A stretch of DNA of 64,000 nt from Macrostomum lignano (Eukaryota), in the NCBI GenBank assembly GCA_002269645.1, contig NIVC01002769.1, positions 1 to 64,000 of the forward strand, read 5' to 3'. This document shows positions 1 through 64,000 of the stretch, one piece after another. The number at the start of each line of letters is the position of its first letter. Position 1 is the first letter of the stretch. Under the pieces are notes generated by a model. That model did no database searches, had not been told where the DNA came from, and worked only from the letters and a program-made list of their open reading frames with translations. A program made the position numbers and the translations under genes.

Positions 1-3000
1 TTACCAATCAATCTATGAGTGATTCGAGTTAGTGTAAACTATTTTTTAATAACTATAAGCTGTGGCAAGTAGAACTAATTGATCGACAGGTTTTATCAAT
101 TGAGATGACAATATCTCATCACTAGCTACAAATTACTGGGATCATAGGATTCCAAGTAGGCTTAAATATGTTTTATTGCCACATTATATCACTTGAATTT
201 GGAACTAATATGATTGGTGGATGACAAAATGACTCTTTTTAGATAGTGTATGTTAATTAAGATGACAAGTGACTATAGTCGAGGTGAGCACCCCAGACAC
301 CCAGATGACAAAATGACTTGACTAGGTGGTTCCTAGACACTTTGTCATCTTACCACTTTGTTATCCACTCTTATTGTTAGACACTACATTATCTTACCAC
401 TTGGTCATCCATATTACTAATGTGGAACTTTGTCATCTACTCCCTGGACACTTTGTTATCCACTTTTTGTATGGAAAAATTTGTTATATGTAACATGTAT
501 ACTCATATATGCAACTATATAACTATATAACAATATAAAGATAAAGATTAAACATTATACATGCATATATATCTACATATAGCTGCCTCTTCCTTTCATA
601 TTCTGGGCTTGGAACCAGACAATGGCGGAGTCACAACCTATAAAGATAGTCAATAAATATTGTGATTTGTAGCTACATATAGGCACAAAGATCAAAAAGT
701 TCACAAAGCACAAAGAAAATAGCATTAAGACCTATACATAAAAATTGCAAAATTAATTCAATCCTTTTTTTCTAAATCTATCTAAATCTCTAATATTTGT
801 TTGTTTGTTTGTTTGTATGTCCATAACACTCTAGAGCTCACAAATTTTCTTTACCGATTTTGATCGTGTATTTGCCAAAAGATTCAAAATTGCTTGGAAA
901 AAAGACAGTTAAAATCTCTTTAATCTGCTTCCAGTGTTAGGCACCATTAATGAAAATCTTAACTTCTGTTAATGGCAGAAGCATTAGCATTAAAACAAAA
1001 AAATCTTAACTTTGAAGCGCTTGCTGTTTTTTGCTAATTGGCTCTTGGCAAAAATGTAAGATGTCTACTATTTTCACTTATAAACTAGCTGTTTCTTAAA
1101 TGTATTTGCTTCTTATATGTGATTTCATACACCATATTTATAATAAAATTCTGGGTTAGAGTATGCTGGCCACTTCAGTCTTGAGGGGTTAAGTGACCAT
1201 CTTTGCACTTGCATCCCTCTTGGATCTACCATTGTGGTTAGGTTAGTTGGTTGGAGAATTGGCATGTTGCACTTATAGACAGTCTAGCTTAGACTGTATG
1301 TGTGTGAAAGGTTGGTTAATTCCCTGCAGGTAGAACAAGGAGAAATCCATTGCATTAAGTAACATCACTCTAGCTTAGATTGTACTATAAGGTTGTGATT
1401 CAAGGGTTGGTTAAGTCCCTGCAAGTAGAGCAAGGAGAAATCCATGGCCACATACTTTGTTGCCTTCCCTGGGTTGTAGAAGTGATAATGCCAATTTTAT
1501 GCTTAAGGCATTAAGCAAAGAAGCAAAAATAATTATTAGAGCTTGGCAAGTTTAAACATAGAATAAAATTAGGCAATAGTGCAGTTTCTTAATGCGCTAA
1601 ATGCGCGACCTGATGGCTGCCACGGTCTCTGCCACAATTGTTAGAATGGTTTAAAACATCAATTTGTATTGTTGTTATTGTTTTCTGGTTTGGAACTTTC
1701 AAATTTAAACGAAAAATAATTTCACAAACGAAACTGCACTATGCCTAAAATTACAATGAGCACTACTTGTACATTAAAGCATGCATATGCAAAATGTGTA
1801 TACATTGTGTACATTGGATGCCAATTATAGCGACAAGTTGAATCTCTAAGTGTGTATTTTAATCCTATATTTTACAGACTAAATTAATTGAGTAACAATT
1901 TATAACAATAACAATCGAGTAACAATTTACAGCCTTGCTAAATCTTGGGATGACGAAGTGTCCTCAAAATTTGGTCACTTCGTCATCTAGATTTACTAAC
2001 AATTTTTTGATATGACGAAGAGTCCAAAAACCATGGTCACTTTGTTATCAAGATGACGAAGTGGTTAGATGACGAAGTGTCCAGGAGCAGACTAGGTCAA
2101 GACCGTCTAGGAACTCTTTTATAAGAAGAAAGTTGACATTTGCTGAATATTTTAAATAATATAATTTTTTAATGCTATGAGAGAGATTGTATGAAGCAAT
2201 AGAAAAAATACTATGAACACAAAAAGAACAGACGAGGGATGCTCGCTACTGAGGTCCCGCTCCCTGCCTAGACCTGCCTGATTCTGCCTGGTTTCTGAAA
2301 TAAGTTCTTCCATGAAACCATTTGATAATTTAAGCAAAAAGGCCTTAAAAATGCATGAATGTTTAAATAACTCATGTTTTGTAAAGTTTTTGCTTAAATT
2401 TTTATTTTATTTTTTAATATAATTAAAAATAAATACAGCAGTACAAAACAGTTTGTTGTGTCAGGCATTTTCGAAGAAAAGTTTAAACACAGCTTCATTG
2501 TAGCATTTGAGTGCACAAACATGAAACAACTCATGGATAGAGGATATAATAAGAACTAACAATATAATAACTTGATATAATAAGCTTTTATTGATACATT
2601 AAATTGCTGTGTGGAACCGTGTTTCATTACGGTGTGAGAGTTCTTACGCAGGGGTCTAGTCAACAGAAATATAGAAGTTGTTTTGAAATTATGCTGTTCA
2701 ATTGGATTGGGTCCGTTTAAACGGTGAACTCGTCCTCGTCCACCGAATTAATTTTGAAATTTCATTCAACAGTAACAGTTGGTGAATTTACTCGAGAACC
2801 AGGCTTAGTTGACGAAACGACGAGTTTGCCAGTGGCTGTACAGTTAGTTAGGCCTAGGGAAATATTGCCCCCTTGGATATTGCCATATGTAAAGATATAT
2901 TTATATCTGCCCCTCCCCCTGATATAAATCCTAATTAAGCATCTACTTTCTTTAATCTTCAAGCTTATTATGACTTTGTTTTAAATGTAATTACTTTGTT

Positions 3001-3404
3001 TTATATTTAGCTAATGCAATATAAAATATTTTTTATGAAATCACTAATCAGGCTAGGGCCTACATTTTTTAGTATGCAATCCACATTTTGGATCATGTAG
3101 TTAATATAGTAATATGCCCAAAATTTTAGATATGCATTGCCATTGGCTTGCACATCAAAAGTAGGCATGCATAGTTGACATTCATTACTCTTAAAAAATA
3201 ATATATATATACACCTAGCATGCACTTTATATAACAAAACAGATAGAAAAGTTAGTATTAAATAAAAAAAAGATAAAGAAAGTTCATTCATTTTTAAGTG
3301 TTAGTTTCAAGCATTATAGTTTTTAAAGCTTATTAGTAAGGCATTTAAACAAAGCCTTGCTTATATTGATTTTATGTTGTAAATTTTATGCTTTGGTAGC
3401 AAAA

Positions 3405-4470
3405 ATTACTACTTTGGTAATAGCCATTTTGGTAATAGCCACTTTAGTAACAAATGACAATAATAGTACATGTATAGGGCCTATAGCCATATTATTGACA
3501 TATATGCCCAACCTCAAAATTTCATCTATCTGGTGCAACTTGGTTTTGACTTTTGTCTAGATTTGACTTAGATTTTCCTAATTGTGACTTAGTTCCTCTC
3601 GATTGCAACTTAGGCCTAGTTCCCCGTGATTGCAACTTAATTTTCACTCTATATATAAATTTTTTTGCCCTTGTCTCTTTTTTCTCTTTCTCTTTCTCTC
3701 TTCTCTTCCTTTCTCTCTATTTTCTTTTATTTCTTTTCCTTTTCTCTTCCTCTCCTTTCTTCTACCAATTTTTCATTTTTCATGTTTTTGATTTTGTGAC
3801 TTACCTTGGCTTGTGGCCATTTCACCTATCTAGTTCAAACAGGTTGGACAGGTGTTGGGAATGTATGTTAATTGATATGGTCCAAAAGAATGCACCAATG
3901 AACTTTTTAAAAAGAACAACAAAAATAATTAGGCCTAAGAAACATTCTTATACACTTTGAGAGATTTAGATTGATGAAATAAACTGCAAATCTGCATATG
4001 TTTATCTTTTAAAAAAGTGTTTTTATCAATCTATTTTAATTTTGGGATACCTTAGATACATGTACTGTGACATCTTGTAATTGATCAAATATGATGCACA
4101 TTAGATTATCTAAGTTAACAATTTAAAACTACAGAATCTACTTTTATCCTTCATTAATTACTTCATTTTCAATTTCAATGCTTAATTTTCTTTGCTTTCA
4201 AATGTTTCATAAAGTTAACATGCAAATTTAAAACAAATTAAAATATAGTTCAACTAGAAAATTAAACCATACATTGTAATTAAGTATTCAAGATTAAAAT
4301 TAATTATCTAATTGTTGCAAGAGGTAATTACCATAAAGATATAAAGTTGAAAATTGTAAATCTGCTTTGCTATTGAACTGGCTGTTATCAAAGTGGCTGT
4401 TACCAAAGCAGTCATTTTTTGTTACTGAAGTGGCACTGTGGCAGTTACCAGAGTGGCTGTTACCAAAGTG
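3405..4470. mobile_element. Possible degenerate foldback/MITE with subterminal inverted repeats
   Basis: ACTTTGGTAATAGCCATTTTGGTAATAGCCACTTTAGTAAC (~3410-3450) is roughly the reverse complement of GTTATCAAAGTGGCTGTTACCAAAG / GTTACCAGAGTGGCTGTTACCAAAG (~4383-4470). No TSD identified. Confidence 0.3.
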
Positions 4471-4889
4471 GATTGTATTTGTAAATAGTATAAGCAAAAA
4501 AGCAAAATAATCAAGCACTTAATTTTTTGTATGCATTTGTAATTATTTATTTTTTGTTCAGGCATGCACCTAGCATGATCTGGACTATGGCATATAGTCT
4601 AGACCTCAACCTGTGCAATTGCTTCCTATTCAGCTAGATCGAGAATAACTTTTAGAAAGTTAAAAAGTACTGAAAAACCTTTAAAAATGAAAAATCTGTC
4701 CATGTTTGTGTCATAGTCATATATATGATTTATATATATGTTAATAATGTCAGAGTTGTTGACTATCATTTTGTCTATTGCCAATTTTTCTGCCACTCTT
4801 GTTTGCAAAAAATATAATGCAAATATTTTGTTCACCACAAAATATAAAGTATAATGTCAGTGCTTAAATTTTATAGACATGCTTGGGCA

Positions 4890-5043
4890 CAACCTTGGGA
4901 TTCACTCGGCTGTTTCTATTGGCAACACACACACACACATGTAAGTTGCTATTGGACAGAATAGTAGTCACGTGACTGCTCTCAGCCAATAGCGACTTAC
5001 GTGTGTGTTGCCAATAGAAACAGCCGAGTGAATCTCAAGGTTG
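4890..5043. mobile_element. ~154-bp near-perfect palindrome (MITE-like hairpin) centred on AGTCACGTGACT
   Basis: Left arm CAACCTTGGGATTCACTCGGCTGTTTCTATTGGCAACACAC pairs with right arm GTGTGTTGCCAATAGAAACAGCCGAGTGAATCTCAAGGTTG. Centre lies between 4971 and 4972. Confidence 0.7.
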
Positions 5044-5537
5044 CGCATGTATGTTTATAGAGATAGTAATAAGATAATAACAGTTTTATTTAAGAATTTT
5101 TTAAAAAATTTACAAAATTGTTGTTTTTTAAGTTTATAAAATAGTTTTGAAAACATTTAATTTAGAATTCTATTTTTATAGTTCTAAGCCTTTGTGAGCT
5201 GCAAAAAGTTTGTTGAAGTCTATAAATCCTCTATGTTTTGCAAAATATTTGCAAATTAAAATTTATAGTAGAAGTCTTGAAATTTCAAGAATCCTACTTA
5301 TTATAGCATGTCTGATATTTGAAATTTAACCACGTTTCAATTTAAAAAAAAATGACTTTATTTAACTGGTATCCAGTTTGAAACAATAACAGAATTCTAA
5401 TTTCAGATGCCCAAGTTATTGTTTGTGTGTTTTCATTCTTAAAAATATTTTAGCAAACTTTTTTGCATAGGTCTAATTGTTTAAAAGGAATGCTTTAACA
5501 TGTAATAATTTCATATCCTTTATTTTTGAATTCAACA

Positions 5538-7499
5538 ATGAAAATCACCTGCATTGCATTCCTGATCATATTGCTATTGTTCATACCAACAGTCATCACT
5601 GGCAATAGTGACTCAAATAAGAAGCTGCACTTGTGCCAGAAGGTAGAAGCAACTGCCGCCACAAAGCCATCAGCCAACAATGATGCGCATGTACTGCTAG
5701 TTCACATCCAGCATTCAGATTCCAATGCTGACAAACAATTAGCCACTGTCTCAACTGCAGTGAGTCACGCCATTCAAATGTCTGGTCAGTCAATTGAATG
5801 TCGCTACCGGTTGCTGTCAGCTGGCGAGGCAGATCCTTTGGCGCCTCAGCTGACAGCCCAGCTGCCAGTTGCTTATCTGCTGCTCCTGGGCCAGACTGAC
5901 TGGCAACCGTTGCTGTTTGCGGAGACTGAGCTCACTGGAGACAAGCTGCTGGCCAGGTTGACTGAGCAACCGGCTGTTGTTCAGGACTTGGATGATGGCA
6001 ATTTTGAAGGCCTAACCCAGGCTGCCACAGGTGAGTAGATAACCATTAATATCCATGCGAAGTTACCTATTCCCTTTTAAAATTGTTCTTCAGATAATTT
6101 GTTACATTTGAGTGGGGTGGCGGTTGCCACCGGTTGGCCTAGCAACTGTGGATCTGGGAGGCTGGCCCAGCAACTGAGGATCTGATAGGCTGACCCAGCA
6201 ACTGAGGATCTGATAGGCTGGCCCAGCAACTGAGGATCTGGGAGGCTGGCCCAGCAACTGAGGATCTGGAGGCTGGCACAGCAACTGAGGATCTGGGAGG
6301 CTGGCCCAGCAACTGAGGATCTTAGGAGGCTGGCCCAGCAACTGAGGATCTGGGAGGCTGGCTCAGCAACTGAGGATCTGGGAGGCTGGCCCAGCAACTG
6401 AGGATCTGGGAGGCTGGCCCAGCAACTGAGGATCTGGGAGGCTGGCCCAGCAACTGAGGATCTTAGGAGGCTGGCCCAGCAACTGAGGATCTTAGGAGGC
6501 TGGCCCAGCAACTGAGGATCTGGGAGGCTGGCCCAGCAACTGAGGATCTTAGGAGGCTGGCCCAGCAACTGAGGATCTTAGGAGGCTGGCCCAGCAACTG
6601 AGGATCTTAGGAGGCTGGCCCAGCAACTGAGGATCTGGGAGGCTGGCCCAGCAACTGAGGATCTGGGAGGCTGGCTCAGCAACTGAGGATCTGGGAGGCT
6701 GGCCCAGCAACTGGGGATCTGGGAGGCTGGCCCAGCAACTGAGGATCTTAGGAGGCTGGCCCAGCAACTGAGGATCTTAGGAGGCTGGCCCAGCAACTGA
6801 GGATCTTAGGAGGCTGGCCCAGCAACTGAGGATCTGGGAGGCTGGCCCAGCAACTGAGGATCTGAGAAGCTGGCCCAGCAACTGAGGATCTGGGAGGCTG
6901 GCCCAGCAACTGAGGATCTGGGAAACTCGTGGGCCAGCCAGCAGCTGAGGATCTGAGAAGTCAAATTAGAAAGTCAGATTGAATGAAGATCTCCCCCACT
7001 CCACCCAGGCAGCACCACAGGCCACTGGCTTGTCGCATTCCTGGATCCCAAAGATGCGCAGCTGTCATCAAAAACCCGCATCCTCACCGGCTTGGCCCAG
7101 TCGCTTCGCCCGCTGCACGTCAGCGCAGCTCGAGTGCTGCTGACCGAAGCCTCCCACGCCACGGCTGCTCGATTCGGCATTGCCAAGCCCAACAGTCTGC
7201 TGCTGTTCCGGTCCGGGGCCTTCTATAAGCTGCCGCACCAGCTGCACAGCTGGAGACTTGTGCTGGCATTCGCCAGGCACGGCTACTCAGATGCCAAGAA
7301 ATTCCCTGTGCCGGCGGCTCCCACGCCATTCGATCACGCTGTTGACGCTGTGGTCGCATTCCTGCTGTCCTTCAATGGAGTTGGCGTATCGCCAGTTTAC
7401 ATTGCCATCTGCGCCGGCCTGTTTGTGCTGATGGCTTGCATCATTGCAGTGTGCCTGTGCGCCGGTAAAGGCCTCTCAAAAGTTACCAAAACTGATTGA
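5538..7499 (+). CDS. Thioredoxin-fold (TMX/PDI-like) type I membrane protein, CxxC absent, 327 aa; exons 5538-6030, 7009-7499
   Basis: Signal peptide MKITCIAFLIILLLFIPTVITG. Phase-1 intron with G|GTGAGT donor and CCACCCAG| acceptor joins VQDLDDGNFEGLTQAATG-STTGHWLVAF, the typical thioredoxin beta1-alpha1-beta2 start. RFGIAKPNSLLLFRSGAFY is the cis-Pro region. C-terminal TM segment; AATAAA at 7604. Confidence 0.8.
6140..6960. repeat. Intronic minisatellite, 28/29-bp unit CTGGGAGGCTGGCCCAGCAACTGAGGAT
   Basis: About 28 tandem copies read directly. The same unit occurs inverted at 44270-44875. Confidence 0.95.
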
Positions 7500-7679
7500 G
7501 TTTGAGTCTGAGTTGCTTTTATCCACGTTTGTCTTTTTAGCTTATGGTTTCGGTCAGTTCATTGTGTTTACATGTATTTATTTGTTTATTTATTTATCTT
7601 GCAAATAAATCAGTGTATGCGTGTTTATCGACTACTTTATTAGTTTATTTCATGCTATTTTTTAGCAATATGCCTGTTG

Positions 7680-8000
7680 AAATCGTTACCGTGACAGGAA
7701 TCGGTAAAGAGTGATTGTAAAAAAAACTTGTGACTTATCAACGACGCAAACGACGACAATGCGACTGTTAAGTCACGAGAGCATCACGTGATCTGTAGAA
7801 TCGTAAAAGAGGCTCATAAAATTTACTCAAGAGTCGGTATTTTTGGCGCTTAACTTTCTGCTAAACTCTATAAACAAACTAAATTCGAAGTAGATTCGAA
7901 ATGGCGGTTCTAATTCATAGTGACGCAGACGCGCTTTAGACGCAAGTCAGTGACTCTACAGCGGCTCTGGCACGCCTCAACTTCGACTCTACAACCTTTG
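7680..8000. promoter_or_regulatory. CpG-containing putative promoter with E-box TCACGTGA (7784-7791) and YY1-like AAATGGCGG (7899-7907)
   Basis: Local CpG enrichment in an AT-rich background, ~300-550 bp upstream of the ATG at 8265. Motif match only. Confidence 0.35.
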
Positions 8001-8264
8001 AGTTATCATAGAAGCAAACTGTGTTACACCATTTTCATGGAAATTAAAATTGAAGCCTAAATAAATTCCATGTCCTCAGTAGCCTACTACTCAATCTCGA
8101 TAGTAGAAAGTAGAACATTTTAGCATCATTTTTTGTGCGAACATTTAAAATAATAAATTTAAATAGATTTCATATTCTCTATAGCCTGCTCAATTGGATC
8201 AGTAGAAAGTAAGACATTTTACCATTATTTTAGTTAAAAGCATTCTAATAGTTTTTTTTTTCAA

Positions 8265-10050
8265 ATGAATTTCATGCGTCGTCAGCAGCAGCAGTGGCAG
8301 CGTCATGCTGCTGAACAGTTGCGCCGTCGTCAGCAACAGCTGGAAGCCAAACTGGCCGCCGACGCCGAGCGTCTTCAACGCCAACGCGACGAGGCAAACC
8401 GGTTAAGAGCTGAGAAAGCGGCTCAGGCTGAGGCGCGCAGAAGACGCGTGCTTGAGACGGCGCAGCGACTGCAGCGCGAGCGGCTGCAGCGACTGAAGTC
8501 TGGCGCTGCCGCAGCCCATGCTGTCCAGCCGCCTCAAACTCAGACAAAGAAAATTAATTTGAAAACTCCGCGGACAGCAAAGCATCGACAGGTCTGCTGC
8601 GAGCAGTCCACCGCTGTCAAGGCTGTTTTTAGTGCTGCATCGCCGCAGCAGATGCAGAAATTGGAGCAGATTGTTGAACTGCGCAAGCCGCTGCTTGATA
8701 GTTGTGGAAGCTTGGTAAGAATATACCAATTCCCTGACTTTCGTTTCATCATCTATCTGCCCTGCTAGATATCAATTTACTAAATCTATCTGCCCTGCTA
8801 GATATCAATCTACCAAATATATCTGCCCTGCTAGATATAAATCTACAAAATCTATCTGCCCTGCTATATATCAATCTACCAAATCTATCTGCCCTGCTAG
8901 ATTTCAATCTACCAAATCTATCTGCCCCGCTAGATATCAATCTACCAAATCTATCTGCCCTGCTATATATCAATCTACCAAATCTATCTGCCCCGCTAGA
9001 TATCAATCTACCAAATCTATCTGCCCTGCTAGATATCAATCTACCAAATCTATCTGCCCCGCTAGATATCAATCTACCAAATCTATCTGCCCTGCTAGAT
9101 ATCAATCTACCAAATCTATCTGCCCTGCTAGATATCAATCTACCAAATCTATCTGCCCCGCTAGATATCAATCTACCAAATCTATCTGCCCTGCTAGATA
9201 TCAATCTACCAAATCTATCTGCCCTGCTAGATATCAATCTACCAAATCTATCTGCCCCGCTAGATATCAATCTACCAAATCTATCTGCTCTGCTATATAT
9301 CAATCTACCAAATCTATCTGCCCCGCTAGATATCAATCTACCAAATCTATCTGCCCCGCTAGATATCAATCTACCAAATCTATCTGCCCTGCTAGATATC
9401 AATCTACCAATTCTATCTGCCCCGAAAAACCTCCGCAGGCCCTGCAGAGCTCCAATCAGCTGCAGCCGGAGTCTCAGCCTCCGCCGCCACCGACGCCGCT
9501 GCCTCCCCAACTCGACCTGTCAATCAGCGACGTCACAATTGAGTTTGAGCAGGACGAGAATCATCATCCCAGCCAGTTGCAGCAGCAGCAGCAGCAACAG
9601 ATCGAAGACCAAGCCTCAAAAGCAGAAGACGCCAAGCCACCTGAAGCAGAGCCCGATGAAGATTTATCAGACTATGAAGACGAAGAGGACGAGCCGGATT
9701 TCAGCCGGCCAGAATTCGCGGACGATGCTCTGGCCGACTGGGTGACCGAGGACAATCTGCACTGGATGTTCTCTCGCCAGGCTGTCGAAGGCCTTCGCTG
9801 GTGGCACGTGTTCCGCCCAGTGGATGCCGGAAGCAAACTGGCCAACAGTCTGGTCCGAGCATTCGAAGATGTTGCGACAAAAAGCGATTCAACAGATGAC
9901 GTTAATGATGAGGATTCTATTAATAATAATGATGATGATGGCCATAGCCGGAGGAGGAGGCGGTGCTGGCTGAGTCGCCGCGGTAGCTCGGCTCTGTGGG
10001 ACACTCCGCCTAGCGAAGTGGTTCGGCGTCAAATTCAAGATAATCGCTAG
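8265..10050 (+). CDS. Uncharacterised protein, 353 aa (coiled-coil N-terminus, Pro/Gln-rich linker, acidic region); exons 8265-8714, 9439-10050
   Basis: ORF 8265 with donor TTG|GTAAGA at 8715 and acceptor CTCCGCAG| at 9438. Both are phase 0 and in frame with the ORF at 9577-10050. Exons are GC-rich and codon-like. Confidence 0.7.
8745..9422. repeat. Intronic minisatellite, 33-bp unit TCTATCTGCCCTGCTAGATATCAATCTACCAAA
   Basis: About 20 tandem copies, ending ~15 bp before the acceptor. Confidence 0.95.
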
Positions 10051-10434
10051 CAATTATGCGTAATTATCACCCATCAATACTTATCAATTATTATAAAATT
10101 CTAAAAAGAAAAATCCATGTCCTCACTAGCCTACTCAGTCGCGTGAGTAGAAATTAGGACATTTTACCATTCTTTTTTGCAAAGAAGAATAATTAGTGCC
10201 ATATACCGTATTACTTGTTGTCAGTAGCTTGTTGCTTACTTCATGTGTGAACTGTTTAGCAATATTATTGTATCTGTTTAGTTCTGTATAAAATTTCTAA
10301 TTAATTAGTCTGCCTTTTTACATCTGTTTTGAACTGCAAAAATGTACTCTTACTTTTGTGTTGCGTCCGTAAGTTTTTAGCTGCGTCTCTTGTGAGAGCT
10401 GTTTACAATCTCACTTTGGCGGCTTTTATCTCTC

Positions 10435-12145
10435 CCAGATCTCTTATCTTAGTCTGACATCTCTCATCTTAGTCTGAGATCTCTCATCTTAGTCTGAGAT
10501 CTCTCTTCTTAGTCTGAGATCTCTCTTCTTAGTCTGAGATCTCTCATCTTAGTCTGACATGTATCATCTTAGTCTGAGATCTCTCATCTTAGTCTGACAT
10601 CTCTCATCTTAGTCTGAGATCTCTCATCTTAGTCTGACATGTATCATCTTAGTCTGAGATCTCTCATCTTAGTCTGAGATCTCTCATCTTAGTCTGACAT
10701 CTCTTATCTTAGTCTGACATCTCTTATCTTAGTCTGACAGACATCTCTCATCTTAGTCTGAGATCTCTCTTCTTAGTCTGAGATCTCTCATCTTAGTCTG
10801 AGATCTCTCATCTTAGTCTGAGATCTCTCATCTTAGTCTGAGATCTCTCATCTTAGTCTGAGATCTCTCATCTTAGTCGACATCTCTCATCTTAGTCTGA
10901 GATCTCTCATCTTAGTCTGAGATCTCTCATCTTAGTCTAACATCTCTCATCTTAGTCTGACATCTCTTATCTTAGTCTGACAGACATCTCTCATCTTAGT
11001 CTGAGATCTCTCTTCTTAGTCTGAGATCTCTCATCTTAGTCTGACATGTATCATCTTAGTCTGAGATCTCTCATCTTAGTCTGAAATCTCTTATCTTAGT
11101 CTGAGATCTCTCATCTTAGTCTGAAATCTCTTATCTTAGTCTGAGATCTCTCATCTTAGTCTGACATCTCTTATCTTAGTCTGACATCTCTCATCTTAGT
11201 CTGACATCTCTTATCTTAGTCTGACAGACATCTCTCATCTTAGTCTGAGATCTCTCTTCTTAGTCTAACATCTCTCATCTTAGTCTGACATCTCTTATCT
11301 TAGTCTGACAGACATCTCTCATCTTAGTCTGAGATCTCTCTTCTTAGTCTGAGATCTCTCATCTTAGTCTGACATCTCTTATCTTAGTCTGACAGACATC
11401 TCTCATCTTAGTCTGAGATCTCTCATCTTAGTCTGACATGTATCATCTTAGTCTGAGATCTCTCATCTTAGTCTGAAATCTCTTATCTTAGTCTGAGATC
11501 TCTCATCTTAGTCTGACATCTCTTATCTTAGTCTGACAGACATCTCTCATCTTAGTCTGAGATCTCTCTTCTTAGTCTGAGATCTCTCATCTTAGTCTGA
11601 CATCTCTCATCTTAGTCTGAGATCTCTCATCTTAGTCTGAGATCTCTCATCTTAGTCTAACATCTCTCATCTTAGTCTGACATCTCTTATCTTAGTCTGA
11701 CAGACATCTCTCATCTTAGTCTGAGATCTCTCTTCTTAGTCTGAGATCTCTCATCTTAGTCTGACATATATCATCTTAGTCTGAGATCTCTCATCTTAGT
11801 CTGAAATCTCTTATCTTAGTCTGAGATCTCTCATCTTAGTCTGACATCTCTTATCTTAGTCTGACAGACATCTCTCATCTTAGTCTGAGATCTCTCATCT
11901 TAGTCTGACATGTATCATCTTAGTCTGAGATCTCTCATCTTAGTCTGAAATCTCTTATCTTAGTCTGAGATCTCTCATCTTAGTCTGACATCTCTTATCT
12001 TAGTCTGACAGACATCTCTCATCTTAGTCTGAGATCTCTCTTCTTAGTCTGAGATCTCTCATCTTAGTCTGACATATCTTATCTTAGTCTGACAGACATC
12101 TCTCATCTTAGTCTGAGATCTCTCTTCTTAGTCTGAGATCTCTGA
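10435..12145. repeat. Intergenic minisatellite, 20-bp unit GATCTCTCATCTTAGTCTGA with higher-order variants
   Basis: About 84 copies. Recurring variants include a GACA insertion and CATGTATCAT. Confidence 0.97.
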
Positions 12146-12931
12146 TTGCAGTCTGATATCTCTTATCTTGATTTGATATCTCTAATCTCTGTCTAAGGCC
12201 TCTCATCTCAGTTTCAGATCTCATCTCAGTCTCTCTTTCTCTTATCTCTTATCTCTCTGGCCTTTCCCATGTTTTAATCTCTACATTTTAGCCAATTTAT
12301 AGCTGTGCATTTGCCAAATGCCCGTTTGTTAAACTTACACTTCCTAAACTAAATTGAATTTTATTTTATTAACACCGCATTTGGATGTCTTATAGTAGTG
12401 GCAGCTGAATATGATTTTTAAAAAGTCAGTTTTTTATAAGCTAGTTCAACAATATTTTTTATATTCGGTCTTTGTATTTTTCTAGGGCATTTATTATAAT
12501 AAAATAAATAATGTTTCATATATATATATATATACACAAAAGTAAAATGTTCTCCATTTTCATGTCTATCAAACTTTTTGACACAAATTTTCAAGCATCA
12601 ATCGCTGTAAATATATACGTCTATTGAAAAAAAGCAACATTAAATCCACTATATTACTTGCAATAATCCGTGTTCTTTACTCTATGTTTTTAGAAAATTA
12701 ATATGAAAAACAAAAATACGAATAAAGTAGTTGAATGTTTCTTTAAGGAATTGCATCGCCCGTGTACATATCGAACACAATCTAAATGGTGATCAAGTGT
12801 TAGTTTTAATTTAAGCAATTTTTAAGTGGATTTTTATCATTTAGAATTGTTACTTTATCTAATTATATTACTGTTATGAGTAGCATGTTGATCACTCGGC
12901 AGTTTAATATTGTTTGTTAGTCAGAAAAAAG

Positions 12932-15156
12932 TCAACGGAATCCTCGTTTGGTGCCGCGCTGCTCGTCCCACTTCATAGCCAGCCGGTACACCGGGGCGCT
13001 CAGGAATAAATTTATATTGGCCATCACCCAGAACCAGAAGCTGAATGCCGGGTAGCCTCCTTGATAGTCCGACCAGATGATGTACAGAATCCAGGTGATG
13101 AGGAACAGTACACCTGACACGATTAGCAGGATCACGACCGACCACATGACTCGAACGTTGAGTTTAACTCTTGGAGTGCACAGCTCTACTAGGACAATGA
13201 TTATCACGACCAGGACTACCAGCAGGGACAGGACAGCAAATATCAGCACCGCCAATGGGAATGCTGCGGATTGATTGCAATTATTTATTTGCGGTTGCTC
13301 TTCATCATTATTATTAAGCTGCAAGCAATAAAAATTGAATATTTGGAGAGTCTACCAAACTAACCAGAATTCTTGGTAGAGTTTTACAAACTTTGGTTGT
13401 TAGTCTTCATTCTGAATATTCATGACGAAGACTACAAACTTCATCCTGAATATTCAGGACTAAGACTACAATCTTAATCCTGAATATTCATGACTAAGAC
13501 TACAAACTTCATCCTGAATATTCATGACTAAGACTACAAACTTCATCCTGAATATTCATGACTAAGACTACAAACTTCATCCTGAATATTCAGGACTAAG
13601 ACTACAAACTTCATCCTGAATATTCAGGACTAAGACTACAAACTTCATCCTGAATATTCATGACTAAGACTACAAACTTTATCCTGAATACTCAGGTCTG
13701 AGCCTGCAATCTTCACCCTGAATAATCAGGACTGAGCCTAAAATCTTTACCCTGAATAATCAGGACTGAGGCTGCAATCTTCACCCTGAATATTCAGGAC
13801 TGAGGCTACAATCTTCACCCTGAATAATCAGGACTGAGGCTACAATCTTCCCCTGAATAATCAGGACTGAGGCTACAATCTTCACCCTGAATAATCAGGA
13901 CTGAGGCTACAATCTTCACCCTGAATAATCAGGACTGAGGCTACAATCTTCACCCTGAATAATCAGGACTGAGGCTACAATCTTCACCCTGAATAATCAG
14001 GACTGAGGCTACAATCTTCACCCTGAATAATCAGGACTGAGGCTACAATCTTCACCCTGAATAATCAGGACTGAGGCTACAATCTTCACCCTGAATAATC
14101 AGGACTGAGGCTACAATCTTCACCCTGAATAATCAGGACTGAGGCTACAATCTTCACCCTGAATAATCAGGAGTGAGGCTACAATCTTCACCCTGAATAT
14201 TCAGGACTGAGGCTACAATCTTCACCCTGAATATTCAGGACTAAGACTACAAACTTCATTCTGAATATTCATGACTAAGACTACAAACTTCATCCTGAAT
14301 ACTCAGGTCTGAGCCTGCAATCTTCACCCTGAATAATCAGGACTGAGCCTAAAATCTTTACCCTGAATAACCAGGACTGAGGCTGCAATCTTCACCCTGA
14401 ATATTCAGGAGTGAGGCTACAATCTTCACCCTGAATAATCAGGACTGAGGCTACAATCTTCACCCTGAATAATCAGGACTGAGGCTACAATCTTCACCCT
14501 GAATAATCAGGACTGAGGCTACAATCTTCACCCTGAATAATCAGGACTGAGGCTACAATCTTCACCCTGAATAATCAGGACTGAGGCTACAATCTTCACC
14601 CTGAATAATCAGGACTGAGGCTACAATCTTCACCCTGAATAATCAGGACTGAGGCTACAATCTTCACCCTGAATAATCAGGACTGAGGCTACAATCTTCA
14701 CCCTGAATAATCAGGACTGAGGCTACAATCTTCACCCTGAATAATCAGGACTGAGGCTACAATCTTCACCCTGAATAATCAGGACTGAGGCTACAATCTT
14801 CACCCTGAATAATCAGGACTGAGGCTACAATCTTCACCCTGAATATTCAGGACTGAGCCTAAAATCTTTACCCTGAATAATCAGGACTGAGGCTGCAATC
14901 TTCACCCTGAATATTCAGGACTGAGGCTACAATCTTCACCCTGAATAATATGCTTGCTCACTAGCGCAGACTCACCGACGTAGCTGTGATAAGTCCACGG
15001 CATTCCCTGGTGCCACTTGCACGCAGAATTGGTGCTGCACTCTCCCATACGCCAGAAATTCATGATCAAGGATCCAATACCGGAGATCAAAGCGCTGACG
15101 CCGCCCATAAAAACCAACCAGCGAAGTATTTTAGCTTTTGTAGATCTGGCGCCCAT
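12932..15156 (-). CDS. PMP22/claudin-superfamily 4-TM protein, 170 aa; exons 15156-14976, 13263-12932
   Basis: MGARSTKAKILRWLVFMGG..., with NFWRMGEC...WHQGMPW resembling the claudin W-GLW loop. Phase-1 donor G|GTGAGT (14975) and acceptor TCCGCAG| (13264) give four hydrophobic segments. Family call from topology and motif only. Confidence 0.7.
13410..14948. repeat. Intronic minisatellite, 34-bp unit CCTGAATAATCAGGACTGAGGCTACAATCTTCAC
   Basis: About 45 copies in two variant blocks. Each unit contains the inverted repeat CCTGA-ATAA-TCAGG. Confidence 0.97.
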
Positions 15157-15654
15157 GGTTTCAGATTTGAGTCTGATTATACTGTATGTTTTGCTCAAAG
15201 TGTTGAGTTCTACTTTTTGTTACACATAGTGACTCTATCTAATGGCAGTGTTCTGAATAATATACGGTTTAAGCAAGGCGTGAGAATATTCTCACAAGAT
15301 TTTCACGGCGAACAACGCCCTGAAATCGTTTCGATTGTAAAACTATAAGTAAAATATGTTCCTGGCTTTACTACTGCTGATGGCCAACGAGTAGTGCTGT
15401 ACGAAAGAGTGTGCGTTGTAGCCTTTTTGTTGCGTAGATTTAAATTAATTACATGTATTTAAAACTTTCTTATGGGTTACAGAAGCTTCTGTTTGACACA
15501 TAATGGCAGGATTCGTCTGGAAATGACGCATTTTTTCCTGTTTATGGCAGTTTTTCTAAAAACGGCACTAAATCTGAAAACGCACATGGTACTCTTTCTC
15601 CGGAAACACTTCTGAAAATTGCACTTTCCGTTTGAAAATGACATGCGTTTTTCC

Positions 15655-16140
15655 GGAAATGGCATGCTTTTCAGGAAATGGCACTCTCTCTGGAAATGGC
15701 ACTCTTTTATGAAATGGCACTCTCTCTGAAAATGGCACTCTTTTTATGAAATGGCACTCTTTTAGGAATTGGCACTCTTTTAGGAATTGGCACTCTTTTA
15801 GGAATTGGCACTACTTTTAGGAAATGGCACTCTTTTATGAAATGGCACTCTCTCTGGCAATGGCACTCTTTTATGAAATGGCACTCTTTTAGGAAATGGC
15901 ACTTTTTTATGAACTGGCACTCTTTCATAAAATGGCACTCTTAGGAAATGGCACTCTTTCTGGAAAAGGCACTCTCTGGTAAATGCACTCTTTCTGGTAA
16001 ATGCACTCTTTTAGGAAATGGCACTCTCTGGAAATGGCATTCTTTCTTGAAATGGTACTCTCTGGAAATGGCACTCTTTCCAGCTAGATATGGCACTCTC
16101 TGGAAATGTCACTCTTTCCAGCTAGATATGGCACACTTTT
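15655..16140. repeat. Degenerate ~18-19-bp minisatellite (GAAATGGCACTCTTTTAG)
   Basis: Repeated ATGGCACTCT core between the divergent claudin-like and AKAP7-like genes. Confidence 0.85.
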
Positions 16141-16819
16141 CTAGAAGTAGCAAGCTGCTTTTTAAGATGATGCCGTAATCTTGTTAAGCCATTAATGAAG
16201 CCATTAACAAAGAAACGATTTTAGTAGTTTTTGCCTTTTTCAACGATACATATGAATCATTTGTACACACCTGTACTTTAATCTATAACCAGACAAGTTA
16301 TACATGTAGTATAGATGAATCCTATATATTATTCAAAATAGCTTCTACTAATATAACAATCTATTTTAGGATGCACTTTTTCAGTCTAGTCCGGAACGGC
16401 AGTGTATACATGTATAAAAAAAACCCATCACAATTTCTGCAGCTAAAATTGGCAAAAAGTTTTTATAAAGGCAAGATGCAGACTGAGGCTGAGGGCGAGG
16501 CCGAGCGCCCGTCGAGAGAGGTAAAGAGCTGACAGAGAAAATGCCTTACTATGTGCAATTTCCATCCATTTTATGCAGCTTGCAGAAATGGAAATGACTA
16601 TATAGAAGCTGTATAGAATGCAGTCTGTAAGAATGGTGGCCCCTAGCAACTGCCGGGGCCAGACGGGTTTGGGTAGAAAAGTTTCTCAGCGATAAGAAGG
16701 TGCAGCCCAGCTTAAATGCTTGCAAGCACACCTGGTTGCAGAAAGTTGCGTAGCTCTCAAACTGTACGAGTTCACAAGATCAAATCCAACAGGCAGTTTA
16801 ACTAATTAATTAATTAACA

Positions 16820-19800
16820 ATGCGAGAGACAACTCATATTATTTGCTTTCCAGTCAACAATCAACAGGTAATGTGTGGCAGTAGCTCACTTAAATTTGAG
16901 CTTTAATATTTAGAGCTTAATAAACTACTGAAACGCTACTTTTATAGACAGTGCAGTCACAACAGCTGTTTTTGTATATGTACGAGCGTATTGTATTTGT
17001 GATGTAACGTTCTATAGATTGTCACAACTACATGTATCATAGATGTTATTCTGTAGACTGTCACAGATATTACACTATAGAGATGCTATTCTGTAGACTC
17101 ATCACAGATATTACACTATAGAGATGTTATTCTGTAGACTGTCACAGATATTACACTATAGAGATGCTATTCTGTAGACTGTCACAGATATTACACTATA
17201 GAGATGCTATTCTGTAGACTGTCACAGATATTACACTATAGAGATGCTATTCTGTAGACTGTCACAGATATTACACTATAGAGATGTTATTCTGTAGACT
17301 GTCACAGATATTACACTATAGAGATGCTATTCTGTAGACTGTCATAGATATTACACTATAGAGATGCTATTCTGTAGACTGTCACAGATATTACACTATA
17401 GAGATGCTATTCTGTAGACTGTCACAGATATTACACTATAGAGATGTTTTTCTGTAGACTGTCACAGATATTACACTATAGAGATGTTATACTGTATACT
17501 GTCACAGATATTACACTATAGAGATGCTATTCTGTAGACTGTCACAGATATTACACTATAGAGATGCTATTCTGTATACTGTCATAGATATTACACTATA
17601 GAGATGCTATTCTGTAGACTCATCACTGATATTACACTATAGAGATGCTATTCTGTAGACTGTCACAGATATTACACTGTAGAGATGCTATTCTGTAGAC
17701 TGTCACAGATATTACACTATAGAGATGCTATTCTGTAGACTGTCATAGATATTACACTATAGAGATGCTATTCTGTAGACTGTCACAGATATTACACTAT
17801 AGAGATGCTATTCTGTAGACTGTCACAGATATTACACTATAGAGATGCTATTCTGTAGACTCATCACTGATATTACACTATAGAGATGCTATTCTGTAGA
17901 CTCATCACTGATATTACACTATAGAGATGCTATTCTGTAGACTGTCACAGATATTAAACTATAGAGATGCTATTCTGTAGACTCATCACAGATATTACAC
18001 TATAGAGATGCTATTCTGTAGACTCATCACTGATATTACACTATAGATGTTATTCTGTATACTGTCACAGATATTACACTATAGAGATGCTATTCTGTAG
18101 ACTGTCACAGATATTACACTATAGAGATGCTATTCTGTAGACTGTCATAGATATTACACTATAGAGATGCTATTCTGTAGACTGTCACAGATATTACACT
18201 ATAGAGATGCTATTCTGTAGACTGTCATAGATATTACACTATAGAGATGCTATTCTGTAGACTGTCACAGATATTACACTATAGAGATGCTATTCTGTAG
18301 ACTGTCACAGATATTACACTATAGAGATGCTATTCTGTAGACTGTCACAGATATTACACTATAGAGATGCTTTTCTGTAGACTGTCACAGATATTACACT
18401 ATAGAGATGCTATTCTGTAGACTGTCACAGATATTACACTATAGAGATGCTATTCTGTAGACTGTCACAGATATTACACTATAGAGATGCTATTCTGTAG
18501 ACTGTCACAGATATTACACTATAGAGATGCTATTCTGTAGACTGTCACAGATATTACACTATAGAGATGCTATTCTGTAGACTGTCACAGATATTACACT
18601 GTAGAGATGCTATTCTGTAGACTGTCACAGATATTACACTATAGAGATGCTATTCTGTAGACTGTCACAGATATTACACTATAGAGATGCTATTCTGTAG
18701 ACTGTCACAGATATTACACTATAGAGATGCTATTCTGTAGACTGTCATAGATATTACACTATAGAGATGCTATTCTGTAGACTGTCACAGATATTACACT
18801 ATAGAGATGCTATTCTGTAGACTGTCACAGATATTACACTATAGAGATGCTATTCTGTAGACTGTCACAGATATTACACTATAGAGATGCTATTCTGTAG
18901 ACTGTCATAGATATTACACTATAGAGATGCTATTCTGTAGACTGTCACAGATATTACACTATAGAGATGCTATTCTGTAGACTGTCACAGATATTACACT
19001 ATAGAGATGCTATTCTGTAGACTGTCACAGATATTACACTATAGAGATGCTATTCTGTAGACTGTCACAGATATTACACTATAGAAGACTCACAGGCATC
19101 CATAGCTAAGTCAGACAGTACAAGGTCTATCAAAAAATCTGCCAAAAAAACAATTATTCGATCCCACGAAACTGCAGATTGTGGACGCGATGCGCAAACT
19201 GCAGGAGACAATCTACACCAATGCGTTCTATCAGAAACACGATCTGCGCAAAGCCATGGTGGATCTGTACTCAACTCACCTGCTCGTAGCAAATCTGTGC
19301 ATTCGAACTGACGAGGAGATGGAAAAGTAATTATAATTGGTCACTTCCTGAACATCTTGTGACTACGTTGATCGCTTCAATATTTAATAGATCAGTAACG
19401 TCGGAATACATGTACATGAAATCACCCCTGAAGCTCCAACCTGAACCAAAATCGCTCCTGAAGCTCCCACCTGAACCAAAGTCGCCCCTGAAGCTCCCAC
19501 CTGAACCAAAGTTGCCCCTGAAGCTCCAACCTAAACCAAAGTCGCCCCTGAAGCTCCAAACCGAACCAAAATCGGTCCTGAAGCTCCAACCTGAATCAAA
19601 ATCGCCCTTTGAAGCTCCAACCTGAACCAAAATCGCTCCTGAAGCTCCAACCTGAACCAAATCACCACTGAAGCTCAAATCTGAAGCAAAATCCCCCCTG
19701 AATAAAAATCGCCCCTGAAGCTCCCACATGAATCAAAATCGCCCCTGAAGCTCCAACCTGAACCAAAATCGCCCCTGAAGCTCCAACCTGAGCCAAAATC

Positions 19801-22800
19801 GCCCCTGAAGCTCCAACCTGAGCCAAAATGGCCCCTGAAGCTCCAACCTGAACCAAAATCGCCCCTGAAGCTCCAACCTGAGCCAAAATCGCCCCTGAAG
19901 CTCCAACCTGAACCAAAATCGCCCCTGAAGCTCCAACCTGAGCCAAAATCGTCCCTGAAGCTCCAACCTGAACCAAAATCGCCCCTGAAGCTCCAACCTG
20001 AGCCAAAATCGCCCCTGAAGCTCCAACCTGAACCAAAATCGCCCCTGAAGCTCCAACCTGAACCAAAATCGCCCCTGAAGCTCCAACCTGAGCCAAAATC
20101 ACCCCTGAAGCTCCAACCTGAACCAAAATCGCCCCTGAAGCTCCAACCTGAACCAAAATCGCCCCTGAAGCTCCAACCTGAGCCAAAATCGCCCCTGAAG
20201 CTCCAACCTGAACCAAAATCGCCCCTGAAGCTCCAACCTGAACCAAAATCGCTCCTGAAGCTCCAACCTGAGCCAAAATCGCCCCTGAAGCTCCAACCTG
20301 AACCAAAATCGCCCCTGAAGCTCCAACCTGAACCAAAATCGCTCCTGAAGCTCCAACCTGAACCAAAATCGCCCCTGAAGCTCCAACCTGAACCAAAATC
20401 GCCCCTGAAGCTCCAACCTGAACCAAAATCGCCCCTGAAGCTCTAACCTGAACCAAAATCGCCCCTGAAGCTCCAACCTGAACCAAAATCGCCCCTGAAG
20501 CTCCCACCTGAACCAAAATCGCCCCTGAAGCTCCCACCTGAACCAAAATCGCCCCTGAAGCTCCAACCTGAACCAAAATCGCTCCTGAAGCTCCAATCTG
20601 AACCAAAATCGCCCCTGAAGCTCCAACCTGAACCAAAATCGCCCCTGAAGCTCCAACCTGAGCCAAAATCGCCCCTGAAGCTCCAACCTGAACCAAAATC
20701 GCCCCTGAAGCTCCAACCTGAACCAAAATCGCTCCTGAAGCTCCAACCTGAACCAAAATCGCCCCTGAAGCTCCAACCTGAGCCAAAATCGCCCCTGAAG
20801 CTCCAACCTGAACCAAAATCGCCCCTGAAGCTCTAACCTGAACCAAAATCGCCCCTGAAGCTCCAACCTGAACCAAAATCGCCCCTGAAGCTCCAACCTG
20901 AACCAAAATCGCCCCTGAAGCTCCAACCTGAACCAAAATCGCCCCTGAAGCTCCAACCTGAGCCAAAATCGCCCCTGAAGCTCAGACCTCAAAAAACCGC
21001 CTCTCTATTGCGTCTGATGTCATTCGTGTGTTGCTCCATAAAAAGCGCCCATTCTTCCTCAGGGTGAAGCACATCCTCGATCTCTACCACGACAAAATCA
21101 GCCGTTTAGTACAAGACGGCCTCGTGCTGACCTTCCAAGGACTCGGACTGCTGAACGAGACGGAACTGTACATGCAGGTGTTCAACGATGACGCTCTGCG
21201 AACTCTCAAAGATGTGTCTAGTTAGTATCGATCATTATAATTAAACATTGGAGCTACCTGTTATATAATTATCTAATTAGGTACCTGTTATATAATTATC
21301 ACTTTCATATTTCAGCCACAATTCGAAGCGCCCTGATGGCGTCCGGGGTCCACGTGCTGCCGCAGAAAAGCTTCGTTGGCCAGATCACGGTGTTCAAGTA
21401 TAACGAAGATCAGGTTGCGAGTGAGTGCATAGGGCTGAGGATTCGGGCCCAGGTTTACAGCTGAGACTAACTGGTGCCCACAAAATCTAACAGCTGACAA
21501 CCAAAATCTAACAGCTGACAACCAAAATCTAACAGCTGACAACCAAAATCTAACAGGTGACCACTAAAATCTAACAGATGACAACCAAAATCTAACAGGT
21601 GACAACCAAAATCTAACAGGTGTCAACCAAAATCTAACAGGTGACAACCAAATTCTAACAGGTGACAATCAAAATCTAACAGGTGTCAACCAAAATCTAA
21701 CAGGTGACAACCAAATTCTAACAGGTGACAATCAAAATCTAACAGGTGTCAATCAAAATCTAACAGGTGACAATCAAAACCTAACAGAAAGCTTAATATC
21801 AACATTTGAATGTGATTTCAATTTCTAACAACTTCAACGCGTTTCGCACGATTTTATTAGAACGATTTGAGAAATTGAGATTGAAAGCGATTGATTAAAT
21901 ATTGGTTTTGCAACGTACACAGGTAAGGAGGGTAAGAATGAAAACAATTGATTACAACTTGGCTTTAACAACATACATAGGTATAGTAGGTAGGAGAGAG
22001 AATTATAGATTGAGATTGAAAGTTAAACCAAATGTACACAATTCTTGTCCAGTGGTCAAAAGGCAGAATCAGGGGCGGTAGCTAGCTTAGGTAATTGAAC
22101 GTCAAGCTAAGTGTACACAGCGTGCACGACTGTGTCACTCACTGTTCAGAAAACGCGGAGAACGTGACCTGCACCACTGCTCAATTTCTCAAATCGTTCT
22201 AATAAAATCCTGACGATGCACCATGGCGTGCGAAACGCGTTGAAGTTGTTAGAAATTGAAATCACATTCAAATGTTGATATTAAGCTTTCTATTTATTCT
22301 TCTCGCCAAGCGAGCGACTCTACCAGCAAAACCTAACAGGTGACAACCAAAATCTAACTGGTGTCAACCAAAATCTAACAGGTGACAACCAAAATCTAAC
22401 AGGTGACAACCAAAATCTGACAGGTGTCAACTAAAATCTAACAGGTGTCAACCAAAATCTAACAGGTGACAAAAAACTCAAAATTCCCAGGAGGCCTGAA
22501 AATCCAAGACGATCTGTGGATGCCGCTGATGTACAGCCAGTTTGGCCAGCAACCAGTGCGCTGCCTGCAGCTCTGCAACATCCACGACAAGCCGCGGTGG
22601 AGCTACTACAGGGTCGAGTGGCAGAGGTCGCTGGAGGTGAGCCAACTTGATCAGTTTTGGATAAGATTTTGTAAGATTTTGATTAATTTGCGATGAGATT
22701 TTGTAGGATTTTGATCGATTTGACATGATATTTTGTAAGATTCTAATCGTTTTGAGATGAGATTTTGTAAGATTTTGATCGATTTGAGATGAGATTTTGT

Positions 22801-23040
22801 AAGATTTTGATCGATTTGAGGTGAGATTTTGTAGGGTTTTGATTGATTTGAGATGAGATTTTGATCGATTTGAGATGAGATTTTGAAGCATTTTGATCAA
22901 TTTGAGATCAGATTTTGTAGGACTTCCATCGATTTGAGATGAGATTTTGCAGGGTTTTGATCCCACATCGAGTTATGAACCCACACCGAGAATCAATAAA
23001 CTTCTGCTTTTCGCAGGCACGCCAAGACAAGCGAGCATAA
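16820..23040 (+). CDS. AKAP7: AKAP7-like 2H-phosphoesterase (2',5'-PDE fold) protein, 209 aa; exons 16820-16867, 19178-19326, 21063-21220, 21316-21420, 22491-22636, 23017-23040
   Basis: Six exons join with phases 0,2,1,1,0: MRETTHIICFPVNNQQIVDAMRKLQETI...DLRKAMVDLYSTHLLVANL...LTFQGLGLL...QKSFVGQITVFK...FGQQPVRCLQLCNIHDKPRWSYY. This is collinear with the recalled AKAP7 domain (PNYFLSIPITN...KAMV..FHITLLV...FKPHLTFMK...FG.E....IDLCSM...GYY). Orthology versus LENG9/ASCC1 was not tested. Confidence 0.8.
17040..19084. repeat. Intronic minisatellite, 40-bp unit ATAGAGATGCTATTCTGTAGACTGTCACAGATATTACACT
   Basis: About 51 highly similar copies in intron 1 of the AKAP7-like gene. Confidence 0.97.
19424..20985. 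repeat. Intronic minisatellite, 30-bp unit GCCCCTGAAGCTCCAACCTGAACCAAAATC
   Basis: About 52 copies in intron 2. Source of the spurious 434/297/117-aa ORFs. Confidence 0.97.
21480..22470. repeat. Intronic minisatellite, 21-bp unit CCAAAATCTAACAGGTGACAA, split by a foldback insertion
   Basis: Blocks at ~21480-21785 and ~22328-22470 in intron 4. Confidence 0.92.
21786..22291. mobile_element. Non-autonomous foldback/MITE, ~506 bp, ~95-bp terminal inverted repeats
   Basis: AGAAAGCTTAATATCAACATTTGAATGTGATTTCAATTTCTAACAACTTCAACGCGTTTCGCAC at the left end is the exact reverse complement of the right end. The next 30 bp also pair after an ~18-bp indel in the right arm. No TSD seen. Confidence 0.8.
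22660..22960. repeat. Degenerate ~32-bp intronic minisatellite (GATGAGATTTTGTAAGATTTTGATCGATTTGA)
   Basis: About 9 copies in intron 5 of the AKAP7-like gene. Confidence 0.85.
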
Positions 23041-24233
23041 GACCACACCTCAACGCTGTCAATATCGATTAAGTAAGGCTACAAAGACGGTACAGTACTA
23101 CACAATGCCGTTATCTCATGCTTATACAATATTTTACAGACAATTGTTGTAAGTCTTTTGTGTATTATTATTTAAATAAAAAATAAAAATAAAGTCGGTT
23201 TAAATGGATTACAGTTTGTTTCAATTTATATTTTTAGAACAGGTCAGTCAGAGATCTGTACGCAATGTTAGATACGTTTTTTTGCAACATTTATTTGTAA
23301 ATAAATACTAAAATAATCTGCATAGGTTTTAAGTGATACATAGGCAAAAATCATATAGTACTTTTTAATTTGTAAGTACATTTGAGGGAGAAAAGGCTAC
23401 GATACTACTTGAATATAGTAAGTAGGCTATAAGCAAATTTCGGTAAAATTTACAACCAAATAAACCGCTTGTTAACGAAGGGATTGAAAATTGATTATAA
23501 GATTATAATTGAAGCAAAGATTATTTGAGGTAGGGGGCACAGCAAACTTACATACCTGGCATAAGTACACTGAATAAAGAATATTTTGACCATAGAAATT
23601 TGGTAAACTGCCATTCATGAACAATCCAACGGGTGACAACCTTCAATAAATTACAGATTATAAAAATTACACAAATTATAACAAAACATGCAGGCCGAAA
23701 TTCGAACAGGGAGACAGAAAAAAACAAATTCAACAACAAATCTTTGGCGCAGTTTTTTGTTATGAAGGCAAAAATTGAGAAAAAGAAACAAAAAACGCAA
23801 TTCTTTTATTAATCAAGTTTCACTATTTAGAAGCCAAGTTAAACAATAAACAATCTGATAAACAGAAAAGCTCAATAGAAGAAAATTGTGACTGAGAAAT
23901 TATATTGTTTGATTGCATATTCCAATATTTGCACGAATTGTTAATTGCATTTGTTATAGTTGCAGAATTCATATTCAAAAAGATATTATATATATACACA
24001 AAGATGGCCTATAATTAGAAAAGAAAATTATTAATCATTTATCGATTGACTCAAGGCTGCTTTGGTGCTGATGCAAGTGCAATCGGTGATAAATAATAGT
24101 TTGCAATCTGCAATTCACGACGCCAGCATTCAATATGTTCAGCTGTTTACACAAGTTATAGACTTGAACACTTATACAATAGTTTAAGAAAGTTGAATAT
24201 TACAAAGCACTTTTATGGATCTAAACATTTATC

Positions 24234-24455
24234 CTGAAAGGTCGGGGGTTCGATTCTCGACCCACTCGGAACAATCTGTGTCCTTGAGAGCAAGACACTT
24301 TAACTCTGCATTGCTTCAGTTCATCCAGCTGTAAAATGGGTGCCAGCATTAGCTGGGGTAATTGAGGCTGTGTGTGGCGACCCCCCAGTCCTTGTCAATA
24401 GCTGCGGCTGAGCTGTCACATCTGCCTATTAGGGCAGGTGAAATCAATTATTATT
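24234..24455 (+). mobile_element. 5'-truncated tRNA-derived CORE-type SINE (copy 1 of 3)
   Basis: B box GGTTCGATTCT followed by TGTGTCCTTGAGAGCAAGACACTTTAACTCTGCATTGCTTCAGTTCATCCAGCTGTAAAATGGG, similar to the MIR CORE domain. Near-identical to 40429-40712. Confidence 0.8.
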
Positions 24456-24599
24456 AGTCTAAAAAGAAACAAATCAACGAAATTCCTAAAAGTTAGACAA
24501 AAAAATGAATACATCAATCAGATCGCGGACCATTGGTGCTGTTTTGAGTCTCTATCAATCTATCGTCTGTCAATCAATCAATCCAATCGAGGCCAATAT

Positions 24600-27500
24600 T
24601 TAGAAGTCACGAAAATACTCCTGGCCGATGGCGCTGGACGAGGGCACCCGTTTCCAGTCCTGCTCCTCGTACTTGTCGTAGCAGCTGGTGTCGCCCGGGT
24701 GCTGCACCTGCGGCACGATGGGCGGCGCCAGTTTCCTCGAATAGACCTGGTCCCAGTCGAGGCCGCGGAACCAGCGATGAGAGCGGACGTCCTCGGCGCC
24801 GCTTTTCATGTTGCCAAGGCGTTTAGTTCGGTCTTGGACTAGCAGTTTGCGGACTAGATCGCGGGCCTGCGATGTAAATAATAGTTAAATGTTTATATTT
24901 CTACTTACAGTAGACTAAAAAGACAAGTTACCGTTTTTGAAAAAAAACAATTTTCTAAAAATGTTTACATTTTTACTTACAGTAGACTAAATAGACAAGT
25001 TACCGCTTTTTTAAATTAATTTTTTTAAAAAGGTTATAAGTCTACTTTTGTCTACTTAGAGTAGACAAAATTTAAAAAATTAGTAGGTTCACATTAGTAG
25101 GTAAAAAGCAAACGTTTTCTAGATAGAATCAACTTGAATTATTAATGACTTACTAACTACGAGTATGAAAAAAATTGTTGTAAATCACTTATAAAACCAG
25201 AATGAAAACTGTTTTAAAAAATGGAAAATCATACCAACCTGAGGATCTGTTTGAGCCGAGACGGGAAACTCAAACCGGCCATTGAGAATTTTCTGATAGA
25301 TCTGCATGGGACTGTCGTCGTAAAATGGCGGAGTTCCAACCAGCATCTCGTAGATGAGAACACCGAGAGCCCAGTAGTCAACTGCGCGATTGTAGCCCTT
25401 GCCCATGATGATCTCGGGCGCTGCGAAGACAGTCATTTTGAGGGGTGCTTGGTGGGTGATAGTGGCTTATGGTATGATTGGTCATCGCAACTCTATGACC
25501 AATTTTATGATCGGTCATTGCATCCATCTGACCAATTTTATGATCGGACATTGCATCCATCTGACCAATTTTATGATCGGACATTGCATCCATCTGACCA
25601 ATTTTATGATCGGACATTGCATCCATCTGACCAATTTTATGATCGGTCATTGCATCCATCTGACCAATTTTATGATCGGTCATTGCATCCATCTGACCAA
25701 TTTTATGATCGATCATTGCACCTATCTGACCAATTTTATGATCGGACATTGCATCCATCTGACCAATTTTATGATCGGACATTGCATCCATCTGACCAAT
25801 TTTATGATCGGACATTGCACCTATCTGACCAATTTTATGATCGGACATTGCACCTATCTGACCAATTTTATGATCGGTCATTGCATCCATCTGACCAATT
25901 TTATGATCGATCATTGCATCCATCTGACCAATTTTATGATCGATCATTGCATCCATCTGACCAATTTTTGATCCGTGATTGCAACTCTATGACCAATTTT
26001 ATGATCAGTCACTGCATAAACAAAAGAACTGACTTATTTTATATGACCAATTGTCCTTCGCATGACCTTCTTCATGACCGGTCATTTACGCAATTACATT
26101 TTTCCATTGAGCGAGCGCCCTATTTAGATAAGCCAATTTAAACTAGGGGGTTTAAATATTTTACACCAAATAAATTTGGTTAAAAATGCACGAGAAACCT
26201 AGGGACAGATACAAGACAATTTTATAAGCCTAACCATTTTCACTAGCAATGCTCTGTGAGACTTGCGCAGAATTAAACATTGACCTTAAAGAATTCCAGC
26301 TCAAATTGACCTTAGATAGCCCCGAATGAAGGCAACTACCTGGAATTCTGTGATTAGAAACAGCTGACTAATTTCCCAATCTCAATATATCTCAGTTTGT
26401 TCTCAATGTACTCTCTAAAGTACATCGCAAACATATACAGCGCATTTTCTCCCGCTGAAATATTATTTTGGCAGTCTTTTAGTTGAACAGTTTTAATCAT
26501 GGTAGGCTCAACTATTTGCCTGAAATTTTAACTACTATTTTATTTTAATTCATTTCAAAATCTCACCCTCTCATCTCCCAAAATCCCGCCCTTTCCGACT
26601 CTACAATCTCAGCCCCTTGACTCTAAAATCTCAGCCCCTTGACTCTAAAATCTCAGCCCCTTGACTCTACAATCTCAGCCCCTTGACTCTAAAATCTCAG
26701 CCCCTTGACTCTAAAATCTCAGCCCCTTGACTCTAAAATCTCACCCCCTTGACTCTAAAATCTCACCCCCTTGACTCTAAAATCTCAGCCCCTTGACTCT
26801 AAAATCTCAGCCCCTCGACTCTAAAATCTCAGCCCCTTGACTCTACAATCTCAGCCCCTTGACTCTAAAATCTCAGCCCCTTGACTCTAAAATCTCAGCC
26901 CCTTGACTCTAAAATCTCAGCCCCTCGACTCTAAAATCTCAGCCCCTTGACTCTAAAATCTCAGCCCCTCGACTCTACAATCTCAGCCCCTTGACTCTAA
27001 AATCTCAGCCCCTTGACTCTAAAATCTCAGCCCCTTGACTCTAAAATCTCAGCCCCTTGACTCTAAAATCTCAGCCCCTTGACTCTAAAACCAATCCCTC
27101 GATTCTCAAATCTCACCCCTCGACTCTAAAATCTATCCCTCGATTCTTAAATCTCACCCCTCGACTCTAAAATCTATCCCCCGATTCTTAAATCTCACCC
27201 TTAACTCTCAAATTTCACACCTTCCATTCTTAACTCTCACCTATCGATTATCAAATCTCCTCTCTTCGACTCTACAATCAGCCCCTCAGCCCCTCAGCCC
27301 CTTGACTCTACAATCTCAGCCCCTTGACTGTACAATCTCAGCCCCTTGACTCTACAATCTCAGCCCCTTGACTCTACAATCTCAGCCCCTTGACTCTACA
27401 ATCTCAGCCCCTCGACTCTACAATCTCAGCCCCTTGACTCTACAATCTCAGCCCCTTGACTCTACAATCTCAGCCCCTCGACTCTACAATCTCAGCCCCT

Positions 27501-28196
27501 CGACTCTACAATCTCAGCCCCTTGACTCTACAATCTCAGCCCCTTGACTCTACAATCTCAGCCCCTCGAAAAAATAGGCTACCAGAACTCACCCAGATAC
27601 TCGGGCGTGCCGCACATAGTATAAGTCCTATCCTTCAGCACTTTAGCGAAACCAAAGTCCGTGATCTTCAAATGACCCCGAGCATCAAGTAGCAGATTCT
27701 CGGGCTTCAGATCCCGATACACAACTGACATGTCGTGCAGGTACATGATAGCTGACAGAATCTCCGCAGCATAAAACAGCGTGGCAGCATTAGAAAAAGT
27801 ACCCGATGTTCTTAAATAGGAGAATATCTCGCCGCCGCAGACAAACTCGAACACCATGTAGAGAAACTTAATGTCGTGATTGGTCCAGTACAGCTTCACT
27901 AGGAATGGGTGACTCACGGTGTTCAATATAGCTTTCTCATTCTTGACATGCTCCACCTGCTTCAATCGCATCACATCGTCAATAACTAGAATTTTCAGTG
28001 CAAAATATTCATCAGTGTTTTTCTCTCGGATGACCATGACACGGCCGAAGGTGCCAGTGCCGACTGTGCGCAACAGTTCAGCATTACGCAACGAGAATTT
28101 TGACCAATCGACCAAGGATGGCTGATCCAGAGGTGCGTCCTCTGCAAGCTGCAGCTGCTGGACAGAAGAGGCCAGTCTCTCTGCGCCTTCAGCCAT
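24600..28196 (-). CDS. PRKX: PRKX-like cAMP-dependent protein kinase catalytic subunit, 350 aa; exons 28196-27593, 25420-25239, 24866-24600
   Basis: Intact AGC kinase motifs: [38 protein letters not shown] and C-terminal FxxF (YFRDF). PRKX-type stretches include [20 protein letters not shown] and GDTS. Intron phases 1 and 0 fit. Confidence 0.93.
25490..26010. repeat. Intronic minisatellite, 33-bp unit TGACCAATTTTATGATCGGACATTGCATCCATC
   Basis: About 15 copies in PRKX intron 1. Source of the 306/192/190-aa ORFs. Confidence 0.95.
26595..27570. repeat. Intronic minisatellite, 22-bp unit CTCAGCCCCTTGACTCTAAAAT with a degenerate middle block
   Basis: About 40 copies, starting ~20 bp after the PRKX exon-1 donor. 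Confidence 0.95.
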
Positions 28197-30965
28197 GCAA
28201 ACAACTGGAGTCTTCAACTAAATAACTAAACCAAAGTAGTTAACTTTATTCAAGTCGAACCAATGGCAGAACTGGAATTTGAAAAAAATGTAATACCAAT
28301 TAAAATGCAACCTTTATCTCTATCTTATCAGTTCATATTGCAAAGCCTCTAAGACCCACAACAGTTGCAGAAATCCCCAGACTCCAGAATTATTTTAACT
28401 TTACTTTGAAATAAATCAAATAAATATCATCCAGTTTAGAAAAATATTGAAAAGTTTTCTAACATACTTACTATTTTACTTAGTTTTATTTAGCCACAAC
28501 TATTGAAATATCAATAATTAATTGCAGACTAAGCAATAACTTTTCTAGATAATACAAACAAATATTTGTTAAACTTATAATAGAAAAGAGTTAAGATACA
28601 AAGATTCAGAAAATATTGTCCGGGGTGAGGTTTAAACCCCCTCTACCCTGATATCATTACCATGGGCCATATCTCTATAAGGTATCATTCCATAAGTTAC
28701 ATCATAATCAAGTATGATTTTCCTAAGCTAATACTGGCATACAAAAAAGCACATCTATTAGGCCAGCCCATACATTACACTCTAATTTACAGCTCACTGT
28801 TAGTTTGTTGTTTGTAAAATATTTTATTTTATTGTAATTTTATTATTGAAGGCCCTTTAAAACCAGATAAGATGAATTTGTAAACAGTTAAACCTATATT
28901 TCTTTGTAAACCTTTGTAAACCTAAAGTCTGGAATATCTCAATCTTGAGAATCCTAGGATTTTTTAAGTCTGGGATATCCTGATTGAAAGAATCCTAGGC
29001 TTGGCAAAACTAAAGATTTTATATTCCTTAGTTGGCAAATAATTTTGCCATAGAAATTAGTGAAAAATTGTATAAGCACAAAAATAATAGAAATAAGGCC
29101 TATAATTTTTAAACTGATAGTTCAAGTTCTAAGTTCTAAAGCTAAAATAGACCTATATTATAGATTTTCTAGTTTGTGTAGATGATAAAAAGTTCCTTAG
29201 GCCTAGGCTTAGGCAATACTTATAAAGAAATAACATATGCACACATATATAATGCTTTATAAGTAGCACTTGACTAAGGACACAATTATTGCTATATAAA
29301 AAATTGGCTTTAGTATAATAATAATAAAGTAGAATCAAATATCTAGAATTAAGGTATATTGCTAACAACTATAAAAAGCTTTGATCTAGCAAATATTTAT
29401 TGATGTTTTTGTTCTGACCTTTGACCTAATTTCATTTACCTTTAAGACTTTGACAATGTATATACAGTAGTAGATGCTTTAATAAGATTAAAGATTTCAG
29501 TGCTAATTTGTTAGTAAACAATGACAAAGGTTTTTTATTCTATAAACAATAGATATTATAGCTATAGTACATGTGTATAGATATTGAGTCATTGACAATT
29601 GACAATTGTAACCAAAAGGACTGGTTACCCATTCTTCAAATTGTGGGCCTATTAGTATACCCCAAGTCTAATGCTAGAAAAAATTATGAGACCTCATTTA
29701 TACATTAAAACCCAAAAAATTGTCATTGACACAATGTGTCCACTGCATCATATATGTAGTATGCCAAAAATATATGTGGATATAGGTTGAAAATTAGGAA
29801 ATGTCCTTGTTGTAAATCAGGAAATCCTAATGTACTTATGGCTTTTAGTCAATCTAGCTATAAGACGATTTGGCAATAGACAATCCAGTGACAATCAAAA
29901 TAGCAACAAGACAATCTAGCAACAGATAATCTGACAATATTTAAAATAGGCAATGGCAATAGACAATCTAGCAATATATTTTATATTATAAATTTTATAT
30001 AGATTTAAGATATAAACAAAATTTAACATGAGTTTTAATTTTATATAGGCTTATATAAAGAATTCATATTAGGATAGTATCTTTGTAATAAAAAGAAATA
30101 TTGAACATTATGGCTATACTTCTAATATAGTTTAGTACATCATATCAAAATATTTTAATATTATAATAGTACTAATTTTTTATATGTAACAATTGTTAGA
30201 GCTATCTATCTAGTTCTAACTTCCAATTGATATTTCTATTAAGCTACAATGTGGAACTACTAGGTGGTTTGGCATTTGCTTATATAGCCTAACTAATGTG
30301 TGTCCTGTCCCTTAGTAAAAATAAATAACATATCAATTATTCAATGTATTTTCCCTTTTTATAGCAGTATTATCAATATAGGCCTAAGAAAAAACGCTAT
30401 TAAAACCCAAAGATTTTGAACCCACTACCCACTAAATTTCAATATATGGAACTCTAACATATACCCTTATTTTATTAAAAAATAATATAATGATTATTAA
30501 TAGGCCCTAACTATAAATAACAATTTCAAATAATTATAATTATACAGATAAAAGCTCTCTAATCTGTTTAAATATCAAATAGGCCCCTAGCCGATTTAAT
30601 AGCTTTTTACTACACCTTGTTGCCAGATTCAGATTGACTATTACCATTTTGACTATCACCAAATCATCTCTTGCTGGATCGTCCTGTTGCTAGATTAACT
30701 AGAATCTCTATATATAGATAGGCCTATTATAAATATTAGATATTATACATGTTTTCTTCTAAACTATGGCTAGGGTTGGTTAGGCCTACCCCTATTGTGT
30801 TAGCACTGAGCCACCAACTAAGTAGGCCTAAGTCTGTATATGTCAAAGAATAAAAAAATTATCAAAGAACCTATGTCAAAGAAAGAAAGAAAGAAACTGT
30901 CAAAGAATCAAAGAATAAAAAACTAGAACTTTGACTTGAGTTTACAAAAAAAATTATATATCCTT

Positions 30966-31341
30966 GAGCCTCTTTATATCGCCGGTTTGATAACAGAACT
31001 GGTTCCGAACCAGTTTGACGCTCTTCATATCAATGGTTTGAAAAACAGAATCAGTTCTGGAACATGGTTCTGGTTCTAGAATATGGTTCAAGAAATTTTC
31101 TCGAACCGTTGTCATGTTTACACTTTACCAGTAAACATATTTGAAATCGGCAATTTTTTATTATTGTTATATAAATATTCCTTTTTTGTCATATCCAAGA
31201 GGAAACAAAGTCAAAGAATGACAAAGTTAAATTGTAGACTGTCAAACATGAAATGGGTTCTAAGCTCCTCATTTCACACTGGTTCTGGTTCTAGAACTCG
31301 AATTTATTCTGGTTCTAGAACCGATTGCCGTGAAGAGGCTC
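30966..31341. mobile_element. Possible degenerate MITE (termini GAGCCTCTT.../...AAGAGGCTC) with internal CTGGTTCTAGAA repeats
   Basis: Imperfect ~23-bp inverted termini and repeated GGTTCTAGAAC motifs. Confidence 0.4.
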
Positions 31342-34300
31342 AATTTCAATATTTTTGTGAAACTTTTTGTGAACCAAAATAAACATAAATAAAAAAGTCG
31401 TTTCGTCTGCTAAAATTCTTTGGCAGACGAAAAGGCGGCAGACGAAATGACCGCAGACCGTAAAAAATAGTAACTATGGCTAACATTTGTTTAAAATAAC
31501 TTAATAATTGGGCAATATTTCTATAGTAATTTTGAGTTCATACAAAGACAATGGACAGTGAGCGGACTAAAAGAACTAAAAATCGTTGTTTGTTGGCCTT
31601 GGCTTGGCGGCCCTTGACTTGGCTGTAGTAGGCTGCTGTTGTTGCATTAAAATGAATATTTTCTACGAAACTATTAAACTTGAATTTGCGCGAATTTACA
31701 TATTTGTTATATATCTAGAGGCAAAGGCAAAAATAACAAAAGCCAAGTAAGTTACACAGATGCGCAATAATAAGTTTAGTGAAAAGAAACAAAAGTCTAG
31801 CACTTTTTAGTCAGTACTAAATTTTTTGTATAAAATGTATTGTATTTGATTAGGGGTGTTCTTAGAAAAATTATATCCATTCCGTTTAAAAATACAATAA
31901 AAAATGTTGGTATTGAGGTTCAAGCATTCAATTCATTCAAGCATTCAGGCATCTGTATTTATTTTTTTAACCAGGCCTAGGCCTAGCTAATGTAATAAAA
32001 TTGATTTGAATAATTTAATTTTTTGACTTTAAAAATAGGCACAAAATTATAAACATAATAACATAATTTTATTCAGTCAATTCAGATAGTTAATTTTACT
32101 GACTGTTTAAAATAAAACAGTCCTAAAACCATTGTTTAGGTCTAGTTAACTTAGAGAGGGATCAATAGATTAGGAGTTATTAATGTCGCATGTAAATCTT
32201 GATGTTTTATTTAATTTTAGCCAATTTTAAAATATTCAAAACTTTTTCAATGCACTGCATGATTCCTAAAACTAAGTAAAACTAAGTAGGCTAAATGGCA
32301 CTTAGCCATGTTTGTTTATCCTAGATGACTTTGCAAATGGCACTTCACTTAGGACCTACTAGGCCTATAAATATATTTTAGCAGAGGATATATATATTAC
32401 TCCCATTCTCTTTTTTGGGTAGACTAGAAAGGGTAGGCCCTATGAGTGTGCCCTTCATTTATCTTTGCAAATGAAGTCACTTCCCTTAGTGCTTAATTGT
32501 TGTAAGCACATCTATAGACAAATATTATATATATAACTAGACCTAGCCATAGATTATAAAAGATGGGCAAGTTACGGGTAAGTTAATAGAAAGTGAGGTT
32601 GAGGCATTGTAGGGCCTAACCACTGCTAAAGTATAAAGTTAGAGCAAGTGACAAAATCATCTATAGAAATTACTCAGAATGCTAAAAATTGACAATTTAA
32701 TAAAAAGCTTTCAAGAAAAAAATATCATTAGACTATAGGCCTACTTGCAATTTTTTTAGAAGTATAAAGACAGTTTCAATAATAGATATGACTGCTAAGA
32801 AGCCATGGGAGCTTTGCAATCCTTGTCTGTTAACTCAACTTAACTGGCTATTAGGTTGTCAATTACAGATAATAGCAACTGCAAGAATGATAACAACATT
32901 CTGCTAGGCAAATTTTAGGCCCAAGTTAAAGTAGCTAGCTACAAGTGCAAATACATAGAGTCCTTGGTTATAAGGCAATGATCTAATTTAAGTGGACTTC
33001 ATTGCACTAATTAAGAAAGCTCACAAATTAATAGTTAGTATATTTGGCATTATTGAGAGCAAGAAATGCATTTACATTAGGGGCTAGGCCTAGTTGCTTT
33101 TTTAAACTCTTCAAATCTATGTGCAAGTGCAAAGAATGCTAGTAAGCATTGAAAGTTAATGGTTTAGAAGTGATATACTTTCTATAGCTAAAAAGGATAG
33201 AACTAGAAACTTGGTCATCCTCAAAAGGCAGTTTGTCTTATCTATAGTCTATCAAAAAGAGCATACCTTCATGATAATAGATAGCTATTTATTTTGTAAG
33301 GGTTGAGGTCAATGGCTGCAAGAAAAGTTCTTTCCCATTGTTCTTGCTATTCTCACACACACACACAGCTTGGTCTCAAATCATAATGAATGCTACACCA
33401 GGGTAATGGCTAAATTGTTTGTTAGAATTCCCCTGTATCACTGGTGCAATAGTCAGAGTTCACTTAGCAAAAAAGTGAAGGTGTACAACAAAATTGAAAA
33501 TTACTGAAGAGAAGAAGCTAATGTGAATTAGTGTTGTTTAACTGCCATTTAAAGATGCAAATAAATGCTATTCAATTGAACTTTTAAAGATTCAAGTTTT
33601 GACTTTGTAAATAAACTAAAGTCCTGGTTTTTATATTATATTTTTTAATAGAATCTATTATTGCTTTTGATACTTTGCTAAATTTTTCTTTGCTAGTTAA
33701 TACTACTGGCTATAGACTTCACAACAAAGGTAGTGCAAACAATTTTTAATTTGGCTTTGTAAAAAATGCAATATACTTTGTGATGTATAAATGTAACATT
33801 ATATATACGAATATATTAATAGGCCTAATTTGGCCTAGTTGGCAATGTTGATACATAAAAGGAGAAATAGAAATACATTATTTATTTTACCAAATATATG
33901 TACTATGCTATAGTTATTGTACATAATCAACATTAATTTTTAGCTAGATAACCATATGACACTGCATTGCTGCCAAGGTTTCTATAATAGTTCATTTGTC
34001 TGCTAATAGTTTTTCTGCTAAGTGGATAAAAAGCATTTTCTTCTACAACTGTTTATCTATTTAGAAATTGGGATAGGATAGGGAAAAGGATAGGACGCCA
34101 CTTAATAATGTCTTTGTTAATATTGTTTAAATGCTCTGGGTTCTATAATTTTAACTAACTATTTACAATATACATGCAATATCTATACTGACTACAGATA
34201 GAATAAGCTAATTAGAAACCAGTGGAACCAAAACTGCAATTTTGAAAGTCAAGATGCTATAGCATCTATATTATATAAAAAATAAACCTAGGCCCTAGCT

Positions 34301-35114
34301 AAATAAAACCTAGCACCATAGATCAGAAGGCAAAATGAACACTAGAATTACCCAATATACAAGGGTTAAATATCAATACATAATTGTCTTAGGATTTTTT
34401 CTTGAATTTTTTTGTATTCCTAGAATCCTTTCTATTTCAAATCACTAACAATTTAAATCCTTTTGAATTTAAGAAAAAATTGTTGTTTTGCAAAAATTGT
34501 TTCTATATAGTTTTATAGCAACATTTATAACAAATATAATTTTTTATTATTAATATTATTTTCATATGTTTCAGATATAGACGTTACTTTTTTGCTTATA
34601 CTTATTAAAGCCAATTAAAAATTATATATTGCTATTATATAATATATATTAATGATGCTTTATTATCTAATTAGTGCTAAATAGACTTCATTTCTTTTAT
34701 TTTCTAACTTGTTCAATAAGAGTTGCTTAGGACTTAAAATATTAATGCCAAGTTAAATATTTTCTAGTTATATTGAATATAAGAGTTTTCTAAAAAAATT
34801 GGCTTTTTTATTAGCAATTCTGAGTAAAAATTAGGATCCTGATTTTTATAATCTGAAAGTTGATCACATGCAACCATCTTTAATTTTAGGTTCAACTATA
34901 ATTTAAAGCTAAAAATTGACTATTCTCTGTTGTATCTCAATTTATGTAATTAAATATTGATTTAAAATCAAGAAAAAATACTGTCAAGTATATAGCTAAT
35001 TAAAATTAGTGTGTATAAGTGTACATTCTTTGTGCACTCTATACTTTAACATAGAAGCAATAAGTATAAAACAATTGCTTATTAAATGCTGGTGCAGTAG
35101 ATCTGCATTGCACA

Positions 35115-38100
35115 ATGGATCTGACTAATGACTATAGTCTGCAGCCTCACCTACTGTCTATGGCTGCTTCATCTGACCAGGGTCAGCAGCAGCAGTCAAA
35201 GCCTCCTCAAGCACCACCACCAGAACCAGATGCTTATGTTGGCATGCGATTAGCAAACTCTTCATCATCTAGCGAGTCTCTTAATGCAATACCACCAAAT
35301 GACAATGGCAATGGCAAATACAATTATGACAATGAGGAAGTTATCTACCCATCATCGAGTCGGTTGCCTAGCAACCAATCTCAACGCGCTGGATCAGCTT
35401 ACACTTGTGCACCAGAGTTTCATACAGAATTAACCGATATTGCTCTTGACGCTTCCGAACCAACTACCAGCGCAGCAGCTACTAGCAGTAGTACTAGCGC
35501 TGCTACAGCTGGTTTTGAACAATATTCCGCCTACGATAATGATGAAAATCAAAACTGCGATAATGATTTTGATGATGACAGTGGAGCTACAGGTGGATCC
35601 TACTCTGGTGCTGTAGGAGGGGGAGGACTGCTAAACCCGAATGTGGTAGCTGACATTGCTAATGATATCCGGGATATTAAACGGGCAATTGCTCAACAGA
35701 GGAGGCCGCTACCTTCGGTCAAGTCTGGAATAGGCGGCGGCGGTTCCAGCAATGGAGGTGGCGGTGGGAGGGCGGACCAACAACAGACCAGCGATCCCAG
35801 TGACGGAGTGTGGGTTCGCATGCCGTGAGTAGCTATTTAATATATTTAGGACTTTGCAAATGTTATTTAAACTGCAGAATAACCAAGGATTAAGGATTTG
35901 CTGAGTCGTAAAATATTAAGGATTATCTGAGTCGTAAAAGATTAAGGATTAGCTGAGTCGTAAAAGATTAAGGATTAGCTGAGTCGTAAAAGATTAAGGA
36001 TTAGCTGAGTCGTAAAGGATTAAGGATTAGCTGAGTCGTAAAAGATTAAGGATTAGCTGAGTCGTAAAAGATTAAGGATTAGCTGAGTCGTAAAAGATTA
36101 AGAATTAGCTGAGTCATAAAGGATCAATGATTAGCTGAGTCATAAGAGATTAAGGATTAGCTGAGTCGTAAAAGATTAAGGATTAGCTGAGTCATAAAGG
36201 ATCAATGATTAGCTGAGTCATAAGGGATTAAAGATTAGCTGAGTCATAAGGGATTAAGGATTAGCTGAGTCGTAAAAGATTAAGGATTAGCTGAGTCGTA
36301 AAGTATCAATGATTAGCTGAGTCGTAAAGGAGCAATGATTAGCTGAGTCATAAGGGATTAAGGATTAGATGAGTCATAAAAGATTAAGGATTAGCTGAGT
36401 CATAAAAGGTTAGGTATTAGCTGAATCAAAAACATTAAGGATTATCAAAACCTAATAATATTGTTGTGATTTCTACTATTCCCAGAAGCCCACAGTCCAC
36501 CTCATCGCAAGCGCAGCAGCAACAGACTCATCAGCCCTCAAGTCCTCCGATTCCATCAACCGGACTCTACGAACATTCTCATCCGTTCTATGGCAATAGC
36601 GGCAATGCTACTTATAGTAGCACTGGCTACTCTGCTGCACCAACAGCTACCGGTGCGTCCAATGGCCATTCGACTCAGTCGGCTGGGAGCCGTCCTGCCG
36701 CCGCTGCCGCAGCAGTAGCACCGGCGGCTGCAGCTTCTCCAGACAGTTTGAGTCGTTCAGTGTCGACAACAGACAATCGGTTTGGCGGTGAGTGCTGTTT
36801 GGGTCTGTCTGGTTCTGTCTCAGTGATTTAATCAATATAATTATTGCTTTGTTAAATATGGTGGATGATCATGTTCTGAAAGTTTTTGTTTTCTAAACCT
36901 TGACATAGAGGGGGGACTGGGTAGAGGGGTCAGGGGTAGACAGGGGAGATGTAGAGAGTAGACACTGGAGTAGACACTAGTTATAGAAGAGGTAGACACT
37001 GGAGAGGTAAACAGGGGAGAGGTAGACAGGAGAGGTAAACAGGGGAGAGGTAGACAGGAGAGGTAGACAGGGGAGAGGTAGAAATGAGAGAGGTAGACAG
37101 GGGAGAGGTAGATAGGGAAGAAGTAGATAAGGTATAAGTAGGCAAGGGGAGAGGTAGGCAGGGATAGAGGTAGGCAAGGGGAAGAAGTAGATAAGGTATA
37201 GGTAAGGCAGGGGAGAGGTAGGCAGGAGAGAGACAGGCTGAGGAGAGGTAGGCAGGGGAGAGGTAGGCAGGAGAGAGACAGGCTGGGGAGAGGTAGGCAG
37301 GGGAGAGATAGACAGGGGAGAGGTAGGCAGGGGAGAGGTAGACAGGGGAGAGATATACAGGGGAGAGGTAGGCAGGGGAGAGGTAGGCAGGGGAGAGATA
37401 GGCAAGGGGAGAGGTAGGCAAGGGGAGAGGTAGGTAGGGGATAGATTTAAGGGGATAGGCAGCCTAGAGTTACAGGATATGATTAGAGGTATTCATGTAG
37501 CAGAAATCTGATCACTATGATTAATTTCAATTCTAACAGCGTTTGGCAAGATGCCAAATGAGTTAAATTTAACATACTCGCTATTTTGTGAGTGCACATA
37601 TTTTTACTTCAGTAGACTTCAGAAACATTAGGAAATCTGCATGTTAAATTTATGCATAATTTATGCCAGAGTGCCAATAACTTTATAAATGATAACTGCT
37701 ACATGGCATGATATAGTTTTCTGCTACAAATTTCAATATGTTCTAGCTAGAGGTATTAACATACGAGCGTAGTTATAATGTGATGGCCTTCGTGTAGCGG
37801 GTTTTTATAACTCTGCTATACGAGTATACGACGCGGTAGAAAGAGAGTAAGGAAGAGAAGAAAAGCTTAACAGGATGTTAAAAGAAATTTGTAATCTTGT
37901 AACTGTTTTCTATAAGATTAAAAATATTTTTCTCTAAGAAGTGTTACTAATATTAACACGGTGGTTGAAATTTATCATTCTATGCAAGTAGAAAATTGTG
38001 TTTTTGTACTGATTTTTTATAATTCAATTTTACGAAATATCTTTCTTTGAAGCACTTGGTGGACCAGTTTTTATGCAATAACGATTTAATTTACTTAAAG

Positions 38101-41100
38101 TCCTTATGGCCCGCTTGCAGTCACTTTTATGACGTTTTATGACGTCACTTTTATGATATTTAGTGATGTCCTGATATGACCCTTTTAATGAGGCCATGAT
38201 GATATGACCCATTTAATGAGGCCATGATGATATGACCCATTTAATGAGGCCATGATGATATGACCGATTTAATGAGGCCATGATGATATGACCTATTTAA
38301 TGAGGCCATGATGATATGACCTATTTAATGAGGCCATGATGATATGACCTATTTAATGAGGCCATGATGATATGACCTATTTAATGAGGCCATGATGATA
38401 TGACCCATTTAATGAGGCCATGATGATATGACCTATTTAATGATGCCATGATGATAAGACCCATTTAATGAGGCCATGATGATATGACCTATTTAATGAT
38501 GCCATGATGATAAGACCCATTTAATGAGGCCATGATGATATGACCCATTTAATGAGGCCATGATGATATGACCTATTTAATGATGCATGATGATAAGACC
38601 CATTTAATGAGGCCATGATGATATGACCTATTTAATGAGGCCATGATGATATGACCCATTTAATGAGGCGATGATGATATGACCTATTTAATGAGGCCAT
38701 GATGATATGATCTATTTAATGATGCCATGATGATATGACCCATTTAATGAGGCCATGATGGTATGACCTATTTAATGAGGCCATGATGATATGACCTATT
38801 TAATGAGGCCATGATGATATGACCTATTTAATGAGGCCATGATGATATGACCCATTTAATGAGGCCATGATGATATGACCTATTTAATGAGGCCATGATG
38901 ATATGACCTATTTAATGAGGCCATGATGATATGATCTATTTAATGAGGCCATGATGATATGACCCATTTAATGAGGCCATGATGATATGACCTATTTAAT
39001 GAGGCCATGATGATATGACCCATTTAATGAGGCCATGATGATATGACCTATTTAATGAGGCCATGATGATATGACCTATTTAATGAGGCCATGATGATAT
39101 GACCCATTTAATGAGGCCATGATGATATGACCTATTTAATGAGGCCATGATGATATGACCCATTTAATGAGGCCATGATGATATGACCTATTTAATGAGG
39201 CCATGATGATATGACCTATTTAATGAGGCCATGATGATATGACCTATTTAATGAGGCCATGATGATATGACCCATTTAATGAGGCCATGATGATATGACC
39301 TATTTAATGAGGCCATGATGATATGACCCATTTAATGAGGCCATGATGATATGACCTATTTAATGAGGCCATGATGATATGACCCATTTAATGAGGCCAT
39401 GATGATATGATGTATTTATTGAGGATAAGACCCATTTTTGAGGCCATGATATGACCCAGTTTTCCTCTAATTTATTCGAGCATTTTTATGACCTAATGCG
39501 ACTCGTTTTATAACGCGCTCCAATTTGACTCAGTTTGACTTATTGATAATGCGAAGCGAAAGCATCACTACATATCGTTAGTATTCGCAATTCGCATTGA
39601 ACACAAAACTGCACTGTGAATTCAATCAGGTTTTGCCCGTTCAAACTCTACAATGAAAAATCCAGCCGGACTTGAGACTCAAGTCTGGCGATTCCCGCCA
39701 TCAACAGTTGGCGCCAGCGGTAACAGCAGGTTTCGTAGAAATCGCAGCAATGGGCAGAAACTATCGGCAAAAGAGAATGGCGACTCGGATGAGTTCGATT
39801 ACGATGATGAGGATGATGATGATGAAGATTCTGAGGATTTTGTTGATGCTGGAGAGGATTCCGATGATAGCGGCAATAGCGGCGTTGTAAGCAGGCTGGA
39901 AGGTGGCAGGCGCTATCTTACGGCTCTGCTGGCTGGTAGTAGTGGTAAACGTCGCGGCAGGTACTTGAGGTTGCCGCAGTCATCGGCAGGTTGCGGCGCT
40001 GATAGCGGCGAAGGCATCTCGCGATCTCGCAGTTCACCGTCTGGTTGGCAACAGCAGCAGCAGCAGAAACAACAGCAACACAAACAAAAATATGGGCATA
40101 CTAGTCGTAGTCAGCAGTCTGGCTGTAACGAAAGCAAGTCAACTACTACTGCTGCTTCTACTAGTAATCGAGCAGGTAGTCAGTATGGTTTTGAAGAGAG
40201 ATCCTGTTTGTTTGTCCTGCCTGTAGTTAGCTTAGTGCACGCTGTTTGTAGTGCTTGTGCTATTATGCTATCCCTGCAAGAAGGCCCAACATGCAGAGCA
40301 CTGATGGGGTTAACAACTCTTAAGCCAAATCCCGGCCGCTTTCGGACAACACGCACAGACACGCACTGCAGGCTAGGCTCTGCAGCACTAGTTCTCCGAA
40401 AGCGATTGCGCTTAAATTATGATTATACGGGGTTGTAGCCTATAGTGGTCAGAGCGTCGGACTCACGACTGAAAGGTCGGGGGTTCGATTCTCGACCTAC
40501 TCGGAACAATTTGTGTCCTTGAGCAAGACACTTAACTCTGCATTGCTTCAGTTCACTCAGCTATAAAATGGGCGCCAGCATTAGCTGGGGTAATTGAGGG
40601 TGTGTTTTTGGACTGAACAGCCGTACGCAGCCTTCAGATGCGCCGCGCAATAGCTGCGGCTGAGCTGTCGGTTGCACATCTAGCCATTAGGGCAGGTGTA
40701 ATCAAAATTAACAATTGTGATAATAATTTTGTGTGTGTTTAGATTAAAAATAGAACCTGCAGTCAGCCTTCTACAGTTGTCTGAAAGTGGAAGGGTTTGG
40801 CAAAGATTCGGTTACCCTTTGGCTCTCGATCTGGGCCTTCTGACCTTCACTGTGTGTCTATTTTATATTCCTATATATATATATTCTACTTATTTACTTA
40901 ACTCTGTGTAGTGTTTTTTGCATTTTTGCCGAAGAAAGTTTACTTTAATGTATAGTTAATTGATTTTTAATCTTCTCGAGCCACTGAAACCTCTAATAGC
41001 AAACTGTTTATACTTTTCTAATCTCATTCCAATGAGGATATGAATTTAACCGTTATATTTATATACTGATTTATTGTATTTGGGTTTGGGGGATTTATAT

Positions 41101-43765
41101 GATTCAAAGGGAACTTGATACGAGGTATATCCGGGATTTAAGCCATGGATTAATGGGCATCAGCCAGGGGATGGCTTTCAGGTGGATGCTATTTGATTTA
41201 AACATCATCTTCGTTTAGAAACTAACAATTAATAGTGACTGGTGTCTATTTAAAATTAAATTAAAATAAGTCTTTAATGCTGTTTACATGCGTCCTAATT
41301 AGCAATTAACTGATCACTAGCCATATTATATGAAACTATACAAGCGTAAGTAAGATCTGAGAGGCATGTACACTTCACTGTGCCTTGTGGGTTGGCCCTC
41401 AAAGCCGCCTTAATTGCACGAGCAGAGCCAAGCCGAGATTCCAATTTAGCCCCAAATTAATGTGACTGCACTGGGAATCGAGCCTGGGCCGCTGGCACCG
41501 CTCTGGGCCACTCGGCTATACGGCCCCAGTTCTAATGTTTCAATGTTAATATAGACTATTCTCGCAGAAAACTTACATTAAAATCGTTTCAAGTACGTCG
41601 TGTACTTTATGGGTTACATTACATATGTATATTAATAAAGTGTAGTAATAATAATATAAAACTTTACTGAGCAAAGCCCATCTGTCATACTATGCCAAGA
41701 ATACTAGTCTAGCTCAGCAGCTCAATTTTCTTGTCTTAGATTGAGGAAAAGAGAACAAAATAGAGGGATTTTTCGTGGGGATTAGCTCCGTCCTGCCGCG
41801 TGGGCGGGTGTGAGGGGATTATTAATAATCTTCGGAGTCTAATCCCACCATTTATTGACAGACTCCTGCTCTAGCTAGCTAGCTAAGGAGAGAAAGGATA
41901 GAATGCCTCAGAACAACCGTTACTTATTCTCATTTTCTATTTTCTATTGCCTATTTATAATATTTCGAAATTGAATAAATTATACTCTGAGTATTTTATT
42001 AGCATGAGTACTGTTTGTTTTAGTGTGATGTATGACACCTTTATTTTATCATTTAGTAGCGTTGTGTCCTTTTGAGTTATTATATACTACTTTTAGTAGC
42101 TTGTGTCTGGTTTTTTACACTTTATTAATTTTTGTTTAGAAATTACGGTATCTACACCCACTGTATTAAAGTAGTTTAGCTACTTACTGTTAAGTAGTAT
42201 ATAATATATTTAATTTGTCATTTAAGTGTTTATAGCCTAGCCTTGCCCGTCTTAGGGCCATAGACATAACAAATCAGCTCGTCCATCAACAAGTACTTCC
42301 TCGACCCTGTTGTGTTCATTCTGCTTTTCCATGTTATACAGTAGTTTAGGCTGTCTATGGCCCTACCCTATGGTTGAAGAATATGACAAGAGGAAGGAAT
42401 TGTCAGAGTGTCACTTATATTTCTTCATAAAAGTGGAATAAATAGGCATGACTGTCTATATCCTCACTGACTCACCAACTAAACAACTAACTACCTTACA
42501 AATAATACAAAACGAATATTTCAATAATCCGGCAAATCTGTTAAAATTGAAATTCATCAAACAGAATACGACAGCGATGGCGACACGGAAGGCCTGATGC
42601 AGAAGCAGTACGAATCGGACAGGCGGGTTGAAATACCCGAACTGCAGGCTGACAAGCGCAGCTTTGAAGATCAGCGCAAAGACAGAGGCAGAGAAGGTGA
42701 GTAGTCGTGTTTTGATACTTGAAGCTAGAAAGAATTTATTTGATAATAAATAAAACATAAATATTAACATTTAATATGCATGCAACATTTTTTTCTGTTA
42801 TTTAATTTATAGTGGCAGCATAAACTAACATATTGTTTCATTTATTTCTTTGTATTTTACCCCGACCCTCTCTTAAAACCCACACAACGTTTGCTTTTAT
42901 CTCAACATTCGCCAATCAAGAAAGTAAGTTTTTTATATAAAGTTTTTTATATTCGCTGTTTATGATTTTCTCTCTGCATTAAGCTGGCAATCAATATTAT
43001 AGAAATAGTCTAATGATACTACTTACTTCAAAAAATCAGTAGCTTTAAAGGCTAGACAAACAAAATATGGTGGTTATAGTGTCACAAAAATAAGCTTAAA
43101 AGTTGTGCATCCGTGTTATTAATGATCTTTGTAAACACCTTGTTGCCTTTCTACCATTAACTAGGAATATGGTCTTTGTGCATTATGCGGAACTTGATTA
43201 TGCTTGTGATGCGGTACCTCTATGCACCCCCTGTTTCTGGTGCCACACTGCCTTCACCGCTGCCGTATAATTGTGTCACAGTCAGTACTTGTGTGCAATA
43301 TCCTGCATCCTTTAACTCTTTGTTTTTGTATGTTGCCTTATTACGTAATATAGACGGCTGAGATAGACTGTTCGTCTTTGCAATAAAACACAATAGAAAG
43401 GCTTATTAATATATGCTTATAGTATTCGTACTTTACACTTTACTCTTCTCATCCTCCCACAGTGGCCGTGCGTCACCCGGACCAGCCTACGGTGCTTATT
43501 GAGGGCCTGCTGTTTCGGGCCCTGTACCTGGGCTCCACTCAGCTGCTCTCGGAGGGACAGCCCAGCAAGTCTACTAGGATGGCCCAGGCTCAGGAGGCTG
43601 TGGGCCGGATTAAGGTGAGTCTGTCTGTGTGCCTGACTGACTGACTGTGTGTCTGTGTGTCTGTCTGTGTGACTGACTGTGTGTCTGTCTTAGTGTCTGT
43701 CTGTCTGTGTGTCTGTCTGTGTGACTGACTGTGTGTCTGTCTTAGTGTCTGTCTGTCTGTCTGTG

Positions 43766-43808
<43 letters not shown>

Positions 43809-43809
43809 G

Positions 43810-43857
<48 letters not shown>

Positions 43858-43865
43858 AGTCTGAC

Positions 43866-43898
<33 letters not shown>

Positions 43899-45760
43899 GC
43901 ATCTCCCTTACTGCTGCAATGCTGTGAGGCTCACGGAGCTCCTCCGCGCGCACCGTCCCGCAGGCACCAGACGGGGAGCATCAGCCCTGCGTCCCAGTCG
44001 ACCTGTTCATCTCAACCGAGAAGATCATGGTGCTGAACACCAACCTGCAGGAGATCATGATGGACCATGCGCTCAAGACCATCTCCTACATCGCCGACAT
44101 CGGCAACGTGCTGGTGTTCATGGCCAGGCGGCGCTTCGTGCAGCAGAGCGAACGGCGACAGACAAAAATTGTCTGCCACGTGTTTGAGACTGACGAGGTG
44201 AATGACCCTTTATGTGTGTTTAGCCTGATTGGTTTTATGGTGCGTTTTGATTCTGGTCCCACATCCTCAGTTACTGAACCACCAGCCTCCCAGATCCTCC
44301 CTTGCAGCGCCACCAGACTTCCAGATCCTCAGTTGCTGGGCCAGCCTCTCCTCAGTTGCTGGGCCAGCCTCTCATCAGTTGCTGGGCCGGCCTCTCCTCA
44401 GTTGCTGGGCCAGCCTCCCAGATCCTCAGTTGCTGGGCCAGGCTCCCAGATCCTCAGTTGCTGGGCCAGTCTCCTAAATACTCAGTTGCTGGGCCAGCCT
44501 CCTAGATCCTCAGTTGCTGGGCCAGCCTCCCAGATCCTCAGTTGCTGGGCCAGCCTCCCAGATCCTCAGTTGCTGGGCCAGCCTCACAGAGTGTCAGTTG
44601 CTGAGCCAGTCTCTCTTCAGTTTCTGAGCCAGCCTCCCAGATCCTCAGTTGCTGGGCCAGCCTCCCAGACCCTCATTTTCTAGGCCAGCCTCCCAGATCC
44701 TCAGTTGCTGGGCCAGGCTCTCAGATCCTCAGTTGCTGGGCCAGTCTCCCAGATCCTCAGTTGCTGGGCCAGCCTCCCGGATCCTCCGTTGCTGGGCCAG
44801 CCTCCCGGATCCTCCGTTGCTAAGCCAGTCTCCCAGACCCTCAGTTTCTGGGCCAGCCTACCAGATCCTCAGTTGCCCTTTACAATAGGAACATTTTCAA
44901 AATTTCCGAAAAATATTCAGCATTTGCCAATAAAAATAAGCACAAAACCCCTCTTTGCCCCTATCAGTAGTGCAGTCAGCGCATATTGCCAACCAAATTT
45001 CCTGGCCCAAATTTAAAACAACTCGCAGGCCCAGCTGGTTGCCCAATCGATTGGCCAGGCCTTCCAAGTGGCCTACATGGAATTCCTACGCGCCAACGGC
45101 ATCGAAGACCCCGGCTACCAGCTCAGAGACATGGACTACCAAGATGTGCTCAACCAGCAGGACATCATTGGCGAGGAACTGGCTCTATTCAGCCGATCTG
45201 AAACCCAGAAAGAAGTTGTAGTGCCCAAAACCAAAGGCGAACCGCTGGGCGTAGTGATAGTGGAGAGCGGTTGGGGCTCCATGCTGCCCACTGTGGTCCT
45301 GGCCAACATGCAGCCCTCCGGTCCTGCCGCTCGCTGCGGCCAGCTGAACATTGGCGACCAGATGCTTGCCATCAACGGAGTCAGTCTGGTTGGCCTGCCC
45401 CTGGCTACGTGCCAGCAGCATGTTCGAGCTTGCAAATCCAACACGGCTGTGAAAGTTCGCCTGGTGTCCTGCCCGCCAGTTGTTGAAGTCCTCATCCGAC
45501 GGCCGGATGTGAAATTCCAGTTGGGATTCAGCGTTCAGAATGGCGTGATTTGTTCCCTGCTGAGAGGCGGCATTGCCGAGCGGGGCGGGGTTCGAGTCGG
45601 GCATCGGATTATCGAGATTAACGGCCAGTCTGTGGTGGCCACTCCGCACGACCGCATTGTTGCTATGCTGGCCTCCGGGGTTGGCGAGATTCACATGAAA
45701 ACCATGCCGACATCGATCTTCAGATTGCTGACTGGGCAGGAGGCTCCTCACTATATCTGA
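35115..45760 (+). CDS. APBA1: X11/Mint/LIN-10 (APBA family) adaptor with PTB + 2 PDZ, 753 aa; exons 35115-35824, 36486-36787, 42565-42696, 43463-43614, 43964-44197, 45029-45760
   Basis: PTB: [20 protein letters not shown]...[28 protein letters not shown]...[41 protein letters not shown]1: [25 protein letters not shown]2: [35 protein letters not shown]. Ends in HYI. Phases 2,1,1,0,0 are consistent. The vertebrate paralog cannot be assigned. Confidence 0.93.
35885..36440. repeat. Intronic minisatellite, 26-bp unit GATTAGCTGAGTCGTAAAAGATTAAG
   Basis: About 21 copies in Mint intron 1. Confidence 0.93.
36905..37455. repeat. Purine-rich ~15-bp minisatellite GGGGAGAGGTAGGCA
   Basis: Strand-asymmetric G/A tract in Mint intron 2, with G-quadruplex/triplex potential. 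Confidence 0.9.
38170..39455. repeat. Intronic minisatellite, 28-bp unit ATGATGATATGACCTATTTAATGAGGCC
   Basis: About 45 copies. Confidence 0.96.
39630..40175 (+). CDS. Probable alternative Mint exon (cassette 39630-40175, or alternative first exon from ATG 39653)
   Basis: Open, codon-like acidic/Gln-rich frame. Phase-1 acceptor AATCAG| at 39629, phase-1 donor CAG|GTAGTC at 40176, and ACAATG start context at 39653 like other genes in the window. Confidence 0.55.
40429..40712 (+). mobile_element. Full-length tRNA-derived CORE-type SINE (copy 2 of 3)
   Basis: A box TAGCCTATAGTGG, B box GGTTCGATTCT, CORE-like central domain, and 3' tail ATTAGGGCAGGTGTAAT plus an A/T-rich end. Confidence 0.85.
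41360..41527 (-). mobile_element. Possible second tRNA-derived SINE family (single copy)
   Basis: Minus strand begins GGGGCCGTATAGCCGAGTGG (A-box-like) followed by GGCTCGATTCCC (B-box-like). Not a complete cloverleaf. Confidence 0.4.
42253..42365. mobile_element. Possible mini-MITE: TA|GGGCCATAGACA ... TGTCTATGGCCC|TA
   Basis: Perfect 14-bp inverted termini including TA, 113 bp in total. Confidence 0.4.
43620..43900. repeat. (TCTG)n/(TG)n microsatellite filling a Mint intron
   Basis: Read directly between the donor at 43615 and the acceptor at 43963. Confidence 0.95.
44270..44875. repeat. Intronic minisatellite, 28-bp unit CAGATCCTCAGTTGCTGGGCCAGCCTCC (reverse complement of the 6140-6960 unit)
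   Basis: About 20 more degenerate copies in the last Mint intron. Confidence 0.93.
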
Positions 45761-45879
45761 TCGATTGCTTAAGATGTGTGATATTTTGTTATGTTGAATT
45801 GCTTTTTATGTTTGCTAAGCATTACTGAATTATGATAGTTTTGTGCGAGCTTAAGTGGTAATAATATATTTCATGCATT

Positions 45880-47599
45880 GTAGATAGAATCTACCCATAA
45901 ACTACCCATTCTGTAGTGGAGTCTATCCATAAAACTACCCATTCTGTAGTGGGAGTCCACCCATAAACTACCCATTCTGTAGTGGAGTCTATCCATAAAC
46001 TACCCATTCTGTAGTGGGAGTCCACCCATAAACTACCCATTCTGTAGTGGAGTCTATCCATAAAACTACCCATTCTGTAGTGGAGTACCCATAAACTACC
46101 CATTCTGTAGTGGAGTCTACCCATAAACTACCCATTCTGTAGTGGAGTCTACCCATAAACTCCCATTCTGTAGTGGAGTCTACCCATAAACTACCCATTC
46201 TGTAGTGGAGTCTATCCATAAAACTACCCATTCTGTAGTGGAATCTACCCATAAACTACCCATTCTGTAGTGGAGTCTACCCATAAACTACCCATTCTGT
46301 AGTGGAGTCTATCCATAAAACTACCCATTCTGTAGTGGAGTCTACCCATAAACTACCCATTCTGTAGTGGAGTCTACCCATAAACTACCCATTCTGTAGT
46401 GGAGTATCCATAAACTACCCATTCTGTAGTGGAGTATCCATAAACTACCCATTCTGTAGTGAAGTCTACCCATAAACTACCCATTCTGTAGTGGAGTCTA
46501 CCCATAAACTACCCATTCTGTAGTGGAGTCTATCCATAAAACTACCCATTCTGTAGTGGAGTCTACCCATAAACTACCCATTCTGTAGTGGAGTCTACCC
46601 ATAAACTACCCATTCTGTAGTGGAGTATCCATAAACTACCCATTCTGTAGTGAAGTCTACCCATAAACTACCCATTCTGTAGTGGAGTCTACCCATAAAC
46701 TACCCATTCTGTAGTGGAGTCTATCCATAAAACTACCCATTCTGTAGTGGAGTCTACCCATAAACTACCCATTCTGTAGTGGAGTCTACCCATAAACTAC
46801 CCATTCTGTAGTGGAGTCTATCCATAAAACTACCCATTCTGTAGTGGAGTCTACCCATAAACTACCCATTCTGTAGTGGAGTCTACCCATAAACTACCCA
46901 TTCTGTAGTGGAGTATCCATAAACTACCCATTCTGTAGTGAAGTCTACCCATAAACTACCCATTCTGTAGTGAAGTCTACCCATAAACTACCCATTCTGT
47001 AGTGGAGTCTACCCATAAACTACCCATTCTGTAGTGGAGTCTATCCATAAAACTACCCATTCTGTAGTGGAGTCTACCCATAAACTACCCATTCTGTAGT
47101 GGAGTCTACCCATAAACTACCCATTCTGTAGTGGAGTATCCATAAACTACCCATTCTGTAGTGGAGTATCCATAAACTACCCATTCTGTAGTGGAGTATC
47201 CATAAACTACCCATTCTGTAGTGGAGTCTACCCATAAACTCCCATTCTGTAGTGGAGTATCCATAAAATACCCATTCTGTAGTGGAGTCTACCCATAAAC
47301 TCCCATTCTGTAGTGGAGTATCCATAAAATACCCATTCTGTAGTGAAGTCTACCCATAAACTACCCATTCTGTAGTGGAGTCTACCCATAAACTACCCAT
47401 TCTGTAGATAGAATCTACCCATAAACTACCCATTCTGTAGTAGAGTCTACCCATAAACTACCCATTCTGTAGTGGAGTCTACCCATAAACTACCGAATCT
47501 TTAGATAGAATCTACCCAATGAACAACCGATTCTGTAGTAGAATCTACCCACTAAACTACCGAATCTGTAGTAGAATCTACCCAATAAACTACCGAATC
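45880..47599. repeat. 32-bp minisatellite CCATAAACTACCCATTCTGTAGTGGAGTCTAC (30-33-bp variants), also at ~48317-50036, ~50754-52473, ~53191-55060
   Basis: About 53 copies per block. It ends in a variant unit CTACCGAATCTGTAGTAGAATCTACCC, which continues further only after the last block. Confidence 0.97.
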
Positions 47600-47601
47600 A
47601 T

Positions 47602-48197
47602 TCATTGGCGAGGAACTGGCTCTATTCAGCCGATCTGAAACCCAGAAAGAAGTTGTAGTGCCCAAAACCAAAGGCGAACCGCTGGGCGTAGTGATAGTGG
47701 AGAGCGGTTGGGGCTCCATGCTGCCCACTGTGGTCCTGGCCAACATGCAGCCCTCCGGTCCTGCCGCTCGCTGCGGCCAGCTGAACATTGGCGACCAGAT
47801 GCTTGCCATCAACGGAGTCAGTCTGGTTGGCCTGCCCCTGGCTACGTGCCAGCAGCATGTTCGAGCTTGCAAATCCAACACGGCTGTGAAAGTTCGCCTG
47901 GTGTCCTGCCCGCCAGTTGTTGAAGTCCTCATCCGACGGCCGGATGTGAAATTCCAGTTGGGATTCAGCGTTCAGAATGGCGTGATTTGTTCCCTGCTGA
48001 GAGGCGGCATTGCCGAGCGGGGCGGGGTTCGAGTCGGGCATCGGATTATCGAGATTAACGGCCAGTCTGTGGTGGCCACTCCGCACGACCGCATTGTTGC
48101 TATGCTGGCCTCCGGGGTTGGCGAGATTCACATGAAAACCATGCCGACATCGATCTTCAGATTGCTGACTGGGCAGGAGGCTCCTCACTATATCTGA
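47602..48197 (+). pseudogene. Duplicated Mint 3' fragment (PDZ1-PDZ2-HYI), copy 2; no native acceptor or ATG start
   Basis: Same translated sequence as 45165-45760. The upstream frame is closed by TAA in the minisatellite. Confidence 0.8.
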
Positions 48198-50038
48198 TCG
48201 ATTGCTTAAGATGTGTGATATTTTGTTATGTTGAATTGCTTTTTATGTTTGCTAAGCATTACTGAATTATGATAGTTTTGTGCGAGCTTAAGTGGTAATA
48301 ATATATTTCATGCATTGTAGATAGAATCTACCCATAAACTACCCATTCTGTAGTGGAGTCTATCCATAAAACTACCCATTCTGTAGTGGGAGTCCACCCA
48401 TAAACTACCCATTCTGTAGTGGAGTCTATCCATAAACTACCCATTCTGTAGTGGGAGTCCACCCATAAACTACCCATTCTGTAGTGGAGTCTATCCATAA
48501 AACTACCCATTCTGTAGTGGAGTACCCATAAACTACCCATTCTGTAGTGGAGTCTACCCATAAACTACCCATTCTGTAGTGGGGTCTACCCATAAACTCC
48601 CATTCTGTAGTGGAGTCTACCCATAAACTACCCATTCTGTAGTGGAGTCTATCCATAAAACTACCCATTCTGTAGTGGAATCTACCCATAAACTACCCAT
48701 TCTGTAGTGGAGTCTACCCATAAACTACCCATTCTGTAGTGGAGTCTATCCATAAAACTACCCATTCTGTAGTGGAGTCTACCCATAAACTACCCATTCT
48801 GTAGTGGAGTCTACCCATAAACTACCCATTCTGTAGTGGAGTATCCATAAACTACCCATTCTGTAGTGGAGTATCCATAAACTACCCATTCTGTAGTGAA
48901 GTCTACCCATAAACTACCCATTCTGTAGTGGAGTCTACCCATAAACTACCCATTCTGTAGTGGAGTCTATCCATAAAACTACCCATTCTGTAGTGGAGTC
49001 TACCCATAAACTACCCATTCTGTAGTGGAGTCTACCCATAAACTACCCATTCTGTAGTGGAGTATCCATAAACTACCCATTCTGTAGTGAAGTCTACCCA
49101 TAAACTACCCATTCTGTAGTGGAGTCTACCCATAAACTACCCATTCTGTAGTGGAGTCTATCCATAAAACTACCCATTCTGTAGTGGAGTCTACCCATAA
49201 ACTACCCATTCTGTAGTGGAGTCTACCCATAAACTACCCATTCTGTAGTGGGGTCTATCCATAAAACTACCCATTCTGTAGTGGAGTCTACCCATAAACT
49301 ACCCATTCTGTAGTGGAGTCTACCCATAAACTACCCATTCTGTAGTGGAGTATCCATAAACTACCCATTCTGTAGTGAAGTCTACCCATAAACTACCCAT
49401 TCTGTAGTGAAGTCTACCCATAAACTACCCATTCTGTAGTGGAGTCTACCCATAAACTACCCATTCTGTAGTGGAGTCTATCCATAAAACTACCCATTCT
49501 GTAGTGGAGTCTACCCATAAACTACCCATTCTGTAGTGGAGTCTACCCATAAACTACCCATTCTGTAGTGGAGTATCCATAAACTACCCATTCTGTAGTG
49601 GAGTATCCATAAACTACCCATTCTGTAGTGGAGTATCCATAAACTACCCATTCTGTAGTGGAGTCTACCCATAAACTCCCATTCTGTAGTGGAGTATCCA
49701 TAAAATACCCATTCTGTAGTGGAGTCTACCCATAAACTCCCATTCTGTAGTGGAGTATCCATAAAATACCCATTCTGTAGTGAAGTCTACCCATAAACTA
49801 CCCATTCTGTAGTGGAGTCTACCCATAAACTACCCATTCTGTAGATAGAATCTACCCATAAACTACCCATTCTGTAGTAGAGTCTACCCATAAACTACCC
49901 ATTCTGTAGTGGAGTCTACCCATAAACTACCGAATCTTTAGATAGAATCTACCCAATGAACAACCGATTCTGTAGTAGAATCTACCCACTAAACTACCGA
50001 ATCTGTAGTAGAATCTACCCAATAAACTACCGAATCAT

Positions 50039-50634
50039 TCATTGGCGAGGAACTGGCTCTATTCAGCCGATCTGAAACCCAGAAAGAAGTTGTAGTGCCC
50101 AAAACCAAAGGCGAACCGCTGGGCGTAGTGATAGTGGAGAGCGGTTGGGGCTCCATGCTGCCCACTGTGGTCCTGGCCAACATGCAGCCCTCCGGTCCTG
50201 CCGCTCGCTGCGGCCAGCTGAACATTGGCGACCAGATGCTTGCCATCAACGGAGTCAGTCTGGTTGGCCTGCCCCTGGCTACGTGCCAGCAGCATGTTCG
50301 AGCTTGCAAATCCAACACGGCTGTGAAAGTTCGCCTGGTGTCCTGCCCGCCAGTTGTTGAAGTCCTCATCCGACGGCCGGATGTGAAATTCCAGTTGGGA
50401 TTCAGCGTTCAGAATGGCGTGATTTGTTCCCTGCTGAGAGGCGGCATTGCCGAGCGGGGCGGGGTTCGAGTCGGGCATCGGATTATCGAGATTAACGGCC
50501 AGTCTGTGGTGGCCACTCCGCACGACCGCATTGTTGCTATGCTGGCCTCCGGGGTTGGCGAGATTCACATGAAAACCATGCCGACATCGATCTTCAGATT
50601 GCTGACTGGGCAGGAGGCTCCTCACTATATCTGA
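50039..50634 (+). pseudogene. Duplicated Mint 3' fragment, copy 3
   Basis: As for copy 2; identical 179-aa ORF. Confidence 0.8.
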
Positions 50635-52475
50635 TCGATTGCTTAAGATGTGTGATATTTTGTTATGTTGAATTGCTTTTTATGTTTGCTAAGCATTACT
50701 GAATTATGATAGTTTTGTGCGAGCTTAAGTGGTAATAATATATTTCATGCATTGTAGATAGAATCTACCCATAAACTACCCATTCTGTAGTGGAGTCTAT
50801 CCATAAAACTACCCATTCTGTAGTGGGAGTCCACCCATAAACTACCCATTCTGTAGTGGAGTCTATCCATAAACTACCCATTCTGTAGTGGGAGTCCACC
50901 CATAAACTACCCATTCTGTAGTGGAGTCTATCCATAAAACTACCCATTCTGTAGTGGAGTACCCATAAACTACCCATTCTGTAGTGGAGTCTACCCATAA
51001 ACTACCCATTCTGTAGTGGGGTCTACCCATAAACTCCCATTCTGTAGTGGAGTCTACCCATAAACTACCCATTCTGTAGTGGAGTCTATCCATAAAACTA
51101 CCCATTCTGTAGTGGAATCTACCCATAAACTACCCATTCTGTAGTGGAGTCTACCCATAAACTACCCATTCTGTAGTGGAGTCTATCCATAAAACTACCC
51201 ATTCTGTAGTGGAGTCTACCCATAAACTACCCATTCTGTAGTGGAGTCTACCCATAAACTACCCATTCTGTAGTGGAGTATCCATAAACTACCCATTCTG
51301 TAGTGGAGTATCCATAAACTACCCATTCTGTAGTGAAGTCTACCCATAAACTACCCATTCTGTAGTGGAGTCTACCCATAAACTACCCATTCTGTAGTGG
51401 AGTCTATCCATAAAACTACCCATTCTGTAGTGGAGTCTACCCATAAACTACCCATTCTGTAGTGGAGTCTACCCATAAACTACCCATTCTGTAGTGGAGT
51501 ATCCATAAACTACCCATTCTGTAGTGAAGTCTACCCATAAACTACCCATTCTGTAGTGGAGTCTACCCATAAACTACCCATTCTGTAGTGGAGTCTATCC
51601 ATAAAACTACCCATTCTGTAGTGGAGTCTACCCATAAACTACCCATTCTGTAGTGGAGTCTACCCATAAACTACCCATTCTGTAGTGGAGTCTATCCATA
51701 AAACTACCCATTCTGTAGTGGAGTCTACCCATAAACTACCCATTCTGTAGTGGAGTCTACCCATAAACTACCCATTCTGTAGTGGAGTATCCATAAACTA
51801 CCCATTCTGTAGTGAAGTCTACCCATAAACTACCCATTCTGTAGTGAAGTCTACCCATAAACTACCCATTCTGTAGTGGAGTCTACCCATAAACTACCCA
51901 TTCTGTAGTGGAGTCTATCCATAAAACTACCCATTCTGTAGTGGAGTCTACCCATAAACTACCCATTCTGTAGTGGAGTCTACCCATAAACTACCCATTC
52001 TGTAGTGGAGTATCCATAAACTACCCATTCTGTAGTGGAGTATCCATAAACTACCCATTCTGTAGTGGAGTATCCATAAACTACCCATTCTGTAGTGGAG
52101 TCTACCCATAAACTCCCATTCTGTAGTGGAGTATCCATAAAATACCCATTCTGTAGTGGAGTCTACCCATAAACTCCCATTCTGTAGTGGAGTATCCATA
52201 AAATACCCATTCTGTAGTGAAGTCTACCCATAAACTACCCATTCTGTAGTGGAGTCTACCCATAAACTACCCATTCTGTAGATAGAATCTACCCATAAAC
52301 TACCCATTCTGTAGTAGAGTCTACCCATAAACTACCCATTCTGTAGTGGAGTCTACCCATAAACTACCGAATCTTTAGATAGAATCTACCCAATGAACAA
52401 CCGATTCTGTAGTAGAATCTACCCACTAAACTACCGAATCTGTAGTAGAATCTACCCAATAAACTACCGAATCAT

Positions 52476-53071
52476 TCATTGGCGAGGAACTGGCTCTATT
52501 CAGCCGATCTGAAACCCAGAAAGAAGTTGTAGTGCCCAAAACCAAAGGCGAACCGCTGGGCGTAGTGATAGTGGAGAGCGGTTGGGGCTCCATGCTGCCC
52601 ACTGTGGTCCTGGCCAACATGCAGCCCTCCGGTCCTGCCGCTCGCTGCGGCCAGCTGAACATTGGCGACCAGATGCTTGCCATCAACGGAGTCAGTCTGG
52701 TTGGCCTGCCCCTGGCTACGTGCCAGCAGCATGTTCGAGCTTGCAAATCCAACACGGCTGTGAAAGTTCGCCTGGTGTCCTGCCCGCCAGTTGTTGAAGT
52801 CCTCATCCGACGGCCGGATGTGAAATTCCAGTTGGGATTCAGCGTTCAGAATGGCGTGATTTGTTCCCTGCTGAGAGGCGGCATTGCCGAGCGGGGCGGG
52901 GTTCGAGTCGGGCATCGGATTATCGAGATTAACGGCCAGTCTGTGGTGGCCACTCCGCACGACCGCATTGTTGCTATGCTGGCCTCCGGGGTTGGCGAGA
53001 TTCACATGAAAACCATGCCGACATCGATCTTCAGATTGCTGACTGGGCAGGAGGCTCCTCACTATATCTGA
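52476..53071 (+). pseudogene. Duplicated Mint 3' fragment, copy 4
   Basis: As for copy 2; identical 179-aa ORF. Confidence 0.8.
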
Positions 53072-55609
53072 TCGATTGCTTAAGATGTGTGATATTTTGT
53101 TATGTTGAATTGCTTTTTATGTTTGCTAAGCATTACTGAATTATGATAGTTTTGTGCGAGCTTAAGTGGTAATAATATATTTCATGCATTGTAGATAGAA
53201 TCTACCCATAAACTACCCATTCTGTAGTGGAGTCTATCCATAAAACTACCCATTCTGTAGTGGGAGTCCACCCATAAACTACCCATTCTGTAGTGGAGTC
53301 TATCCATAAACTACCCATTCTGTAGTGGGAGTCCACCCATAAACTACCCATTCTGTAGTGGAGTCTATCCATAAAACTACCCATTCTGTAGTGGAGTACC
53401 CATAAACTACCCATTCTGTAGTGGAGTCTACCCATAAACTACCCATTCTGTAGTGGGGTCTACCCATAAACTCCCATTCTGTAGTGGAGTCTACCCATAA
53501 ACTACCCATTCTGTAGTGGAGTCTATCCATAAAACTACCCATTCTGTAGTGGAATCTACCCATAAACTACCCATTCTGTAGTGGAGTCTACCCATAAACT
53601 ACCCATTCTGTAGTGGAGTCTATCCATAAAACTACCCATTCTGTAGTGGAGTCTACCCATAAACTACCCATTCTGTAGTGGAGTCTACCCATAAACTACC
53701 CATTCTGTAGTGGAGTATCCATAAACTACCCATTCTGTAGTGGAGTATCCATAAACTACCCATTCTGTAGTGAAGTCTACCCATAAACTACCCATTCTGT
53801 AGTGGAGTCTACCCATAAACTACCCATTCTGTAGTGGAGTCTATCCATAAAACTACCCATTCTGTAGTGGAGTCTACCCATAAACTACCCATTCTGTAGT
53901 GGAGTCTACCCATAAACTACCCATTCTGTAGTGGAGTATCCATAAACTACCCATTCTGTAGTGAAGTCTACCCATAAACTACCCATTCTGTAGTGGAGTC
54001 TACCCATAAACTACCCATTCTGTAGTGGAGTCTATCCATAAAACTACCCATTCTGTAGTGGAGTCTACCCATAAACTACCCATTCTGTAGTGGAGTCTAC
54101 CCATAAACTACCCATTCTGTAGTGGAGTCTATCCATAAAACTACCCATTCTGTAGTGGAGTCTACCCATAAACTACCCATTCTGTAGTGGAGTCTACCCA
54201 TAAACTACCCATTCTGTAGTGGAGTATCCATAAACTACCCATTCTGTAGTGAAGTCTACCCATAAACTACCCATTCTGTAGTGAAGTCTACCCATAAACT
54301 ACCCATTCTGTAGTGGAGTCTACCCATAAACTACCCATTCTGTAGTGGAGTCTATCCATAAAACTACCCATTCTGTAGTGGAGTCTACCCATAAACTACC
54401 CATTCTGTAGTGGAGTCTACCCATAAACTACCCATTCTGTAGTGGAGTATCCATAAACTACCCATTCTGTAGTGGAGTATCCATAAACTACCCATTCTGT
54501 AGTGGAGTATCCATAAACTACCCATTCTGTAGTGGAGTCTACCCATAAACTCCCATTCTGTAGTGGAGTATCCATAAAATACCCATTCTGTAGTGGAGTC
54601 TACCCATAAACTCCCATTCTGTAGTGGAGTATCCATAAAATACCCATTCTGTAGTGAAGTCTACCCATAAACTACCCATTCTGTAGTGGAGTCTACCCAT
54701 AAACTACCCATTCTGTAGATAGAATCTACCCATAAACTACCCATTCTGTAGTAGAGTCTACCCATAAACTACCCATTCTGTAGTGGAGTCTACCCATAAA
54801 CTACCGAATCTTTAGATAGAATCTACCCAATGAACAACCGATTCTGTAGTAGAATCTACCCACTAAACTACCGAATCTGTAGTAGAATCTACCCAATAAA
54901 CTACCGAATCTGTAGTAGAATCTACCCACTAAACTACCGAATCTGTAGTAGAATCTACCCAATGAACTACCGAATCTGTAGTAGAATCTACCCACTAAAC
55001 TACCGAATCTGTAGTAGAATCTACCCAATGAACTACCGAATCTGTAGTAGAATCTACTGAAGCTTCCCCATCAATAAGTAGAATGTACCACTATACAATT
55101 GTTTCTGATTTTAGCGCACTACGATATCTGAGTGTCTCATTGTGTGTACATGCGTGTAAAAATTATTGTTATTCAGTAGCCTGAAGTTGTCATGGGGAGA
55201 ACTCATTCATTAATTACTGAAATATTGATTTGCTTGCATTAATTCTCCTTACCCCCTCCTGTCTGCATGACGTCACCATTTTATTAATGTTCCATTTCTT
55301 GACATTGCAATTCAAAAGCTTACAAAATGCAATACTTTATACATGTGAAGAACAAGGATAATTAGATGTTAATTAAGCATGTTGTTATTCTTATTGCTAA
55401 TTAGTAAATTGTATAAGAGAACTCTTTTGTGTATGTGCTCACTGTTATTTTGGTGCGTTTAGTTTTTGTTTTAACTGTCCGCTTTGTTATTTTGTTTGGT
55501 GTAAATTAATTATTTTAAAAAACTGGATTTAATGCAGTAGCTACGCTCGTAAATCATATTTATTATTCGTAATAATTCAACTGTTTTAAATACCGAATTC
55601 CAAAATATT

Positions 55610-56122
55610 AATTGGGAAACAATCTTGCACCAATTATTGATTGCGAGTCAACCTTGCACCAATTATTGATTGGGAGTCAATCTTGCACCAATTATTGATT
55701 GGGAGTCAACCTTGCACCAATTATTGATTGGGAGTCAACCTTGCACCAATTATTGATTGGGAGTCAATCTTGCACCAATTATTGATTGGGAGTCAACCTT
55801 GCACCAATTATTGATTGGGAGTCAATCTTGCACCAATTATTGATTGGGAGTCAATCTTGCACCAATTATTGATTGGGAGTCAACCTTGCACCAATTATTG
55901 ATTGGGAGTCAATCTTGCACCAATTATTGATTGGGAGTCAACCTTGCACCAATTATTGATTGGGAATCAATCTTGCACCAATTATTGATTGGGAGTCAAT
56001 CTCGCACCAATTATTGATTGGGAGTCAATCTCGCACCAATTATTTATTGGGAGTCAATCTTGCACCAATTATTGATTGGGAATCAATCTTGCACCAATTA
56101 TTGATTGGGAGTCAACCTTGCA
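55610..56122. repeat. Minisatellite, 29-bp unit CAATCTTGCACCAATTATTGATTGGGAGT
   Basis: About 17 copies. Confidence 0.95.
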
Positions 56123-56854
56123 CGCTCCAGAGTATTCTCCATTTACTCCAGACAATGCCCCGTATTTATAGTTTCTAATTGTCAATAAACGAAAGATCTC
56201 CACTTTGTCTGTAATTTCATTAATCCGCAGAAATTTCTGTTTGCTTGCTTCAAGCTTGAATTTTTGTTTCTTAAAATTTGATTTTTATCGATACATTTGC
56301 TTGACACTTTTTGATTTTCTAAATATTGTTAAATAAGTGTTGAAGTCTATAAATAATATTTGAGAATATTATTTATACAATTATTAATCATCAAACGAAA
56401 CGGTGCAACGACCTTTCATGCAATTTCAAAGTGGTATTAATTTGAAGAAAAAAAGTTCAAAAAACTTTCTTGATGTCTTCTGTGCATGTTTATTCGAAAA
56501 TATTGAAAGCTGGTTTTTATTTTGTTACTATTTTCATTTATTTAAGTTTTCTTTGGTGCATAAAATACTGAAAATTATCTAAATTAAAGGATACAAATGC
56601 GATCATACTACTTGAGAGAATAGGTGCGACAAGTAGTATGTAGTAAAAAATACAAGTTTGCGCGCAAAATCTGATCCTCATTTGTTAGAGCACAGGCTCA
56701 GATCACCTCCAAAATACGGTAGCCCTTGCACAACAGAAAAATGCTTTGTCACTGACTAAAAAACTCGACTCTTTCTTGGAAAATCGCTATTTTAATCTTT
56801 ATTGGTAAAAGTCTAAAATTATTGGTAATTTTGGGAAGATTGCTCTTCTGACCT

Positions 56855-57210
56855 GTGGAAAAAATCGCCCTTCAACCAACCATTTTGGAAAAAAATTGCC
56901 CTTTAACTAACCGTATTGGGGAAAAATCGCCCTTGAACTAACCATCTTGGGGAAAAATCGCCCTTCAACTAACCATATTGGGGAAAAATCGCCCTTTAAC
57001 TAGCTATCTTGGGGGAAAAATCGCCCTTCAACTAGCTATATTGGGGGAAAAATCGCCCTTTAACTAGCTATCTTGGGGGGAAAATCGCCCTTCAACTAAC
57101 CGTCTTGGGGAAAAATCGCCCTTTAACTAACCATCTTGGGGAAAAATCGCCTTTTAACTAACCATCTTGGGTAAAAATCGCCCTTTAAACAACTATCTTA
57201 GAAAAAATGC
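56855..57210. repeat. Degenerate ~31-bp minisatellite GGGGAAAAATCGCCCTTTAACTAACCATCTT
   Basis: About 11 copies, 3' of the F-box gene. Confidence 0.88.
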
Positions 57211-57487
57211 CCCTAAGCATCTCAAGGAAAAATCGCTATTCAACCACAATGTCTGGAACAATCTCCCTCTCAATCACTCAATCACTCCCTCTCGATTTTT
57301 GGAAAAATCGCCCCTCTTCCGGGTATAATCGTGAGAAACAACAAAGCGTCAGTTATTGATCACACAAAGTACAAGAAATGCAGCAATACGTAAAACTGCC
57401 AGTTACAAAAGTTCACAGTCAAAAACGCATAAAAAGGTAATTATAATTTGAGCAAAAAAGATCGCCCAGCACAGTCAAACGTCAGAA

Positions 57488-60400
57488 TCAGTCGCTGTGC
57501 ACGCGGACTCGCCGACCTCTATATGAGTTCAGAAACTGATCCAATCCGTTTGCAAAATTGTCAAATTGTAAACCCGACAGCTTCAGGTCAGTCAGGTGCG
57601 GGCAGGCCCCGGCGATGCTGACCAAGGCAGAGTCAGTGAGGCTGCGACAGTCGCTCAGCTCTAGCCTGCGGAGGCCCCTAGCAACCGGAGTGCGGCACAG
57701 TTCCGCCACGAATTCGTCATTTAGACTGGCATCGCTAAACTTCAATGCCGCGAATTCGTGCAGCTCAGGCAGTGGCTGAGTGGCTCCACGTTTGAGCAGA
57801 TTTTCCCACACTTTGCCGCTCAAGCGGATGCAGTTAGTGAGGCGGAGGCGACGCAGGCGGGACAGCAGGGTGAGCAAATCCGATAGCAGTTTGTCATCGC
57901 AGTCGCTGATGTTCAGACTGGTCAGGTCTGAAGTAGGCGAGTGAGGGTTTTGCGCGATGGGTGAGCCAGCGATTCCCAAATCTTAGCGTTTAGATAAATG
58001 AATTTCAGGGTGAGATGGGAAATCTAGGGTGAGATGGGAGAATCTAGAGTGAGATTGGAGAATCTAGGGTGAGATAGGATAATCTAGGGTGAGATACGAG
58101 ACTTTAGGGTGGGATGTGGGAACTCGAGAGTGAGATTAAAAATCTAGGGTGAGATAAAAGAATCTAGAGTGAGATTGGAGAATCTAGGGTGAGATACGCG
58201 AATATAGGGTGAGATGGGAGAATCTAGGGTGAGATGGGAGCATCTAGCGTGAGACAGGAGAATCTAGGGTGGGATGTGAGAACTCAAGAGTGAGATTAAA
58301 AATCGAGGGTGAGATAGAAGAATCTAGAGTGGGATTGGAGAATCTAGGATGAGATAGGATAATCTAGGGTGAAATAGGAGAATTTAGGGTGAAATGTGAG
58401 AACTCAAGAGTGAGATTAAAAATCGAGGGTGAGATAGAAGAATCTAGAGTGGGATTGGAGAATCTAGGATGAGATAGGATAATCTAGGGTGAAATAGGAG
58501 AATTTAGGGTGAAATGTGAGAACTCAAGAGTGAGATTAAAAATCGAGGGTGAGATAGAAGAATCTAGAGTGAGATTGGAGAATCTAGGATGAGATAGGAT
58601 AATCTAGGGTGAGATTGGAGAATCTAGAGTGAGATTGGAGAATCTAGGATGAGATAGGATAATCTAGGGTGAGATAAAAGAATCTAGAGTGAGATTGGAG
58701 AATCTAGGGTAAGATAAGAGAATCTAGCGTGAGATAGGAGAATCTAGGGTGAGATTGGAGAATCTAGGGTGAGATGGGAGAATCTAGCGTGAGATAGGAG
58801 AATCTAGGGTGAGACTGGAGAATCTAGGGTGAGATAAAAGAATCTAGGGTGAGACTGGAGAATCTAGGGTGAGATGGGAGAATCTAGCGTGAGAAAGGAG
58901 AAATAGGAAAAATCTACTCACCAGAGCATGGTCGCAATCCAACCAGCAAGCCCCGCATGCAGCCATGTTTAAGCTCTTGAATTGGCAGCTCAAATCTCTT
59001 GAGACCTCGCGGCAGTAGCGATTGTAAGTCCGGCTGTCTCAGTTTCCGAAAACTCGGCAGCTTCAAATCCTCAATGCCCGAGGGTAGATTAGCAACAATT
59101 TTGCGATAGCACTCTGAGTCCAGCTCGTCATGACTGGATATCTTGAGTCGCCGCAACTTGGGACAGCCATTGAGCAGTTCCACAAAACCGGTTGCGCTAA
59201 TCATACATAGCGAGACATTTTTCAGCACTAAAGACTGCAGATTCGGACAGCCGGAAGCCAGAGGACCCGCGTGACTTTCGGTGAACTCGCCGAATTGAAG
59301 CTTCAGAGTCGTCAGGTAGGGAGCCAGAGACAGCAGCCGGTGCAAATGTTCTGCGTTAAGGGAATATATTTTTTTCTCAAAAATATCTCATTTGGTGGGA
59401 AATCCCTTAAATGGGGACTACCAAGGTGGAAAATCCCCCGAGTGGGAAACTTCCTAAAGGGGAAGTCCCCTAAGTGGGAATCCCCTAGATGAGAAATCAT
59501 ACAGGTTAGGTGAGAAATCCCCTAGGTGGGAAATCCATTAGGTCGAAATCCCAGAGATAGGAAATCCCCCGAGTGGGAAATTTTCTGGAGGGGAAGTTCC
59601 GTAAGTGGAATACTTTGGGTGAAAAATCATACAGGTTAGGTGGAATATCCCGTAGGTGGGAAATCCCCTGCGTAGAAAATCCCTGGTGGGAAATCCCTTA
59701 GTTAGAAATCCCCTACGTGGAAAATCCTTGGTGGGAAATTACCTAGGTGGAAAATCCCTTCGTTGGAAATCCCCTAGGTGGGAAATCCCCTGGTGGGAAA
59801 TTACCTAGGTGGAAAATCCCTGGTGGGAAATCCCCTAGGTGGGAAATCCCCTGGTGGGAAATTACCTAGGTGGAAAATCCCTGGTGGGAAATCATCTAGG
59901 TGGGAAATCCCGTAGTTGTAAATCCCCTAGGTGGAAAATCCCTGGTGGGAAATCCCTTGGTTGGAAATCCAAGAGGTAGGAAATTTCCTAGGTGAAAAAA
60001 TATCCTAGATGGGATATCGCTTAGGTGGGAAATTTCCCGATAGGAAATCCTAGAGCTGCCAGATGAGGAATTCCCTAGATTATGATAATGATCATATAAG
60101 AGTACATTAGTTTAAAAAAACCCTAGGTTAGAAAATCTCATAAAGCATTTGTAATGAAAAAAATAGCAATTAACACCAACCATCATAGCACAGATCGCTG
60201 GCATTCAAGACAAGCTCGCGAATACTAGTACCATCAACCATTTCGTCCAGAAACAAAGGAAACGTAGCTTCATGCAGAAAGTTCAGCCGCGTCAACCGGC
60301 TAAACAGAGATGCCAGCTGAGGTAGCGGCAGTGGATTGGAGTCCGGTCCAGCTAGGACACTCTGACGAAACTCCAAATCGACAAGTTCCAAACAGCCTTC

Positions 60401-61850
60401 GTTTAAAGCGGTCACGGATTCCTCAGTCAGCAGGTCTCTGCCAAAACGAATCAATTTTAAAGTACAAAGCTGAGAACAGGATTGCCCCAGAACTACTAGC
60501 GGATTTTGCTCTTCAGTAGGTAATCCATCGAATCCTTGGATAGTCAGAGCCTGCAGACAGGGCGAGTTGCTGAGAAACGTGTTGAGCAGTTGTACACTGC
60601 GCCTGTTGTACTCAGCATCCGAGCTGCATAACTCAAAATGCAGCTGTTGAATACTGGCCGATGAACAGAAAGATGTCCAATACGACAGCTGGTTAACCGG
60701 AGTTGGACTGTCAATAATGGTTTGAGCTCGAATTCGAATACTGTTGCGCCATAGAAGGGGCTGAGCAGTGAGCTGACGCCATCGCTTGTTCAGCTGAGCA
60801 CATCGGCTAAGGGTGGCCTGGTCTAGCTCGGATAAAATCCTGGTTAGCAACTCGGTTGGCAGCTGCTCCAGTTGACAGGGATGATTGAAGGCCTGAAGGC
60901 GTGAGGTCGTAATTTAGAGTCACTCTTAGTTTAGAGAATAATACAGAAGAATCTAGGCTGAGATAAGAGAATTCATAGATGAGAATAGATGATTTCTAGG
61001 GAGAAGAGAATCCAGGGTGAGATTAAAGAATCTACAGGTAGATAAGAGAATCCATATGTGAGATTAGAGAATCTACAGGTGATATTAGAGAATCTAAAGG
61101 TAGATAAGAGAATCCAAGGCTAAGATTAGAGAATCTACAGGTAGATAAGAGAATCCAGGATGAGATTAGAGAATCTACAGGTGAAATCAGAGAATCCACA
61201 AGTAGATAAGTGAATCCAAGGGTGAGATTTGAGAATCCACAGGTAGATAATAGAATCCAACGAAGGGTGAGATGAGAGAATCCATGAGTGAAATTAGAGA
61301 ATCTACAGTTAGATAATAAATTATAATTTATTACACCTGCCCTAATGCCCTATTCCTCAATGCATCTGAAGGCTGCATACAGCTGTTCAGTCCAAGGACT
61401 GGTGGGTCGCCACAGGCCACACACACCCTCAATTACCCCAGCTAATGCTGGCACCCATTTTAAAGCTGGGTGAACTGAAGGAATGTAGAGTTAAGTATCT
61501 TGCTCAAGAACACAAATTGTTCCAAGTGGGTCAAGAATCAAACCCCCAACCTTTAAGTTGTGAGTCTAAAATGCTTTAACCACTGGGCTACAACCCCTTA
61601 AGAGATAAGAGAATCACTAAATGAGATTGTAGAATCTGCTAAGACAATAGGGAATTGCAAGAAAGATAAAGTATGGCCACTGTAGATTCTACTAGGGATC
61701 AATAAGAGAATCAATATTGAATACTTGGTGAACCTAAACATCAAATGACAAGCTGACCTAACAGACAATGCTTACCTCCAATTGCTTTGACCTGCTTTGA
61801 TTATTCTCTAGTAGGCTATGCTCACTTTTATTTTCTTTAAATTCTGACAT
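57488..61850 (-). CDS. F-box/leucine-rich-repeat (FBXL-type) protein, 551 aa; exons 61850-61776, 60892-60181, 59350-58922, 57927-57488
   Basis: F-box LEQLPTELLTRILSELDQATLSRCAQLNKRWRQL. Cys-containing LRRs include GCPNLQSLVL, GCPKLRRLKI, LRRLELSDCRSLTDSAL and ACPHLTDLKL. First exon has ACAATG and GAG|GTAAGC; phases 0,1,1 fit. Confidence 0.85.
57990..58905. repeat. Intronic minisatellite, 20-bp unit GAGATTGGAGAATCTAGGGT with higher-order blocks
   Basis: About 45 copies in F-box intron 3. Confidence 0.93.
59390..60080. repeat. Degenerate 15-16-bp intronic minisatellite AAATCCCCTAGGTGGG
   Basis: Fills F-box intron 2. Confidence 0.9.
60940..61315. repeat. Degenerate ~20-bp intronic minisatellite (GAGATTAGAGAATCTACAGGT), interrupted by a SINE
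   Basis: Related to the 57990-58905 unit. It resumes briefly after 61600. Confidence 0.8.
61325..61597 (-). mobile_element. Full-length, more diverged CORE-type SINE (copy 3 of 3)
   Basis: Reverse complement of the 40429 copy: GGGGTTGTAGCCCAGTGG head, CORE-like body, ATTAGGGCAGGTGTAAT tail. Confidence 0.85.
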
Positions 61851-64000
61851 TGTTTTATGGCTAGTTTAAGAATTTTTTGCTGAAAAAATTATCAATTAGA
61901 TTTTGATATACTTTGTTAATAAATATATGCATTTATTTTATGCTAAAGATTTATAAAATAATGATAAATAGTTAATAATACTAATAACAAATATTATAGA
62001 ATGGTTGTGAGTTTTTGCAAATATTGTCTTGGCTAATTCATTACTATATAGACAAATATACATAGATACTATGATGCAAAGTGCAGACACAAATTTCTAT
62101 TTGCCTCAGGTTGGCCTTTATACTAATAGATATGAACAATTGTATAATAAGCCCCTAACTTAGCAAATTTTTTTCTACAATGAATTTGTCTTTAAAATTA
62201 AGCCAAAGATCATAGTATATCCTAGTATAAGTTAGATACTTTTACCATTAAGTGCTTCGCCTCCTATTAAGTTATACTATTAGGTTTTTATTCTTCAGAT
62301 AATTCTATATTTAGAATAGAATTCTATTAGGAGCTAGGCCTAATATTGAGTGCTTTAAACTAGAAAATAATAGTTTTTTATTAAAATATATGATAGGTAT
62401 AATAGCAACAACTATTTATTCAAGACAATTGTCTTGAGAATTTTTTACTTGATCAAAATGACAAAATATTTCAAAAAATTGATCTTGCTACTTAGGCCCT
62501 AACTTTATAATATTAGGCCCTAACTTTAACTTTATCTGCTTAGCCATAGACCTAATCATAAATACTTTTTAGGCCTATTCATTGCATATGATATGTCTAT
62601 ATATTTGAACCTTGAGCTTAGTTAGAAAGATCATCTGCTAGCCATGGTGAGGAAGTGCATGGTTTTTGGCTGATCAACACACTATGATTTGGTTGAAATG
62701 CAGTCATTTTGTCTAGGGTCACTTTTTTGTTTGCTAGCAAATAAAATGACTTTAAAAAAACAATTAAAAAATATAGCTACATAAATGGTTTGTAAAGCAA
62801 ATTACATAATATATATACTAATAGGGAATAGCAATATTATATTTAGGCCTAGGCCCTACTGTTGGCATTGTAGGCCTAGGCCTATTGGCTATTATATTTT
62901 TGCAAATGAAAGAATGGCAAACAAATTGTCAACAGGGACAACAGACAAAAAACCATGAACCATCATCATTAACCTATGATTCTAATCCAAAAAGCAATGC
63001 CATGCCAATATATTGCTTTCCTTCGGATTCGGACAAAGTGGAGTGTCATCACTGGTTAGCTTAGGCCTAGCTGCATTGTCCAACTGCTTTAACATTGCCA
63101 ATGGCAAAGTTGAGAATCTGAGGACCTGCAGACTGCATTGGCTTCTGGGACTGGGAGTCAAAATGGTCGAAAAGAAGAGGCAAAACATCCGATTCATCCA
63201 CCTACAGAGTTTTCTCAGTTGCTGCCTGCCATCAATGCTTTAGCTTTGCCAAGTTCTTCTGTTCTGTTCTCTGGTTTTCAGATTTTTTGGATTGCTGTCC
63301 TCTTATTATTTTTGTTTCCTCATTCATTACATTAATTAATGCATCCATTATATTGTTAGATTTATTCATTTAGTCCTGGATTTTTAACTTGCGGAGAAAG
63401 AGATTCAAGTTTGTTCGTCGGTTGCTTGCTGACATGTGACGTGTCACGAGGGCCGCGAGGTAGTAGTAGTAAATTTGGCTCAGGCTTAAGGAGCCTGTTT
63501 TGCCAGTATAATCCGATGTATTTAGTATTTGTTCAAAAGGTTAAATTTTTACACGAGTTACGATATTTGTAAAAGTAAGGTACCAGTATTTGAAAGAGCG
63601 TCTAGAGTTTTTTGTAAAAAGATGTAGTATTTTTGAAAGCGCGTGATATTTCAAAGCGGGAAAAACGAACATAAACATACTTCGACAGACTTTAAGTTTA
63701 ACGAATAACGACGATTTAAATAGGAAATTAAAAAAGACAGTAAATGAATAAATAACTGAAAAGCGGATTTGTTACACTGCTAATGTATCTGATTCAGTTT
63801 GTTTAACTGTTTTAGCTATTCATGTCTTCATATATTTTAGCTACACCCGTGAGTTCTTTTCTGACTCTTTTTTCATTTGTAGCATACCCTATCTTGTGTA
63901 TTTGATTACCATTTAAGAGGTATTGACAGAAGTATTTTTTCCTGATCTCTTCAGTTTGTGGACATTCGGTCAAGTAGTGTAGAATGTCAGAACCATTTCG

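Follow-up and report, generated by a model that had tools for sequence, protein, structure and literature searches.

At the 3' end of a Mint/X11/LIN-10 gene of Macrostomum lignano the last coding segment is present four times in tandem, which raises the question of whether this array is a real feature of the genome and, if it is, how it arose and whether its extra units could be expressed. The window analysed here is a stretch of 64,000 nucleotides (contig NIVC01002769.1, positions 1 to 64,000, forward strand), and the array, including its copy number, is known from this one assembly. With a probability of roughly 0.6, we favor a real and very young tandem amplification of the 3' end of the Mint gene, in which an illegitimate junction was followed by unequal recombination, the parent gene stayed intact and the extra units are probably inert.

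The parent gene and the four units

The first and second parts of the PTB/PID domain were located on the plus strand by tblastn with homologues, at 43463-43614 (acceptor cccacag/, donor AAG/gtgagt, in frame in the spliced model) and 43964-44197 (ending ...CHVFETDE/gtgaat, phase 0). The terminal coding exon (45029-45760, plus strand) encodes the last PTB helix, the linker, PDZ1, PDZ2, a PHYI tail and a TGA stop, and its acceptor (tcgcag/GCC at 45028/45029) follows an in-frame TAA at 45014. This one exon contains the entire PDZ tandem, which in Lingula is spread over four tblastn segments; the Capitella locus has a single PDZ tandem. Joining 43463-43614/43964-44197/45029-45760 gave an unbroken PTB-PDZ-PDZ frame that runs through the first unit of the array, showing that the parent gene is intact. 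Pfam matched the PID profile to this spliced model over positions 1-139/140 (E=8e-38) and found two PDZ stretches (E=3e-28), and structures of the Mint2 PTB-PDZ1-PDZ2 segment (3SUZ; residues 1-243, E=2.6e-105) and of the X11 PDZ tandem (1U3B; residues 3-185/185, E=3e-84) were matched as well. The closest homologues were LIN-10/APBA proteins of annelids, molluscs and brachiopods, the best protein match being 79% identical (Capitella) and vertebrate APBA proteins 63-66% identical among the matches listed. Like the Mint/X11/APBA/LIN-10 proteins represented by 3SUZ and 1U3B, the predicted product has a PTB domain, two PDZ domains and a conserved C-terminal PDZ1-binding tail, and these similarities identify the gene as a Mint/X11/LIN-10 orthologue. 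The putative PDZ1-binding motif P-x-Y/F-I/L is present as PHYI, a tail common to Capitella, Lingula, Ridgeia and Helobdella, PVYI being the commonest form. That the Mint tail binds back on PDZ1 to give autoinhibition, which the preliminary description took as established, is backed by Long et al. 2005, as cited in PMC11405698. Mint/X11 proteins also have N-terminal regions that interact with Munc18 and CASK; candidate upstream exons at 35115-40438, where the sequence is of low complexity, had no Pfam match.

When the window is compared with itself at a 2,437-bp offset, the match runs over 45165-52473, which places the array at 45165-54910, and self-blastn of the window returned 7,309 bp at 99.959% identity at this shift, with the array as the only large duplication. 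The four-copy amplification with an exact 2437-bp period that had been described from the letters alone is thereby confirmed. Each unit combines 596 bp of coding sequence (linker, PDZ1, PDZ2, PHYI tail and stop), a 129-bp flank and 1,712 bp of minisatellite. The coding stretch inside the first unit is 45165-45760, with the TGA at 45758-45760, and is followed on the plus strand by the AT-rich 3' flank (45761-45889), which is repeated in every unit, and by the minisatellite block (45890-47601), which is made of 53-54 repeats of 30-33 bp with the consensus TGGAGTCTACCCATAAACTACCCATTCTGTAG and recurs at +2437, +4874 and +7311. Adjacent minisatellite repeats are merely about 92-93% alike, as against 99.96% at the 2,437-bp shift, so the self-match is not a chance effect of the repeat.

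Unit 1 (45165-47601) follows the upstream exons without a break and has an A at both 46146 and 46815. Unit 2 (47602-50038) consists of a 5'-truncated exon fragment, flank and minisatellite; its G at 49252 is private, and it also has G at 48583. Unit 3 (50039-52475) has G at 51020 and A at 51689, and unit 4 (52476-54910; 2,435 bp, two bases short of a full unit) is the same as unit 3 and continues into the rest of the original minisatellite, 147 bp distal to the right breakpoint (54911-55057); all lie on the plus strand. The four units differ by no indels and by two substitutions: at unit position 982 (A at 46146; G at 48583, 51020 and 53457) and at unit position 1651 (G at 49252; A in the three remaining units), precisely as had been reported. 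Both are A to G changes within the minisatellite, at one motif position (GTGG[A/G]GTCTA) beside a G run; the repeat consensus has A there, and the G variant is missing from the other ~50 repeats of a unit. The coding parts show no differences and, as previously described, translate identically, each unit holding the complete PDZ tandem and tail (two PDZ stretches by Pfam; alignment to 1U3B over residues 3-185/185). The claim that the hypervariable array has kept its length also holds, the 53-54-repeat minisatellite being equally long in 4/4 units.

The new junction, GAATCATTCATTGGCG, occurs exactly three times in the window, at 47595, 50032 and 52469, and nowhere else. Read as GAATC-AT-TCATTGGCG (47595-47610, plus strand, and likewise at 50032 and 52469), it fuses the minisatellite to the exon at position 45165, with the unit end ...CTACCGAATCAT abutting the next unit directly. 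On the left, the breakpoint (45165) cuts the terminal exon 136 nt from its start; on the right, it lies in the minisatellite after ...CTACCGAATC, equivalent to 54910. The two parental breakpoints share no homology beyond ATC, and the junction can be parsed as a 2-nt filler (AT) or as a 3-nt microhomology (ATC) with a 4-nt slip; from its sequence, then, it is judged non-homologous. It changes an Ile codon to Phe (ATC to TTC), and an in-frame TAA stands just upstream, at 47586.

A genuine array or an assembly artefact

The preliminary description took the event to be either extremely recent or in part an artefact of assembly, which sums up the alternatives fairly. Minisatellites of equal length in all four units would follow from either. 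The artefact reading holds that the genome does not contain the duplication or that the assembler inflated a true array of two or three units, and we consider it unlikely while giving it serious weight. It draws on the near-perfect identity, including the equal length of a repeat array that would be expected to be unstable, on the sameness of units 3 and 4, and on the two substitutions, which share one context beside a G run and could be context-specific consensus errors. Moreover, assemblies often contain false tandem duplications of genes, and a gap between the copies is among their listed features (PMC9516828). The Mint locus of the Lingula assembly is likely such a case: its copies are 92.7-98.5% alike with an N gap at their boundary, the classic false-duplication pattern, and a 360-aa 'lin-10-like' model there looks like the product of the duplicated assembly region.

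The present array resembles the false duplications of PMC9516828, heterotype and homotype, in being an apparent gene gain beside the parent at very high identity. It differs in its defined new junction and its four copies rather than two, and it shows neither a gap nor haplotype-level divergence; those features listed in that study that could be checked on the sequence are missing here. The window consists of A, C, G and T only, with no N, and it holds no second large duplication of the sort that would hint at a wider assembly fault. There are also no indels in 4 x 2,437 bp containing many short homopolymer runs, pointing to a high-quality consensus rather than error-driven under-collapse. A precise junction with filler, found three times, means that at least one duplication junction was present in the reads, since an assembler does not invent such sequence, and the units comprise three distinct sequences, the variant at position 982 being anchored to the unit that adjoins unique sequence. 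The layout is that of a genuine duplication, with head-to-tail units, one common new junction and a last unit that runs into the original distal flank. Because the three junctions are identical and unit 4 passes into the 147 bp of residual minisatellite, the array reads as a true tandem duplication of an internal segment. The parent gene is untouched, unit 1 being continuous with the upstream exons and keeping the stop and proximal flank.

Independent copies of the locus were sought in two ways, neither of which gave a match: an exact-protein look-up with the 179-aa open reading frame of the units and a scan of metagenomes for a 34-mer that spans the stop codon. With the best protein match at 79% identity, the species is taken to be missing from the protein and metagenome collections covered. 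Arrays of 9.7 kb are within the span of ordinary long reads, which also weighs against an artefact.

Origin of the array

We propose that amplification took place in two steps. The junction suggests a first, illegitimate event, by end-joining or a replicative template switch, that would have joined a downstream point in the minisatellite (equivalent to 54910) to position 45165 and produced the first 2,437-bp duplication. The number may then have risen to four as the 2.4-kb units underwent unequal homologous recombination or replication slippage; growth by exchange or slippage between existing units would account for the three identical junctions. We infer that the A at 46146 and the A at 46815 in unit 1 are the ancestral states. 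The derived G at unit position 982 would have arisen in a distal unit before that unit was copied further, and the G at position 1651 would have appeared later, in unit 2. The unit states (A,A), (G,G), (G,A) and (G,A) fit such a stepwise tree without homoplasy. If its extra units are inert, the array would be a near-neutral copy-number variant that probably differs between individuals.

Circles of extrachromosomal DNA often arise from repeat-rich sequence, and a 2,437-bp circle closed by a join of the two breakpoints, copied by rolling-circle replication and returned to the parent locus through homologous recombination would have supplied all extra units in one step. This route agrees with the identity of the junctions and with an array in register with the parent locus. 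It would also fit the substitutions if two mutations followed, but a G at 982 in units 2-4 with a G at 1651 in unit 2 only is more simply explained by stepwise growth; the sequence otherwise holds nothing to separate the two, and we regard the circle as improbable. A processed retrocopy is ruled out by the lack of a poly(A) tract and by copies that abut the parent gene, the absence of introns being uninformative here as the copied segment lies within one exon.

In its head-to-tail units, single repeated junction, repeat-rich breakpoint and very low divergence, the array resembles tandem copy-number variants that begin at a non-homologous junction and expand by unequal exchange. It is particular in that each unit couples a fragment of a coding exon to 1.7 kb of minisatellite and that the count has already reached four; nothing essential is different, and we read the array as a genuine, unexceptional and very young duplication of part of a gene. 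Macrosatellites are tandem arrays of kilobase units that can hold coding sequence, human D4Z4/DUX4 being an example. The present array shares with D4Z4/DUX4 a unit above 1 kb (2,437 bp x 4), direct tandem order and an open reading frame within the unit, but it has four units only, shows no sign of age, homogenisation or spread, carries a 5'-truncated exon fragment instead of a whole gene and comes from one assembly. If real, the locus offers a snapshot of the birth of a partial-gene tandem array, with an illegitimate junction by a minisatellite, rapid expansion and two substitutions that record the order of events, and the array could serve as a copy-number marker in Macrostomum lignano.

Coding and splicing potential of the extra units

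The reading in which the array is functional takes three forms: units 2-4 could encode PTB-less proteins (PDZ tandem plus tail) that compete for PDZ ligands or for the autoinhibitory tail, could act as alternative terminal exons or could lengthen a regulatory 3' UTR. We consider it very unlikely. Every unit keeps an intact frame for the PDZ tandem and tail, with no difference between units, and the PHYI tail is the form conserved in lophotrochozoan Mints; tail-PDZ1 autoinhibition is itself established. Intact frames are nevertheless expected at such an age, and zero coding differences say nothing about selection.

Translation from the GTG at 47658 would give 179 aa and from the ATG at 47718 159 aa, as the preliminary description had it. 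The longest open reading frame of units 2-4 thus depends on a GTG start, and such starts are rare in eukaryotes. The ATG has a weak context (ctccATGc). In alignments to 1U3B and 1U37, a product begun there would be missing three elements of PDZ1 (beta-1, the carboxylate-binding loop and beta-2), so that no more than PDZ2 and the tail would be predicted to fold. The sequence upstream of each extra unit is minisatellite and no promoter is evident. Together with the in-frame stop at 47586, these features leave nothing in the sequence that favors the PDZ-only competitors suggested earlier.

The proposal of spare alternative terminal exons fared no better and was rejected as a main reading. With the breakpoint at 45165, downstream of the start of the terminal exon, neither the native acceptor nor the last PTB helix was copied into units 2-4. 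Only two in-frame AG sites lie near the junction, at 47613 (gcgag/G) and 47646 (cccag/A); both are weak, both are also present in unit 1, and a product spliced to either would be without the last PTB helix. Better-looking acceptors in the minisatellite (TTCTGTAG) run straight into stop codons.

For read-through transcripts, an AATAAA on the plus strand stands 12 nt before the unit end (47584-47589; also at 50021, 52458 and 54895), so that such transcripts could end unit by unit. This unit-end copy, one per unit, is the only canonical AATAAA from the stop codon to 56184, and the 129-bp 3' flank at 45761-45889 contains neither AATAAA nor ATTAAA. If the poly(A) site of the Mint gene lies beyond the minisatellite, the array would be inside the 3' UTR or just past it. 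The next gene downstream, an F-box/LRR gene at 57488-60850, is on the minus strand and the array therefore occupies a 3'-to-3' gap between convergent genes. Given this position and the lack of an evident promoter or native splice acceptor, units 2-4 most likely are not transcribed or, at most, are carried along in a 3' UTR or in read-through transcripts. Structured RNA is not predicted in the unit, Rfam having no match anywhere in the window, and antisense open reading frames of 188 and 126 aa within the units had no Pfam family and were treated as chance frames in GC-rich coding sequence.

We think it least credible of all that the units are transcribed, from starts in the minisatellite or by read-through, and yield PTB-less PDZ2 plus tail or PDZ tandem plus tail products that sequester PDZ ligands or bind in trans to PDZ1 of full-length Mint. 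Were the units expressed, the array would be a newborn, dosage-variable modulator of an autoinhibited synaptic adaptor; otherwise it has no bearing on any open question of Mint function. Database entries that cover the PDZ region alone exist for other invertebrates, and at least one of them, the 360-aa Lingula model, seems to stem from a duplicated stretch of assembly; for another, a Nucella protein, no contig placement was found. At the present locus, gene predictors will call three extra 'PDZ-only LIN-10-like' genes.

Repeat units and parent gene

Offset by 2,437 bp, the sequence matched itself from 45165 to 52473, which delimited a repeated block at 45165-54910. Self-blastn recovered it as a single alignment of 7,309 bp at 99.959% identity and found no second large duplication in the 64 kb. 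The window consists of A, C, G and T only, with no N. The periodicity is far beyond chance. The four head-to-tail units (unit 1, 45165-47601; unit 2, 47602-50038; unit 3, 50039-52475; unit 4, 52476-54910) differ at two sites only, with no indels among them: unit position 982, which is A in unit 1 (46146) and G in the others, and unit position 1651, which is A in units 1, 3 and 4 and a private G in unit 2 (49252). Units 3 and 4 are identical, and pairwise divergence among the units is 0-0.08%. All coordinates and both variants of the preliminary description proved correct.

Each unit comprises a coding part (596 bp; 45165-45760 in unit 1, with the stop TGA at 45758-45760), directly followed by an AT-rich flank of 129 bp and a minisatellite of 1,712 bp built from 53-54 repeats, which are 30-33 bp long and of several variant types. 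The minisatellite blocks of all four units have equal length and the same variant order. Past unit 4 the same minisatellite runs for another 147 bp (54911-55057) before unique sequence begins. Adjacent minisatellite repeats are only ~92-93% alike, so the 2,437-bp period is a separate event, later than the minisatellite that it overlies.

The coding part encodes two PDZ domains, aligned to residues 3-185 of 185 of the solved X11/Mint1 PDZ tandem (1U3B), and matches the Mint2 PTB-PDZ1-PDZ2 structure (3SUZ) at E=2.6e-105. The best database relatives were LIN-10/APBA proteins from Capitella (79%), Nucella, Candidula, Lingula, Ridgeia and Helobdella; no protein in the collection searched exceeded 79% identity, so that the species itself has no entry there, and identity to vertebrate APBA1-3 was mostly 56-66%. 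Judged by hit ranking alone, the source is an animal and probably a lophotrochozoan. The C-terminal PHYI is the form common to the lophotrochozoan relatives. The gene belongs to the Mint/X11/LIN-10 family and is ordinary for it; binding of the tail to PDZ1 is an established mode of autoinhibition in these proteins (Long et al. 2005, as cited in PMC11405698).

Two PTB exons with canonical splice sites were located upstream of the array by tblastn with homologues (43463-43614 and 43964-44197, the latter with a phase-0 donor at 44197). The terminal exon (45029-45760) has the acceptor tcgcag/GCC directly after an in-frame TAA at 45014. Splicing these exons gives a 371-residue C-terminal half with no interruption, containing a complete PID domain (profile 1-139/140) and both PDZ domains. 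The parent gene is intact, since unit 1 is continuous with the upstream exons. At 45165, the left breakpoint falls 136 nt into the terminal exon in the PTB-PDZ1 linker (...NQQDI/IGEELALFS), so that neither the native acceptor nor the last PTB helix is present in units 2-4.

A (GTCT)70 microsatellite (43619-43899) starts a few bases past the donor of the exon ending at 43614 (AAG/gtgagtctgtct...). The PDZ tandem and tail occupy a single exon here, whereas tblastn divided them into four segments in Lingula anatina (5244-6984 of the comparison locus L002, LFEI02000154.1), a difference that points to introns lost in this lineage or gained in Lingula.

Origin and authenticity of the array

The new junction GAATCATTCATTGGCG has exactly three occurrences (47595, 50032 and 52469). 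At the left parental breakpoint ...CAGCAGGACA is followed by TCATTGGCGAGG, and at the right ...AAACTACCGAATC is followed by TGTAGTAGAATC; the junction joins ...AAACTACCGAATC to TCATTGGCGAGG through AT. All that the parental breakpoints have in common is ATC, and the junction allows two readings, one with a 2-nt filler and the other with a 3-nt microhomology plus a 4-nt slip. On either reading it would have been made non-homologously, through end-joining or template switching, and not by repeat-repeat recombination. The identity of all three junctions implies that the extra units were copied from a unit that had been duplicated beforehand. Unequal exchange among 2.4-kb units is the simplest route; a circle amplified by rolling-circle replication and then re-inserted would yield the same structure.

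Both substitutions are A/G changes and affect one and the same site in the repeat motif, GTGG[A/G]GTCTA. Because A is the repeat consensus and the G form occurs in 0 of the other ~50 repeats of a unit, A is likely ancestral. The states of units 1-4 at positions 982 and 1651, (A,A), (G,G), (G,A) and (G,A), are compatible with a history free of homoplasy. In that history, the distal unit would have changed from A to G at position 982 after a first duplication and would then have been copied twice more, and unit 2 would finally have acquired its G at position 1651. The identical motif position of the A/G sites (46146, 48583, 51020 and 53457; 49252) points either to a hotspot of mutation or to a consensus error tied to this context.

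Low divergence and uniform minisatellite blocks indicate one of three things: that the amplification is extremely recent, that the array is homogenised by conversion, or that it is partly an assembly artefact. False duplications typically show a gap between the copies and haplotype-like divergence of the copies (PMC9516828); here the copies have neither, which indirectly favours a real event. Also on that side, three unit types can be distinguished, the junction is a specific new sequence that must therefore occur in reads, and 0 indels over 9.7 kb rich in short homopolymer runs speak for an accurate consensus. The identity of units 3 and 4 and the single sequence context of both substitutions call for caution. 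We put the probability that the tandem amplification is present in the genome at about 0.8, and are somewhat less confident that the units number exactly four.

The Lingula anatina assembly provides a contrasting case, as it carries two copies of the Mint 3' half ~8 kb apart (an 8-kb tandem, L002 4211-11891 versus 12326-20205) that are 92.7-98.5% identical, with an N gap exactly at their boundary (11894). This is the classic false-duplication pattern. The Lingula duplicate also spans part of the adjoining Peptidase_C1_2 gene, and the 360-aa 'lin-10-like' protein of Lingula (Peptidase_C1_2, PDZ, PDZ) is probably a chimera resulting from haplotype false duplication. Capitella has one copy.

The array is another case of a known kind of structure and not a new kind: a fresh instance of standard tandem partial-gene duplication, which could equally be classed as a nascent macrosatellite.

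Coding potential and possible expression of the extra units

While the structure and gene identity given in the preliminary description held, its suggestion that copies 2-4 provide PDZ-only competitors or spare alternative terminal exons found no support in the sequence. In units 2-4 an in-frame TAA at 47586 closes the PDZ frame, which is therefore open from 47589 onward only, with Ile changed to Phe at the junction. The longest ORF starts at a GTG (47658). The first ATG, at 47718 in the context ctccATGc, matches terminal-exon residue 85, ~24 residues into PDZ1 and past its beta-1 strand, carboxylate-binding loop (PLGV) and beta-2 strand. As predicted from sequence, a product initiated there could contain a foldable PDZ2 and carry the tail, with PDZ1 crippled. 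No promoter is evident, since minisatellite precedes each extra unit.

In-frame AG sites for the phase-0 donor at 44197 (gcgag/G at 47613 and cccag/A at 47646) are weak and both are found in unit 1 too; better-looking minisatellite acceptors, TTCTGTAG, run into stop codons. The sole canonical AATAAA hexamers between the stop codon and 56184 are at 47584, 50021, 52458 and 54895, each 12 nt before its unit's end and upstream of the duplication's right breakpoint, and the 129-bp flank holds variant hexamers only. Whether the flank or the AATAAA serves the mRNA, the first usable poly(A) signal would come no later than the end of unit 1.

The next downstream gene, an F-box/leucine-rich-repeat gene whose introns contain 20-31-bp minisatellites, is on the opposite strand (57488-60850, minus), which places the array between two convergent 3' ends, a setting in which additional DNA has the least chance of disturbing regulation. 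Taken together, the extra units are most probably inert. In practice the array matters mainly for annotation, where three spurious 'PDZ-only' genes are to be expected, and as a possible copy-number marker.

Other repeats and genes

Minisatellites are extraordinarily abundant in the window. TRF assigned ~41% of it to tandem repeats with a period of at least 10, or roughly a third after discounting the extra units. These include ~30 separate arrays of 15-41-bp units, many of them 90-96% uniform, and most of the minisatellites lie in introns or between genes. A 28-bp minisatellite, TGGCCCAGCAACTGAGGATCTGGGAGGC, and its reverse complement occur 38 kb apart in opposite orientation (6135-6923 and 44395-44876), one copy being inside the last Mint intron, which points to a repeat family that is dispersed and may be carried by a transposon. 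At 19419-20983 and 56860-57199, two distinct minisatellites with units of 30 and 31 bp have the common core AAATCGCCC and may be related repeat families. A serine/threonine protein kinase exon lies on the minus strand at 27579-28217 (Pkinase, E=1e-44).
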